Assembly (NCBI RefSeq): GCF_000143415.4
Contig: NW_003314446.1
Span: forward strand, 47,738 to 111,737
Origin: Selaginella moellendorffii
Taxonomy: Eukaryota > Plantae > Lycopodiophyta
Direction of reading: 5' to 3'
Length of the DNA: 64,000 nucleotides
The position numbers and the translations under genes were made by a program. Under the pieces are notes generated by a model that did no database searches, was not told the DNA's origin, and saw only the letters and a program-made list of their open reading frames with translations. This document shows, piece by piece, positions 1 through 64,000 of this stretch. Every line of letters begins with the position of its first letter. Positions within the stretch are counted from its first letter, which is position 1.

Positions 1-119
1 GAAATAAGTTGCATATAACTTTTCACTACCTAAATGTCTAATCAGAAAAATTAGGGATCCTCTAATACCATGATGGATGGAAAAATTAAAACAAAAGACA
101 ATGTTGTAAGCAACTAAAA

Positions 120-620
120 AAAATGATTTAAAAGACAATTTATATGAGTTCAAATATAAAGAGAAAGAGCCCATGAAAAATGGTGAACCCCTTTTCAATT
201 GGTTAAATTGTCCTTGAGTTTGAGTAGGTATTGAGATAAGTGACCTCCTGGGAAGTCCAAATTCAGAAGTTATATTTAGTATCAAAGAAGTCTCAAGTTT
301 GACTCTATTACTTAAATAAAGGAATCATACCACATGTTAAAATTGATATTTGGTAGTCTAGTTTTTTTCGATTAGGCTCGACCTAAGGGGTAAGATGTCA
401 AGAGAGTAGGGCTCTTAGGAGAGTTACGACTTTTAACTTCTATTCACGAGGGTGTAAATTTGTAGGGAAGCGTGGTGGATTGTAAACTAATAAAGAAAAT
501 AACTCGAGATATGATCTATAAAGTTCAAATATGAAAAAAAAAAGGTCAAAGAATCTTTTTTTCAATTGATTAAGGGTTTTGGGATATTTAGGGTTAAGTG
601 TCCTTAAGTTTAGTAATACT
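120..620. repeat. Degenerate repeat; related copies at ~140-260 and ~510-620, and an inverted copy at ~4090-4230
   Basis: AAAGTTCAAATAT...TTTTCAATTG.TTAAG...TTAGGGTTAAGTGTC at ~520-605 is the approximate reverse complement of GACACTTAACCCTAAG...ATATTTGAACTTTA at ~4110-4203. Confidence 0.5.
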
Positions 621-2551
621 AGGTTAGATGACCTCCTAGACTACATCTAATTTTACCATTGGGATTGGAAGTTTGCATCTATTATGATTAAGAATATTAA
701 AAAATTCTGAATAAAATAAAATAAGATTAAGACTAAATAGTTTGCCCCAGTTTTTAGGTTTGCCTTAAAAGATTATAGATTAGAATAGAAGCTGAGATCC
801 ACCCACTAAGATCCTGACACACGGTAGCGATCGGCATTGCTTGCCCACATAGCCACTATACAACTAGAGCTATATAACCAGATCTAGACCATGGCATTTC
901 TCCTCTTCAGTGATGCTGCAATGGTGCATTCCATTAGGTGCTCAAGTATTGTTCCATGCTACAATGGCAGCATTGATCTTCTGCTACCGGTAGGCCTCTG
1001 ATTGAAATGTTGACTGGCTTCCCTTGTTTTCAATTGAAATATCCCCTTTCCTCTTGATCTGTGGCTCTTGGCTCAAACTATAGAGTGATTTCCTTGTTTG
1101 TCCTCCTGATCTTTGCTTCCCGCTCAAAATATCAACTCACCCCTTGTTTCTTGTCCATGGCAAGCATGCCTCCATCTTTGGCTCCAAGTAAGCAATTTCT
1201 TCCTCTCTCAAAACTGAAGTTGCCATCTTTTTAATGGGGTGACACTGTGCTTTGTACTTGGCCACTTGGATCTCATGAGGAAAAGAGTATATCACCTCAA
1301 TACTCCCTCTCACTCAAACATCATGAGAGCCTACACATCTAGAACTACCATAGTTTGTTGCCTCTTGATCTATCTCATGCCTCTCAAGATCTCCCTCTCA
1401 GGCAAACTTTCTAAAGAGTCTTCCATCTATCTTGGATCAAGATTTGATCCAATCTAGAGCCATAACAACTCTCTAAACCAGTGAACACACATAGTGCCAT
1501 CCAATGCCTCTGCTCAAGCACCTCTAGCTAGTGCCTCCAGCCCGCTGTAGCATTTAAGTTGTGCACAGCCTCTAATCCAAATGTCGGAATCACCTAGATA
1601 AGCAAAGCACTAGACACCTCCACCAAACACTCAGCTTAGTGCTGCGCCCTGAGAACCTCGGCTCACCCTGAGTGCTTTACTAACCAGACGCTAGTAGCAT
1701 ATAGTGCCCAATAGTGCTCCACAGCACCCCTAGCGTCTCTCTGGCCATCTTCTCTATGAGCAGTGCCCAGCCTCAACACTCCACAAGCCTCACTGCTCTC
1801 TGCATTACCTCCAGATAGCACACCCAATGCCCAATACCATGCATGCATTGCCTCAGCCTACCAACAGCATCTAGCATTTGCCGGTGTCTGGTGCTCTGCA
1901 TGCCATTACTACATCATGCTTTATCATTGAAGCCACAACACAGATATTTGGTTTTGCTTCCTGAGCAATAGATTTCTAAATTTAAAAGAGGCTTTTGCAA
2001 TGGTCCTAGAGCTAACTGTTCTGAAGGCCACCTTCTTACCCTGGAATCAATCTGTGATGCTCAAAGATTGGAGCCACTATAACCTGATCTGATTCGTCCA
2101 TCAGCTTTGGGACAACAACACTAGTCTATTCTCGCTTACTCATCAGTTAGGGCAAGAGTTGAGATCACTAAGCCCTATTAGAAGAAGGATTGCCATGTGG
2201 TTTACATCCTATCCAGTGTGAGGATCAGAATACAAAGAGAAAAGTTAAACATTAGTACTATTTTGAATTCAAATTTGAATGATTGGAGAGAAAGAAACTG
2301 GATAGGATGAAGAAGTTTTTTCTTGCAGCTCTCATGTTCTATTACTAGGATTATAGTTGATATGAAATGATTTTTGAATGCCATGATATTTTTTGTGGAT
2401 TGTCACTATTGAAATTATTTGTTTACCATGAGAATCAATTTCTTGTACAAGAACCTTATACTTCTATTGATAATCATCCAGCATGCTGTTTAATAGAAAA
2501 CAAAACAATTATATTTCTAACAGCTTATTGATTTATAAAACATTTTTCTGA

Positions 2552-3035
2552 CTAAAGATTGCATTTATCTCCAATATATGATAAATTATCTTTTTCAATC
2601 CAAGTTCCTATGTCAAAATGTGTTGCAAAATCAATTGATGAACTTGATACATCAACCCAATCAATATACCATCCAGCATGGGCTCCAGAATTATCATGTG
2701 ATATAATTATTTTGCAGATTTTATCATATTCTGAAAGACATAGACCTTTTATATGAAATACATCTGTATTACAACGTTCAAAGTCATCATGATTTTTATT
2801 GTCTAAATTACTATAACGAACAACCACTCCAGACAATGAAAACAATATAATCTCCACATTTGCATCAGTACCTGCTAAGTAAACACACCCAGTTTTAATT
2901 GTAATGGTATAATCACACTAAGAACAACAAAAAAGTTGATTTTTTTAGTAAAATTTAATATAAACTTACCAGCTCTTGATAAGATTTTTCAAAATAAGAA
3001 AATAAATATAAAACTAGAAATATTATTATCTTCAT
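2552..3035 (-). CDS. Secreted PLAT/LH2-domain protein, 143 aa, 2 exons (3035-2970, 2917-2552)
   Basis: Exon 1 MKIIIFLVLYLFSYFEKSYQEL is signal-peptide-like; 52-nt GT-AG intron 2969-2918; exon 2 has plant PLAT motifs CDYTITIKTG..AGTDANV, FERCNTDVF, HDNSGAHAGWY.DWV, F....W; frame is open. Confidence 0.85.
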
Positions 3036-3361
3036 TATAAATACTTCTAAATAAAGCACTCTTAATTAATATTTTTTCTTACTTAGGTTTTATAGCTAAC
3101 ACTTCTAAAAGTTATTACATTGTATTTTTCACTATGACTTTGTTTTATTCATCATAAATATCAAGTAATACATTTTTTACTATATAAACTTTTAAAAAAA
3201 ATTAGTAATAAAAAATTAAAAAGTTTAATTTTTAGGAAAGAATTGTCTAGACGACAGTAAGTTATATATAAAAATTCTTATAACTTTGAAATACTTTAAT
3301 TCATATTTATATATTTTAAATTTTATAATACTATTATGAAAACTATATATACATGTACATG

Positions 3362-3368
<7 letters not shown>

Positions 3369-3415
<47 letters not shown>
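3369..3415. repeat. (AT)n microsatellite
   Basis: Direct reading. Confidence 0.95.
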
Positions 3416-3419
<4 letters not shown>

Positions 3420-3489
3420 TTTTCTTGTGATTTGTGAAAACATTTATTACTCAGAAGATTATATTCTACATGAATATAATAAAAATGTG

Positions 3490-4800
3490 ATGTACAACTA
3501 CAATGTTGTATACTTTTATTAGCATAGTGAGATTTTGGTAGTGATCAGATTAATTTTAATCCAAACCACTCACTCCTGTATGTAAGCTAAGGTTTTTGGG
3601 TTAATTCAAATATGTAAATTTTGTATTCCATGCATTCATATTGGTGGAGATAAGGGGCAACTCTGATTGTCCTTAAGAAGTGCTTAGATTTGTGCTTTTT
3701 GTGTAAATATAACTTTTATACTATCTAAATCTCTCTTATTTTTGTAGTTTTTCCATTTGTTTTGTTTTGTTTTGTTTTCCTTCTTTTTGTTTATCTTTAT
3801 GGCATAACAACATACACCTCTTTTGTAGGAGCCTCCTCTTCTTGTAACTCTGGAACAACAATTGTTGCAATTGCTCATATAATGCTGTAGCTACTTAATT
3901 AAAATTAATGGCAGCTTTCATAGCATATAGTGCACTCTTGCTACTAATCCTCATGTTCAGCCAAAAATCCAATCAACAACTCTATCTTTGTTCCCCTTCC
4001 TCCTTATGAGAGATATTCCTATTTTTATGGAGATTGACACTATTACTATATAAATTCCTGAATTTAAACTTTTTGAGAGGTTATTCAACCTAATACTATT
4101 TAAACCCAAAGACACTTAACCCTAAGTATCCTAAGACTCTTGACCAATTAAAGAATGGGGTGCATTTTATCTATGGGCCCTTTCTTTCTATATTTGAACT
4201 TTATGAATTATTTTTCAAGTCGTTCTCTTTGGTTGATTACATATTGTTTATGTTCAAAGACAAGGGCAAGGATGTGGTTGTGATGTTCACTATTAAGTAT
4301 ATGATAAGATTAACCACACATATCAGTATTGTCTATATTTCCCAGATTGGTATTTTCAATTTCCTAGATGGAGGCTTTGACATCAACAATATCCTGTTGG
4401 TGTTGCTATTGTGAAAAGTTTTGACATATAAATTCTTTTGGGAAACAAGGAGGTGCACAAATAGTAAAGTGTCTTCTCTTCATCTTTCTTTCAGAAATAT
4501 TATCAAGAGGTTCATTAACATTAGTTCATCTAATGCTCACTTTCCAAAATTATTTTTATAATAAGAGGTTTTTTATTATCCTCTTTATATTGGTGGATAT
4601 ATAGTCTTCATTCTCTATAGCAACGGCCTTACACACACGTATATGTGAGATGAAGTGGACTTAGTTGTGAGTGTGAAGGATCTTGAGTTTGAGCTTCAAT
4701 CATAATAAGTGGTGTCGAGTCAAAAATTTGACTTCATCTTTGGTATAGATTGATTGTAGTGCAATTATATTATGTGTGACTTTGAGGCTTCTCCCCTTTT
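3490..4800 (+). mobile_element. Truncated, decayed Ty3/gypsy 5' end (LTR remnant, tRNA-Ala-type PBS at 3642-3657, gag/protease remnants)
   Basis: 3500-3960 resembles 5290-5740; 4240-4800 resembles 6280-6925; TGGTGGAGATAAGGGG follows the LTR-like segment. Confidence 0.6.
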
Positions 4801-4959
4801 TTTACATGAATATAATAAAAATGTATTCTATAAGGTCCAAATGTGTAGCTATAATACTGTATACTATTGTTAGCATAGTGAGATTTTGGTAGCTATCAAA
4901 TTAATTTCAATTTGAATCACTCATTCTTATATATAAGCTCCTGTAAAAATAAAAAAGGT

Positions 4960-5215
4960 TATTTTCTAAGTGTACTTTAATATGAATTTAATATTTTTCA
5001 AAATAAAAATAAATACAAAACTAGAAATATTATTATCTTCATTATAAATAGTTCTAATCAAAGCATTATAAATATTTTTTTAATAGATGTTTTAGCTAAC
5101 ACTTCAAAAAGTTATTTCATTGTATTTGTCACTATGAATTTGATTATTCATCAAAAATATCAAGTGATACTTAAAAAAAAAATTACTATATAAAGTTTAG
5201 TAATAAAAAACTTAA
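4960..5215 (-). pseudogene. Duplicate of PLAT gene exon 1 and its upstream region, without exon 2
   Basis: Near copy of ~2985-3220; ATG at 5042 reads MKIIIFLVLYL; splice donor and exon 2 are absent. Confidence 0.7.
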
Positions 5216-8036
5216 AAACATATACTCTTGTTAAGTCTAAATATATAACTAAAATGCTATATAGTAATATTAACAACCGTACACTAAGATTAATGTACTG
5301 AGATTTTGATAGCCATTGGATTGGTTTCAATTTAGTCCACTTGCTCTTATATATAAGCTAATGTTTTTTGGGTTGATTGATATGTATATTTTTGTATTTC
5401 CTTTCCATATTCTATGTATTCATATTTGTGGAGATGAGAAGCACCTTTGATTATCCTTGATGAGTGCTTAGATTTGGAATTTTTGTTTAGATCTAGCTTT
5501 TATATTATTTAATCTCACTTTCTTTATAGCTCTTCCAATTTCTTCTCTTTTGTTTTATCTCCTTTTTATTCATCTTTATGAGAAAGCAACACCCTCCTCC
5601 CCCTTTGACTTTGGAGTAACAATTGGTGTAATTCCTCAATGTTATGCAGTTGTAGTTGAACAATCACACTCAGTTAATAGTGGCATTCATGGCATGTGAT
5701 ATAACTCTTTCTGCTCTTGCTGCCAATCCTTGTGTTTAGCTAGAGTTTTTTTGTGGAAATCTTGGGGATGATATGTATCATTGGTTCAATCACTTTATAG
5801 TGATTATTACCTATCATTTTTGGGATAATGCTTAGTATTTGCATGAGTTTCCCATATGCCTCAAAGGGACAATGTTGCAATATACAATGGTTTAAATGCA
5901 ACCACTCGTGCAGATTAGAGCATTCTCCTAGATGTTTTCAAATATGCATTTAAACATGCTGACAATTGTGATGATACCTTCCAATAATTGCATCATCTTC
6001 ATTAATAGCCAATTGAGTGAGTGATGCAATTTTGCATTCACTTCCAAAGCCTCTTGCTTCATGTGGAGCCAAATGTGTCAGAGCAGATTAAGCTAGAAAT
6101 GTTATGACAAGCACTTTGTTAAGATCTTGTAAAACTTGTGCATGCACTTGCTCCAGCCACCCTTGACGATGCTCTTTAATTGGCACAATATTATAAGATA
6201 TATCCTTTTCCACTTCTTGTTGCACATCTCTAAGCTCTATTTCCTATGGGAAATGGTCCTATTTTGATGGAAGTTGATGTTGTTGTTGTTCATATTCAAG
6301 GACAAAGGCAAGGACATAGTCGTGGCCATGATATTTGCTACTAAACATATGATGAGGTTAGCCACACATATTGACATTGTTAGCATTTTTCGAATTAGCA
6401 TCCTCCAATTCCTAGGTGGAGGCTTCGGCGCCAACAATGTCCTATTAGTGTTGCTATGGTGGAAGGTCTAAACACTGAGATTCTTCTAGAAAATGAAGAG
6501 TTATGCGAGTAATGAAAGGTCTTTGCATGAATAAATCAGGGACTTCTGCATCCTTCTTTCGAGAATATCATCAAGGGGTTCACTCACACCAATTCATTTA
6601 GCGTTTACTTTCCAAGTTTGTTTTAATAACAAAAGATTTTCTATTATTCTCTTTGTATTGGTTGATATAGGCTAAAGTTTATCTTTTATTAATCAGCTTA
6701 TTGCCACATGTTGCCATCTACATAATAGAGCCAATTTTCATTTTTTATGGCAATGGCTATATATATGCATATGCACAAGATGAGGTAAACTTTATTGTGC
6801 ATGTGGGTGATATCAAGCTTGAGCTTTAGTCATTGCAAGTGGTGCCAAGTCAAACTTTCGACCTCATCCTTAATATAGATTGGTTGGTGCAATTATGTGA
6901 TGTGTAACTTTGAGGCTTCTCCCTATATTTCTTTCATTCCTCTTATTTTTGTTCCTCTTTGTTCCTTTATTTCCATCACTTTTGTCTCTTTATTACTTTC
7001 TCTTATGTTTCCATCTTGCTATTTTATTCCCTCTTTAGATCTATCTAACAATCTTTTTGTTGCAACAATTGATCGTCTTATGAAGGAGTATATTAATTTT
7101 TTTGAATTTGACCTATTATCTGGGGCCAAGATTGCAATATGACATCCTATTTTAATTGGGGATGCCTATCCAATCAAGGTTCTTATTTGTTGTCAGTCAT
7201 CAAAGGAAATTAAGATTTCATACACAAAAAAAAAAAAAATGTTGGAGAAAAGTGTTATTTGAAAGTTGCAGAGTCCTTGGGTATATGAATTTCATCTTGT
7301 CATAAAGCTTGATAGGAGTATTCACTTCTACATCAACTATCAGTCATTAAACAAAGTTATTATCCCAAATGTATATCATCTTCCTCACACTACTGATCTT
7401 CTGGATTGTTGGGGGAGAAATTGTTAATTCACCAAGTTAGATTTTACTTCTGGGTATTAAAAAGTGTTGATGCCTGAGAAAGATATTCCCAAAACTACTT
7501 TTTGTATACCATTTTGTTTGTATGAACTCTTGATGATGCCATCTTGTTTAAACAATGCTCTAGTGATTTTCTAGTAGATGGTGGACAAGGTTCTTTGTAA
7601 TATATTGGAGATGATTGTTAACTTTATTAATGATGTTTTGATCCACTTGAAGAGGATATAGGAGGAGCACATTCATGATGTGTAAAAGGTGTTAAATCAA
7701 TTATGAGAAGTTGGTATAAAGTTGAAGTGGTCGAAGTGCATATTTGGGTCCAAGAACACAACTTATCTTGGGTACTATATTTCTTGTGAGGGTTTGTAAA
7801 TTGATTCTGACAAATTTGTAGCCATTCAAAAATTCTGTACTCCAAAGTGTGTAAATGATATGCAACACTTTTTAGGCAAGGTGTAATATCTCAGTCATTT
7901 TGTTGATCATCTTTTTTTATCACACTACACAATTGCAAGCGTTGTTAAAGTTATTAACATCGTCTTTCATCTTATTTAAGGACTACAAATAGGCATTTAT
8001 GGATCTCAAAGAGTTGTTGAAGACTCATCAAGTTTT

Positions 8037-8520
8037 TGTAACACACCCTATCTCTTTCTTCTTAAGCTAATTAGAAAAGGGACAATTGTTTGATAAAAGA
8101 GCCCTTAGTGGCTATTTATCCCCCAAAGTTCCAAGGATCCATAGTGATAGTATATTTAAATCTCATTCCATAATCATATATATTATATTCATCCCCCCTT
8201 TTAGAGATGTTAATGTCTTCATTGACTATTGACTAATAACCCCTACTTAGCCAAGGGGAACCAACACCACATTAAATTTATCAATCCTTCTATTATGTAG
8301 ATTAGTTATTCCATGTGAGGCAACTAATCATTCATCTATACTGCAATCCCATGGTGGATACCTTCTTCCATAAATGCCCCATAAAAAGGATATACATATG
8401 AATACTCAATATATATGATTTCAAATTTTAGGGTAAAAATATATCTTACGTATATTATATTTTAAGTAGCCATTAATAAATGGGAATCAAACCCATTCCA
8501 TTTGCTCTGATACCACATAT
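8037..8520 (-). mobile_element. Small antisense LTR-type insertion (TRIM-like remnant) inside the gypsy pol
   Basis: Minus strand shows Met-type PBS TGGTATCAGAGC (~8515-8504), purine tract AAAGGGGGGATG (~8200-8189) and an end ...GGGTGTGTTACA at 8037; a matching 5' LTR was not clearly found. Confidence 0.4.
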
Positions 8521-8874
8521 AGGACCTCCTTTATTTTATTGGGACTAATTTATATAATCATTTACAGCTAGTGGTACCTTCGATATTTATTCCACACTTT
8601 CTCCATACTTATTATAACTCTCCTGTTTTAAATGAGCATATGGGATATTGGTATGTGACTAAGAAGCAACACAAGTCTTCCTATTAGCTAAGGATGCAAC
8701 GTGATATTATCTTATATGTGCATAGTTGTGTTTGATGCTAAGCCCATCATATTTTTCCTTGTGTTGCGGAAGGATGGTTGCAGTCAATTGCAGTTAAAAG
8801 ATGGTTGTCCATTTGAGTTAGTGGCATTTGATTTGATAGAGCCTTTTCCACAGTCAATTGTTAGCAATGAGTAT

Positions 8875-10450
8875 TGTGAGACACAAAATCCCTAGGCCCC
8901 AAAGGAGAGCCGAAAGGGTGCCACGTGGTAGTGGCAGAGGCAAAAGCTAAATAAGCGTAACACATTTGGACTAAAAGCTCCAACTTGAAAATTTGAGAGC
9001 GGGAGTGAAACTCCCAACGAAGGGCTCGAAGAACGAGCATGAAGCGAGCAAAAAATGAGTCTCTAAAAAAGGGACACAAGAGGACCAACATATGACATGT
9101 GGAAATGTTTGAGATGGAGTCCAAGATGAACCCGAAATGGAGTCCGAGATGGAGTCCAAAATAGACCCGAGATGGAGTCCAAGATGGAGTCCGAGATGAA
9201 CCCGAGATGGAACCTGACATGGAGTCCGAGATGGAGTCTGAGATGGACCCGAGATAGACCCGAGATGGAGTCCGAGATGGACCCGAGATGGAGTCCGAGA
9301 TGGATCTGAGATGGAGACACGAGATGGAATTGAGACCAAGACCAAAACCGAGTCTGAGTCCGAAACTGGGACCAAGACTGAGACCGAGTCCGAGTTTAAG
9401 TTCAAGTTCAAGTCCGAGTTCGAGTCCAAACACTAATACAGACTGTTGGGTGAAAGCTCAAAGCAATTGTCCCCCAGGGGGGGCTGCAGAGGGTTCCAAA
9501 AGTATAGTAGGGAGAGTGTGCGGGTTAGAGCCCAATGGAGCCAATTTGGCCAGGAAAGGTTAGTGTGGCTTAGGAAGGCTATACTCAGGTGTTGGGTGAT
9601 GAACTGACCACTAGGAAGTCCAAGACTAAAGTGAATATGAACCAACAAGCGGAGTAACTTGGTGAAGTGTTCAAGAGCCGGCTCTAGTTCCCCCGGGAGA
9701 TCAAATGGTCGATGCTCCCAGTCCAAGCGTGGGTGGCATTACCTACTTGGATACCTGGTGTGGCTGAACGGAACCTCGCTCTAAGCCTATGTCTAGAGCA
9801 CCCAAAGGCAGAAGGTGGGGAGAGTACCCATGAGGCTCAGATAGGGCCACGGTGTTCCGAAATGTTGTCCCAAAGTCCTAGATTATGAAAAAGAAGAGGA
9901 ATGGTCCTCTAGTGTAGTGACCAAGGATACAGTCATGTAGTGAGGAAGTCCCAGAGGACCATGAGACTTGGTGGTCAGGCCTGTGGGCCTTGTCCCAGTG
10001 GTAGTGTTGGCGAACACAGCCATGGACAGAAAAGGAACTTGGTAGGCACTGTAAAAGGGATATTGGGGAAGGTTGTTCCCCATGTTTGCGGGCATTTTAA
10101 GGATGTTAAGGAGTGGATCTAGGATGGTCACTCATGGATGGATGGCTCAGTCTTTAAGAGATGGGACTGCAATGCAAGTGGTGTTGGACCACCGGTGTGA
10201 CCAAGGTGAATGGGCATGGCCTTAGTATAATGGGCTAGTATGTTGGTGGTACCTTGGGGTGTCGGTTATGGGATTGGACACATGGAACACTTGGACCAAG
10301 TGCAAAGGTTGAGTGGCATAGATGCCATCCTCGGGGCTAGCAAGCCTCAAATCCTAAATTGGACTCATGGAGGTTATGAATGAGACTCCTCCAAGTGGTT
10401 GGAGATGTGGTTAAGTGACTAAAGTAGAATGGAAAAATTAGTCGCTTACA
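8875..10450 (+). mobile_element. Solo LTR (1576 bp), same family as the 35934-43033 element, with 5-bp TSD AGTAT
   Basis: TG...CA ends; AGTAT at 8870-8874 and 10451-10455; the host integrase sequence resumes after it; colinear with LTRs at 35934 and 41389. Confidence 0.93.
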
Positions 10451-13199
10451 AGTATATCATTATTGCTTCCAACTACTTAACTTGCTTGGTAGAAATTGAT
10501 ACTCTTACTAGTGTGTCAGCGATTACTGTTAAGTACTTTCTCCTCAATTGAATGGTATTCTAACATTCTTGTCCAAAGTGGATTCTCTCGGATAATGGTC
10601 TTGCATTTATAGCTGAAGTATTTCACATTTTAACATCTCAATTAAGGATATACCACAGTTTCAGAAGTGTTTATCATCCACAAATAAATGGTTTAGTGGA
10701 ATAGCTCATTTGAACTTTCAAAGGGATGATTGTGAAGTATATGAACTTTCAACATTCAAATTAGAACAGTTATTTACTGTTTTGTTGGTATGCATATGTC
10801 ACAGAGGTATAAAGTTTTGTTAGTGCTTCACCATATAAACTCTTATATGGTCATGATTTAATACTGCCAATAGAGTTGAGTTTACATTTACAACTGTCAT
10901 GAGCTGCCGATATTAAGTTCTAGGATTAGTATTTCACAAGCATTCTTCCACTTATCTGAGCAAAGTCTATTGAACACTTGGGCCGTGTACAAGTGGGACA
11001 AAAAAGGTGTTATAACTTCTATTATCGTCTATTTGCAAAGCACAAAATAGATGATTTAGTGTTAGTTAATTTTCCCAATTTTACGATACATGGTTTGTCT
11101 AAGGGGCTCCTTAGTGGAAGGGATTGTATCTTGTGGCAAGTTGAAATGAAAATTTATAAGGTTTGGCATTTTTATTAATTTTCAGATCTTAAATGTTGAA
11201 TTGTGTGATAAAGAGGTTAAGTGGTGTGAATTTTTTACTTATATTATAGTGGTTAAAGTATTTTTAGGAAATCTTATGTTTTCCAAACTTTGAGCATATA
11301 TTCTTTTTATTTCCCTATTTTTGCATTTTTAGCTACTAAAAATTTCTCTTCTAATACTTCCTTATCCACTTTTTCTTCTTCCATAATGTTTCTTTATCAA
11401 TTTTTCTAACTTTATTCTCTTTGCCTTGATACTTCAAACTTTTTTTCTTTGGAGGATATGGATGGGAATCCAGCCCCGATGATTGAGTGAGGATGACTAG
11501 CTACAATAGTGGAGCAAAGATAAATTATATAAATTGTGAAGTGAGGATAAACATAGTGAGTTCGAATAAAACATCTAACCCTAATATACTAAGGCCAAAC
11601 AAATGTGATAGTGGAGTGAGGCTGAATATAAATAGTAGAGAAATGATGAGCATAATAAATATAAATGGAGTTGATTTTTCAAAACCTTTTTCCCTTGAGA
11701 AGGGGATAAAGAAGATTTGAAGGACAAACAAAGTGAGTTTAACTTCCCATATACAATGCTAAACAAGGATGAAGGTTATAAATCGAAGTTAATATAGGTC
11801 TTAAATATTGACCGAAGGGAAATGCAAAGGCAAATTTTGCTCTTAGTCATAAGTTTGAGTTAAGGATGGTTTCACAGAATTATCAATAGATAGACTTTCT
11901 AGATGGGATGTATCATTTGCTACAATGGCATTTTATGGACTACAGTGGTTCTCAAAGTCTCTTGTTTTGGTTCAAAATTATGACTTCAGATTGGTTTGAG
12001 TATTTGGCAGTTGCATACAGAGTTGTAACTAGCTCATTATGATTCTGTAATCAATTGATATTTAAACCATGGTTTTGGGTTTTATTTCAGTTATAGTTGT
12101 TAACAACTAATTCTATGAGAACTTTAAGTTCTTATAGCAGTTTATAATCAACTAACAAAAGCTTCAAATATTCTACTTGACTTATCATTGTTATCATTCT
12201 TATTTTATCTTCCAGAGGGGAAGATAGTGTAAGGTCTATAAATACATGTATTACCTTATATAGTTAATATGTTAATTATAGTATTTTAACATATGAACCA
12301 TCTATTTGGGATTAAATTTGGTCCATTTGTTCTTATATATAAAAAAGGGTTTAAACCCTAATTAATATACCTATTCCCATGCTCACACCTCTAGTGGATT
12401 TCAGCTGATTTAGTTTTAAAAAATTCTTAAATACACATTCTTCTTAATATTTAAAAGAATTTTTATTTTGTATATTTTACAAGGAATTTACAATTTTATA
12501 AAATAATAAAATATATATTCAAAAAAAATTAGTTTGACTTTTTATTATCTTTATGTTGAATATAATCTTATGAAGTAATAAATGTATTCACAAATCACAA
12601 GAAAATAAAAATATATATATTATGATATACATCATAATTCATACTTTTCATGTCCTAAATATTTTGAAAACATATGTATTCACACTTATAAATATATATA
12701 TATAGTTAAAATTCTTACATATTTATCAGTTTTTAAAGAATAATATCAATTTTATAAAATACAATATGAGAACCTACAAAAAAATTCAGCTAAAGATTTT
12801 TTCTTAAGAAATGTAAATATTTCATTCCAGAGAAATTAATATTTGTTAAGTTTTTTCCAAACCATATTATTAATTATGTTGTTATTAAGAAAATTAGTAT
12901 ATTTTTATTGTAAATTGCAAAGATTCCTTAATGGATCTTTAATATCATTCAATATTTATAGATCATCTTAATGTATCAATAAAAAATATTTAAAGACAAA
13001 TAGTAGTTTATATATCAATATTGTGGTGGAAATTAAATCTAAATAAGTTGACAATTTTCCCATACTAATTGATTGAAAAAATTTCCAAACATCGTTCAAA
13101 ACATTCTGAATAAAAGTTCAAAACATTTTGACCTTCAAGATCAATGTAAAATGGCAGCAAAAGGTAAAACAAAACCCTCCTTTGGACGTGATTCTCCGA

Positions 13200-14150
13200 T
13201 TCTATCCACTCTTTGTTTCTATAATCAAATATTAGGTTCCTAAACCTGAGATGAGTAAAAACTGTTATTGGACACAAGAATTCTTTATTATAATTGAAAT
13301 TGTGCACCCTCTCCAAGCTACCGGGCCTTGAAACAAACCCCAAAGAAAGACAATCATATCACCATTGTCATGCCATACAATAGCTTGGAGTGACTCCATT
13401 CTATCAGCCTCAAGAGCAGCACTCCACTCATGCTCGATCCAACACCGGTTTGATCCCAAGTCATAGCCTATCTATTGACCACCGCCCTTCACCCCCACCA
13501 AGTAGATGTGGTGCTACCAGGTAAATCACTCATTCGATTCAAAGCAAAGATGGATCTCAGCTGGTGACTCTCCTACACAATCTACTCACCAACAAAGAAG
13601 GGCATTGACGTGTTTGACTCGTTGACCTAGGAGTATGTGCCCCTTGTGGAGGTCAAACCCATACACATGGCTTCTGGAGGGCACACTAAATGAGCTCCGC
13701 TTGAGGGGATTCCACACTGCAAACTTCCCTTTTTTTGCACCAGCAAGAAAGCAGTTGGAGAAACAAAGCAGGCCACCCGCAGAGGCAACGGGCTCCTAGC
13801 AGAGGAGTAAATCTGGATCTGTTACGTTCACATGCAATAACACTAGAGTTAGAGGTAGAGGACCATATATATCAAGTGTTTCAAATCTCTTGACGTGCTG
13901 GCAAACTTGGAAGAGTCCTCTCCTCAAGATCATCATGTCCTTGATCTCTCCACACCTCCTTGGCACAAAGAGTCACAAACGGGCCATCCCAAAACACAGT
14001 CTGTCGGTGTGGTATGCTGTTGTCTTCCATTAAAGAATTGCCAGTGAAAGATTGCCATGACCGCATTCTCCCTTCCTTGTCGTGGTCCAGGAATAATCCT
14101 GCTCTCTTCCCCTGCTTCTGCTTTAGAGCTTCGATCACTACCTCACTGCC
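13200..14150 (-). pseudogene. F-box protein pseudogene
   Basis: F-box-like DDLEERTLPSLP (~13935-13900); VASAGGLLCFS and VWNPLKR motifs (~13690-13795); stops and frameshifts; paralogous to 19504-20183. Confidence 0.7.
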
Positions 14151-14400
14151 ATGATGAATATGCTAGCCCTCATATTGATTGCTTGCTAGTGATCTTGTTG
14201 TTGATCATTTGCAATCTGAATAACCCCAAGCTTGGACTTATATAGCTGAACTTTAAGCTTCCTGCATGCAACTCATGGATGAATACACGATGTGCCTTTG
14301 TAGCCACTTCTTTTTAAGTTTAAAGTTTTATGTTATCGCATTAAAGTTTTATGGCTTTCAATTTGTGTGCCACATTAACATATAGCATACCCTTTGGCAA

Positions 14401-14775
14401 GTTCTTATGGTTGGAAGTTACAACCTTGAAAATTATTAATGCGTACTTGTGGAGCAAAGGTCAAAGAGTTGTTCTTTAGTGAAAAATAATATTCATTGGC
14501 TGGTTCTTATGGTTGGAAGTTACGACCTTGAAAATTATTAAGACGTACTTGTAGAGCAAAGGTTCTTTAGTGAAAAATAATATTCATTGGCTGGTTCTAT
14601 GGTTGGAAGTTACAACCTTGAAAATTATTATGGAGCAAAGGTCAAAGAGTTGTTCTTTAGTGAAAAATAATATTCATTGGCTGGTTCTTATGGTTGGAAG
14701 TTACAACCTTGAAAATTCTTATTAAGAAAAGGTAAAAAAGTGTTTTTCTTTAGTGAAAAAGAGTATTTATTGGCA
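14401..14775. repeat. Tandem array of four ~90-100 bp units
   Basis: GTTCTTATGGTTGGAAGTTACAACCTTGAAAATT...TTCTTTAGTGAAAAATAATATTCATTGGCTG repeated with unit-specific deletions. Confidence 0.9.
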
Positions 14776-15049
14776 AGTATATCCAAGGTGATGCATTGGA
14801 GTATTCATAATGGAAAATAGAATTAAATTACCTCAATTTTTGTTGAATTCAAACTTCCTGATAAATCAATCAACTTAATACTGTTCAAACCCAAAGATGC
14901 TCAATTGAAAAATGGGTGCATTTTATTTATAAAGTTTTGTCTTTTATATTTGAATTTAATGGATTATCTTTTAAATCATTTTTTTGGTGTTTACATTTTG
15001 CTAATTTTTCCAAAGCAAAGTGAAAACATAAACTATATTTAAATTATCC

Positions 15050-17650
15050 AAACTTGGTTTTTCAGTTGACACCATGCCAATCTGAAGTTCAAAAGCCCAA
15101 CTTAGGAAGAGCTGCTCATGTCATCAATCTATGTGGTGTGCAACGCATAACACTTGCGAGCTTTTAGAGCAACTATCTCTTTAGTAGTCCTTTCCAAAAC
15201 ATCCTTGCCAGGGAGCGAGTAAAATCAAGCATGCATGTCATTGCCTACCTTGTCTGCTTCGGAATGGTCATAGACTCTCTATGAAAGAATCTGTGCATGT
15301 TTCTTGTGAATGCTTAAGGTGATCCTACTATTCTCTGCAAGGAACAGATAAGAATTCAGTTTGCATTTTATAGGAAATGTTCCTTGATACAAGAGGCTGC
15401 CGATCGTTAAGCTTGCATTAGAAAATCTATATAAGAATTGGCCTTTCATGAAATAATTCAGCATGCTATCCAGATAAGGTGTTTAATCTCTTGCCCTGTC
15501 TAACTATGTCATTTAAATTAATTTGCTTCCATGCGTGTGATAAATTGGGCAGAATGGGCAGAACCAGACTAAGTTCCATCTCCAATACAGGCCTCTCCAT
15601 GGTAAGATGCATTGTTATCCTTAAATGTTTTGACTGGTTTTGCAGATAATTAGAAATGTCTTGCCTATTGCCAGCTAACTTGAAAGTTATCACAGAGAAT
15701 GCTCTGGCAAAGTTGAAGGGTGGTCTAGCTGCTATGCAAGACTTTATGTACATAACATAAAGTTCTCAGTTCAAGGAAATTCTAGCATCCGCCTGGGAAC
15801 TCCAAGTTCCCTGGTTCTTATCAACAGCTCGTGCCTGGGCAAACCCGCTCGGTCACGTGCATGACATTTTCATTGCTAAGGAGAAAGCAGCCACATTCCC
15901 CCACAAGCTCCAGTGGTTTGGCAGACTAGCTTGAAGTGACGACCAGGATGACATTCTACCTGTGCATGGGTGGACGTGTTTGTATGGGTTTGCGAGTTCT
16001 TGGATAGACAGCCCAAATCTGGCAAGTGGATCAAGCTCTAGGCGAAGTGCTTCCAACTCTAACTTCAATAGATGTGGACAAAGCATATCTTTCAGTTTCA
16101 AAGGTATATCCTAAGAGGACCAAGTGGTTTATTGCCAGAACCATGAAATACCCATCAAATAGTGCTATAGATACAAATGTGTGAGCTTTGGGAGAGTGGA
16201 CAAACTAAACTTAAACCCAACTGAAAGTTTATATAAGCTAAATATGTTTACAATTAATTATAAATTGATTCAATTAGATAAATTTATATTGCTTTCAATC
16301 AAGGTGACACCAGAGGCAAAGCGAATACCTCCTGCAATTTGTGGGAAGTGAAAATGTTTGGGACTCACCAGCAACTCTTTGTCTGCTCACACATATTGTC
16401 AATTAAGTTAGAGATAGAAAAGCTTTAAATTCTAGACATTTATCCAACTTGTGCGAGGCTTGATGCAATCGATATGGTTTTTTGCAGCTGGTTCTTCAAG
16501 AACCAGCTGCAAAAAAGAGCGATCATCGAAAAACCATGTAAAGTACAGTCTCAAAAAGTTTACGTTTGTGGGGTAGAGGACCATGTCACTGAGATAGAAA
16601 AGCTTATTTACTCACAGTCTTCTGTGCGAGTGTTGATGCAATCGATATGATCTTCAAGAACCAGCTGCAGAAAAGAGTGATCATCCAAAAACCATGTAAA
16701 GTTATAGTCTTAATCCTCAAAAACAGTAAAGAGCTTACCTTTACGAGGAAGGCACACCTCGTCCCACTGTGCATTGGCACGTCCAGAGTCACAAAGGGGC
16801 GCCTAAACTCCTTTCCAAACACAAAACCCGCCGCGCGGTACAAAGCTTTACGGCACTCATCGCTATTGTCTTTCTCGAGTGTACATGCTCCACAGTGATT
16901 GCCGAATGCCCGTGCTGATGCTACCTAGAAAAAGAAAAAGCGAGATTGTCCATCGATCGAAGAAAGAAACTAAAACTATTCTTACCTCTAGCATCTGGCG
17001 GACATCACTTGTGAGATTGATGCCTTTCCACTCGATCCTTGCCAGCGGCTCCAACCAGGCCTGGATGATTCTGAGTGCCTATTGGGACGGTGGCTCCATG
17101 AGGATGACGTTCTCGAGTGAGAAGTGCACGAGCTTCTCTTTTGAGTCATTGCCACCCGTTGCAACAGCCCGGGTATCATTCGACAGTTCGGTTGTTGGTC
17201 TGGAGCTGCTGGAGCAAAAGCGACGCGAAAAACAAGGCATGTCAGAACAGTCGAAGGGCGTCCGAGAGTCTATGTGATTGTGAGAGTTGACTACAAGGAA
17301 CTGTCTCCACAGCCTTCTCTAAATCTGAAAGATCATGGTGGTTAGCAAATTAGAGAAGGAAACAAAGATTTTTACATAGGGAATCGAAAGAGAAGTGCTC
17401 AGACCTTTGCAAGCTTGGAGACAAGGTAACGGCACTGTTTCGTGAAGGTCTCAGCTTCCACAAATCTCGATGACCATCTGTTTCGTTTCGATTATCAGCT
17501 TTTGCAGGATGCCGTGTGAAGTAGTCTGAGGCAATCAAGAGGTGCAAGACAACGATCGCTGAAACTATGGATGAAACTCCACTGCTGTCCAGAAGAAGTT
17601 CGAGAAACGCTGGCTCATAGGATGAGTGATCGAACAATGCCCTCACAATC
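15050..17650 (-). pseudogene. Decayed multi-exon gene fragments of unassigned family, including a duplicated small exon (16410-16555 vs 16590-16725)
   Basis: Short GT-AG-bounded exons such as LVLEDHIDCINTRTED; LRR-like LPKLTHLYL near 16170-16200; in-frame stops. Confidence 0.35.
16478..16516. repeat. Perfect 19-bp inverted repeat with a 1-nt spacer
   Basis: TTTTTTGCAGCTGGTTCTT-C-AAGAACCAGCTGCAAAAAA. Confidence 0.95.
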
Positions 17651-17784
17651 CTGCGAATTGATGGCCTCGGCTACTGCTAAACCAACTCACCACGTGGGAA
17701 CCGACAGGATTCCATCCTGCTGCCAGTGATTCCATATTTCTTCCTCTACTTGCTCGGTCCTTATTTTCACGTATTCCGTGAGGA

Positions 17785-17885
17785 AATCGTGGCCGTTGGT
17801 TCAGTGGTCCAAACCGTGGGCCAATCCTGGCCGTTGGTTCAGTGGTCCAAACAGTGGGCCAATCCTGGCCGTTGGTTCAGTGGTC
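17785..17885. repeat. 38-bp tandem repeat, ~2.7 copies
   Basis: AATCSTGGCCGTTGGTTCAGTGGTCCAAACMGTGGGCC starting at 17785, 17823 and 17861. Confidence 0.92.
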
Positions 17886-18238
17886 AGGTTCAATTTCACG
17901 TGTAGATACCATACAGTTTGTCGTTCTTTCGTCTCAAATACGGCTAGGACGTGGGAAATGGAAGCTCTAATGGTGTCTTGGAATATTACATGCCTCAAAC
18001 CCTAAACTCTCGGAAACCCTTGGTTTCCAGTTTGGCGCCAAGTCTCAATTAAATAAATTATATCTAGAGTTAGGGTTTTCCTCGCCATGGCGGATGAATG
18101 TTAATGTGTAATTCCATGGTTCCGGGCAAGAGGGAAGAGATCTAGAGCCTCTGGAACTTTCGCTGGAGCCCAAAATGAGGAAGAGCGGCCACGGAATCAG
18201 TAGATTTCGAGAGCACTTTCTTTCTCTCTTAATTTGAG

Positions 18239-18762
18239 GTCGCCTTTCATGAATGTTTGGATGCTCCGGGACCGGGAGCTGGAGCTGCGCCGGGAGATGG
18301 TGCGCTGAGAGCTGGAGCTGCGCCAGGATCTGGAGATCAGAGGCTTCTTTCTCGTTTGTTCATCATCCATTCTTTCATTCTTTCTTTCATTTGTGCTTGT
18401 GTTTCTTTCATTCCATTCTTTCTTGGGGCCTCATCGTCTTCTTCTTCCATGAAGAAACGTGTGTCGTTCTTGGGTATGTTGAGGCGATTTTTCTGACTAA
18501 CATCCGTGGTCGTGAGGCGTTTCGAAAACCTGCAAACCAAATGGATGATCAAATGCCTAGAAGAAAGAACAGCGAGGCTGTGACGAAAGACGTGAAACTG
18601 CGCCATGGGAACTTGGTGTGGACACTCGGCATCAGATTCCAAGCGGGAAGGATCAATTACCTTCTCAATTGGAAGCCTGTGGTAGATCATTTCCGCCTTG
18701 AAGCTGGACGCATGGTAAGGCTCAGCAAGCTGGGAGTGTACTACTTTCTACTTGAGGTGTAG
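18239..18762 (+). pseudogene. B3 DNA-binding-domain gene disrupted by an internal inversion (18425-18560)
   Basis: B3 N-half FSKRLTTTDVSQKNRLNIPK reads on the - strand; C-half VKLRHGNLVWTLGIRFQAGRINYLLNWKPVVDHFRLEAG reads on the + strand; re-inverting joins them in frame. Confidence 0.8.
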
Positions 18763-19503
18763 TTACATTGAGTGTGGAGCAATATAGTTTGATCAATGCA
18801 AACGCTTTTGTAGCAATTCTGGCTAGTCTTACATGGTAGCATGGATTATGCCTGAGCCCGACAATTTTCGAGTGAATGCCATGGTGGTGCTTATAGCTCT
18901 CTCTTGCTCGGGTACATAGAAAATGGCCGCAGGCCACAGGGACCACCAGGGAACTAAAGAAGATGATCGTTGATGTTAGCCACAGCAGCAGCACACCCGT
19001 GACATATCCCTCAGTGGATCTCCAACCGGTGTGGTTCCAAACACAAATCAGGTTCGCCTTGGTACTTTTCTCTTATCGAGAGAATGTGTTCTTGGAAGCG
19101 TTCGTACAAACTCTCTCTTCGTGTTCAAATGCTTGAACAGAAACTCAAAAGTGCATGGCCATCTTGCTTGGTTTTTTCTGACTGGTTTTGCGTGAGCAGA
19201 CTCTCGTCGAGCAATAGGCATCACTCACGACCGATCGAGAGCATCCATGACTCAATGTAAGTGTGCTTCTACATAATCACTGTCTGGGTGCAAAGAACAA
19301 AGTACTTTAACCTAATCAGGATAGTGCATGGAAGACACTAGGTTGTTTCTTTCTCGCAGCAGTGGACTTTCCTTGGATTGAAAGATGAATCACTTCTCGA
19401 GCTGTCTGACGGATGAGTCAACGAGATCGTTTTGGAGGCTCGCCCAGCCAAAGTGGGACGAGTTTCCAGGTCGAGAGCGCTGCAAATTTGAGCTCACGTG
19501 GAC

Positions 19504-20183
19504 TTAAAAACACACATTTGATCTCTGCTGTAAAAGCTGATTTATTTCCAACGTCTGTCTATATGCTCTATGGTATTCTAATCCAATAGAGCTTTCCGGA
19601 TGCTGTGGGAAATCTTCTGCCATCTTGATCTCCGAAGTCTTCTTCGTGGCAGGCTTGTGTGCAAAGCATGCACACAAGTAGAGGGACTTGTGTTGTATCC
19701 CACTAAAATCTGTTATCTGTTCCCTAGTATAATTGAAATTGTGCAACCTCTCCAAACTACCGGGCCTTGAAACAAGCCCTGTATCCCATAGAAAGACAAT
19801 CATATCACCACTGTCATGACTTCATTCTATCAGCCTTAGGAGAGGTCCTCAGCTGAGACTCCCATCTTTGTTTTGAATCGAATGAGTGATTTACCTGGCA
19901 GCATCACAAATGAGCTCCGCTTGAGGGGATTCCACACCACAAACTTTGCACCAGCAAGAAAGCTGTGGGAGAAACAAAGCAGGCCACTGGCAGAGGCAAT
20001 GGGCTTCCAGTAGCGGAGCGAATCCGGATCTGGCAGTGGCAAAACAGTTGCATCGTCGTTACTGAAAGGATTGTAAATCCTTAAGGACAAGTAGTGGTGC
20101 TGTATTCGATATTCAAGGACCAGAGGAGGCGCCTTACTGTCAATCACTGCTCTGGTTAAATCAGGCATAAATTCTAGAATCAT
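19504..20183 (-). pseudogene. F-box-associated-domain gene fragment (F-box motif missing)
   Basis: KPIASASGLLCFSHSFLAGAKFVVWNPLKR; high similarity to 13270-13420 and 13690-13820; internal deletion; 5' end abuts an AT-rich block. Confidence 0.7.
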
Positions 20184-20189
20184 TATAAT

Positions 20190-21090
20190 ATTCTAGAAAG
20201 CTGGAGCTTTGTTCATGGCAAACTATCTTTAAAATTAGACGTAGAAAAGATGACGAAGTTGCTAAAAGAAATTGCATGTAATCCAATTTATCAAATAAAG
20301 TTTTTAATTATAAGCATAATTGTAATTTATAAACACGAGATTAATCTTATTGCATATTAACCATTAGATGATAGAATTAAAAAATATTTATTACAAAAGG
20401 TTTAAAACTTTTTATAAATTATAAACACATTATTAATCTAAATGAATATATGGTAAAATATCCTAGAATATCCAAGCATGTTCTAGGTATATCCATTACC
20501 ATCCATAGGTTTGCTTAAGCAAACCAAAAACTTAAAATCGCATAAGTTAATTTATATTTTCCTTACTTTCATTTAAAGTATTTCATAAAAAAATTTGTTT
20601 AAAAGTTTTCTGAAAATACATTAACAGTAAAGTTTTTAAATTAATATTTTCAAATTGCTAAAAAAAATTTAATCACATTTTATCTATTATTTTATAATAA
20701 ATATTACAAATAAAATTTATTAACTGAAATGTTTTAGATAACATTAAGAAAATTTATTTACAAAATTATTATAAATATTTATATTAAATATTTTTTTAAA
20801 TATAAAGATAGTTAAACTTAAAAATATTAAATAGACTTAAAATAAATAAATTATTTATTAATAATTTATTAATTTTTTATTAGATACAATCTATAGGTAA
20901 AATTTATATTCTAATTTAGATAAATTAGCTCATCAATATATTTGGTAAATATCATTCAGAATTATGACTTTAAAAACTCATAAAAATAATGATTAAATCT
21001 TAAAATAACTTTTAAAAATAATTTAATAAATAATTTAATAAAATCAAATAAATCATTATATTTTTTAAGATAGTAAAACAATAATATAAA
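20190..21090. other. Extremely AT-rich non-coding block between two 5'-truncated, divergently oriented gene fragments
   Basis: Sharp composition change at both edges; no ORF of 60 aa or more. Confidence 0.6.
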
Positions 21091-21094
21091 CTAG

Positions 21095-22399
21095 CTTATC
21101 TAGGCCGAAAAGGATTCGGGGACAGGCTTGGGTTCATAGTTGGTTTGCAGCAGATCGTAGTTCAGGTGACCGCCAACATTGCTTACTTGGTAACTGGCGG
21201 CCAGGCGCTCAAGAGGTTCGGGGATCTTGTTCTGAGTCGCGAGATTCAGTACGGGAAGTTTCGTTTGCTAGAGTTCGGCCGGTACTGTCATTGTTTGCCA
21301 GTTTCTCGTCCATGACAATCGTCTCTCTGGTGGCCGCCATCATGTCTTTCAGGTATCTTTTTCCTTTTGTATGAAAATCCAACTCGCTTTTCATTCAGCT
21401 ACTCGACTATAATTTGGGCAACAGCTATACAGCTTAATAGTTGGCAAGTATCGTATGGCTACTGCAACTGGAGATACTACAGAGCCTTTAATGCACTCGG
21501 AGAGATTGCGTTTGCCTATGGAGGCCAAAACATTGCTCTCGAGATCCAAGCAATGATGAGATCGACGAGACACAAGCCGTCTAAGCTACCAATGTGGAAT
21601 GAAGTTTTGGTGGGTTATGTCATGGTTGCCGTTTGCTATTTCCCAGTCGCTGGAGTTGGCTATTGGGCTCTTGGCAACTTGACTTGCTACGAAAACGTTC
21701 TGGACGTCCTTGATAAACCAAAGTGGCTGATAGGGACAGCCAACTTGATGCTTATGCTGCACCTCACAGGGAGTTACCAGGTAAGCTAAGCTTCCATTGG
21801 TTTTCGTTCTTACTTTTGCTCCATCCCAGGTTTTTGCTTTGCCGATTTATGATGGACTAACTTGCTGGCTGGAGCAAAAGAAACTGCCAATCAATGCTTG
21901 GATTAGGCCTCTTCACGTAGGTAAGGGGGCGTTATTCTTCTTGGTGAATTTCCTTGAGCTGCCAGGATTTACGTGTTTGGTTGCGGTGATCATACCTTCG
22001 TTTGCCGGGCTTCTGGGATTGGGCTCGCTTTTGTACCAACAACGTATGTCGTACGTATCAGTGACTCAAAACTTCCCTTTCTTCTCTCTGACGTGTTCCC
22101 AGCAGTTGCCGTGTATAATGTGGCTAAGCATCAAGAAGCCAAGAGTGCCTGGTCTCGAGTGGCTTTTAAACTGGGTAAAAATCTCACCATTTTTAGATCG
22201 GAAGCTTTTGACATGGTGGTATGAACTAATGCAGGCACGCATTTTGTTTGGCGTCGTCCTCACGATTGTGTCGACAATTGGAAGCATCGTAAATCTCAAA
22301 CACGGGCTTCGAAGAGGAAAACCTCAAAGTATTCTACTTCCGCGATTGCAGCAGTGCAATTCGACCTCAACAAACGCAAGCTGTCCCGTGCGGCATTGA
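21095..22399 (+). pseudogene. Lysine/histidine transporter (LHT, AAAP family), 5'-truncated and damaged
   Basis: VSLVAAIMSFSYSTI, FNALGEIAFAYGGQNIALEIQA, KPSKLPMW, CYFPVAGVGYWA, GSYQVFALP, LPCIMWLSIKKP; N-terminus missing, internal deletions. Confidence 0.8.
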
Positions 22400-22584
22400 A
22401 TTCCCCTTCGCTCCCAGATTCAGCTAGCCATGGGTACAGCGCTCTACAATGACAAGTATTTTGACGATAATGTTCTCATCCAGTATTCCTCTAACTGTTT
22501 GGATTTAATAGAGTCTCCGCTACGAGAACAGTTTCAACTTGGGCGATCCGGCGGGGATCCGAACGGGGCGATCCGTTCTACAGG

Positions 22585-22946
22585 GCGCTGGAGAAAATGC
22601 GGCTGCTCAAGTCGACTGTGCTGGAGGTCTTCCGCTGTGATGCGCCCGTGCTCTACCAGTACGGATGCGCCCGGGAGGATATGGCGGCGATGCGAAGTTT
22701 GTGATCAACAAGGGACAGCTCTTGGGTGGATCGCAGGCGCTGGTTTGCCAAGATCCAAAGGTGTTTGAGGAGCCGGATCAGTTGATCCCTGACAGGTTTG
22801 TAGGGAAGGAGGAGCTCGAGGCGTGTGTTTTGGGCCATGGAAAGTCGCCCACCGCGGATGACAAGCAGTGTGCTGGATTTCGTGGAGACAATCGCCAAAG
22901 TCTACCTGGTACAGTTGTTTGTGAGATACAAGACTTTTGTGAGTGA
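22585..22946 (+). pseudogene. CYP74 (allene oxide synthase/hydroperoxide lyase family) C-terminal fragment
   Basis: ALEKMRLLKSTVLEVFR..APVLYQYG.AREDM, frameshift, then DPKVFEEPD..IPDRFVG and the heme region PT.DDKQCAG. Confidence 0.85.
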
Positions 22947-24567
22947 GGACTCCACTCTCATACACTCCGTTTCCATGAATTAGTAAAACATATTTGCTTT
23001 ACATAATATAGCTTTGATATTTTGTAGTTTATATTAGATAAAATTTATTATTAGAAATACAGCTTATTATAATTCCGGTTCCAGAAAAAAGGTGTTCACA
23101 ATATAATATATTCCACAACTCATACTCCACTTGGGCAAGTCGCTTTCTTGAGGAGCTTGTAAACAAGCATCTTGACCACCCAAAACACACAGAAGTGCAC
23201 ATCTGTTGTAGGATACTTATTATTTCGTCTTGGCAGTGAGAAGGCCGCTGGGAGATTCAACATCTCGAGCATGAGTTTGGATGAGTATAATTTTTTCCCG
23301 TTTCTTAAATGACACAACCTGAAGAACCTCCTGCCATTGTCTCGTTTTGAGCCTTGATAGTTTTGTTCTAGCTGGAGAACTTCTAATTACTTGGTTCCCA
23401 ACATCAAAATCTAGACAGACAAGAAAACATAAAGGTAAATTTCTAGTGCTAAACTACTTCCAGCTTTTTGGCTCTGTTCTTGATAGCTTAACATTCAGGT
23501 ACCTCAAAGCATCTCAACAGCAAATACATCGGCTTTTTACAAGATTTTAGGAGAAAATTCAAGGTGAAGATGCTCTTACCAAAATCTTGATCTCTACAGT
23601 CGAGATCTATGGAAAGTCGCGTCACACGTCTTTGTGGACAAGCACCTTTCTCTGTTGTCGAGCACCGGTGCTTCTTGCAATGAACAATCTGCCAATGATC
23701 GCTCACCCGCTTTCACTTGATCTTCTATTAAGTTCTCACCTAGGTATAAGTATGATAACCAGCGAGCTTTAGAGCTTTTGCTTAACACGACGAGCACCAA
23801 CAAAGCTCATTGCAAAGAATTTAACGATTGGAGTCGGCTTTGAAATGTCATAGCTGAAAAAATTCCACTCGATTTCACTTCTGAAAAGTTTCCTTTACCA
23901 TATACATCTATAATATCTTCTCGACCTTTTACATCACAATCTAGAATTTATGAATGGGTCGCTCCTCGCTGGGGTGTCAAAATCTTGCACACACGACGCT
24001 GATGCTAGATCCAAAGTAAGAAATTACAAAAAACTGCACAGACACTACCTTGTCTCTAGTCATCGGAAGAACCCCAAAAGCAAAACTAAAAAAAAAAGAG
24101 ACAAAACAATACAACTCCATCACATCGTGCACGCACGCACACATGAAAGACAAACATTTTTAACGCACTTTGATACCGACAGTACGAAAAGAGAGCGTCA
24201 AACTTCCACTGTAGTTCCCAAAGATCATAGACAAAATCATAGAGTACCTCCAAAACCACAGGAAGCTCGCTGTTCTTCCGGCAAATTCCCAGTGAAACAC
24301 CACAACCACCACCACCATCGCTGTTACTGGCTAAGAATCATAACAACAAACTTTATTCTCTCCTAGATTGAAAATATCACCATGAAAACAAGCTGCCGAG
24401 AAGCTGGAAACTTTCACCGCCATTCCGCGTTGCCTCTTTCTTTTCTAGTTTTTTCTCTCCTGTGGCTCGATAGGTGTACAGGACAGCCAATACGACTGTG
24501 CAAGCCTGCCTTGTTCTATCTGGACCTCATCTCCTCTCCTCTCCTGTTCCAAAAACCGTGGCCTCTT

Positions 24568-26307
24568 TTACCTCGAGTTCTCACCATTGTCAAACACTCG
24601 CCGCCTAAAGTCCTCCACCATGAGAGGCAGCCCTTCCCTCAGGGAGATCTTGGGCTTCCAGCCAAGGAGTTTCTTGGCTTTGGTGATGTCCGGCTTCCTC
24701 TTGTGTGGATCGTCCTCCGTGTTGTTCCGGAACTCTATCTTTGCCTCTGGATCAATCGTCTCTCGTACCACCTGTGGCATGGCTTTCGATTGCAAACGAC
24801 GGCGTGGAAATTTGGACGTACCTGTGCGAGTTCCAACATGGTGAACTCTCCGGGATTGCCAAGGTTGAAGGGTCCGATGTGCTCGCCTTCCATTAGCCTG
24901 ATAAGCCCTTCAACCTGCATGGTAAACGTGTAAGCTTCGGTCGAAGAAAAACAACGCAAGGTACCAGATCTGACACATATTGAAAGCTCCGAGTTTGCTT
25001 TCCATTCCCGTAGACAGTCATGGCCTCCTTACGTAGAGCCTAAGTCCAACAGCTGTTGTGAATTACAAGGTACGAGCAGAAAGAGCCTTCTTACCTGTGC
25101 AACGAAATTGCTCACTACGCGGCCGTCATCAATGCACATTCGTGGACCATAAGTATTGAAAATTCGGGCAATCCTCACCTGATCATCAGTGATTGCGCAA
25201 GTTGTAATCTCACCACAAACAAAAAAGATCATGCTGAGTTATATCTTACATGGACACTGTCACCTCTGTGATAATCCATGGTCAGCGTTTCAGCAACACG
25301 CTTGCCTTCATCATAGCAACTCCGAACACCTACATCAATAACGCAAGTACCAAAACCAAGTTAGAAGTCACTACTTACGAAGAACAGGTGAAAAACACAG
25401 AACCGAAACATCGATCTTACCAATGGGATTTACGTGACCCCAATAGTCCTCCTTCTGCGGGTGCTCGATCGGATCTCCGTAAACTTCACTGGTACTTGTG
25501 AGGAGAAAACGAGCACCAACACGCTTGGCCAACCCGAGCATGTTAAGCGTTCCCATCACGTTGGTCTTGTAAATGCCTAAGTCAAGGACAAACCAAGCCA
25601 CTTGCAGGACGAGCAACACCACCAAAAACAAAAACCACGGGCAAGCAGCAAAAGAGAGCAAACAAGAGCAAGAAGCAAAAGAAAAGCTTGCCAAGAAAGG
25701 ATATGATCGTCTTCACGGGGTTATACTTGTAGTGGACTGGAGAAGCCGGGCAAGCAAGGTGATAGATCTGGTCCACCTCCAGCAGCAGTGGCTCCACAAC
25801 GTCGTGCCGGATGAGCTCAAACCTGGGATTTCCAACGTGGTGGATCACATTCTCCTTCCTCCCGGTGAAGAAATTGTCCACCACGATCACACTGTCGCCG
25901 CGAGCCATGAGCCTGTCCACCAGATGGCTGCCCACGAATCCAGCCCCGCCGGTCACCACCACTCGCAATGGCTTCCTCCTGAGACCCAACGGGATCTTGG
26001 CGCCCGTGCTAAACACCGCTGGAACAGTGGACACCTGGGGCCTCACCACGATGCGAGTCTCGGCCTCGCGATCAAAGAAGCGCGCCGCGCTGGAGGGACG
26101 ATCGGAATTGCCGAAGTAGCCCGGCTGGACGATGAAGAAGGCGGTGGCCAGCGCCATGCCCAGGAGCACGAACATGAGGCGCTGCTCGCGGATGAGGTAA
26201 TCCACGGGCCGCGGCCATGGCTTGGACGGCTTGGCCGAGTAGTCCTCGGGCGGCGATGGAGCGTCCTCCTCGTGCCGCCGGTGATTCAAGCTCTTGACAT
26301 TCATCAT
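24568..26307 (-). CDS. UXS: UDP-glucuronate decarboxylase (UDP-xylose synthase), membrane-anchored type, 7 exons
   Basis: N-terminal TM segment, [67 protein letters not shown]; exons join in frame. Confidence 0.96.
25569..25704 (-). other. U12-type AT-AC intron (intron 1 of UXS)
   Basis: 5' site ATATCCTTT, branch site TCCTTGAC (25588-25581), 3' end AC; removal gives NPVKTI|KTNVMG. Confidence 0.93.
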
Positions 26308-26639
26308 CTTGGCGGGCCGATCTGATCCCGAATTGCGCGGAAATTCCCAGCCTCACCGCCAAATCCGAGCCGATTGCATTGCCGCGCGGGCAGATCTGGG
26401 CGCTGGAATCTAGATCCCGGGCCAAGAAATCACACCCTAGACGCGGTCAACACCGCCGCCAAGGAATAGAAATTTCTTCTAATCTAAGAGCGCAGAATGC
26501 GAGCGAGCGAGAGATGGAGGAGAAGGAGATCAGGCGAGAAATGCCGCCGCTGCCATCGCCATTCTTCTTCGCTTCGCCGCAGTGTAACGGACTAGCGCCA
26601 AACCCATGACCTAAACGCCGAGGACTAATTCCACACAGG

Positions 26640-27990
26640 CGCATATTCGAGGATATACACAAGCGCATACGCATATTCTAGAATATACGTCAAGCTTTAG
26701 GCTGAATATTTTCGAATATTCTTCTTCTATGCGGTCAATTCTCCACACAAGCAAAGAAATCAGACAAACCAAGAGAGATCCCTAAACAACCAGAACTCAT
26801 TATAGAACACCCCGTGCACTCACATCCAGGGCCCATTACTTCTCTCTTACCCTTGCCCACTTGCCACATTAGCACTTGGTTAGGGCTAAACCAAATTGCG
26901 TCACTAGTGTCACGTAATTGTCTTTCCCCTATTAAAATTTGTGTGTCTTCACAGAAGACAGAATATCAAATCTGTACTATGTACCAAGAAACAAATGTTA
27001 TGCATGCTTTCTTCCTAAATTACAAACCCATTTTCTCCTCTTACATGTGTCATATCTACAGATCGAACCTCAACCTCCATACTCCAAGCCAAGCTAACAT
27101 CCACTTACAGTACATTACTCACACTCATTCTTATCTTGCTAAGATAACTAGCCACCAGAATCAAAAGCAACTCTCTGCAATCTTCTACATAAACTTGAAA
27201 GAATTTTGAGCCACCATAGTTTGTTGATTTCAAAGCATTACAGCCTGCCCACCCTAGCCCTATGACAATTTGCTCAGTAAATACAACCTTTGGGATTTTC
27301 TCTCCCTCATTTTTTCAGCATTTACTTGCCATTCTCCCAAAAACGAAAAGCTAGCATGCTACAACATTAGCCACACTAGCCACAATAAGCTTCCTCTCAC
27401 GGGGTGTTTAAATAACTCTCTTATTTGGCTCATTTGCTATGCCTCAAAAATTAAGCCTTTTGCCTTGATTTGCTGCATTACTTTCCAGCAATGCCCTTAG
27501 CATTTTCACTGAAAATCTCTGATGCCACACAAAACAAGCTCCGTTTACATTGCTCAAATTAGCAACCACTTATGATGCTCAATTTAGCAATCATCAGTTT
27601 TCCACAAATGGTCCAAGAATGGATAGCCACACAGTGCTCATGAGAGCATTCAGCAATGTGGCTGCCCCTCCCACCAAAACAGAGACCGACTCTCCCTCCA
27701 TTCATGGACACAAGCAAAGAAACCAGAGAAACCAAGAGAGATTCATCTTTGATCCACCAAAACTCACTACAGAACACCCCATGTGCTCACATCCAATGTC
27801 TATTGCTTCTCTCTTCCCATCTTCCTTCTCCAACCAAAAACCCTCACTCGCCCACTTGCCACATCAGCACTCAGTTAGGGCTCAACCAAAACTAGCCCAT
27901 TCCAAAAGCGCATAATCGCGAATATACTTCTACCTTAACAAAGGCGAATATTCGAAAACATAACAAAAGCGAATATTCGAAAACGTGAAA
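26640..27990. repeat. Non-coding insertion-like region with direct repeats (~26745-26895 and ~27708-27890) and clustered GAATATTCG-like motifs at both flanks
   Basis: ACACAAGCAAAGAAA...GCCCACTTGCCACAT.AGCACT..GTTAGGGCT.AACCAAA occurs twice. Confidence 0.55.
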
Positions 27991-28057
27991 AACTAGGGCT
28001 ACTGAAACAGGGTAAAGTTGGCATATTCTTCTAGGGCTTCTAGAAGTGGTAAATCGT

Positions 28058-29371
28058 TTATACAGGGGTGAAAAGTGCGACGCACTTTGAGAAGAATCCT
28101 TTGCCAGACGAGGAAGAAACGTGGGCCTCAATTTCTTCATCGCCATCGCTGTCCTCCTCTTCCTCCTCTAGTCCCTCTTGATCTTGGATCGCGTCCCACC
28201 ACACCTCCTCCTCCTCCTCCTCCTCACGGTGGGCAGCCGGGAGTGGCAATCCGCGCGACGACCGCGCCGCCATTCTCACGTCAAACGCCGCCTCCTCGCC
28301 GCGCACGCCTCGCACGACAAACTCGTGCGCGCCGATGGATTCAATCCCGGCGAAGCGCGCGTGATCGTGCGCCGCGGAGAGAGAGTCCACGGCAAAAGAA
28401 TCGAAGCAATCAACCCCCTTCTTCATCGATCGCGCGTCCCAGAACGCAACCGCGGCAGGGGAACAGTAGATCCCGCCCAATCCACCGCCGATTCCAGCGC
28501 CCATTGCCACGCCCTGGATCGAGAGCTTGGACGCGGAGAAGCTCCTCGCGCATTCGCCCGTGGCCACATCCCAGATGCTCAAGTAGCCATCGCTGGATCC
28601 CGCGGCCACCGCGTCCAAGAAGTGGCCATCGCTCACGCCCAGCGCCGTCACGAATCCTTGCTCCTCCGGGAGGTACCAGTTCTCCAAGATCTTTTGCTTG
28701 GAGCTCCCCCATAGCTTCACCACCTCGTTCTTGGCCTTGGCGAGGTAATGCGGTCCCTTGGCCACGATTGTCCTCGCCTTGCCGCGATGATCACCCAGCA
28801 TAGATTTCACTGCGCGCTTCCATTCTGGATCTAGCTCGCCGCGAAGAGCATCCCATTCCTTGCCCGATTGCCGGTACCAATCCTCTTCGCTCGGCATTAG
28901 CGGCTGGAGCAGAGAATTCGCCCATTCCGGAACCTTGAAGCTCCAGGAAGCCCCCTCATCCTCTCCTTCCTCCCATGGCCACTCTGCTGCGCGATCGAGC
29001 TCCACGCCCTTGCACACGAAATTCCCCTCCCCCAATCTCTCCAGCGGGCTCCATTCCCTCGCCGGGCGAGCAGCCACTGGAAAATCCTCCGCAAAATCTC
29101 TCCCCGCCGCGAATGAATCCGGAATCGCAGCATCCAAATCCTCCTTGCTCTCGCAACACGCCGACGAGGGCGGTGGAGCCTTGAGCTCCACGCTGAGAGC
29201 GCCATCGCTGCTGCGAGAAAGCCCTAGCGAGATCCTCCTCAGGCGCTTGTGCACGAGAACCATCGCCGCGGCGGCCACAATCCAAGCCCACCTTCCCACG
29301 CGCTCCACCACGATCATCCATAGCTCCTGAGCGGAGCAAAATTCCATCACTACCATTCTTCCTTCCTTCAA
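28058..29371 (-). CDS. Intronless WD40-repeat protein with an N-terminal hydrophobic segment
   Basis: 437-aa ORF; HRGKARTI...VVKLW, AAGSSDGYLSIWDVATGEC, VAFWDARS; start codon uncertain. Confidence 0.7.
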   Translation of the reverse strand: MKEGRMVVMEFCSAQELWMIVVERVGRWAWIVAAAAMVLVHKRLRRISLGLSRSSDGALSVELKAPPPSSACCESKEDLDAAIPDSFAAGRDFAEDFPVAARPAREWSPLERLGEGNFVCKGVELDRAAEWPWEEGEDEGASWSFKVPEWANSLLQPLMPSEEDWYRQSGKEWDALRGELDPEWKRAVKSMLGDHRGKARTIVAKGPHYLAKAKNEVVKLWGSSKQKILENWYLPEEQGFVTALGVSDGHFLDAVAAGSSDGYLSIWDVATGECARSFSASKLSIQGVAMGAGIGGGLGGIYCSPAAVAFWDARSMKKGVDCFDSFAVDSLSAAHDHARFAGIESIGAHEFVVRGVRGEEAAFDVRMAARSSRGLPLPAAHREEEEEEEVWWDAIQDQEGLEEEEEDSDGDEEIEAHVSSSSGKGFFSKCVALFTPV

Positions 29372-29917
29372 GAAAGAGAGCTTCTCTTCCTTTTCTTCCT
29401 TCGTGCTCGTTCCCCCCTTCCTTTGCTTTATATACGCTAGTGACCTTTTTCACATTCCGGCCACGTGTCACGATCGTTGTGGCTAGGCTGCGCAGATCAG
29501 GAGCAATGACGAGGCGCCACGTCGGCGGCGAGGCATATGCCGGCGCAGAGATATTCGCATTTCCATGATTCGTAGTGTTAAATTTTTGTAGCTATCATAT
29601 CGTATACGTCTTTGGCACATTTCTGGAATGGACTGTAGCGATGGGTGTGATACGTTGGCTCTTGCGTGTGCCTGGACTGGAGATAAGATATCCACAAAAT
29701 CAAAACCATGGAAATATAGTAGCTTATACTTTTGTTCCTGGCTTAGCCGATGATAAATCCACACCAGAGAACTTTAAATCTCTCCCACTTGCACGGGGAT
29801 CATCGAAATCCTGGAGAGTGAACTTTAGAAGTTTTAAAATCGAGTGATCCAATCCAATCCAGAATATTGCTTGCAATGATCATACTCACAGTTCTTTTGA
29901 TACCTCGGCCTATGATC

Positions 29918-32900
29918 TCACACTTCTTTGTTCGTCGACGTCTCGTAGATTCCTGCCATCAACACATAAGCCGAGGATAAATCCACACTCAAGCTCGCCA
30001 TCCTCTCAAACGCAAGCTTTCCCACCTCTAAATTCCTCCACTTGCTGCACGCACTCAAGAGTGTCATCCAAGTCACGGCATCCGGCTCGTAAGCCATCGC
30101 TTCCACCATCGCCACTGCATCTTCCAGCTCGTTAGCACGACCGAGAATATCAATCATGCAATGGTAGTGCTGGATACCTGGAGTAACTCCATACTTGGAG
30201 CTCATCGCCTTGAAGTAACTCTTGCCTTTGGCAACCAGGCCGGCATGGTTGCAAGCGCTGAGCAAACTCACGAAAGTTACACCGTCGGCCCGGAGACCAT
30301 CCTGCTGGAGCATCATATGAAACAGATCTTCCACCGCGGCTGCTTCTCCCAAGCGGCTGTGTCCTGCTATAACTGAGTTCCAAGTTACCAGATCACGGGA
30401 AGAACTTCCGAGTGTCTCAAAGAACAGTCGACAGCTAACCAAGCTTCCAGATTTCCCATAAACATCGACTAAACCGGTCGCAAGGTGCACGTTGTCTTCC
30501 AGACCACTTCTGCAAATCGAAGCATGGACACCTCGCAAGCTTTCCAGTCTAGAACAGGCCTTGATTGCCGCTCCATAAGTCTGAGCGTTTGGTGATATCT
30601 GCAGCTCTTGCATGCTCGTGAACAAAGCCAGTGCTGACTCTGGATCTCCATTCTCTGCGTACCCCAGCAGCAAAGAGTTCCACACCACGACATCCCTGCG
30701 AGCTGCTTTGTCGAAAACTCGTTGAGCGTCGGCCAAGCTGCCGCAGTTGGAGTACATGCTGATCAGAGCGCTCGCAACGTAAACGTCCTTGGAATCATAC
30801 TCGTGCTTCGCAGCCTGGGAGTGTAGAGCCTTCCCAGTCGAGAGTTTTCGTTGGATAGCACAAGCTTTGAGCGCCGCAACAAGCGTCAAGGCATCACCTT
30901 CGCAGCCTTCGGTTTGCATCCTGGCGAAAAGTTCCAAGGCCTCGTCTCCTCGACCTGCATCGACATATCCCAGCATTAGCGAGGTCCATGAAACCAAGCT
31001 GCGGCAGGCAAGAGTATCAAATACCTTTCTCGCCTCCTCCAGGCTTCCACACTTGGCATAGAAGTCCACAAGCGTGTTAGCCAGACATATATCCGAGTCA
31101 TAACCAGCCTCCAATACTTGGAAATGGATGTTCCTCCCTTTCTTCAGCAAACGATCTCTCACACGCTCGTCCTCCTCACTTCTCACTGCACAGAAAACAC
31201 AGGCCTTTAGTACCGCAGCAAAAGATAAAGGATTTGGCAGCAAACCATCGTGGAGCATGCGAGAGAAAAGCTCCAGAGCCGCAGAAGCCTCACCATTGTC
31301 CGTGAGTCCCAGCAGCAGTATGTTCCACGAAACAAGACTCCGGCGGTCTCTGATGCTGTGGAACACCTTCCGAGCCTCGGTAATGCTTCCACACTTGCAA
31401 TACATGTTTACCAGCGAGCTTGCGACATAACCATCAGAATCGAGCCCCGACTTCACAGCATCAAAGTGGACTGCCTTTCCTTTCTCCAGAGCTTCCGCCT
31501 TGAAAGCTTTGCTCTCGCTGAAAGCTTTTCCTTCTTCCTCTTGTTCTTGGTCTTCTCTCAAAGCTAGACTCGTGCAGGCCTTGAGAGCAGCCACAAAGCT
31601 GAGAGAGCTCGCTGGACACTTCCGGCGCATCAAACCAAACATCTCCAAGGCCAGATTTTCCTTGCCATTCTCCGCGTAGCCGAGAATCATCGCATTCCAG
31701 GACACAACATCCGGGCACGGCATCTTGTCGAACACCATCTTCGCATCAGCCAAGCTCCCGCACTTCGCATAAACGTCCACCAGCGTGTTTGCTACAAAGT
31801 TATCGTCCGTAAACCCGGCCTCTGCAGCTCGAGAACGAAGAGCCGTGATTTTTTCCAGCACCACGCCATTCTCTTTTGGAGAGCTTCTGGCAAGAGTGGA
31901 GCAAGCCTTGAGTGCCGCAACGTACGTGAGGCCATTTGGCTGACAGGCTCGCGGAGGCCGCATCAAAGCAAAGAGCTCCAAAGCCACATCTCCTTCACCA
32001 TTCTCGACATATCCAAGCAGCAACGCGTTCCACGAAACAACACTGCGATCCGGCATCCTCTCAAACACTTCTCTCGCTTCGGCCATGCTCCAGCACTTGG
32101 CATACATGTCGATCAGCGAGTTTGAGACAAAGTTCTCGAGCTCGCAACCACTTTTCCTGGCTTGCAGATGGAGAAACTTGCCTCTTTCCAAGGCCCGGAC
32201 TTTCACAAGCCTCCCATCAACCTGTCTGCCTTGTTCTCTCACCGCCAGGCAAGAGCTAGCCTTGAGAGCCGCCACAAAGCTCAGAGAATCCGCCAAGCCT
32301 TGCTGCTGCATGACAGAAAAGAGCTCGAGAGCACTCTCCGGTTCTTCGTTGTCGACGTACCCCAGGAGCAAAGAGTTCCACGACACGACGTTTTTGTTTC
32401 CTCGAGCACCACCTCTCTCGTCAAAAACTTTGCGAGCATCTTCCATGCTCCCACACCTCGCGTAGAAATTCACCAGGCTACTCGACACAAAAGCATCCCT
32501 GTCGAATCCAAACTTGGCAGCTCCAGCGTGAAAATCCCTGCCTCTCTCCAGCAAAACCATCTTTCTCTCCCGGCCTAGTTCTTTCATCGCCATCTTCGTG
32601 CAAGCCTTGATAGCAGCGACGAAAGTGAGAGCATCCGGCCTCCAGCCTTGAGACACCATCTCCGCTATCATCTCCAAGCAGAGCTCCTCCTCCCCATTCT
32701 CGGCATAGCCGAGAAGCAAGGAATTCCACGACACCACCGTTCGCCGAGCGCTGCTCATCCTGTCAAAAACTCTCCTGGCATCCGCCATGCTTCCACACTT
32801 TGCATACATATTTACCAGGCTGTTTAGAACATAGGTGTCGGAGTCGTGCCTCTCTCGGATCGCTTCCAAATGGAGCGCCTTCCCGGCCCTCAAATCCCTG

Positions 32901-33019
32901 GATCGGCTACACGCCTTCAATGCCGCCAGTAGCCTGTTCTTCCCCGCATTCCCTGCTCCATCGCTGAGAAGCGGGACAGAATTCTCAGAAATGGAAGCAG
33001 GCCCCGGCAGCTCGCGCAT
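29918..33019 (-). CDS. PLS-class PPR protein with E domain and no DYW; L motifs carry long insertions
   Basis: 1033-aa ORF with repeated LVxMYxKCGS..A..VF / VSWN motifs; ends HY.CMIDILGRA..PDAVTWMTLLSAC. Confidence 0.95.
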   Translation of the reverse strand: MRELPGPASISENSVPLLSDGAGNAGKNRLLAALKACSRSRDLRAGKALHLEAIRERHDSDTYVLNSLVNMYAKCGSMADARRVFDRMSSARRTVVSWNSLLLGYAENGEEELCLEMIAEMVSQGWRPDALTFVAAIKACTKMAMKELGRERKMVLLERGRDFHAGAAKFGFDRDAFVSSSLVNFYARCGSMEDARKVFDERGGARGNKNVVSWNSLLLGYVDNEEPESALELFSVMQQQGLADSLSFVAALKASSCLAVREQGRQVDGRLVKVRALERGKFLHLQARKSGCELENFVSNSLIDMYAKCWSMAEAREVFERMPDRSVVSWNALLLGYVENGEGDVALELFALMRPPRACQPNGLTYVAALKACSTLARSSPKENGVVLEKITALRSRAAEAGFTDDNFVANTLVDVYAKCGSLADAKMVFDKMPCPDVVSWNAMILGYAENGKENLALEMFGLMRRKCPASSLSFVAALKACTSLALREDQEQEEEGKAFSESKAFKAEALEKGKAVHFDAVKSGLDSDGYVASSLVNMYCKCGSITEARKVFHSIRDRRSLVSWNILLLGLTDNGEASAALELFSRMLHDGLLPNPLSFAAVLKACVFCAVRSEEDERVRDRLLKKGRNIHFQVLEAGYDSDICLANTLVDFYAKCGSLEEARKVFDTLACRSLVSWTSLMLGYVDAGRGDEALELFARMQTEGCEGDALTLVAALKACAIQRKLSTGKALHSQAAKHEYDSKDVYVASALISMYSNCGSLADAQRVFDKAARRDVVVWNSLLLGYAENGDPESALALFTSMQELQISPNAQTYGAAIKACSRLESLRGVHASICRSGLEDNVHLATGLVDVYGKSGSLVSCRLFFETLGSSSRDLVTWNSVIAGHSRLGEAAAVEDLFHMMLQQDGLRADGVTFVSLLSACNHAGLVAKGKSYFKAMSSKYGVTPGIQHYHCMIDILGRANELEDAVAMVEAMAYEPDAVTWMTLLSACSKWRNLEVGKLAFERMASLSVDLSSAYVLMAGIYETSTNKEV

Positions 33020-34150
33020 TCTTCCAGTAGAGCATCCGGAAGCTCTCGCAAATGTGGCAAGCGACCATCGCCGGGGGAATCAAGCAGAGCTCTCCATTGC
33101 CATGAACCCTAAACATTTGACGGTTTATGCTGGCATCTTTTCAATTAACGGAATCTTCTTAGGCGTCTTAGCTGTAAGACGCATAACTTCAAGTCGAGTT
33201 CAAAGCTGTGCAAAAGCTCTCGATGGGAAGCTGCGACAAACAAAGTTAGATCGTGAAATACTTTATATTGCCTGATACGAGCATTGCTTATATGGTCTGT
33301 AGCTCCGAATGGGAAATCCTTGCACGCTCTCAGCACTCTCAGAACTCTCGCAAGACTCTCATGCTATCACAAGCTTCCTCGACTCAGAGTCATACAAGAA
33401 ATCCCACACTTGGGACACAAGTTCTAGGCCAAACAGCTGCAAGCTATCAAGGCCTTCAGAGATGCTCATGTCTTTAGTATCAAATCAACCAGAAGGGAGA
33501 CATTCCTGGCTTTGGTTGCGAGCCAAGTCACACAGGTAGAGGTAGGGAATCAAGGAAAGAGAGAGTGGTATTGAAGAGCCTAGACTACTTTTAAACACTG
33601 GGGTAATAACTTCAACTCAGAAGTGAGAACCCAAAGTACAGACTTATATACTAGCTATCCAGTCTTTAACTCCATGATTTTCCTTCCTCGCCTTAACTGA
33701 AAGATGCCCGCGCAAGACGTCATTGGGTATCCTCTCGCCGCCTGTCCGCTCCAATGTAATTTCCCTCAATCTCCCCTCGCACCATCGGCCAGAACCTCTC
33801 TGGCAGACCACAAGTCTTGAGAATTTCCACTAATGATTGGATTGGTGGCATACTTCTGATTGTCGATCTGCCCTTGTAAGTGATTTCTGAGTGATCAAAC
33901 TAGTCATTTCCATATAATGTTTAACTTAGAATTCTAATGAGAGCTGAGAAACTATGACTCAAGTCTCAAAAACATCGAATGATAGATACTTCTCCTAAGC
34001 TCCAAACTCGTATCATACTTATATCAGTGACTGGAAGGACTTACTTGGACAAGCTTAAGCTTCTGGACCTGGGGTGAATCATTGTTCCTTTATCAACTTC
34101 AATTACCTTTCAAAATACTTTACAGTCTATGTAAAAGATTGTTATATAGA

Positions 34151-35933
34151 TTACTCTTCTTCACATTCTCGTACAGTATTAAGCAGCCAAGACTCCACAA
34201 ACAAATGAACATTTGAATCATCCACAACACCTAGTAGGCCTTGTTTGACAGTTTGATTATAAACTTTCCTCTTCTTTGTCGGATGAAGAGGAAAATCTGG
34301 TTTCACCTTTTCCAAGTTCATGTAGGCACTAGTCACCACTAACTTAACATGGTGGGGAAAATCTTGGATTAGCTTGGCAGCCTTAGCGTCTTTCGGATTC
34401 TTGATTGTCTTCGTGCCATGACGAAATAGCTTCTCAAATTTAACATATCGTTTGCCTCTCTAAAGGTCCTGTCGGATGTTTTCATTTGTGCCGCACAAAT
34501 AACCAGCTCCTCATCCCCGTCTTTATCATCCACCAAGTTGAGGAAGAACCATATATCTGGTCCAGCATTTGCGTTGTCAGCTGTGGAGAAGAAGGTATAG
34601 GAGAAACCATGTCGATTCTGCACGCTCTCAATCCAGTCTAGAAGCCTGAAGTCTTCAGATTCTACTCCGAGAGGCGTCTTTAAATCCAAGGCGGGCCTAA
34701 TTAGATGAGTTTTCTTTTCATAGATCTTCGGGACTGCCGTGTTCCACAAAGAGAAGAAGTGTGAAAGGCAAATGCCAGTCGTTGAGTGATCATTTCTGGA
34801 ACCGAGACTTCATAAGCTTTCTCCCTACTCTTATTGCAGGAAGATTGTTCCTTATAAAATTGCCACAGCGCCATTAAAACAAGTGGTTCCCAGATCTCCA
34901 CCTTCCATGACTTGTCTCCATCACCAACAATATCCTCCCCATCCTGAATCCATTGGACTCGTTTCCCATATTCTCCTTTATAAACCACCCTGGCCAATCC
35001 AAATTCTATAAGTGACAAAGTGGGGTTGATCGCAACCATCTTCCTGCTCCCGAAAAACATGTTCATCACCGCACTTTGTACCGAAGCTTTTGCTGCCTCT
35101 GCCTCGCTGCTGGGGACTCCTGCAAAGAAGCTGTATATATCATCCAAGACTGTCCTGTTTATGCTGAACAGAATGCGTCGCCGATCCACCACACTCGAGG
35201 CCACTACACCCCTCTTTGTGCCTAACTCCACCATTAACATCTGTGTCAACTCTGATGCCAATGGATTCACCATGATACAATTCTCCAAAGCAGTAGCAAA
35301 TGTCCGATGCCTCCCTTGAAACAAGAGCTGCAGCCTCTGGAAGTCCAGGATGCTACAATCGTCCAGTATGCGAGCAGCAAACTGCTGCAACGCTTGAGAA
35401 TTCCGAAATCCTCCCAGATTAGTAATGTTAACATGACGATGCTTTGGAGTCTGCCAAAACAAAACTATCAACCAACTAGGGAGATAGGAAGCTCAAAGTT
35501 TACCTTGGCCAACTGAGTGGCCACACGAAGAAGTGACCTTCCCCTCCCAGCAAAGTATACAGTGTTACTGAAGCAGCAAACTTGTCCAGCATCGATTGGT
35601 TGAGTCCACTTCCTGATGTAAATCGGCCAGTTAGGTACTTCATCGTCTAATATGAGAGGACCACTCCATGTGTAGCGGTACCCACGCTCATATTCAGCAC
35701 TTCTAGCTCTGCAACTGTGGTTGCCAACTCCAGGATTCTCCCTGTTAAATACCACCACGGGTCATGTTCAGGGTACTTGAGATGTTGATGCACCACTTGG
35801 TTGAAGAGGAATGTCAAGTTATTGGTTCCAAACTTGTCATGGATGAAGGGCCTTACCAGCAGTACAACCTTGAGACAAATAGCCAGAGAGAACATGGGGA
35901 TTTCACCTGTCAGATATATCCACTCCAAGGCAT
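34151..35933 (-). pseudogene. Crinkler/RHS (CR)-type NTPase plus REase-fold effector-like pseudogene, 3' part
   Basis: ILDDEV, RSLL, LFQGRHRTFA, LIEFGLAR, EPLVLMA, KAYE, AGPDIWFFL...AAQMK (PD..QxK); several frameshifts. Confidence 0.65.
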
Positions 35934-36169
35934 TGTGAGACACAAAATCCCTGGGCCCTAAAGTGAAGCTGAAAAGGCACCACGTGGTAGTGGCTGAAGT
36001 GAAAGTTAAACGAATGTAGCACGTTTGGACTAAAAGTTCCGACTTGAAAAGTTTGAGAGTGGGAGTGGAACTCCTAACGAAGGGCTCGAGGAACAAGCAC
36101 GAAATGAAAGATAAGCGAGTCTCTAAAAAAAAGACACAAGAGGACCGACACATGACACATGGAAGTGTT

Positions 36170-36442
36170 CGAGATGGACCCGAGATGGAGTCCGAGATGG
36201 ACCCGAGATGGAGTCCGAGATGGAGTTCGAGATGGATCCAAGATGGAGTCCGAGATGGAGTCTGAGATGGACCCGAGATGGAGTCTGAGATGGACCCGAG
36301 ATGGATCTGAGATGGAGTCCGAGATGGAGTCCGAAGTCGAGACCAAGACCGGAATCGAGACCGGGACCGAGACCGAGACCAAGGCCGAGGCCGAGACCAA
36401 GCCCGAGCCCAAGTCCGAGTCCGAGTTCGAGTTCGAGTCTGA
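36170..36442. repeat. LTR-internal minisatellite: 12-bp GAGATGGASYCC units followed by 6-bp GAGACC/GAGTCC units (also at 9110-9428 and 41626-42022)
   Basis: Direct reading; array length differs among the three LTR copies. Confidence 0.92.
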
Positions 36443-39400
36443 GAGGGTGAATGCCCAAAGCGTTCGTCTCCCAGACCCTAGGGGGTTTAGTGAGCTCCAA
36501 AAGTATAGTAGGGGGGAGGACTGCAATGAAGCCAGTTTGGCCAGGAAATGCCAGTTTGGCCCAGGAAGGTTGTACCCAATGTTGGGTGATGAGTTGCCCA
36601 CTGGGAAGCCCAAGACTAAAGTGAACACGGACTGACAAACAGGGTAGCTTGGTGAAGTGTTCAAGAGTCAGCTCTAGTTCCCCGGGAGATCGACTAGCCG
36701 ATGCTCCCAGTCCAAGTGTGGGTGGCACTACCTACTTGGATACCTGGCGTGGCTTAACGGAACCTCGCTCTAAGCCCATGGCTAGAACACCTAAAGGCGA
36801 AAGGCGGGGAGAGTACCCATGAAGCTTGCGTAAGTCCATGGTGTTCCGAAATGTTGTCTTAAAGTCCCAAACGGTGAAAGGGAAAAGGAGCAATCTTCTA
36901 GTGCAGTGACCAAGGATATAGTCACATGGTGAAGAAGTCCCAAAGGATAGTGGTACTTAGAGGTCAGGCCTGCGGGCCTTGATCTAGTGGCAGTGTTGGC
37001 GAACACAGCCATGGACAAAAAGGGACTTAGTGGGGACTAGAAAAAAGAGTTGTCGGGGAAGGCTATTCCCCATGTCTGCGGGCATCCTAAGGATGCTAAG
37101 GAGTAGATCTGGGATAATCACTCATGGACGGATGGCTTAGTCTTTGAGAGACGGGACTATGATGCAGGTAGCATTAAACCAGTGTGACCAATGTGAATGG
37201 GCATGGCCTTAGCGTAACAGGCTGATATGTCGGTGGTACCTTGGGTTGTCGGTCATGGGATCAGACGTGGAGCACTTACACCAAGTGCAAAGGTTAAGTG
37301 GCATGGATGCCAGTCTCGGGGCTAACAAGCCCCAAGTTCTAACTGGGACTTATAGAGGTTATGATGAAACTCCTCCAAGTGGTCAAAGGTGTGGTTAAGT
37401 GACTAAAGTAAAATGGAAAAATTAGTCGTTTACAACTTGGTATTGGAGCTATTCCTTAGTCTGACTTTTATTGGTGCTCAAGTATATCACTACTAGTGTT
37501 GGCATCAGAAGGTCTTAGGAGTGGGCCTATCCTTAAGGAGTAGCAAGTCAGGAAGACATAGCTCTCGACTACAGTTCATGTGTGAACTTGTAAGCGAGGT
37601 GGTGGATAGAAAAGGGCTAATAATGGAACGACTTCGAGATCTTGGGAACAATGCAAGGTTTTCCTCATTGAGTTGAGGATGTGATCCAGATGAGTGTTTG
37701 ACTTAGCAAACTAGTTAATATAGTTGTGGTAAACAACTATAGTTGGGATCACGGGAAAGATGCAAACTCCAAAATGATAATGGAGTCACAAGATTACCCT
37801 CATATAGTTGAGGCTGGTGCTCATGAATTTGAGATTGGAATTGATGACCGTGGGAGGTCAAATACGGAAAAGGACACAAAGTCTTTGGAATGGTAGCTAG
37901 GGTTACCTTTAATAGATGCTGGAACAACCCAAGGAGTTGGGGGTGTACTTAAATGATGAGTTGGTATTCTTATCACATGGACAAGTGGTTATAAGGGGCA
38001 AAAGGTTGCCCCTAGAGAACAAATCAAGTGTCAGAGTAACATTTGCAAAGATGGTCCTTGTGAGTAGGACATGAATACAAGGAGTTGTATTCCAATGAGC
38101 TAGCACCTCAAAAGTAGGACTTCATGAGTCGTTGGATTAGCAAAGTCCAAAAAGTCTGATGACTTTTAATAGAGTCAAAGAATAATCCTAAGGGATTGAT
38201 GGAAGCATTTGGACTGAGGTGTATAGTGCCCTACGAAGGATGGGGGAGGATCTTGAGATCCAAGCATGAGAACAATGTGTATCTCATTGATGGCAGAAGG
38301 TGCCATGCTAAAGTCGTGGGAAAGAGTTTCCCGGAAGAAAACAACTTTGACACAAAGTTGTGTGTGAACTTTATGGTGCAGTGCTAATGGATAATTGGCA
38401 TAAGAGACAACCATATTGGTCTTGGCAAAAAGATCTAGACACAAGTAAAAAGTGTTATAAATGTAGGCTTGTGGAGCCGATGGTGGGGAGACACTGAATA
38501 TGCCAAGGCGTGCTGCCTTGAGGTCAACTTGGCGGGTTCATGAAAACCTTGTCCAAAGGAATCCCAATGGAAATGGGAATGGCATAACCTAAGCTAAAAT
38601 GCATGGGGTTAGAGTGTCGTGACCTAAATAATGATGGAGGTATGGAAGCACCAGCAATGAGTTGTAGGACTTGACAACTATGAGGCAACTAAGCAAAAGG
38701 TGCAAAATAATTTGTTAAATTGGTAGAAGGCAACTACCTAAAACTTCTTATTGGGATAAGGAAGCTAGATATACCCTTATGGGGGATAAATTGCTTATGT
38801 TGCGATATAGTAAGTCAATGTCAAAAGGGGAATGCTCATTGTCAAAGAAACCATCATTAGGACACCCAAACACTCTAGAGCACCAGAAGTTGGTGTTTGA
38901 TTTCATGAGGGCAATGGATAATGCCCAGAGGACAAAGTCCCTAGCGAATGATGGATAGGAGATGCTATCCAAATGTTCAAGGTTGCGAAGACAGGAAAAG
39001 TCCGTCTACCCAAATTGGACAAAGCCAAAAAAGGGGATTTTAGCAAGGCTAGTGATAGGCATATGAAGGCCCATAAGTAGCAATGGTAATCCCAGTGTGT
39101 GGGATTACAATGTGAGCAAACTCGGATTGAGGAACCACTCCCTAGGCTGTCGGGTAGGTTCATCCTTATGAATACTCGCCAAAGCATAGTAGAAAGAGCA
39201 AAGCTATCTTCCTAGCCTGGAGGAGAATAACCAAAGGAAATGTATGAAGCCAAAAGGCAAGTAGTAAAGGGATAGAATTGAACCATAGGAATTGACAGGC
39301 ATGACCAAGGGTGGTTATAAAAGTTGGGAGTGGAGAATCAAGTGGGTGCTCAAGCATATTGTTACTAGCGACCGGGATGCCATAGAGAGTCTAAAGCATG

Positions 39401-39905
39401 AGATTGTCCATGCTAGACTATATGGTAATTGGAAAGCTTGCGAATGGAGAGACTTTAGCAAGCTCAGGAATAAAGTTCCTTGAACATTCCCTTAAGTAGA
39501 TAAGTACCTAGACATCCAAGTGTAAATGGTTTATAAAGTGTGCGAAATTAGAGTGGCGCAACAGAAGCGTGGTCTTGAAGTTTGCCAAGAAGCGAGGCTA
39601 TCAATGTAAGGGAAGTAGTTCCCGAGTGTTCAAAGAGAGGGTTTTGAATGAAAGTCGATGGTTAAGGACTTTCACGTTTATGCATGAACCATGTTACAAT
39701 AGTCGGATGACTTGCTAAATGAGATTGGCAAGTCAGGGGAACGAATACCCTAGTTGAAGGAGCCAACTTCAAAGGGGTGGCCCATGGGGCCAAGCATGGA
39801 GGAGTCCATGTCTGATTACAGACTTGTCAAGTGAGAAGACTTGGTAGTGCGGAGGAACTAGGTTCTTAAGCGGTGATCTATAGCGCGCTTTAAATATAAG
39901 TTGGT

Positions 39906-40028
39906 GCACCGGCGTGGGGAGTCACGCCAGGCATCCGGTGTGATGCCGTCTGTAGATGCATATACAGAGGTTGGGTTCGAGTCCCGACCCTTTAGTGCTT
40001 GGGTTCGAGTCCCAATTCATTAGGGTGC
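39906..40028 (+). other. Candidate structured RNA element: five hairpins, two with TTCGAGT T-loops
   Basis: Stems at 39911-39928, 39930-39947, 39949-39968, 39969-39989, 39999-40015; possible closing helix GCACC/GGTGC. Confidence 0.55.
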
Positions 40029-42128
40029 GGTGATAGTTTGGAATATGAGGACACTCATTTTTCGGTGGTCATGGACTCTTAGTAAAGAGATTAGCTTGGG
40101 CACACCGCCAAGTGGGGGATGCCCCGAAGTTGTGATATATGGTTAGATTGCTTAGTGTGAAACCTCGGCATATCTAACTTGAAAACTTTGGTGCAAGTGG
40201 CACCAAGGACGTGGTGAATGAGATGGGGACACCCAGTCTCAGTGGCTATGGACCCTTGGCCGGATGGGCTGGCTTAGGTGCACCGCCAAGTGTGGGGGAT
40301 GCTCTCGTGGTCATAATCAACAATTTAAAAGTCTAGAAGATCTAGTATTTATTAGCAAACCTATTAAGGTGCCAAGGTTAGATCACTAGGTGATCTTATG
40401 GCTAAAACAATGACAAAGTCCTTGTGAGGTTAAGGGATAAAATTTCAAGTTCAAAGTGTTAATTGGAACTATTGATGATGGTGTGATTTGGTCAAGGTGA
40501 CCAAGTGAGAAGGACACCTAAGGGAAATGAGATATGTTAATGCAATGGCATAGTGAGTCTGAGGAAAGTAGTCTCTATAAGAGACCTATACGAGGGTCAC
40601 AAAGTTGAGCCGTGGATAGAGTCCACAACAAAAGATGTTAAAGAGATGTACTAGAGGTGAACACCCTCCGGACTTGGCAAAGGAGAGTTTTTTGCTATGA
40701 AACTGAAAGGATATTTCGAAAATGGAGGTAACGATCCTATGTTGTTGAGTGCAACAATCAAGGATAGGAGCAAAAAACTAGTGGCTAAGTAAAGAGCTAT
40801 GGGAATCATGGGAAAGGCAATGTGTTCCCAAGGATGGATTCCCAATTGCTCCAATGTGGCGAAAGTGGAAGCTCCAAGGGTGGGAGCAGTAAAGTAGCCA
40901 AATGATAGGGCTATGGACAGCCCTAGCACAAATTATGATAACTAGAACTTAGTGCCAAAGGTGGCACGAAATCGAATAAAGGATGATGTTGCCCTCAAGT
41001 AGAGAACTTCCTAGGATGCGGAGACACCCAGGAAATTGACTTCGAGAAATCAGAATTAAAAGTTCCAAAGTGCAAGGGTTATATTAATGGAAAGTGAGAC
41101 CACTCGAGAATGAGTAGTGGGATTGAGTTAGAGAAAGTGTCTTTAATAGGTTTAGTGAGAACTAAACCAATAAAAGGAGAGAACCACCACAAGTGGTCGA
41201 ATGAACCTCTAAGTTGGAGAGGCTATACTCTTTAGAGGATGGACAAGGCATGGTGAGCCTTTGGTGTCAAATTATAGACAAATATTGGCTGGGTGCAAGG
41301 ATGGAAATGGTAATACGTGTGGGTGTTACTTTATGAAGGGGTTGACTGTTCAAAGAGGACATCGAACTTCGTTTATGGGTGGTGGAGTTGTGAAACACAA
41401 AATCCCTGGGCCCCAAAGTGGAGCCGAAAGGGCGCCACGTGGTAGTGGCCGAAGCGAAAGCCAAACAAATGTAGCACATTTAAACTAAAAGCTCCGACTT
41501 GAAAAGGTCGAGAGTGGGAGTGGAACTCCCAACAAAAGGCTCGAGGAACAAGCACAAAGTGAAAGATAAGTGAGTCTCTAGAAAAGAGACACAAGAGGAC
41601 CGACACATGACACGTGGAAGTGTTCGAGATGGAGTCCAAGATAGATCCAAGATGGAGTCCGAGATGGACCCAAGATGGAGTCCGAGATGGACCTGAGATG
41701 GAGTCCGAGATGGACCCAAGATGGAGTCTGAGATGGAGTCCGAGATGGATCTGAGATAGAGTCCGAGATGGAGTCCAAGATGGAGTCCAAGATGGACCCG
41801 AGATGGAGTCCGAAGTCGAGACCGAGACCAGGACCGAGACCGGGATCGAGACCGAGACCAAGATCGGGACCGAGACCGAGACTGAGATCGGGACCGAGAC
41901 TGAGACCGAGGCCGAGGCCGAGACCGAGACCGAGGCCAAGGCCGAGACCGAGGCCGAGTCCGAGTCCGAGTCCAAGCCCGACTCTGAGTCCGAGTCCAAG
42001 CCCGACTCTGAGTCCGAGTCTGAGAGGGTGAAAGCCCCAAGCGTTCGTCTCCCAGACCCTAGGGGGTTTAGTGAGCTCCAAAAGTATAGTAGGGGGGGAG
42101 ACTGTAGTGGAGCCAGTTTGGCCAGGAA

Positions 42129-42228
42129 NNNNNNNNNNNNNNNNNNNNNNNNNNNNNNNNNNNNNNNNNNNNNNNNNNNNNNNNNNNNNNNNNNNNNNNN
42201 NNNNNNNNNNNNNNNNNNNNNNNNNNNN
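42129..42228. other. Assembly gap (100 N) inside the 3' LTR
   Basis: Run of N. Confidence 0.99.
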
Positions 42229-43033
42229 GACAACAGGGTAGCTTGGTGAAGTGTTCAAAAGTTGGCTTTAGTTCCCCCGGGAGATCGACTAGCCGATGCT
42301 CCCAGTCCAAGTGTGGGTGGCACTACCTACTTGGATACCTAGCGTGGCTCAACGGAACCTCGCTCTAAGCCCATGGCTAGAACACTTAAAGGCGAAAGGC
42401 AGGGAGAGTACCCATAAGGCTTGCGTAAGGCCACGGTGTTCCGAAATGTTATCCTAAAGTCCCAAACGATGAAAGGGAAAAGGAGCAATCTTCTAGTGCA
42501 GTGACCAAGGATACAGTCATATGGTGAAGAAGTCCCAAAGGATAGTGGGACTTAGAGGTCAGGCTTGCGGGCCTTGATCTAGTGGCAGTGTTGGTAAACA
42601 CGGCCATGGACAAAAAGGGACTTGGTGGGGACTGAAAAAGAGTTGTCGGGGAAGGTTATTCCCCATGTTTATGGGCATCCTAAGGATGCTAAGGAGTAGA
42701 TCTGGGATGATCACTCATGGATGGATGGCCCAGTCTTTGAGAGACGGGACTATGATGCAAGTGGCATTAGACCACCGGTGTGACCAATGTGAATGGGCAT
42801 GGCCTTAGCGTAATGGGCCGATATGTCAGTGGTACCTTGGGTTGTCAGTCATGGGATCAAACACATGGAGCACTTAGACCAAGTGCAAAGATTGAGTGGC
42901 ATGGATGCCATTCTCGAGGCTAACAAGCCCCAAGTTCTAACTAGAACTTATAGAGGTTATAAATGAGACTCCTCCAAATGGTAGGAGGTGTGGTTAAATG
43001 ACTAAAGTAAAATGGAAAAATTAGTCATTTACA

Positions 43034-43640
43034 AGCACCCCTTACAACCAGCAAGTCCCGAGAGCCTTCAGCACCAGTACCTTCATCTGCCACCCCTGTG
43101 AGAAACACACAAGGCTGCTGCACTGCAATCTTGTACAAACACATCACAAACAATCACAATATCTGGTGCAGCTTTCCGGACAGTCTCAAGAAGCTCTTGT
43201 GATGCACTGAACAGCTGGTCTAGCCCTTCCCACAGAAGACTGGGCTGCCTATGACCAAGATGGGGAAGACAACAAATAGGGGATTTGGTGAGAGCATATT
43301 TCTCCTTGAAATCGTCTCAAGTACATTTCTCCATCACCCTGCAGAATGTAGACAAAATATCTTCCACCATACCTGTAGTTATAGGTGTGGAATGAAGACT
43401 GAAAACTGCAGCAGAAGCAGGATCAACCAAGAAGCAAATCAGGCCAACACAAAGAAGAAGAAAAATGACTTAAGCAGGAGAAGCTTTTCTTCCTGCAGCT
43501 GCTCCTCTTTCCTCTCCAGATACTTCTTCTGATCAGGATCTTGCTCGCTCTCCGGAGAACCTGAAGGAAACTTCAAGATTTTTCTTAATTTATTCTTAAG
43601 ATCACTGAAATCTGCGTCGGTCAAAGGCCTCCCTGGCAAT
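43034..43640 (-). pseudogene. 5' part of the Crinkler-like pseudogene
   Basis: Coiled-coil KKYLERKEEQLQEEKLLLL, then QPSLLWEGL, then GSRDLLVVRGA, which joins in frame to LEWIYLTG on the other side of the LTR element. Confidence 0.6.
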
Positions 43641-43922
43641 GTGTTACTGGCACACTTGCTATGTACGTGTCATTATCAGCTTAACTATTTGTTTGATATC
43701 CTACCTACATTGATCCATTTCCACACAAGGCGCTTCAAGGGGTAAGGCGAGATATGAATTCGAGGGGCAAGGCACTCTCCCACTTTTTTTGCAGGAAATT
43801 TATAGAATCTAACAATGTTTTCCTGGCTTTCCTAGAATGTCCTGAAGAAAACAAGGTTGGGGTGGAGTAAGGGCCGAGTCCTTGCGGGTAGCCTGTGTCC
43901 AAACTTTCAAGTTTGGGTTCAA

Positions 43923-45241
43923 ATGGGAAAATTACCACTACCACTGGAACTTGAGTTGCGCGTACTATCTTGGGTCCCAGCTGAGGATGTAGCAAGGTTG
44001 CAACTTGTGTGCAAGGATTGGGGTCGCCTTCTCCATGACCCAACATTTAGAGCACTATGGGAACGACAGAATGGCACAAGTTCTTTCTTGTTACATGTAA
44101 AACGTCACGCGAGAGATAGCCTAGAAGTGCAATTTCGCTACTGCAAATATGATCCATCAGAAAACAGGGCTTGCTTGAAACAGGTACCTCCTTCATTACG
44201 GTCTTGGTTTGCACCAGATGGTTCAGAGCCACTCTTGGCTGGAGGGGGCCTCATTTTGTGCTGGTTTCCAAGGGTGTCGGGTTCAAGCGGACTTGTCGAC
44301 AGCACCAACAGGGAGTCCCCTTTCCTAGTTGGGAACCCGCTGACACAAGAATGGGTAAAGATTCCTGGACTTGAAGTTCCTCTGTATTATAGCAAGCGAA
44401 TGCTGACTACATATTTCGATGAGGGTCAGATGTTCTTCAGGTACAAAAGCGTTGTCATTACTAGTTTCCACCATGCTAATCGACTCATTTCGTTTCTTCG
44501 TTCAGGATTTGGCTTGAGCCATATTCGTTTGACTCTAAAGTCGGCATTTGGACAGTTCCTCGTGCTGTGGTCTTCGGAATGTGCTCGTACAACAGCGTAT
44601 GCGTCAAAGGGGTGCATTATGCTCTTGCACGACTTCATCAATATGCCGCACTTGTGCTGCTGGAAGTTGATTTTGCGGACATTAGCCGCTCGAAATGGGC
44701 GTATGCATGGGACTTATCGGAACTTGAGGGGACCTACGAAGATGTGTACATGCTGGAAGTTGGACCTGGTGAGATTGGTATATTTACACAAAAGATGGAG
44801 TGGATGGAGTATACAACGGTTATGGTGTTAGATAGGCAGCAGAACGATGATGGAGATTTAGAGTGGACATGGAAAACAGTGTCGACCTCACCTGAAGAAG
44901 ACTTTGAAACGGGACCAGGCATAATCCAGACTTCTGAATGCCAGACGCATGGGAAGGATACCTTCTGCGTTGCGGAGCAAGGGATTGTGAGATTCGATTC
45001 TCAAAACTTGACATGGGAATGGGTTGAGAAGGGGCAGCACTTGGAAAGAGTTATGGAGAAACTGCTCCTTTTGGAACCCAACTTGGCAGCTGTGCCTAGC
45101 TTGGACTTGAAGTCAGCCTGTGCCAGCCGGTTTCGAAAGGTCTGCTATGTGGGTCATCCTGTGGAGCACGAATTCTCAGGTGAGTGTTTTTCTATTAACA
45201 TGTTCGTATTGATATTGGTGGACACTGACTTTCAGACTTGA
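43923..45241 (+). CDS. F-box protein with a beta-propeller-type C-terminus; intron ~44440-44505; 3' end uncertain
   Basis: LPLELELRVLSWVPAEDVARLQLVCKDW; LAGGGLILC; FLVGNPLTQEWVKIP; ORFs 43857 and 44567 are joined by a GT-AG intron. Confidence 0.82.
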
Positions 45242-45556
45242 AAGCTCTCTGGAAGCCAGGCTTGTCATGGCAAGAGATTGGAGAAGTAGCAATTGATTGG
45301 AAAGAAGGTGGTAAGTACAACATCTTGTTTGCTAGAGAAGCCTAGTTTGGTTTATATGGTGATCTACGTGATGCAGTAATACCACTTGAGGCAACTGTTT
45401 AGAGTAACAGTTTCCAAGTACCTTGGAACCTGCCTCAACAAAATTCGTATGATAAAAATTCCAAACCCTAAGCTTCTGACGGTATATGCTTAAAAAGTTC
45501 GGCAGAGGTAACTGAATATTCAACTGAAATAAATTCAAGAACGGAATATGCCCGAT

Positions 45557-46737
45557 CTAGCCTTGTTGCATTGGCTGTTCTTCCACAACGTCCGGGGCGG
45601 ACGCTTGTGATTCCGGGGGGTAGTACTGATAGTGTAGCTCACTCACATCGTCACCGGAGATCTTCTTCCAGCCTTGGGGACCAATGTGATAAACTGGAAG
45701 CAAAGCAAGCTCAGAGCGATGAAAAGCGAAAGAAAAAAAGCTTACCGCTCGCAACTCCTCCGCTGGCTCCATCTCTAAACGTCGCGTGATAGATCGCTCG
45801 TCTTCCCAGCTCCACGGCTTCCTCGACGCTCATCTCGTACTTATACCTGAGATTGGAACACAGTGAAACCCGAAGAACTCGAAGAAGGATTCTTACCCGC
45901 TATCGAGAATGCCGTAAGCGTAAGTAGACCCAGAGCCAACGGAGAAAAGAGTTCCTTTCGTTCTTCCACCTTCGCTATCAACGTAAAAGAGAGCGGGCCC
46001 CTGGATCAAATCACGAGACGTGAGAAGAAAACTTGGGAATGGCGAGATGGAAACAAGAAAGAGAACAGGGAAATACCGTTTCGTCCCAGCCAGCGATCAT
46101 GGTTCCCATGGACAGACCCATGCCACGGTAGGAGTAGAGGGTGTTTGCCAAGAGCTTGGAAGCACCGGCAACAGAAATCCTCCTCTTGTTCGCAAGCTCG
46201 TGAAGCCGGCACTGTGATTCAAACGAACAGAGTGTCAACATCGTGGAGGAAAAAGGAGCGAAGACAAACTTACCCGCGTTCCAAGATTTCTCTGCCAGAA
46301 CTGACAATCGGCCGCACCCCCAGCCATGGTTCCCAGGAGATATGGGTTGATTTCCAGAATTTTCTTCACCGACTGGGATGCTGCGAGAGATCACTCGATC
46401 ACAAGTAGAGACAAACACGAAGAAACACTTACAGATATACTGTCCCATGCTAGCTCGAGAGTCGGCAGCGACGATAATCCCTCCCTGGAACTCAAACGCC
46501 AGCGTCGTGGTTCCGTGCGCTGGCTTCAGCAAATCCACGGCAGCTTTCTGGAATCCATCCAGCTGCGCAAAACGAAATCCCCAGACTCAGGTCATCACAA
46601 GAAATACTCGAGGAGCGACTTACATCGGCGACCTTCGGGAGAGGAAAGGAGCACTGCGGCTCCCAATGCGCTGCCGGATCCGAGTAGGAGTGCTGGCGCA
46701 GAGAAGCTGGTTCCAAACCGCTGAAATCGAGCGCCAT
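45557..46737 (-). CDS. PBE: 20S proteasome subunit beta-5, multi-exon
   Basis: Propeptide, then HG/TTTLAF; AADSRASMG; [15 protein letters not shown]; [12 protein letters not shown]; [11 protein letters not shown]. Confidence 0.96.
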
Positions 46738-46780
46738 CGCCCCTGCCCTAGCTCAAGAACCCTAAAAAGAAAGAGAAGAA

Positions 46781-47827
46781 ATGTATCCCCCTGTCTACGT
46801 GGGCAAGGAGAAATTGCCCAGTGGAGATTTGAGGAATCACCTTCGCGTGGAGGAATGGAATGCCCTGATCGATGGTGCGGCCAGCCGATCGCAGCTGCGC
46901 AGCGTATGGGCACACGTCAAGAAGATCCAAGCCACGAATTTGCCGATGAGCGTCTATCTCTCGAATCTCCTCCTCCGAGCGTTTGGCCGCCGCGCAGGGA
47001 TCAAGGATGCCCTCCTCGTTTTCGATGCCATGGTCGTCAAGAGCTGCTACTCGTGGATTCTTGTTCTCGCCGCGATCTCTCTCGATCGATGCAAGGGCAT
47101 TGATCTAGATCTAGATCACGGCAAGAGATTCGCAAGCGAACACAGGGCGGCTGGAGGGCAGATTTCTTGGAACACAAAGCTCGCTGCGATCTCCCAGGGC
47201 GGGGATTTCTCCCTCGCGAAGAATTTCTTCCGCGCGATGCCTTGCCGGGACGACATTTCGTGGCACTCGATGGTCGCCGCCGCCGCGCACAGCGGCGATT
47301 TGGACGAGATAGCGCAGATCTTCGAAAGAATGCCGATGAGAGATTCCTTCTCGTGGAACGCGATGGTCGCAGCATTTGCCCAGGCCGGGCATTTGCACGA
47401 CGTATCGCTAGTCTTCTCCCAAATGCCATGGCGGGAAGTTCTAGCGTGGAATTTGATCCTCGCGGTTCTCTTCCGGAAGGGCGAGTGGAGGAATGCGCTG
47501 CGCCACTATCGATTGATGGTGCTGGAGGGCGTGGAGCCGGACGAGCTTACGTTCGTGACGCTCTTGGTAGGATCGAGCTTTCTCGACTATGGTCATCTTA
47601 TCTTCTCGTGGATGATCATGGATCATGGCATCCAACCAGTACGCCTCCACTACACTTCCATCGTCTATCTCCTGCGAAAGAACCATCGCCCAGCAGAGGC
47701 AAGGGTGTTCCGAGCTGGGATCTCGATTGAGGAAGACAACCTCTGGGCGAAATTCCTGGTAAGTTTCTCCAGCTTTGTGATCTTATTCATGTTCATGTTA
47801 ATGAATGAATTGATATTTCTCTCGTGA
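46781..47827 (+). CDS. Short, degenerate PLS-class PPR protein
   Basis: Several MP.RD..SWN motifs, then EGVEPDELTFVTLL and DHGIQP...HY. Confidence 0.75.
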   Translation: MYPPVYVGKEKLPSGDLRNHLRVEEWNALIDGAASRSQLRSVWAHVKKIQATNLPMSVYLSNLLLRAFGRRAGIKDALLVFDAMVVKSCYSWILVLAAISLDRCKGIDLDLDHGKRFASEHRAAGGQISWNTKLAAISQGGDFSLAKNFFRAMPCRDDISWHSMVAAAAHSGDLDEIAQIFERMPMRDSFSWNAMVAAFAQAGHLHDVSLVFSQMPWREVLAWNLILAVLFRKGEWRNALRHYRLMVLEGVEPDELTFVTLLVGSSFLDYGHLIFSWMIMDHGIQPVRLHYTSIVYLLRKNHRPAEARVFRAGISIEEDNLWAKFLVSFSSFVILFMFMLMNELIFLS

Positions 47828-47849
47828 AAGGTTCTAACTGGTGTGATCG

Positions 47850-49672
47850 TCACTGCTGTCCAGGCGCATAAAAACCGAGCTCCATCAGTATCGCGGCAAT
47901 CTCCTCCGGATGTTGCTTTGGATCCCGGGCGGTGGAAGGAGAGACTTTTGCTTTGGAACTCGAGACATTCGTAGAGTTCCGCGATGACGATGCTGCTGCT
48001 GGAGAGGATTCGGCAACTTGGCCGTGATGGAGGAGCTCCAGCGTCTTCTGGAGTTCCTGGAGCTGGCTCGAGAACTCCCTCACCGTGAGACCGTATGGCT
48101 GGACCTTCTCGAGCTTGCGGAGCTTAAGGAGGACTCCGAGGACGGAGCTTTGGCCGGCCAAGGTGCTGGAGATGCCCGCTACTGCCTGTGGGATGATCGT
48201 TTCATTAGCAAGGAAGTGGAAAGTCTGCAAGTTTTGTCACCTTTTTAGCGTCGGCTCCTTGCAACTGCGAGAGACCGGCGACCGAGAGGCTGGATGCCAG
48301 GGGTGCTGTAACAGATGCCGCGAGCAGGAAGTTCGTGCTGGTGTTGTAAGCATCGAATGCCGGGTCGAGATCCTTTCCAAAAGCAGCGTTCATGATCTTG
48401 GTGAAGACTCCCTTGCCAGCGTCAATTTGAGGCTTTCCAGCGGCGTCCTTGAGCAATCCTTGCAAGACGCTGCCAAGAACAAGCCAGAGAAATAATCAAG
48501 AAGAACAGAACGAAAAAAGAATGGAGAAGTTGGAAGCACAGAGCCTACCTGATGTGCGACTTAAGCTGCGATTGGAACTTCGACGTCAACATCTTCACGG
48601 ACGGATCCTTGAAGCGTGCAGCTCGAGAGTACTGATCGGACAAGAGCAACTCGGCGCTGAGAATCTCAGCAAGTATCCTCGCGTCTGTCATCTTCGTGCT
48701 TGCTGGTAGCTTACCGCAGTCGTCACAAGGAGGATACTCGCATTTCTCGCATGGAGGCGGCTCTGTTGGTGGCGAGCTGCAATCGTCGCAAGATGGTGGC
48801 GGATACTCGGAGCTCTCGTTGCAAGGAGATGGCGCCGGCGGTGGTGGCGTATGACAATCCTTGGGAGGAGGAGGAGGAGGATACTCCGGTGGTGTTGGCG
48901 TGTGACACTCGCAAGGAGGTGGAGGATACTCCGGTGGTGTTGGCGCATGGTAATCCTCGCAAGGCGGTGGTGGATACTCCTGCATTGGTGGGGGCTTACT
49001 ATCGCAAGGTGGTGGCGATGGCGGTGGATAAGCTGGCGACGGTGGTGGTGGACAAACTGGTGACGTTGGTGGTGGATAAACTGGCGACGGTGTTGACGTT
49101 GGTGGCGACGCTGGTGGCGATGGAGGTGGCGGGCAAGAAGACGGTGACGATGGAGACGAGTAACCATCCGATGGTGGTGACGCTGGTGGTGGGTAAACTG
49201 GCGGCGATGGAGGCGGCGGGTAAGAAGACGGTGGCGATGGAGACGAGTAACCATCTGGTGGTGGTGACGCTGGTGGTGGATAAACTGGCGGTGATGGAGG
49301 CGGCGGGCAAGAAGACGGTGGCGATGGAGATGAGTAACCATCCAATGGTGGTGACGCTGGTGGTGGGTAAACTGGCGGCGATGGAGGCGGCGGGTAAGAA
49401 GACGGTGGCGATGGAGACGAGTAACCATCTCGTGGTGGTGACGCTGGTGGTGGATAAACTGGCGACGCTGGTGGCGATGGAGGCGGCGGGCAAGAAGTTC
49501 CATGCGGTGGCGATGGAGCCGAGTAACCATCCGGTGGCGGGGACGAGTAGACGTAAGTAACGGGAGGCGGTGGCGATGGATACTGCAGCACAATGTTCTT
49601 GATGGGGCGAGCTTCAAGCCGTGAGCACCACCATAGCTGGAGAACCAGCAAGATCATCCACCAAGTAGCCAT
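47850..49672 (-). CDS. Secreted extensin-like (SPn/YPn) protein fused to a PCC13-62 desiccation-related ferritin-like domain; 3 exons (49672-48549, 48469-48241, 48185-47850)
   Basis: Signal peptide MATWWMILLVLQLWW; Pro-rich repeats; FTKIMNAAFGKDLDPAFDAY..STNFLLA and VQPYGLTVREF match the PCC13-62 pattern; GT-AG introns in frame. Confidence 0.8.
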
Positions 49673-49898
49673 TGAGCGATGGATCAGCGAAGAGCTGCGA
49701 TCCAAACAAGCACAAAAGAAGAATTTATAGTCTCAAGGATTGCCAACGTACTTGTCATGCAGCTCGCGATGATCTACTCGGAGTTGTCACATTCCCAACT
49801 TAGGACACAATCTCCAGTCAAAGCCCAGTCAAGCGTCAACGGCCACTGGAAGTCAACTCCCCCATGGAAGAAGAAGAAGAAGCTGTGTTGTGCCGTGA

Positions 49899-52274
49899 AT
49901 GATCGTCCATGGATGGATGAAACTATCGCCCCCAAGAACTCTTGATGGCTTCGTCCGGCTCCTAAGATCTTGCATCGAGGACCGCAATCTCGATCGAGGG
50001 CGGCTCGTCCACGACTGGATCCTTGCAAGCCACCAGCATCGCGAGAGCCTCCTCCTCGCGAACCAGCTGATTGGAATGTATTCCAAGTGTGGGAGCTTGC
50101 AAGACGCGATCGACGTCTTCAACCGCCTCCAAAGCCCCGATGTTGTGTCCTGGAACTCGCTGATGACGGCATTTGCCAGGAACCGGCAACCACACCGAGC
50201 GCTTGAGCTCTTCCGGGAGATGCCCCGCAAGGATTTGGTGTCCTGGAACATCGCCATCCAGGTGTTCTTGGAAGAATATAGGATCCAGGAGGCCGATCAT
50301 GCGATGGATCTCGTGCCACAGCACAGCGCTGTCACATGGAACTCGATGATTTCCACATATGCCCAGAGGGGGCATTTGCAAGAGTGTTGGGATCTCTTCC
50401 ATCACCCGGCGTTGGAGAGAGATCGGCTGTCCTGGAACACAATGCTGGTGGCGCTTTTGGCGTCCGGAGAAATCGAGAAGGCCAGCGGCGTCTTCTCGAG
50501 GATGCCAATGCGAGAGATCCTCTCCTGGAATGCGATGATCGCTGCTTACGGACGGATTGATGCCGGTGCTGCCAAGAACATCTTCGATCAGGCGCTGGAG
50601 AGGGATATCATCGCTTGGAACACGCTGCTCCGGGTGTGTGCTCGATTCGGCCTCCTTGACAGCGCTAGGGAGGCCATGGAAAAGATGCCCCTCTGGGACC
50701 CCGTCTCCTGCACGACGATCCTTGCGGCACACACGCAGAGGGGGGTTCTTGCCGACGCCAAGAAGATCTTCGATGCCGTGCCGAGAAATCTCTTCTCCTG
50801 GAATGCGATGCTCGCCTGCTACCTCCAGAATCGCGAGGTCGGGACCGCCATGGGGATTCTTGCCGAAATGCCGGAGAAGGATGTGATCACCTGGAACACG
50901 ATGATCGCCGGCCTCGCGGCGAACGGGCACCTCGCCGACGCGAAGGCGATCTTCGAGTCCATGGCGAGCCGCGACGCGACGAGCTGGGGATCGATCGTGG
51001 CGGCGCTCGCGGAGGACGAATCGTCGATCGAGGAAGCCCTAGGGGCATACCGGCGGATGCCGCAGCACGACCTTTGTTCTTGGAACGCGCTCATCGCGAA
51101 GGATATTGCCGCCGCGAGGGGAATATTCGACGGCGCCAAAGAGAGAAACGTTGTGACGTGGACATCTCTGATCGTCGCCACCTGTCGGGTGGCGGACGGC
51201 ATCGGTGGCGCCGAGGATATCCTTGAGAGAATGCCCGCCTGGGACGTTGTGTGCTTGAATGTGATGATCGGAGCTCACAGCCAGTGTGGGAATTTCGAGA
51301 GGGCGAAAGAGATCTTCGATGGATTGCCCGAGAGGAGCCTCCATTCCTGGAACGCGATGCTCCAGATCGCGACTGCCATGGAAGAGGAACAGGGCGATTG
51401 CTACTGCGAGGGAACGAGAGAGATTTTCTTCGATCGAATGCCTGCTAGAGATGTTGTGTCGTGGACGATCCTCCTCGCGGCATTTGCCCAGCAATCTCTC
51501 CTCGCGGAAGCAAAGAGGGCTTTCGATCTGGCGCCCCAGCGAAGCTTGATCACCTGGAATGTGATGCTCGGGATCTATGCATCTGCTAGCGCTATCGATC
51601 CAGCGAAAGAGATCTTCCAATCCATGCCGGAGAGAGACATCGTCTCGCAAAACTCCATCGTCGCAGCATTTGCCCTGGGCGGGCAAATCGATGAATCTCT
51701 CCAGTTCCTCGAGAGAATGCCGCAGCACAACGCCGGATCGTGGAACTCGCTGCTGCTGGGTTGCGCCCATCACGGCGTCCTCGACCGATCCAAGCAGTTC
51801 TTCGCCAGGGTCCCAAACAAGAACATCGTCTCCTGGAACGCGCTCCTGGATGCCTGCGCGCGAAACGGGCAGGGCGAGCTCGCGATCGAGATGCTGCGCG
51901 AGCTCTGCCTGGATGGATCATCGCTGCCGGATGGGATCTCCTTCACGCACGTCTTGGCCGCGTGCACACACATCGGATCTCTGGAGATTAGCCGGAGCTT
52001 CTTCGTGTCTCTCGCGCATGACTATGGATTGATCGCCGACAAAGAACACTGTTGCTCCATGGTGGACGTCCTCTGTCGATCCGGGCAGCTTGGATTCGCG
52101 GAGGAGCTCATAAACTCGGTGCCACTCCTTGGATCCGACAATGTCGCGCTGGGAAGCTTGCTCGCTGCTTGCCACACTCACCACGATCTGGAGCGAGCGT
52201 ATAGGGCGCTTCCTCGCGATCACACGAGCTCGTCACACTACGTGATTCTTTCCAATATCTTGACAAGCATTTGA
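49899..52274 (+). CDS. PLS-class PPR protein made mostly of tandem short (S/SS) motifs, with E domain
   Basis: 791-aa ORF; ~31-aa repeats A..IF..MP.RD..SWN. Confidence 0.93.
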   Translation: MIVHGWMKLSPPRTLDGFVRLLRSCIEDRNLDRGRLVHDWILASHQHRESLLLANQLIGMYSKCGSLQDAIDVFNRLQSPDVVSWNSLMTAFARNRQPHRALELFREMPRKDLVSWNIAIQVFLEEYRIQEADHAMDLVPQHSAVTWNSMISTYAQRGHLQECWDLFHHPALERDRLSWNTMLVALLASGEIEKASGVFSRMPMREILSWNAMIAAYGRIDAGAAKNIFDQALERDIIAWNTLLRVCARFGLLDSAREAMEKMPLWDPVSCTTILAAHTQRGVLADAKKIFDAVPRNLFSWNAMLACYLQNREVGTAMGILAEMPEKDVITWNTMIAGLAANGHLADAKAIFESMASRDATSWGSIVAALAEDESSIEEALGAYRRMPQHDLCSWNALIAKDIAAARGIFDGAKERNVVTWTSLIVATCRVADGIGGAEDILERMPAWDVVCLNVMIGAHSQCGNFERAKEIFDGLPERSLHSWNAMLQIATAMEEEQGDCYCEGTREIFFDRMPARDVVSWTILLAAFAQQSLLAEAKRAFDLAPQRSLITWNVMLGIYASASAIDPAKEIFQSMPERDIVSQNSIVAAFALGGQIDESLQFLERMPQHNAGSWNSLLLGCAHHGVLDRSKQFFARVPNKNIVSWNALLDACARNGQGELAIEMLRELCLDGSSLPDGISFTHVLAACTHIGSLEISRSFFVSLAHDYGLIADKEHCCSMVDVLCRSGQLGFAEELINSVPLLGSDNVALGSLLAACHTHHDLERAYRALPRDHTSSSHYVILSNILTSI

Positions 52275-52337
52275 GAAAACCATTGTGTGTGTGCGTGTTC
52301 TTGGTCGATCCAAGTTCCAGCGCGCAATGCTTGCTCT

Positions 52338-54299
52338 ATGATCGCTGGGCGATGGCTGCTACAAGCATTCAGGGAAGCTCTTGCCAGCGCCGGCGCGCCC
52401 AAGAGCATCGAAGGCCAGTACGCCAATCTCCTGCGCCAATGCCGAGATCTCGGCGAGGCAAAGCGTCTCCACTGCTTGATCCGAGAGCGCGGCCACGGAT
52501 CCAGTACCTACGTCTCCAACATGATCGTCCAAATGTATGGCAAGTGTGGCAGCGTCGACGACGCATGGATCGTCTTCTCCTCGATCCAAGCTCGCAACGT
52601 TTTCTCCTGGAACATGATCATCGCAGCATTTGCCCAGAACGGGCATTCGGAGCGCTCAGTGACGCTTTTCTGGCGGATGATCCGCGAGGAGCCGGGCATT
52701 ATCCCCACCAGGATCACATTCCTCCACGCACTAGAGAAGCTCAAGAACCTCGCGGAGGGGAGGAAGATCCATGAGCTTGCAATTACCGTGGGGCTAGAAA
52801 GCGATACAGCAGTGGGCACAGCAATCGTCACCATGTATGGGAAATCCGGGAGCCTCGCCGATGCCAAGCGCGTGTTTGATCGATTGAAGCGCAGGGATGT
52901 CGTGGCCTGGACAGCGCTCATCACTGCCTACACCCAGAACGGGCATTGCGAAGAGGCGCTGGATCTCTACAGCTCGATGGAACCGGATGGCGTGGCTCCA
53001 AATCAGTACACCTTCACGATTGTGATCGATGCGTGTGCGGAGCTGGGACGGCTGGACGAGGGCATCGCGATCCACGCAAGGATCACTGCCGCTGGGCTGG
53101 AATCCTGGATTGAGGTCGTGAATTCGCTGATCAATCTCTATGGGAACTGCAAGAGATTGAGTGAGGCTGAGAGGATCTTCCAGAGAATGCCCAGGAGGAG
53201 CTCTGTTTCGTGGAACTCTATGATCGCAGCGTATGCTCACAATGGGCACCCAGGAGATGCGATCGATCTCTACAAGAGAATGCGCGGCGATGGATCCGTG
53301 AAGCTCGATCCAGTGACATTCGTGAATGTTCTTGGTGCTTGTTATAGCCAGGAAGATCTGGCGGCTGGGCGATCGATCCATCACGACGCCATAGCTCGCG
53401 GGCTTGGATCTCATCTAGTGCTCGCCTCCGCGGCTGTGAGCATGTATGGGCGCTGTGGCAGCGTCGAGGAATCCATGGCGACGTTCGAGAGAATGGAGAT
53501 CAAAGACGGTGTCGCGTGGAATGCTGTGATCGCAGCTCTTGCCCAGAACGGTGAATCGAGCAGCGCTCTCCATTTCTATCGCCGCATGCTCTGGAGCTCC
53601 AGCTCGAAACCCAACGAGGCGACGTTCATCAGTGTTCTTGAGGCATGCTCCATCGCCGACGAGGGGATCAAGATCCACCAGCACATCGTCGACAGTGGGA
53701 TCGTCCACTCCACCATGATCTCCACCGCGATCTTCAACATGTATGCCGAGTGTGGCCGCCTCGATCGCGCGCGAGAGATTTTCTCCTCCATGAGGGCGTC
53801 TCGCGGATCGTTCCAGAGCGCCAACGATGTTTCTTGGATGAACATGATCTCGGCACTCGCCAGGCACGGATCGATCGACGAGGCGCTGGAGCTCTTCCGA
53901 GAGATGCGATTGGAGGGCGGCAAACCCAGCGAGATCGTTTTTATCAGCATCCTCCACGGGTGTAGCCACTCCGGGACGATGGAGCAGGGATTGGGGCATT
54001 TTCTCTCGATGATCCAAGATCATGGGCTTGCTCCGCGAGTGGAGCACTATGGGTGCTTGATCGATCTCCTTGGGCGAGGTGGGCATCTGGATCTGGCGCA
54101 GGACCTAGTGGATCAGATGCCGTTTGAGCCGGATGCCAGAGCGTGGTCTAATTTCTTGGGATCTTGCCGGCTGCATTCTGATCGCGATCGAGCCGAGGCC
54201 GCGGCGATCCGGGTGTTTGAGCTAGAGCCGGAGAAAGCCGCGATCTATGTGTCCTTGTCCGGGATGTGCTTCGCAGAGGAAGACGAAGAAGACCCCTAA
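52338..54299 (+). CDS. PLS-class PPR protein with E domain
   Basis: First ATG at 52338 in the ORF 52287-54299; canonical P-L-S triplets; HYGCLIDLLGRGG, MPFEPDARAW. Confidence 0.93.
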   Translation: MIAGRWLLQAFREALASAGAPKSIEGQYANLLRQCRDLGEAKRLHCLIRERGHGSSTYVSNMIVQMYGKCGSVDDAWIVFSSIQARNVFSWNMIIAAFAQNGHSERSVTLFWRMIREEPGIIPTRITFLHALEKLKNLAEGRKIHELAITVGLESDTAVGTAIVTMYGKSGSLADAKRVFDRLKRRDVVAWTALITAYTQNGHCEEALDLYSSMEPDGVAPNQYTFTIVIDACAELGRLDEGIAIHARITAAGLESWIEVVNSLINLYGNCKRLSEAERIFQRMPRRSSVSWNSMIAAYAHNGHPGDAIDLYKRMRGDGSVKLDPVTFVNVLGACYSQEDLAAGRSIHHDAIARGLGSHLVLASAAVSMYGRCGSVEESMATFERMEIKDGVAWNAVIAALAQNGESSSALHFYRRMLWSSSSKPNEATFISVLEACSIADEGIKIHQHIVDSGIVHSTMISTAIFNMYAECGRLDRAREIFSSMRASRGSFQSANDVSWMNMISALARHGSIDEALELFREMRLEGGKPSEIVFISILHGCSHSGTMEQGLGHFLSMIQDHGLAPRVEHYGCLIDLLGRGGHLDLAQDLVDQMPFEPDARAWSNFLGSCRLHSDRDRAEAAAIRVFELEPEKAAIYVSLSGMCFAEEDEEDP

Positions 54300-54414
54300 A
54301 TTTTTAGAGAAGGAAGAACCCTAAATTTTTAAAACCAAATTTAAATTCAAACTTTCAAACTTTCGCGGGAATACATAGAAAATCATCGTCTTCTCTAGCG
54401 GATCATCGTCCTCT

Positions 54415-56436
54415 CTAGCGCCTGTCCGTCTTTCCAGTAGATCTCTTCCCAGCAAACAAATGCTTGGGCCGGAGATTGACAATGGTTCGATCGGCTTCTC
54501 CCTTCCTCGCGAACTTGTTCCTCTTCTTCATCGCCTTCTTGCCCAGTGCCAATGCCTGCTGCTTCTGTGCCGAGTCCTTGAATCCCTCGCCTGGAACGAC
54601 TTCCATCGACGCGCGAGACTGCGACCTCGTCCTGGACTTCATCCTCAACTTCTTGCTCTTTGGCTGCTCCACGTCCATAGCCTCCACCCCGGCCTCCTCG
54701 TCATACCCGAGTGATCGATCCCGCTTTCTTCCGCGAGATTTGCTTCGAGCTCTCGCCGCTGCTGCCGATGGATCGATCCCCAGGTTTGATAGGTGGCGCT
54801 CCATCCTGGAAACCGTGAATCTCTTGTCCTTGTCGTGCTTCCTGGGAACCATTGGACGGCTATCGGCAGTGGTCTTCTTCAGCCTGTGCTCCTCCCGGAT
54901 GTTCCTTCTCGCGAGACGAATCGCCGCTAGCGCCTCCTGTTCCTCCGGACTGAGCTTGCGGAACTCGTCGTCGTCCATGTCCTCTTCCTCGCTCTCTCCC
55001 TCCTCCCGCTGGTGCTCCTCGCGATCCAGCTCGTCCAACCTCTTGAGAATGTCCGTGTCGATGAAGTCCGCGATGTTGTGACCGTCTGCTATCTCCGGCA
55101 CCACGTCCTCCTTCCAGCTCTCGTCCGCGAGAATGTAGCGCCTTCTCAAGTTGGCGGAGTAAACTCCAGCGCCACCATTCTCGTTCTCCAGATCCTTCTC
55201 GAGTCGTCTCGGGGCCCTCGGCGCCGCCGCTGCTCGAGCTTCCAACACCCCAGCTGGAATCACCGGCGGCCTCTCTCTGGTGTCCCTGGGACGAGGCATC
55301 GCGACGTGGATCCTGTTCCTCACGTCCTCGAGCTTCTTTGACTTCATCTTCCCCTCCACACGGTGCTGGAGCAGCTTCTCGCACGCAGTGTTCTTCACGT
55401 TGATCACGCCTTCCTCCGTGAGGGTGCTCATCGTGAGAAGGCAGTCGTCGTCCTCGACCATCATCTCGCTGGCAATTCCCCCCGAGCACTTGGACGCCTC
55501 CTTCTTCATCTCCATGATCAGCTGGCGATCCTCCTCCGGCAGCGACTCCAGCGACTGGAGATCGATCTTGCTGCACACCACGAGCAGCGGCTTGTTGTCA
55601 AACAAAGGCCGGATGCTGTTGAAGAGCGCTGCCTGCTGGGCGATGGAGTAGCCACAAGAACCCGAGACGTCGACGAAGAACAGCACCGCAGCTCGGATGT
55701 GAGCCAGAGCAGTGATACTCAGCATCTCGATCGTGTTCCTGTCCTCGAGCGGGTGATCCAAGATCCCCGGAGTGTCAATCACTTGCCAGCGGAGGTACTT
55801 GTAGTCCGTGTGACCAACAAAGAGTGACTTTGTGGTGAAGGCGTAAGGCTGGACGTCAACGTCGGCTCGAGTGATCTTGTTGATGAAGGAGCTCTTACCA
55901 ACGTTTGGATAGCCGCAGATGAGGATGGTTCTCGTGTTTGGATCGATCGATGGAAGCCTCGCCATATGCTGCCTGACCTGTTCCAAGTACGCTAGACTCG
56001 GCCCGACCCTCTTCATGAGCGTACACATTCTTCCCAGCGCGGCCTTCTTGAGCTGCTTGCAACGATAGAGCGAATCGCCATACTTGAGGAGCTTCACGTA
56101 GTCCTTGCAGATCTTCTCTACCAGTCGCTTCGCAGTGCGCAATTGCCCAAGCGCGAGCTTGTAGTGATCCCTGTCGTAGAGCACATTCATCAAATCCCCG
56201 TAGAAGGGATGGATGTCGTCCAGCTGCGGGAACTCGTCGATGATCGTGCCCAGCTTCTCATCGAATGTGGCCTGCGTGTACTTTACCTTGCGCATGTAGA
56301 ACTGGCGGATGCGATTGATCGCATAGCTCTTGTGGATCACCGTCGGCGTCTGGCGCTGCGTCCGGGAGAGGACAATGTCGACGAAATCCTTGCCTGTCGG
56401 CACCACGGTGATGCGCTTGAGATTGTAGTGCACCAT
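54415..56436 (-). CDS. NOG1: Nucleolar GTP-binding protein 1, intronless
   Basis: LSRTQRQTPTV, GYPNVGKSS, QPYAFTT, DTPGILD, C-terminal PKHLFAGKR..GKTDRR. Confidence 0.97.
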   Translation of the reverse strand: MVHYNLKRITVVPTGKDFVDIVLSRTQRQTPTVIHKSYAINRIRQFYMRKVKYTQATFDEKLGTIIDEFPQLDDIHPFYGDLMNVLYDRDHYKLALGQLRTAKRLVEKICKDYVKLLKYGDSLYRCKQLKKAALGRMCTLMKRVGPSLAYLEQVRQHMARLPSIDPNTRTILICGYPNVGKSSFINKITRADVDVQPYAFTTKSLFVGHTDYKYLRWQVIDTPGILDHPLEDRNTIEMLSITALAHIRAAVLFFVDVSGSCGYSIAQQAALFNSIRPLFDNKPLLVVCSKIDLQSLESLPEEDRQLIMEMKKEASKCSGGIASEMMVEDDDCLLTMSTLTEEGVINVKNTACEKLLQHRVEGKMKSKKLEDVRNRIHVAMPRPRDTRERPPVIPAGVLEARAAAAPRAPRRLEKDLENENGGAGVYSANLRRRYILADESWKEDVVPEIADGHNIADFIDTDILKRLDELDREEHQREEGESEEEDMDDDEFRKLSPEEQEALAAIRLARRNIREEHRLKKTTADSRPMVPRKHDKDKRFTVSRMERHLSNLGIDPSAAAARARSKSRGRKRDRSLGYDEEAGVEAMDVEQPKSKKLRMKSRTRSQSRASMEVVPGEGFKDSAQKQQALALGKKAMKKRNKFARKGEADRTIVNLRPKHLFAGKRSTGKTDRR

Positions 56437-56657
56437 CGCGCCCGATCGATCGAGCGCCGCCGCGCTCCTGAAGAACCCTAAAAACTAAAACCCTGGCATT
56501 TTTGCCCACTTGCCCTAATTTCGGGGCCAGCGTGGACCGTCGGATTTGCGCGGCAACGATGAACACGTGGGATATTATCAATTCCAGGGTTTTCGTTGAT
56601 CGAGCTTGGAGCGCCATAGCCAGGGCTTAGATCTAGCTAGAAGGCGATTCGATCGCC
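56437..56657. promoter_or_regulatory. Short bidirectional promoter between NOG1 and TMEM184, with telo-box-like motifs
   Basis: 221 bp between divergent ATGs; AACCCTAA, AAACCCT and AGGGTTTT motifs. Confidence 0.5.
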
Positions 56658-57726
56658 ATGGATATCACGCAAATGGATGCCAGGACGCTGTCGCTGATGA
56701 TGGCGGGGGGATGCGCGATGCTGGCGATGCATTTCACATTCAAGCTTGTGTCGGAGCATCTCTTCTACTGGAAGAACCCTAAGGAGCAGAAGGCGATCCT
56801 CATCATCGTCCTCATGGCGCCGCTCTATGCCATCGATTCTTTCTTCGGCCTTGTCCAGATCACAGGCAGCGAGGCGCTCTTCACGTTCTTGGATGCGATC
56901 AAGGAGTGCTACGAGGCACTGGTAAGTACTATCGATCCAAGAAAGATCTAAAGAATCCTCTGTCCAGGTGATCGCGAAATTCTTGAGCCTCATGTATAGC
57001 TACATGGGGATCTCGATGAGCAACAATGTGATTCCCGACGAGATCAAGGGCCGGAAAATTCACAATTCTTTTCCAATGACGCTGTTCTTGGTATGTTCGC
57101 GTTCTCTGGTGCTTTGGAGACTCTTGATAGTTTTTCTTTTCTTTCCTTCCTTAGCCTCACGAAGTTCCGCTCAACCAACACACTCTCAAGCTTCTCAAAT
57201 CCTGGACATGGCAATTCGTGATCATTCGTCCGGTGCTATCCATCCTCATGATCTCGCTCCAACTTCTCGGCATGTACGAGGGGCCGATCACTTGGATCAT
57301 CTCGCTCGTCCTCAACTCCTCGGTCACACTGGCAATGTATTCGCTCATCCAATTCTACCATCTCTTCGCCAAGGAGTTGGCTTCTCACAAGCCTCTCGCG
57401 AAGTTCCTGTGCATCAAGGGAGTGGTCTTTTTCTCCTTCTGGCAGGTAATCCATTTCTTCTCTCTCGCTCCCGCGGAGCAGATCTTACGTGTCTCCTTTT
57501 TCTCTCTCAGGGCATTGTTATGCAAATTCTCGCATCCGCAGGCATGATCCAGAAGCAAAAGAAACTCAACGTCAACCAGATCGAGGAAGCGTACCAAAAC
57601 CTCTTGGTTTGCTTGGAAATGGTGGCATTCGCGGCGATCCAGCAGTACGCTTTCAGTGCCGAGGAGTACGCGGGAGAAGCTCAAGCCAAGCTCAAGGCAG
57701 CAGCAGCCGAAAAGAAAGACGATTGA
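56658..57726 (+). CDS. TMEM184/OST-alpha (DUF300) membrane protein, 4 exons
   Basis: WKNPKEQKAILIIVLMAPLYA, IKECYEALVIAKF, KPLAKFLCIKGVVFFSFWQG, QNLLVCLEMV. Confidence 0.93.
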
Positions 57727-58112
57727 TCGAAAGAAGCTCTCACGAAGAACTTGCGAAGATCACGCGAAGAACACACGAGATATGCTACTTACGTGTAAGT
57801 TTGTATTTTCTTGCAGCTATTCATCGACGAAGACCACGCGAATCTAATTTGAATGGTAACGGGAATATACCCTCTTCACTCGAGGAAGAACCCTAATGGT
57901 CTCCTGGCAGTGAAGCAATGTCGTTGTCCCGCGTGTGATTGCGAAAGTGTCGAGAGCGGCATGGGATCGTGCTGCTACTGCGATCCTCCTCGTGCTGGGA
58001 ATCGGCATCTCTTGATGCTGGAGAAGGCGAGGAGGCGGAGGTACTGTATCTTCTTCTTCTTCTTCTTCCTCTTCGTCTTAGGGTTCTTCCCCATTTCTTT
58101 CCCCTCGCAGCC

Positions 58113-59129
58113 ATGGTGTTGTGGATATTTGGCTACGGATCTCTCATCTGGAAGGCCGGATTCAACTATGACGAGCGAGTCGTGGGATTCATCAAGGGGT
58201 ACAGGCGCGTGTTCCATCAAGGCGAGCTTTGCATTGCGCGAGAATGCGCAAATTCCCGACAATGCCGCTAACCACTGGCATTGCAGGGAGCACGGATCAT
58301 CGGGGGACGCCGGAGAATCCTGGAAGGACGGCCACTCTGGAAGCGCACGATGGAGGGATTTGTGTAAGATTGGATCCTCCTTGTTCTCTCTTTATTCGTT
58401 TTATCTTTGGTTCGTTGATAAACAGTCTTATGCATTGTGTGTTGTTTGATCAGTGGGGTGCTGCTTATCGTGTTTCCGGTCACGACAACGAGCAGCTAGT
58501 GCTCTCCGTGAGTGGTTTCTTTTTTCTTCCTTTGTTTTTGGCGCTCTGTTCTCAGTAGTGATTGGAAACTATCTCAGTACTTGGATTTGCGAGAGAAGCA
58601 GTACGACCGGAAGGTTTTTGTTGATCTTTACACGGTAAGCTAGACTTTGTTTCCACCGGGCTTTGGTTTTTATCTTTTCTTTTGTAGGAATCCTCTTCTG
58701 AGCCCGCGATCACTGATGTTCTTGTGTAAGCTCTCGTTTCCAATTGACGTGGTACTTGACAAAGAGCCTTGGTTGCAACAGATACATCGCATCTCCGGAC
58801 AAGAAAAAGAATCCGAATTATTTGGGCCCCGCTGACATGGAGGACATGGCATTGTACGTTTTGCGATTTTCTTGTCTCGACCTGATTGATCTCTGTGATT
58901 TTTGTGGCAGGCAAATAGCGACTTGCGTCGGTCCGTCTGGTCCTAACTACGAGTACATTTTCAGGTTGGAAGAAGCTCTGCTGGAAATAGGTGAGCAAAT
59001 ATCAAATCAGAGACATTTTGTCAAATCGGGCATCTTTCGTGCACAGGTGCTCTGGATGACGAACTCGCCAAACTTTCTTGCGAAGTGCGCAAGACTCTAC
59101 AGTCTGAGGACACAACGTACCCATTGTAA
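58113..59129 (+). CDS. GGCT2: ChaC-like gamma-glutamylcyclotransferase, multi-exon
   Basis: [59 protein letters not shown]. Confidence 0.94.
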
Positions 59130-59170
59130 GCCCGTATAGGCGCATTCTTATTCATCTGTTTTGAGATGGA

Positions 59171-61741
59171 TTAACCACCAGACACCAACGAAGTTGACTT
59201 GTTCTGTAGTCTTTTCTTTCTCATGGCTTCTACTTTGGACTGCTCCTCCCACAGGCCGACGCTCCCGTAGATATTTGTCATCAGCGCGTACACGGAGTCC
59301 TGCTCCTCATTCAGCTTCAACAGGTTCTCAAACGCTTCTTTGCCTATTCTCACATTCTTCCACTTTTGACAGGCACCGAGAATCGTCAGCCATGTCAAAC
59401 TATCGGCCTTGAAAGGCATTGTTCTCGCAACGTCTACGGCAGCTTCCAGTTGGTTAGCCCGTCCAAAGAGGTCCACCATGCAAACGTAGTGTTCCATTCT
59501 GGGGGTGATACCATACTTGGATACCATCAACTGGAAGAGTCTCGAGCCTTCATCAACCTTCCCGGCGTGGCTACAGGCTGAAATGAGATAGACGAAGGTC
59601 ACGCCGTTTGGCCGTAATCCTTCTTCCTGGAGTTTGTCAAAGAGATGGAGTTCCTGGTTGGTGTCGCCAAGTCGACTATAGCCGGCCATGAGAGAGTGCC
59701 AAGTTACCAGACTGGTGTCCGGGAGAGAATCAAAGACGAGGTGGGCGTTGGTTATGCTGCCACACCGTCCGTAGACTTCAACCAGACAGTTAACCAGGAA
59801 CAGGTCGCCCTCGAATCCAGATCTCGAGATGCAAGCATGGATTTCTCGGACAGTCTCTACAGGCGCCAGGATCGCACAGGCCTTGAGTGCAGCCGCAAAG
59901 GCTCGGGGATCGGGTGCTTGAATTCGAACGAGAAGTTGCAAAGCCAGCTCGGGCCGGTTGTTTTCAGCACATGCCAGCATCAGGGAGGTCAGGGAAATCA
60001 CGTCAACTTCTCCATTGTAAGAAATCCGCTCGAAGACTTTCCAGGCCTCCATCAGGCTCCCACATTTGGAGTACATGTTTACCAAGCTGCTGGCGACGAA
60101 CTTCTCCGTATCACAGCCCGCGGCAACAGCTCTCGAGTGAACTTCGACACCTCGGCTAAGAGCCACGGGCTTGAGGACTTGTCCATCGACTCCTTTGACA
60201 GCAGCTTCCTTTTCGGCCAAGTTGCTACATGCCTTCAAAGCAGCAGCGTAAGTCAGAGCATCCGGTTTTTGACAGCCGTCGGCTTCCATGACTCGAAACA
60301 GGTCCAAAGCCAGCGCCTCCTCGTCATTCTCAGCATATCCGAGAATCACAGCATTCCAGGAGACTACAGTTCGGACTGGCATCTTGTGAAAGAAGACCAT
60401 CGAAGCATCAGCCAGGCTCCCACATTTGAAGTACATGTCCACCAGCGTGTTACCGACGAAGGGGTCCGAATCAAAGCCAGTCTTTGCGGCGTGTGCGTGA
60501 ATGAGCATACCTCTCTGGAGAGTCGTCGTCTTCACAGGTTTGCCTTCTAGCTGCTGCTGCTGCTTCGTCTCAACTACTTCCATAGATGCAAGGTCAGCAC
60601 AGGCTTTGAGAGCGGCGACGTAAGTCAGTTGATTTGGTGCCCAGGTGACGTCTTCGGCAGCTAGCATCCGTTCGAACAGTTTCATAGCAAGCTCGGGCTC
60701 TCTGCTTTCAGCGTAGCTGAGGACCATGGCCGTCCAGATCGTCGGATCTCTCCTCGTCTTGGTCCTCTCGAAGAGCCTCCGAGCATCTACAACGCTTCCA
60801 AGTTTGGCATACAGATCGATCAACGAGCTCGCAACGTGGACATGCAAGTCAAGGCCACATCTCTCGGCTTGCCAGTGGATTTCTACGACTTTGTCGAACA
60901 GGAACTTGCTACTACCGGCGGAGTGTTTCCTCGTCAATCCCAGGCAGGCCTTGAGAGCGGCCGCAAAGCTCAGAGCATCTGCAGTGACGCCGGAGGCTTG
61001 CATCCTGGAAAAGATTTTCAAGGCCACCTCTTCTTCGCCATTGTCCGCATGTCCGAGCACGAGGGCAGTCCAGGAAACAACGTCGGGACAAGCCATTTCC
61101 TGGAAAACAGCTCGGGCATTCTCCAAGCTTCCACACTTGGAGTACATGTCCACCAGAGTATTGGCGACGAACTTGTCCGAGACGAAGCCGAGCTTGGCAG
61201 CTCGAGAGTGGACATCCATGCCTTTGCCGAGAGACTGGAGCTTCACCAATCTTCCATCGACAAGGCGACTGTGCTCCTTCTCGGCCAGACAGGCACAGGC
61301 TTTGAGAGCAGCGACGAAGACTCGGGCATCCAGGCAAGGAGCTGCGTCTCCTTGCGCTAGCAGGCACTCGAAGAGCTTGAGGCCGAGCTCTCCATCGCCT
61401 CGGTCGACATAGCCGAGGATGAGAGACGTCCAGGACGCAGCAGTCCGGAAGATCATCCGGCCAAACACTGCTCGAGCTTCTTCCAAGCTCCCGGATTTGG
61501 CATACATGCTCACGAGCGTGTTGGCTACATACTTGTTGGTGGAATCATCCCCGGCTTCTCGTGAGGCGTCGTCGTGGATCTTCGTGCCGGTTTGGAGATC
61601 GCCCAAGAGACCGCATGCTTGAAGCGCGGCGACCACTAAGGAAATGCGTACCTTCTTTGGGTGCTTGGCGAAGAACTTGGGATTGCCGTGGAAGACCCAC
61701 TCAGCCCGCGTCTGTAGCTTGGACAAGCGCTTACAAGTCAT
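59171..61741 (-). CDS. PLS-class PPR protein with E/E+ end and long L-motif insertions
   Basis: 856-aa ORF, paralogous in architecture to 29918-33019. Confidence 0.93.
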   Translation of the reverse strand: MTCKRLSKLQTRAEWVFHGNPKFFAKHPKKVRISLVVAALQACGLLGDLQTGTKIHDDASREAGDDSTNKYVANTLVSMYAKSGSLEEARAVFGRMIFRTAASWTSLILGYVDRGDGELGLKLFECLLAQGDAAPCLDARVFVAALKACACLAEKEHSRLVDGRLVKLQSLGKGMDVHSRAAKLGFVSDKFVANTLVDMYSKCGSLENARAVFQEMACPDVVSWTALVLGHADNGEEEVALKIFSRMQASGVTADALSFAAALKACLGLTRKHSAGSSKFLFDKVVEIHWQAERCGLDLHVHVASSLIDLYAKLGSVVDARRLFERTKTRRDPTIWTAMVLSYAESREPELAMKLFERMLAAEDVTWAPNQLTYVAALKACADLASMEVVETKQQQQLEGKPVKTTTLQRGMLIHAHAAKTGFDSDPFVGNTLVDMYFKCGSLADASMVFFHKMPVRTVVSWNAVILGYAENDEEALALDLFRVMEADGCQKPDALTYAAALKACSNLAEKEAAVKGVDGQVLKPVALSRGVEVHSRAVAAGCDTEKFVASSLVNMYSKCGSLMEAWKVFERISYNGEVDVISLTSLMLACAENNRPELALQLLVRIQAPDPRAFAAALKACAILAPVETVREIHACISRSGFEGDLFLVNCLVEVYGRCGSITNAHLVFDSLPDTSLVTWHSLMAGYSRLGDTNQELHLFDKLQEEGLRPNGVTFVYLISACSHAGKVDEGSRLFQLMVSKYGITPRMEHYVCMVDLFGRANQLEAAVDVARTMPFKADSLTWLTILGACQKWKNVRIGKEAFENLLKLNEEQDSVYALMTNIYGSVGLWEEQSKVEAMRKKRLQNKSTSLVSGG

Positions 61742-61765
61742 TCATATCTTTATTATGTTAAAACC

Positions 61766-62672
61766 TTATAGCAATGGCAATGGTAAATCAATGAAAGGAG
61801 CTGGGCCTGGTGCTACTGTTGGTGGTGCTGGTGGCGTTGGTGCTAGTGGTGTGGTTGTGTTGGTGAAAGTGCCTGGTGGTGGTGGTGGTAAAAGTGAAGG
61901 TGTGTCAGTGAAAGTGAAGGTGATAGTGGTGTAACTGGTGGACGAAGTGTTTTTGGAGGTGGTGGCGGTGTGTAGGTGAAAGTGAAGGTGCAAATAGTGG
62001 TGGTGGCGGTGTGGGTGAAAGTGAAGGTGATAGTGGTGCTGGTGCTGGTGTAACTGGTGGGGTGGTGGCGGTGGTGTTTTTGGTGGTGGTGTAGGTGAAA
62101 GTGAAGGTGCCAATTGTGGTGGCGCTTCAAGTAGTGGTGTTAGTGGTGGTGGTGTTTTTGGCAGAGGCAATGGCAGTGTTCTTGGTGGTGGTGGTGGTGG
62201 TGTGTTGGTGGTGGTGAACAATCACTTTTTGGAGTAAAATAATAATGTTCAGAAGTGTACCTGTTGTTTCCATTGTTGGAGTGGCCACTGGACCCTCATT
62301 CATGTTTGTTAAGAAGGTACAGTCCCAGGGTAATAGGGCCTTCTACTCCCATCCACACTCATTCTGCATCTTTATTAATTCCAAGATATCAAAGAACCCT
62401 CTACTATTTGTAAATGATGAATCACTGTCTTGCGGACAAACAAGATTTAGCTTGGGACCTAAAAGGATCAGGATGAGATAATTTTTTCTTACCCAAAAAG
62501 ACCCATTATGAGAGAATGAACCACAACTGGTACAATAAACATAGCTTTCCACTTTGATCAGTGTAGTGGCATCACAAAAATTCTGAATAGAATTAAGTAG
62601 AAAATCTTCATACTTACATGATAATAATGAGGTAAAAGATTGTCCTTATATAATAAATATCTTGCACTGCAT
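61766..62672 (-). pseudogene. Pollen Ole e 1/extensin-like gene, probably frameshifted
   Basis: KVESYVYCTSC, LNLVC...TNSRGFF, CTFLTNMNEG, followed by a Pro/Thr-rich tail; stops and frameshifts. Confidence 0.6.
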
Positions 62673-63024
62673 TTAGTCAAACATTAAGGTAAAACTAAAA
62701 AGTTTCTAGTTGAATAACATTTTTTTTAAAACCCAGTGATCTTCTAAATATTTTGTTTCATTTTTTATATATTGTCCTAATTTATTTCCAACATAAAAAA
62801 TTTACTTTTGTTATTTTTATTTTACTTCCATCATGCCTATAATTTGTAGTTTGATATTTCAGTGTTAATATTATAACTGAGCCTTTAACCTTTAACCTTT
62901 GTGTTTTACTGGTAGAATATTCTTAGAATACCTTACAAGTCAATAATCTTTTTCTATTTTGTTAGATTGGTTATGAACTTATGAGGTGCTGGGCCTGGTG
63001 CTGATGTTGGTAATTGTGCTGATG

Positions 63025-63670
63025 CTAGTGGTGGCGGTGTTCACGGGTTCCTTCTAGCTGCTGCTTCGTCTTGACTACTTCCATAGATGCAAGGTCAGCA
63101 CAGCCTTTGAGAGCAGCGATGCAAGTCAAGTGATTTGGTGCACAGGTGACGTCTTTGGCAGCTAGCATCCATTCGAACAGTTTCACAGCGAGCTCGGGCT
63201 CTCTGCTTTCAGTGTAGCTGAGGACCATGGCCGTCCAGATCGCCGGATCTCTCCGCGTCTTGGTCCTCTTGAAGAGCCTCTGAGCATCTATAAGGCTTCC
63301 AAGTTTGGCATACAGATTGATCAACGAGCTCACAACGTGGACATGCAAGTCAAGACCAGATCTCTCGGCCTGGCAGTGGATTTCTGCGACTTTGTCGAGC
63401 AGGAACTTGCTACTACCAGCAGAGTGTTTCCTCGTCAATCCCAGGCAGGCCAGTGGCCGCAAAGCTCAGAGCATCTGCAGTGACGCTTGAGTCTTGCCTC
63501 CTGGAAAAAAATTTCAAGGCCAGCTCTTCTTTGACATTGTCCACATGGCTGAGCACGAGGGCAGTCCAGGAAACAACGCTGGGGCAAGCCATTTCCTGGA
63601 AAACAGCTCGGCAAAAGCCATAGCTTGGGCAAGCGCTTATAAATCATACATGTCTTTATTATGTTAAAAC
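63025..63670 (-). pseudogene. Partial duplicate of the 59171-61741 PPR gene
   Basis: ~63040-63610 matches ~60530-61112; ~63620-63670 matches ~61715-61764; internal deletion and frameshifts. Confidence 0.88.
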
Positions 63671-63679
63671 TGATTACTT

Positions 63680-64000
63680 GAGTGGATGGTGATGGTGTGA
63701 GAGCAATAAAGATCAAAGAAGGGATTTGGGTCTAGTGATTGAGTGGTGGTGCTAAAATTGGTGTGGTGGTGGCTGAATTGGAGGTGATAGTGGTGCCAGT
63801 GCTAGTGTAGCTGGTGGAGGTGTTCTTCTTGGCAGTGGTGGTGGTGGTGTTTTAAGTGGTGGTGTTAGTGCAATTGGAGGTGATAGTGGTGCTAATGCTG
63901 GTGTAACTGATGGATTTTCTGTGGTGTTTGTGAAATTGGAGGTCATAATAGTGTTAGTGCTAGTGTAACTAGTGGAGGAGGTGTTCATGGTGGTGGTGGT
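63680..64000 (-). other. 3' end of a second Pro/Thr-rich extensin-like gene, running off the window
   Basis: PPLKTPPPPLP and LAPLSPP, similar to 61766-62221. Confidence 0.55.

What the first reader, a model, noticed from the sequence alone, without database searches (positions are those of the whole stretch)
18416..18569. B3-domain gene switched off by a 136-bp inversion bounded by 9-bp inverted repeats
Seen: 18425-18560 lies between TTCTTTCTT (18416-18424) and AAGAAAGAA (18561-18569). Flipping it restores a pyrimidine-rich intron ending TTTGCAG and one stop-free frame: RFSKRLTTTDVSQKNRLNIPKNDTRFFMEEEDDEAP-RKNSEAVTKDVKLRHGNLVWTLGIRFQAGRINYLLNWKPVVDHFRLEAGRMVRLSKLGVYYFLLEV. Knowledge: K.LT.TDV...RL.IP and Y.L.W..V....L.AG are B3 hallmarks. 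The inversion loses no bases, so it is reversible in principle. Inference: most simply a recent one-off knockout; more speculatively a flippable ON/OFF allele. The upstream splice donor looks weak (AG/GC).
Basis: partly seen in the sequence, partly recalled or inferred. Interest (0 to 1): 0.75.

Follow-up and report, generated by a model that had tools for sequence, protein, structure and literature searches.

The report
Small inversion splitting a dead B3-like gene
In a decayed spikemoss copy of a small B3-like gene, a 136-base piece flanked by 9-base inverted repeats has been flipped, splitting the protein domain across the two strands; this is an ordinary one-off replication accident, not a genetic switch.

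Summary
TTCTTTCTT (18416-18424) and AAGAAAGAA (18561-18569) bracket 18425-18560. The N-terminal half of a roughly 100-residue domain is coded on the minus strand (18529-18425). The C-terminal half is coded on the plus strand (18570-18759).

Three Selaginella moellendorffii gene models carry both halves contiguously and uninverted: SELMODRAFT_411671, 424172 and 413150. All other homologous parts of the window are collinear on the plus strand, so this is a true in-place micro-inversion relative to the paralogs.

The domain is a divergent B3-like domain. Pfam B3 is the best hit but stays below its threshold, and there is no DUF313 (PF03754) hit.

- The copy carries other lesions: a TAA at codon 6, a TAG or frameshift near 18201, a 49-nt stop-bearing stretch, no in-frame ATG, and a GC donor.
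- The four-residue linker at the junction (IDQG in all paralogs) reads PRKNS here, exactly under the right repeat arm. The event was therefore probably not lossless, and that arm is probably partly its product.
- Nothing supports a reversible switch.

The best reading is a replication template-switch or MMBIR micro-inversion, a known class, in a pseudogene.

The parts
18087..18203 (+). 5' coding remnant. ATG at 18087, in-frame TAA at 18102-18104, then RARGKRSRASGTFAGAQNEEERPRN (18123-18197), then TAG at 18201-18203 where the paralogs continue RRFRA in another frame.
   Evidence: tblastn of P0001/P0006 residues 9-34 gives 77-80% identity. Three-frame translation.
18214..18262 (+). 49-nt stretch missing from the P0001/P0006 protein models, with stops in the frames read. 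It holds ATG 18253, the start used by the P0002 model (MFGC).
18263..18342 (+). Gly/Ala-rich end of exon 1 (APGPGAGAAPGDGALRAGAAPGSGDQ + AG). It has two 33-nt repeat units where P0001 has three, and no in-frame ATG after the TAA at 18230.
   Evidence: tblastn P0001 39-75 and P0002 10-34. Direct repeat D2.
18343..18424 (+). 5' part of the intron. It has a GC donor at 18343-18344 and is T/C-rich, with a 12-nt tandem repeat at 18370-18424.
   Evidence: The exon boundary is inferred from the paralog proteins (..GDQ-R-FSKRL).
18416..18424 (+). Left inverted-repeat arm, TTCTTTCTT.
   Evidence: I13.
18425..18560 (-). The inverted segment. It holds the intron 3' end (18530-18560, acceptor TTTGCAG) and the N-terminal half of the B3-like domain (18529-18425: FSKRLTTTDV...EEEDDEA).
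   Evidence: BLASTP against P0001 residues 76-110 gives 83% identity. Pfam B3 positions 1-29, E 0.031.
18561..18569 (+). Right inverted-repeat arm, AAGAAAGAA. It codes R-K-N of the aberrant linker PRKNS, where the paralogs have IDQG.
18570..18762 (+). C-terminal half of the B3-like domain (SEAVTKDVKLRHGNLVW...LSKLGVYYFLLEV) plus the TAG stop.
   Evidence: phmmer against 1.84 billion representatives: P0001 2.4e-25, P0002 5.3e-15. BLASTP against P0001 residues 113-176 gives 80% identity.
18758..19275 (+). 3' flank collinear with the read-through part of the P0002 and P0006 models, with stops here. Homology to the paralogs' downstream F-box part ends near 19270.
   Evidence: tblastn hits at 18758-19060 and 19219-19266.

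Best explanation
The window holds a truncated, decaying paralog of a small Selaginella moellendorffii gene family. The family protein has a basic, Gly/Ala-rich N-terminus followed by one divergent B3-like domain, and in the paralogs the gene sits next to an F-box gene.

In this copy, 136 bp running from the 3' end of the single intron to the loop in the middle of the domain has been inverted in place.

The most likely cause is a single replication error. Either an inter-strand template switch or microhomology-mediated break-induced replication occurred between the T/C-rich intron motif TTCTTTCTT and the linker region. Such an event copies the spacer in reverse and leaves a perfect inverted repeat at both edges. 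The 9 nt at the right edge would then be wholly or partly written by the event, which would explain why the linker IDQG became PRKNS.

Shown here: the inversion relative to the paralogs, the abutting repeat, the linker change, and the other lesions. Inferred: the mechanism, the order of the lesions, and that the locus is not expressed.
For: 1. The N piece aligns to P0001 residues 76-110 and the C piece to residues 113-176, so the two are contiguous in the paralog.
2. tblastn of P0001, P0002 and P0006 gives the order plus 18123-18200, plus 18263-18355, minus 18531-18424, plus 18568-18759, plus 18758-19060, plus 19219-19266. Only 18425-18560 is flipped.
3. Both halves are closest to the same paralog, P0002, at similar identity: about 92% and 88%. 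This fits an in-place flip rather than a patch from another copy.
4. The perfect 9-bp repeat touches both edges, and its chance expectation is 0.006 or less.
5. A cluster of changes lies exactly under one arm (IDQG to PRKNS, one residue longer) while the flanking residues are conserved. This is the signature described for template switching between short inverted repeats: arm homogenisation, spacer inversion, and up to five neighbouring residues replaced (PMC8604942 abstract; PMC5453318).
6. Micro-inversions are reported as always flanked by directly adjacent inverted repeats of 3-75 nt (PMC8755829).
7. Other lesions in the copy, and loss of the downstream F-box part, mark it as a pseudogene or fragment.
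Against: - No paralog or allelic DNA was available, so the ancestral junction and intron are unknown. The linker PRKNS, and hence the right arm, could have existed before the inversion.
- The 136-nt spacer is several times longer than the 17-33 nt micro-inversions catalogued between human and chimpanzee.
- The 'other lesions' are judged against automatic gene models that themselves look like fusions. Some may therefore be model errors rather than real defects.
- The domain frame itself (102 codons once flipped) has no stop or frameshift. That fits a recent death of the gene, or a gene that was alive until the inversion.
- No reads or transcripts were examined.
Confidence: 0.7

Rival explanations
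1. One reading: a functional B3-like gene whose only or first disabling lesion is this lossless inversion, making it a recent knock-out allele.
For: The flipped frame is open over the whole domain, with a plausible acceptor. The domain shows no stop or frameshift despite 10-20% divergence from the paralogs.
Against: - TAA at codon 6, a TAG or frameshift near 18201, a 49-nt stop-bearing stretch, no in-frame ATG, and a GC donor.
- The linker is altered, so the event was not lossless.
- The closest paralog model, P0002, also needs a start inside that 49-nt stretch and lacks part of the C-half. This suggests the sub-lineage was already decaying.
Confidence: 0.15
2. Assembly or cloning artefact: the true genome is uninverted.
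Against: A clean in-place flip of 136 bp with perfect 9-bp repeats at both edges, lying inside the span of a single read, is not a typical misassembly pattern. The altered linker is a real sequence difference that a flip artefact would not create.
Confidence: 0.05
3. Two independent partial gene fragments that happen to lie head to head, with no inversion.
For: The locus is a truncated copy, and the region carries other repeats.
Against: - The two halves are exactly complementary: paralog residues 76-110 and 113-176, with no overlap or gap beyond the linker.
- Both are nearest to P0002.
- The minus-strand piece carries the intron's acceptor, and it lies between collinear plus-strand exon 1 and C-half.
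Confidence: 0.03
4. A reversible, recurrently flipping ON/OFF allele in a plant nuclear gene.
For: Perfect repeats flank the segment, and the frame is open in both orientations.
Against: - The arms are 9 bp of low-complexity sequence.
- The single-strand fold does not pair them (z -0.93).
- No recombinase was seen among the ten largest ORFs of the window.
- The 'ON' state would still lack an intact 5' end.
- All three paralogs are in one orientation.
Confidence: 0.02

Closest known systems
Micro-inversions flanked by short inverted repeats, produced by inter-strand template switching or MMBIR (Ripley model; four-point model of Loytynoja and Goldman, PMC5453318; Abraham and Hazkani-Covo, PMC8604942; Potapova et al., PMC8755829)
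   Same: In-place reverse-complementing of a spacer, a perfect inverted repeat directly adjacent to both edges, and a cluster of neighbouring amino-acid changes under one arm in coding DNA.
   Different: The spacer is 136 nt, against 6-33 nt in the catalogued cases. One arm lies in an intron and the other in an exon, so the event separates the two halves of a domain onto opposite strands. The ancestral DNA state was not seen here.
Plant B3 DNA-binding domain proteins (Pfam PF02362; VAL1, RAV1 and NGA1 B3 structures 6fas, 1wid, 5os9)
   Same: Domain length and order of motifs. B3 is the best Pfam hit across profile positions 1-89 in the intact paralogs, and B3 domains are the best PDB sequence hits.
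   Different: Scores are below Pfam's gathering threshold (23 against 30.1 bits). Only three annotated relatives were found, all in Selaginella. The fold could not be confirmed.
Small hairpin-associated inversions in plastid spacers (for example trnH-psbA, PMC2903610)
   Same: Short inverted repeats flanking a small segment that is found in either orientation.
   Different: Those have short loops and stable stems and flip recurrently in plastid DNA. Here the locus is nuclear, the spacer is 136 nt, no stable stem forms, and there is no evidence of two orientations.
Bacterial invertible promoter or gene switches (fim, hin, shufflons)
   Same: A segment between inverted repeats whose orientation decides whether a reading frame is whole.
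   Different: Those need a site-specific recombinase and longer specific sites. No recombinase was seen among the window ORFs scanned here, the host is a plant, and the gene is broken elsewhere too.

Membership tests
B3 DNA-binding domain (PF02362) | Match to the Pfam model at or above its gathering score (30.1 bits) | tested here: not met
   Window N piece 14.7 bits, E 0.031. Window C piece, no hit. Intact paralogs 23.1-23.7 bits, E 4.5e-5 to 7e-5. B3 is the top family each time but stays sub-threshold.
B3 DNA-binding domain (PF02362) | One continuous domain of about 100 residues covering the model end to end | tested here: met
   P0001 residues 77-168 cover profile positions 1-87 of 101, and P0006 covers 1-89. 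The window's two pieces map to P0001 residues 76-110 and 113-176.
B3 DNA-binding domain (PF02362) | Nearest solved structures are B3 domains; seven-stranded pseudo-barrel fold | tested here: inconclusive
   The top four phmmer hits in the PDB are VAL1 (three entries) and RAV1 B3 domains, but at E 0.08-0.35. The profile search hit NGA1 at E 0.61. The AlphaFold model was unusable at pLDDT 29, so no fold search was run. Atlas neighbours are TF-B3 clusters at 0.81-0.84, which is a lead only.
DUF313 / At2g31720-like (PF03754) | Match to the PF03754 model | tested here: not met
   No PF03754 hit at E up to 10 for the window pieces or the paralogs. It appears only as a minority annotation of Atlas neighbour clusters.
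Micro-inversion flanked by inverted repeats (template switch / MMBIR) | Segment reverse-complemented relative to homologs, with collinear flanks | tested here: met
   Shown at protein level against three paralogs.
Micro-inversion flanked by inverted repeats (template switch / MMBIR) | Inverted repeats directly adjacent to both edges of the inverted segment | tested here: met
   Perfect 9-bp arms abut the end of the N-half and the start of the C-half. Chance expectation is 0.006 or less.
Micro-inversion flanked by inverted repeats (template switch / MMBIR) | Ancestral (uninverted) DNA shows a near-repeat converted to a perfect one, or a templated insertion at the junction | not testable with these tools
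The only indirect evidence is the linker change from IDQG to PRKNS.
Programmed invertible DNA switch | Both orientations exist in a population or tissue | not testable with these tools
   No reads or second haplotype were available. All three annotated paralogs are uninverted.
Programmed invertible DNA switch | The 'ON' orientation yields an intact gene | tested here: not met
   Upstream TAA, a TAG or frameshift, a stop-bearing 49-nt stretch and no in-frame ATG all remain after a flip.

The most novel reading that the evidence does not exclude
The 9-bp repeats allow recurrent flipping, by replication template switching or recombination, so that haplotypes or cell lineages of Selaginella carry both orientations. 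That would be a stochastic ON/OFF allele of a B3-like regulator in a plant nuclear genome.
Probability: 0.02. Interest if true: 0.8.

Novelty: new member of a known kind. Interest (0 to 1): 0.22.

Why it matters
It is a clean plant example of a micro-inversion flanked by inverted repeats, with an unusually long 136-nt spacer. The inversion puts the two halves of one protein domain on opposite strands and rewrites the linker under one repeat arm.

It is useful as a caution for gene annotation. The present orientation still offers a 169-codon ATG-initiated ORF. It could also serve as a test case for template-switch detection in plant genomes.

It does not reveal a new mechanism or a new regulatory system. 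The gene concerned appears to be a dying copy of a tiny Selaginella-specific B3-like family.

Tried and rejected
- Word-index protein search with the C-half (candidates 93-296 aa) found nothing. This was a length-window effect, since the relatives are 345-378 aa.
- Searching the window for paralogs by tblastn found none.
Breakpoints could therefore not be defined at nucleotide level.
- AlphaFold2 on P0001 with a 5-row alignment failed at pLDDT 29, so no fold search was attempted.
- A profile search of the PDB with alignment A1 was weaker than the single-sequence search.
- Earlier-findings look-ups by sequence, by relatives and by words were blank.
- A paper search for the three locus tags found nothing.
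- A hairpin or cruciform model was rejected: the arms do not pair in the single-strand fold.
- I considered an alternative flip between the longer imperfect repeat 18345-18371 / 18540-18569. I rejected it because it would leave about 80 nt between the two domain halves and would not restore the frame.
- I considered an inverted duplication of the intron start. It is less likely, because the two copies are only about 75% alike, with indels, while the coding halves are well preserved.
It was only translated locally to check for stops.

Full report
**1. The observation**

TTCTTTCTT at 18416-18424 and AAGAAAGAA at 18561-18569 form a perfect 9-bp inverted repeat with 136 nt between the arms. The next bases on the inner and outer sides do not pair, so the repeat is exactly 9 bp.

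The minus strand of 18531-18424 reads RFSKRLTTTDVSQKNRLNIPKNDTRFFMEEEDDEAP. The plus strand of 18562-18759 reads RKNSEAVTKDVKLRHGNLVWTLGIRFQAGRINYLLNWKPVVDHFRLEAGRMVRLSKLGVYYFLLEV, followed by TAG.

A local flip of 18425-18560 gives one stop-free frame. It puts TTTGCAG, the reverse complement of 18530-18536, in front of the first domain codon. The upstream donor would be AG|GC at 18341-18344.

It was not sent to any search or fold. All searches used the two pieces separately, by reference.

**2. Is the repeat more than chance?**

On its own it is not.
- The left arm lies in a T/C-rich 12-nt tandem repeat at 18370-18424.
- The 9-mer occurs six times in the window against 1.5 expected.
- The right arm has a second perfect partner at 18378 (I12).

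What is not chance is its position. The arms directly abut the end of the N-half and the start of the C-half. Even at the window-wide rate of 9-mer inverted repeats, which is inflated by AT-rich stretches, the expectation for such a placement within +/-3 nt on both sides is 0.006. From local base composition it is about 4e-5.

**3. Is it really an inversion?**

Pfam gave only a weak B3 hit for the N piece (E 0.031, profile positions 1-29) and nothing for the C piece. The word-index search found nothing in its length window.

I therefore ran the exhaustive HMMER search with the C piece. It found two significant clusters:
- P0001: 345 aa, 82% identity, matching residues 114-175.
- P0002: 378 aa, 88% identity, matching residues 73-112.

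These are Selaginella moellendorffii models. P0001 is SELMODRAFT_411671. It has a 99%-identical partner, P0006 (SELMODRAFT_424172). P0002 is SELMODRAFT_413150. This fixes the organism, which earlier notes of the scan had named.

In P0001 the N piece aligns to residues 76-110 (83%) and the C piece to residues 113-176 (80%). The two halves are therefore contiguous and co-oriented in the paralogs.

tblastn of the three paralogs against the window gives this order:

| Window coordinates | Strand |
|---|---|
| 18123-18200 | plus |
| 18263-18355 | plus |
| 18531-18424 | minus |
| 18568-18759 | plus |
| 18758-19060 | plus |
| 19219-19266 | plus |

Only 18425-18560 is flipped. Both halves are closest to the same paralog, P0002 (about 92% and 88%). 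This argues for an in-place flip rather than a patch from another copy or two unrelated fragments.

**4. What the gene is**

The intact paralogs match Pfam B3 over profile positions 1-87 or 1-89 of 101, with E 7e-5 and 4.5e-5. At 23 bits they fall below the 30.1-bit gathering score.
- The four best PDB sequence hits are B3 domains of VAL1 and RAV1, at E 0.08-0.35.
- A profile search hit NGA1.
- Protein-atlas neighbours are TF-B3 clusters at 0.81-0.84, which is a lead only.
- PF03754 (DUF313) never matched.
- Structure prediction failed at pLDDT 29 with a 5-row alignment.

I call it a divergent B3-like domain. Strict membership is not proven.

The family is tiny. Only these three models were found.

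The models look like predictor fusions of a small B3 gene with a downstream F-box/Kelch-like gene.
- P0002 reads through 3' flank that carries stops in the window.
- P0006 splices out just before the position of the window's TAG.

The natural product is probably a protein of about 175 residues: a basic, Gly/Ala-rich N-terminus followed by one B3-like domain.

**5. Is the inversion what killed the gene?**

Probably not on its own. Measured against P0001/P0006:
- ATG 18087 is followed by an in-frame TAA at codon 6 (18102-18104).
- After ...EEERPRN the frame hits TAG at 18201-18203, while the paralog residues RRFRA continue in another frame.
- A 49-nt stretch (18214-18262) with stops separates this from the Gly/Ala-rich part.
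- The Gly/Ala-rich part lies in a third frame and has no in-frame ATG after the TAA at 18230.
- The donor is GC rather than GT.
- The paralogs' downstream F-box part is absent from the window, so the locus is a truncated duplicate.

P0002's predicted start (MFGC) lies inside the same 49-nt stretch. Its model also lacks part of the C-half. This suggests that the P0002/window sub-lineage was already decaying.

There are caveats. These comparisons rest on automatic gene models. The 102 domain codons themselves are free of stops and frameshifts.

**6. The junction**

All three paralogs read ...EEEDDEA-IDQG-EAV... The window, once flipped, reads ...EEEDDEA-PRKNS-EAV.... The residues on either side are conserved. 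The changed residues R-K-N are coded by the right arm, AAGAAAGAA.

About 12 nt seem to have been replaced by about 15 nt exactly under the arm.

This is the known signature of template switching between short inverted repeats.
- A near-repeat is made perfect (arm homogenisation) and the spacer is inverted, with up to five neighbouring residues replaced in coding DNA (PMC8604942).
- The four-point model also yields inversions flanked by newly made paired inverted repeats (PMC5453318).
- Catalogued micro-inversions are always flanked by directly adjacent repeats of 3-75 nt, for which MMBIR was proposed as an alternative mechanism (PMC8755829).

**7. A switch?**

Nothing supports it.
- The arms are 9 bp of low-complexity sequence.
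- The single-strand fold of 18406-18579 does not pair them and is no more stable than shuffles (z -0.93).
- The ten largest ORFs of the window encode PPR proteins, NOG1, an F-box protein and a WD40-like protein, or have no Pfam hit; none is a recombinase.
- The flipped state would still be broken upstream.

**8. Verdict**

This is a real micro-inversion flanked by inverted repeats, inside a probable pseudogene copy of a small Selaginella-specific B3-like family. It is best explained as a one-off replication template-switch or MMBIR event. It is a known kind of mutation, seen here as a new instance.

Interest is low to modest.

Noticed in passing
window 18345-18371 and 18540-18569: A second, nested imperfect inverted repeat. 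The first 27 nt of the intron resemble the reverse complement of the right end of the flipped segment plus the right arm. The shared blocks are TTCTTTCT, TTTG and a perfect 10-mer ATCATCCATT/AATGGATGAT. In the flipped state this would be a direct repeat inside the intron. It could instead hint at a more complex event such as an inverted duplication.
   Followed up: partly
window 17997-18005 and 18070-18078: Telo-box-like motif AAACCCTAA and its inverse TTAGGGTTT, 64 nt apart, just upstream of ATG 18087. This may be a promoter remnant of the B3-like gene.
   Followed up: no
window 17785-17885: A 38-nt tandem repeat, 2.7 copies, 96% matches, about 200 nt upstream of the gene remnant.
   Followed up: no
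window 18276-18341: A 33-nt coding tandem repeat (unit about GAAPGDGALRA) in exon 1. There are two units here and three in P0001/P0006, so copy number varies among the paralogs.
   Followed up: partly
window 18253-18762: In the present orientation, ATG 18253 opens a 169-codon ORF. It runs through the wrong frame of exon 1, the intron and the antisense of the flipped piece, and then reads in frame into the C-half of the domain. It is an annotation trap.
   Followed up: partly
P0001, P0006, P0002 (SELMODRAFT_411671, 424172, 413150): The public gene models look like fusions of a small B3-like gene with a downstream F-box/Kelch-like gene. P0002 translates 3' flank that carries stops in the window and skips the last third of the B3-like domain.
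   Followed up: partly
window 29918-33019, 46781-54299, 59171-61741; 54415-56436; 43857-44831: The rest of the window is ordinary gene space: several long PPR genes, a NOG1 GTPase gene, and an F-box/beta-propeller gene that is distantly similar (26%) to the F-box part of P0002.
   Followed up: partly
window 14453-14774: A 91-nt tandem repeat, 3.5 copies, 83% matches.
   Followed up: no
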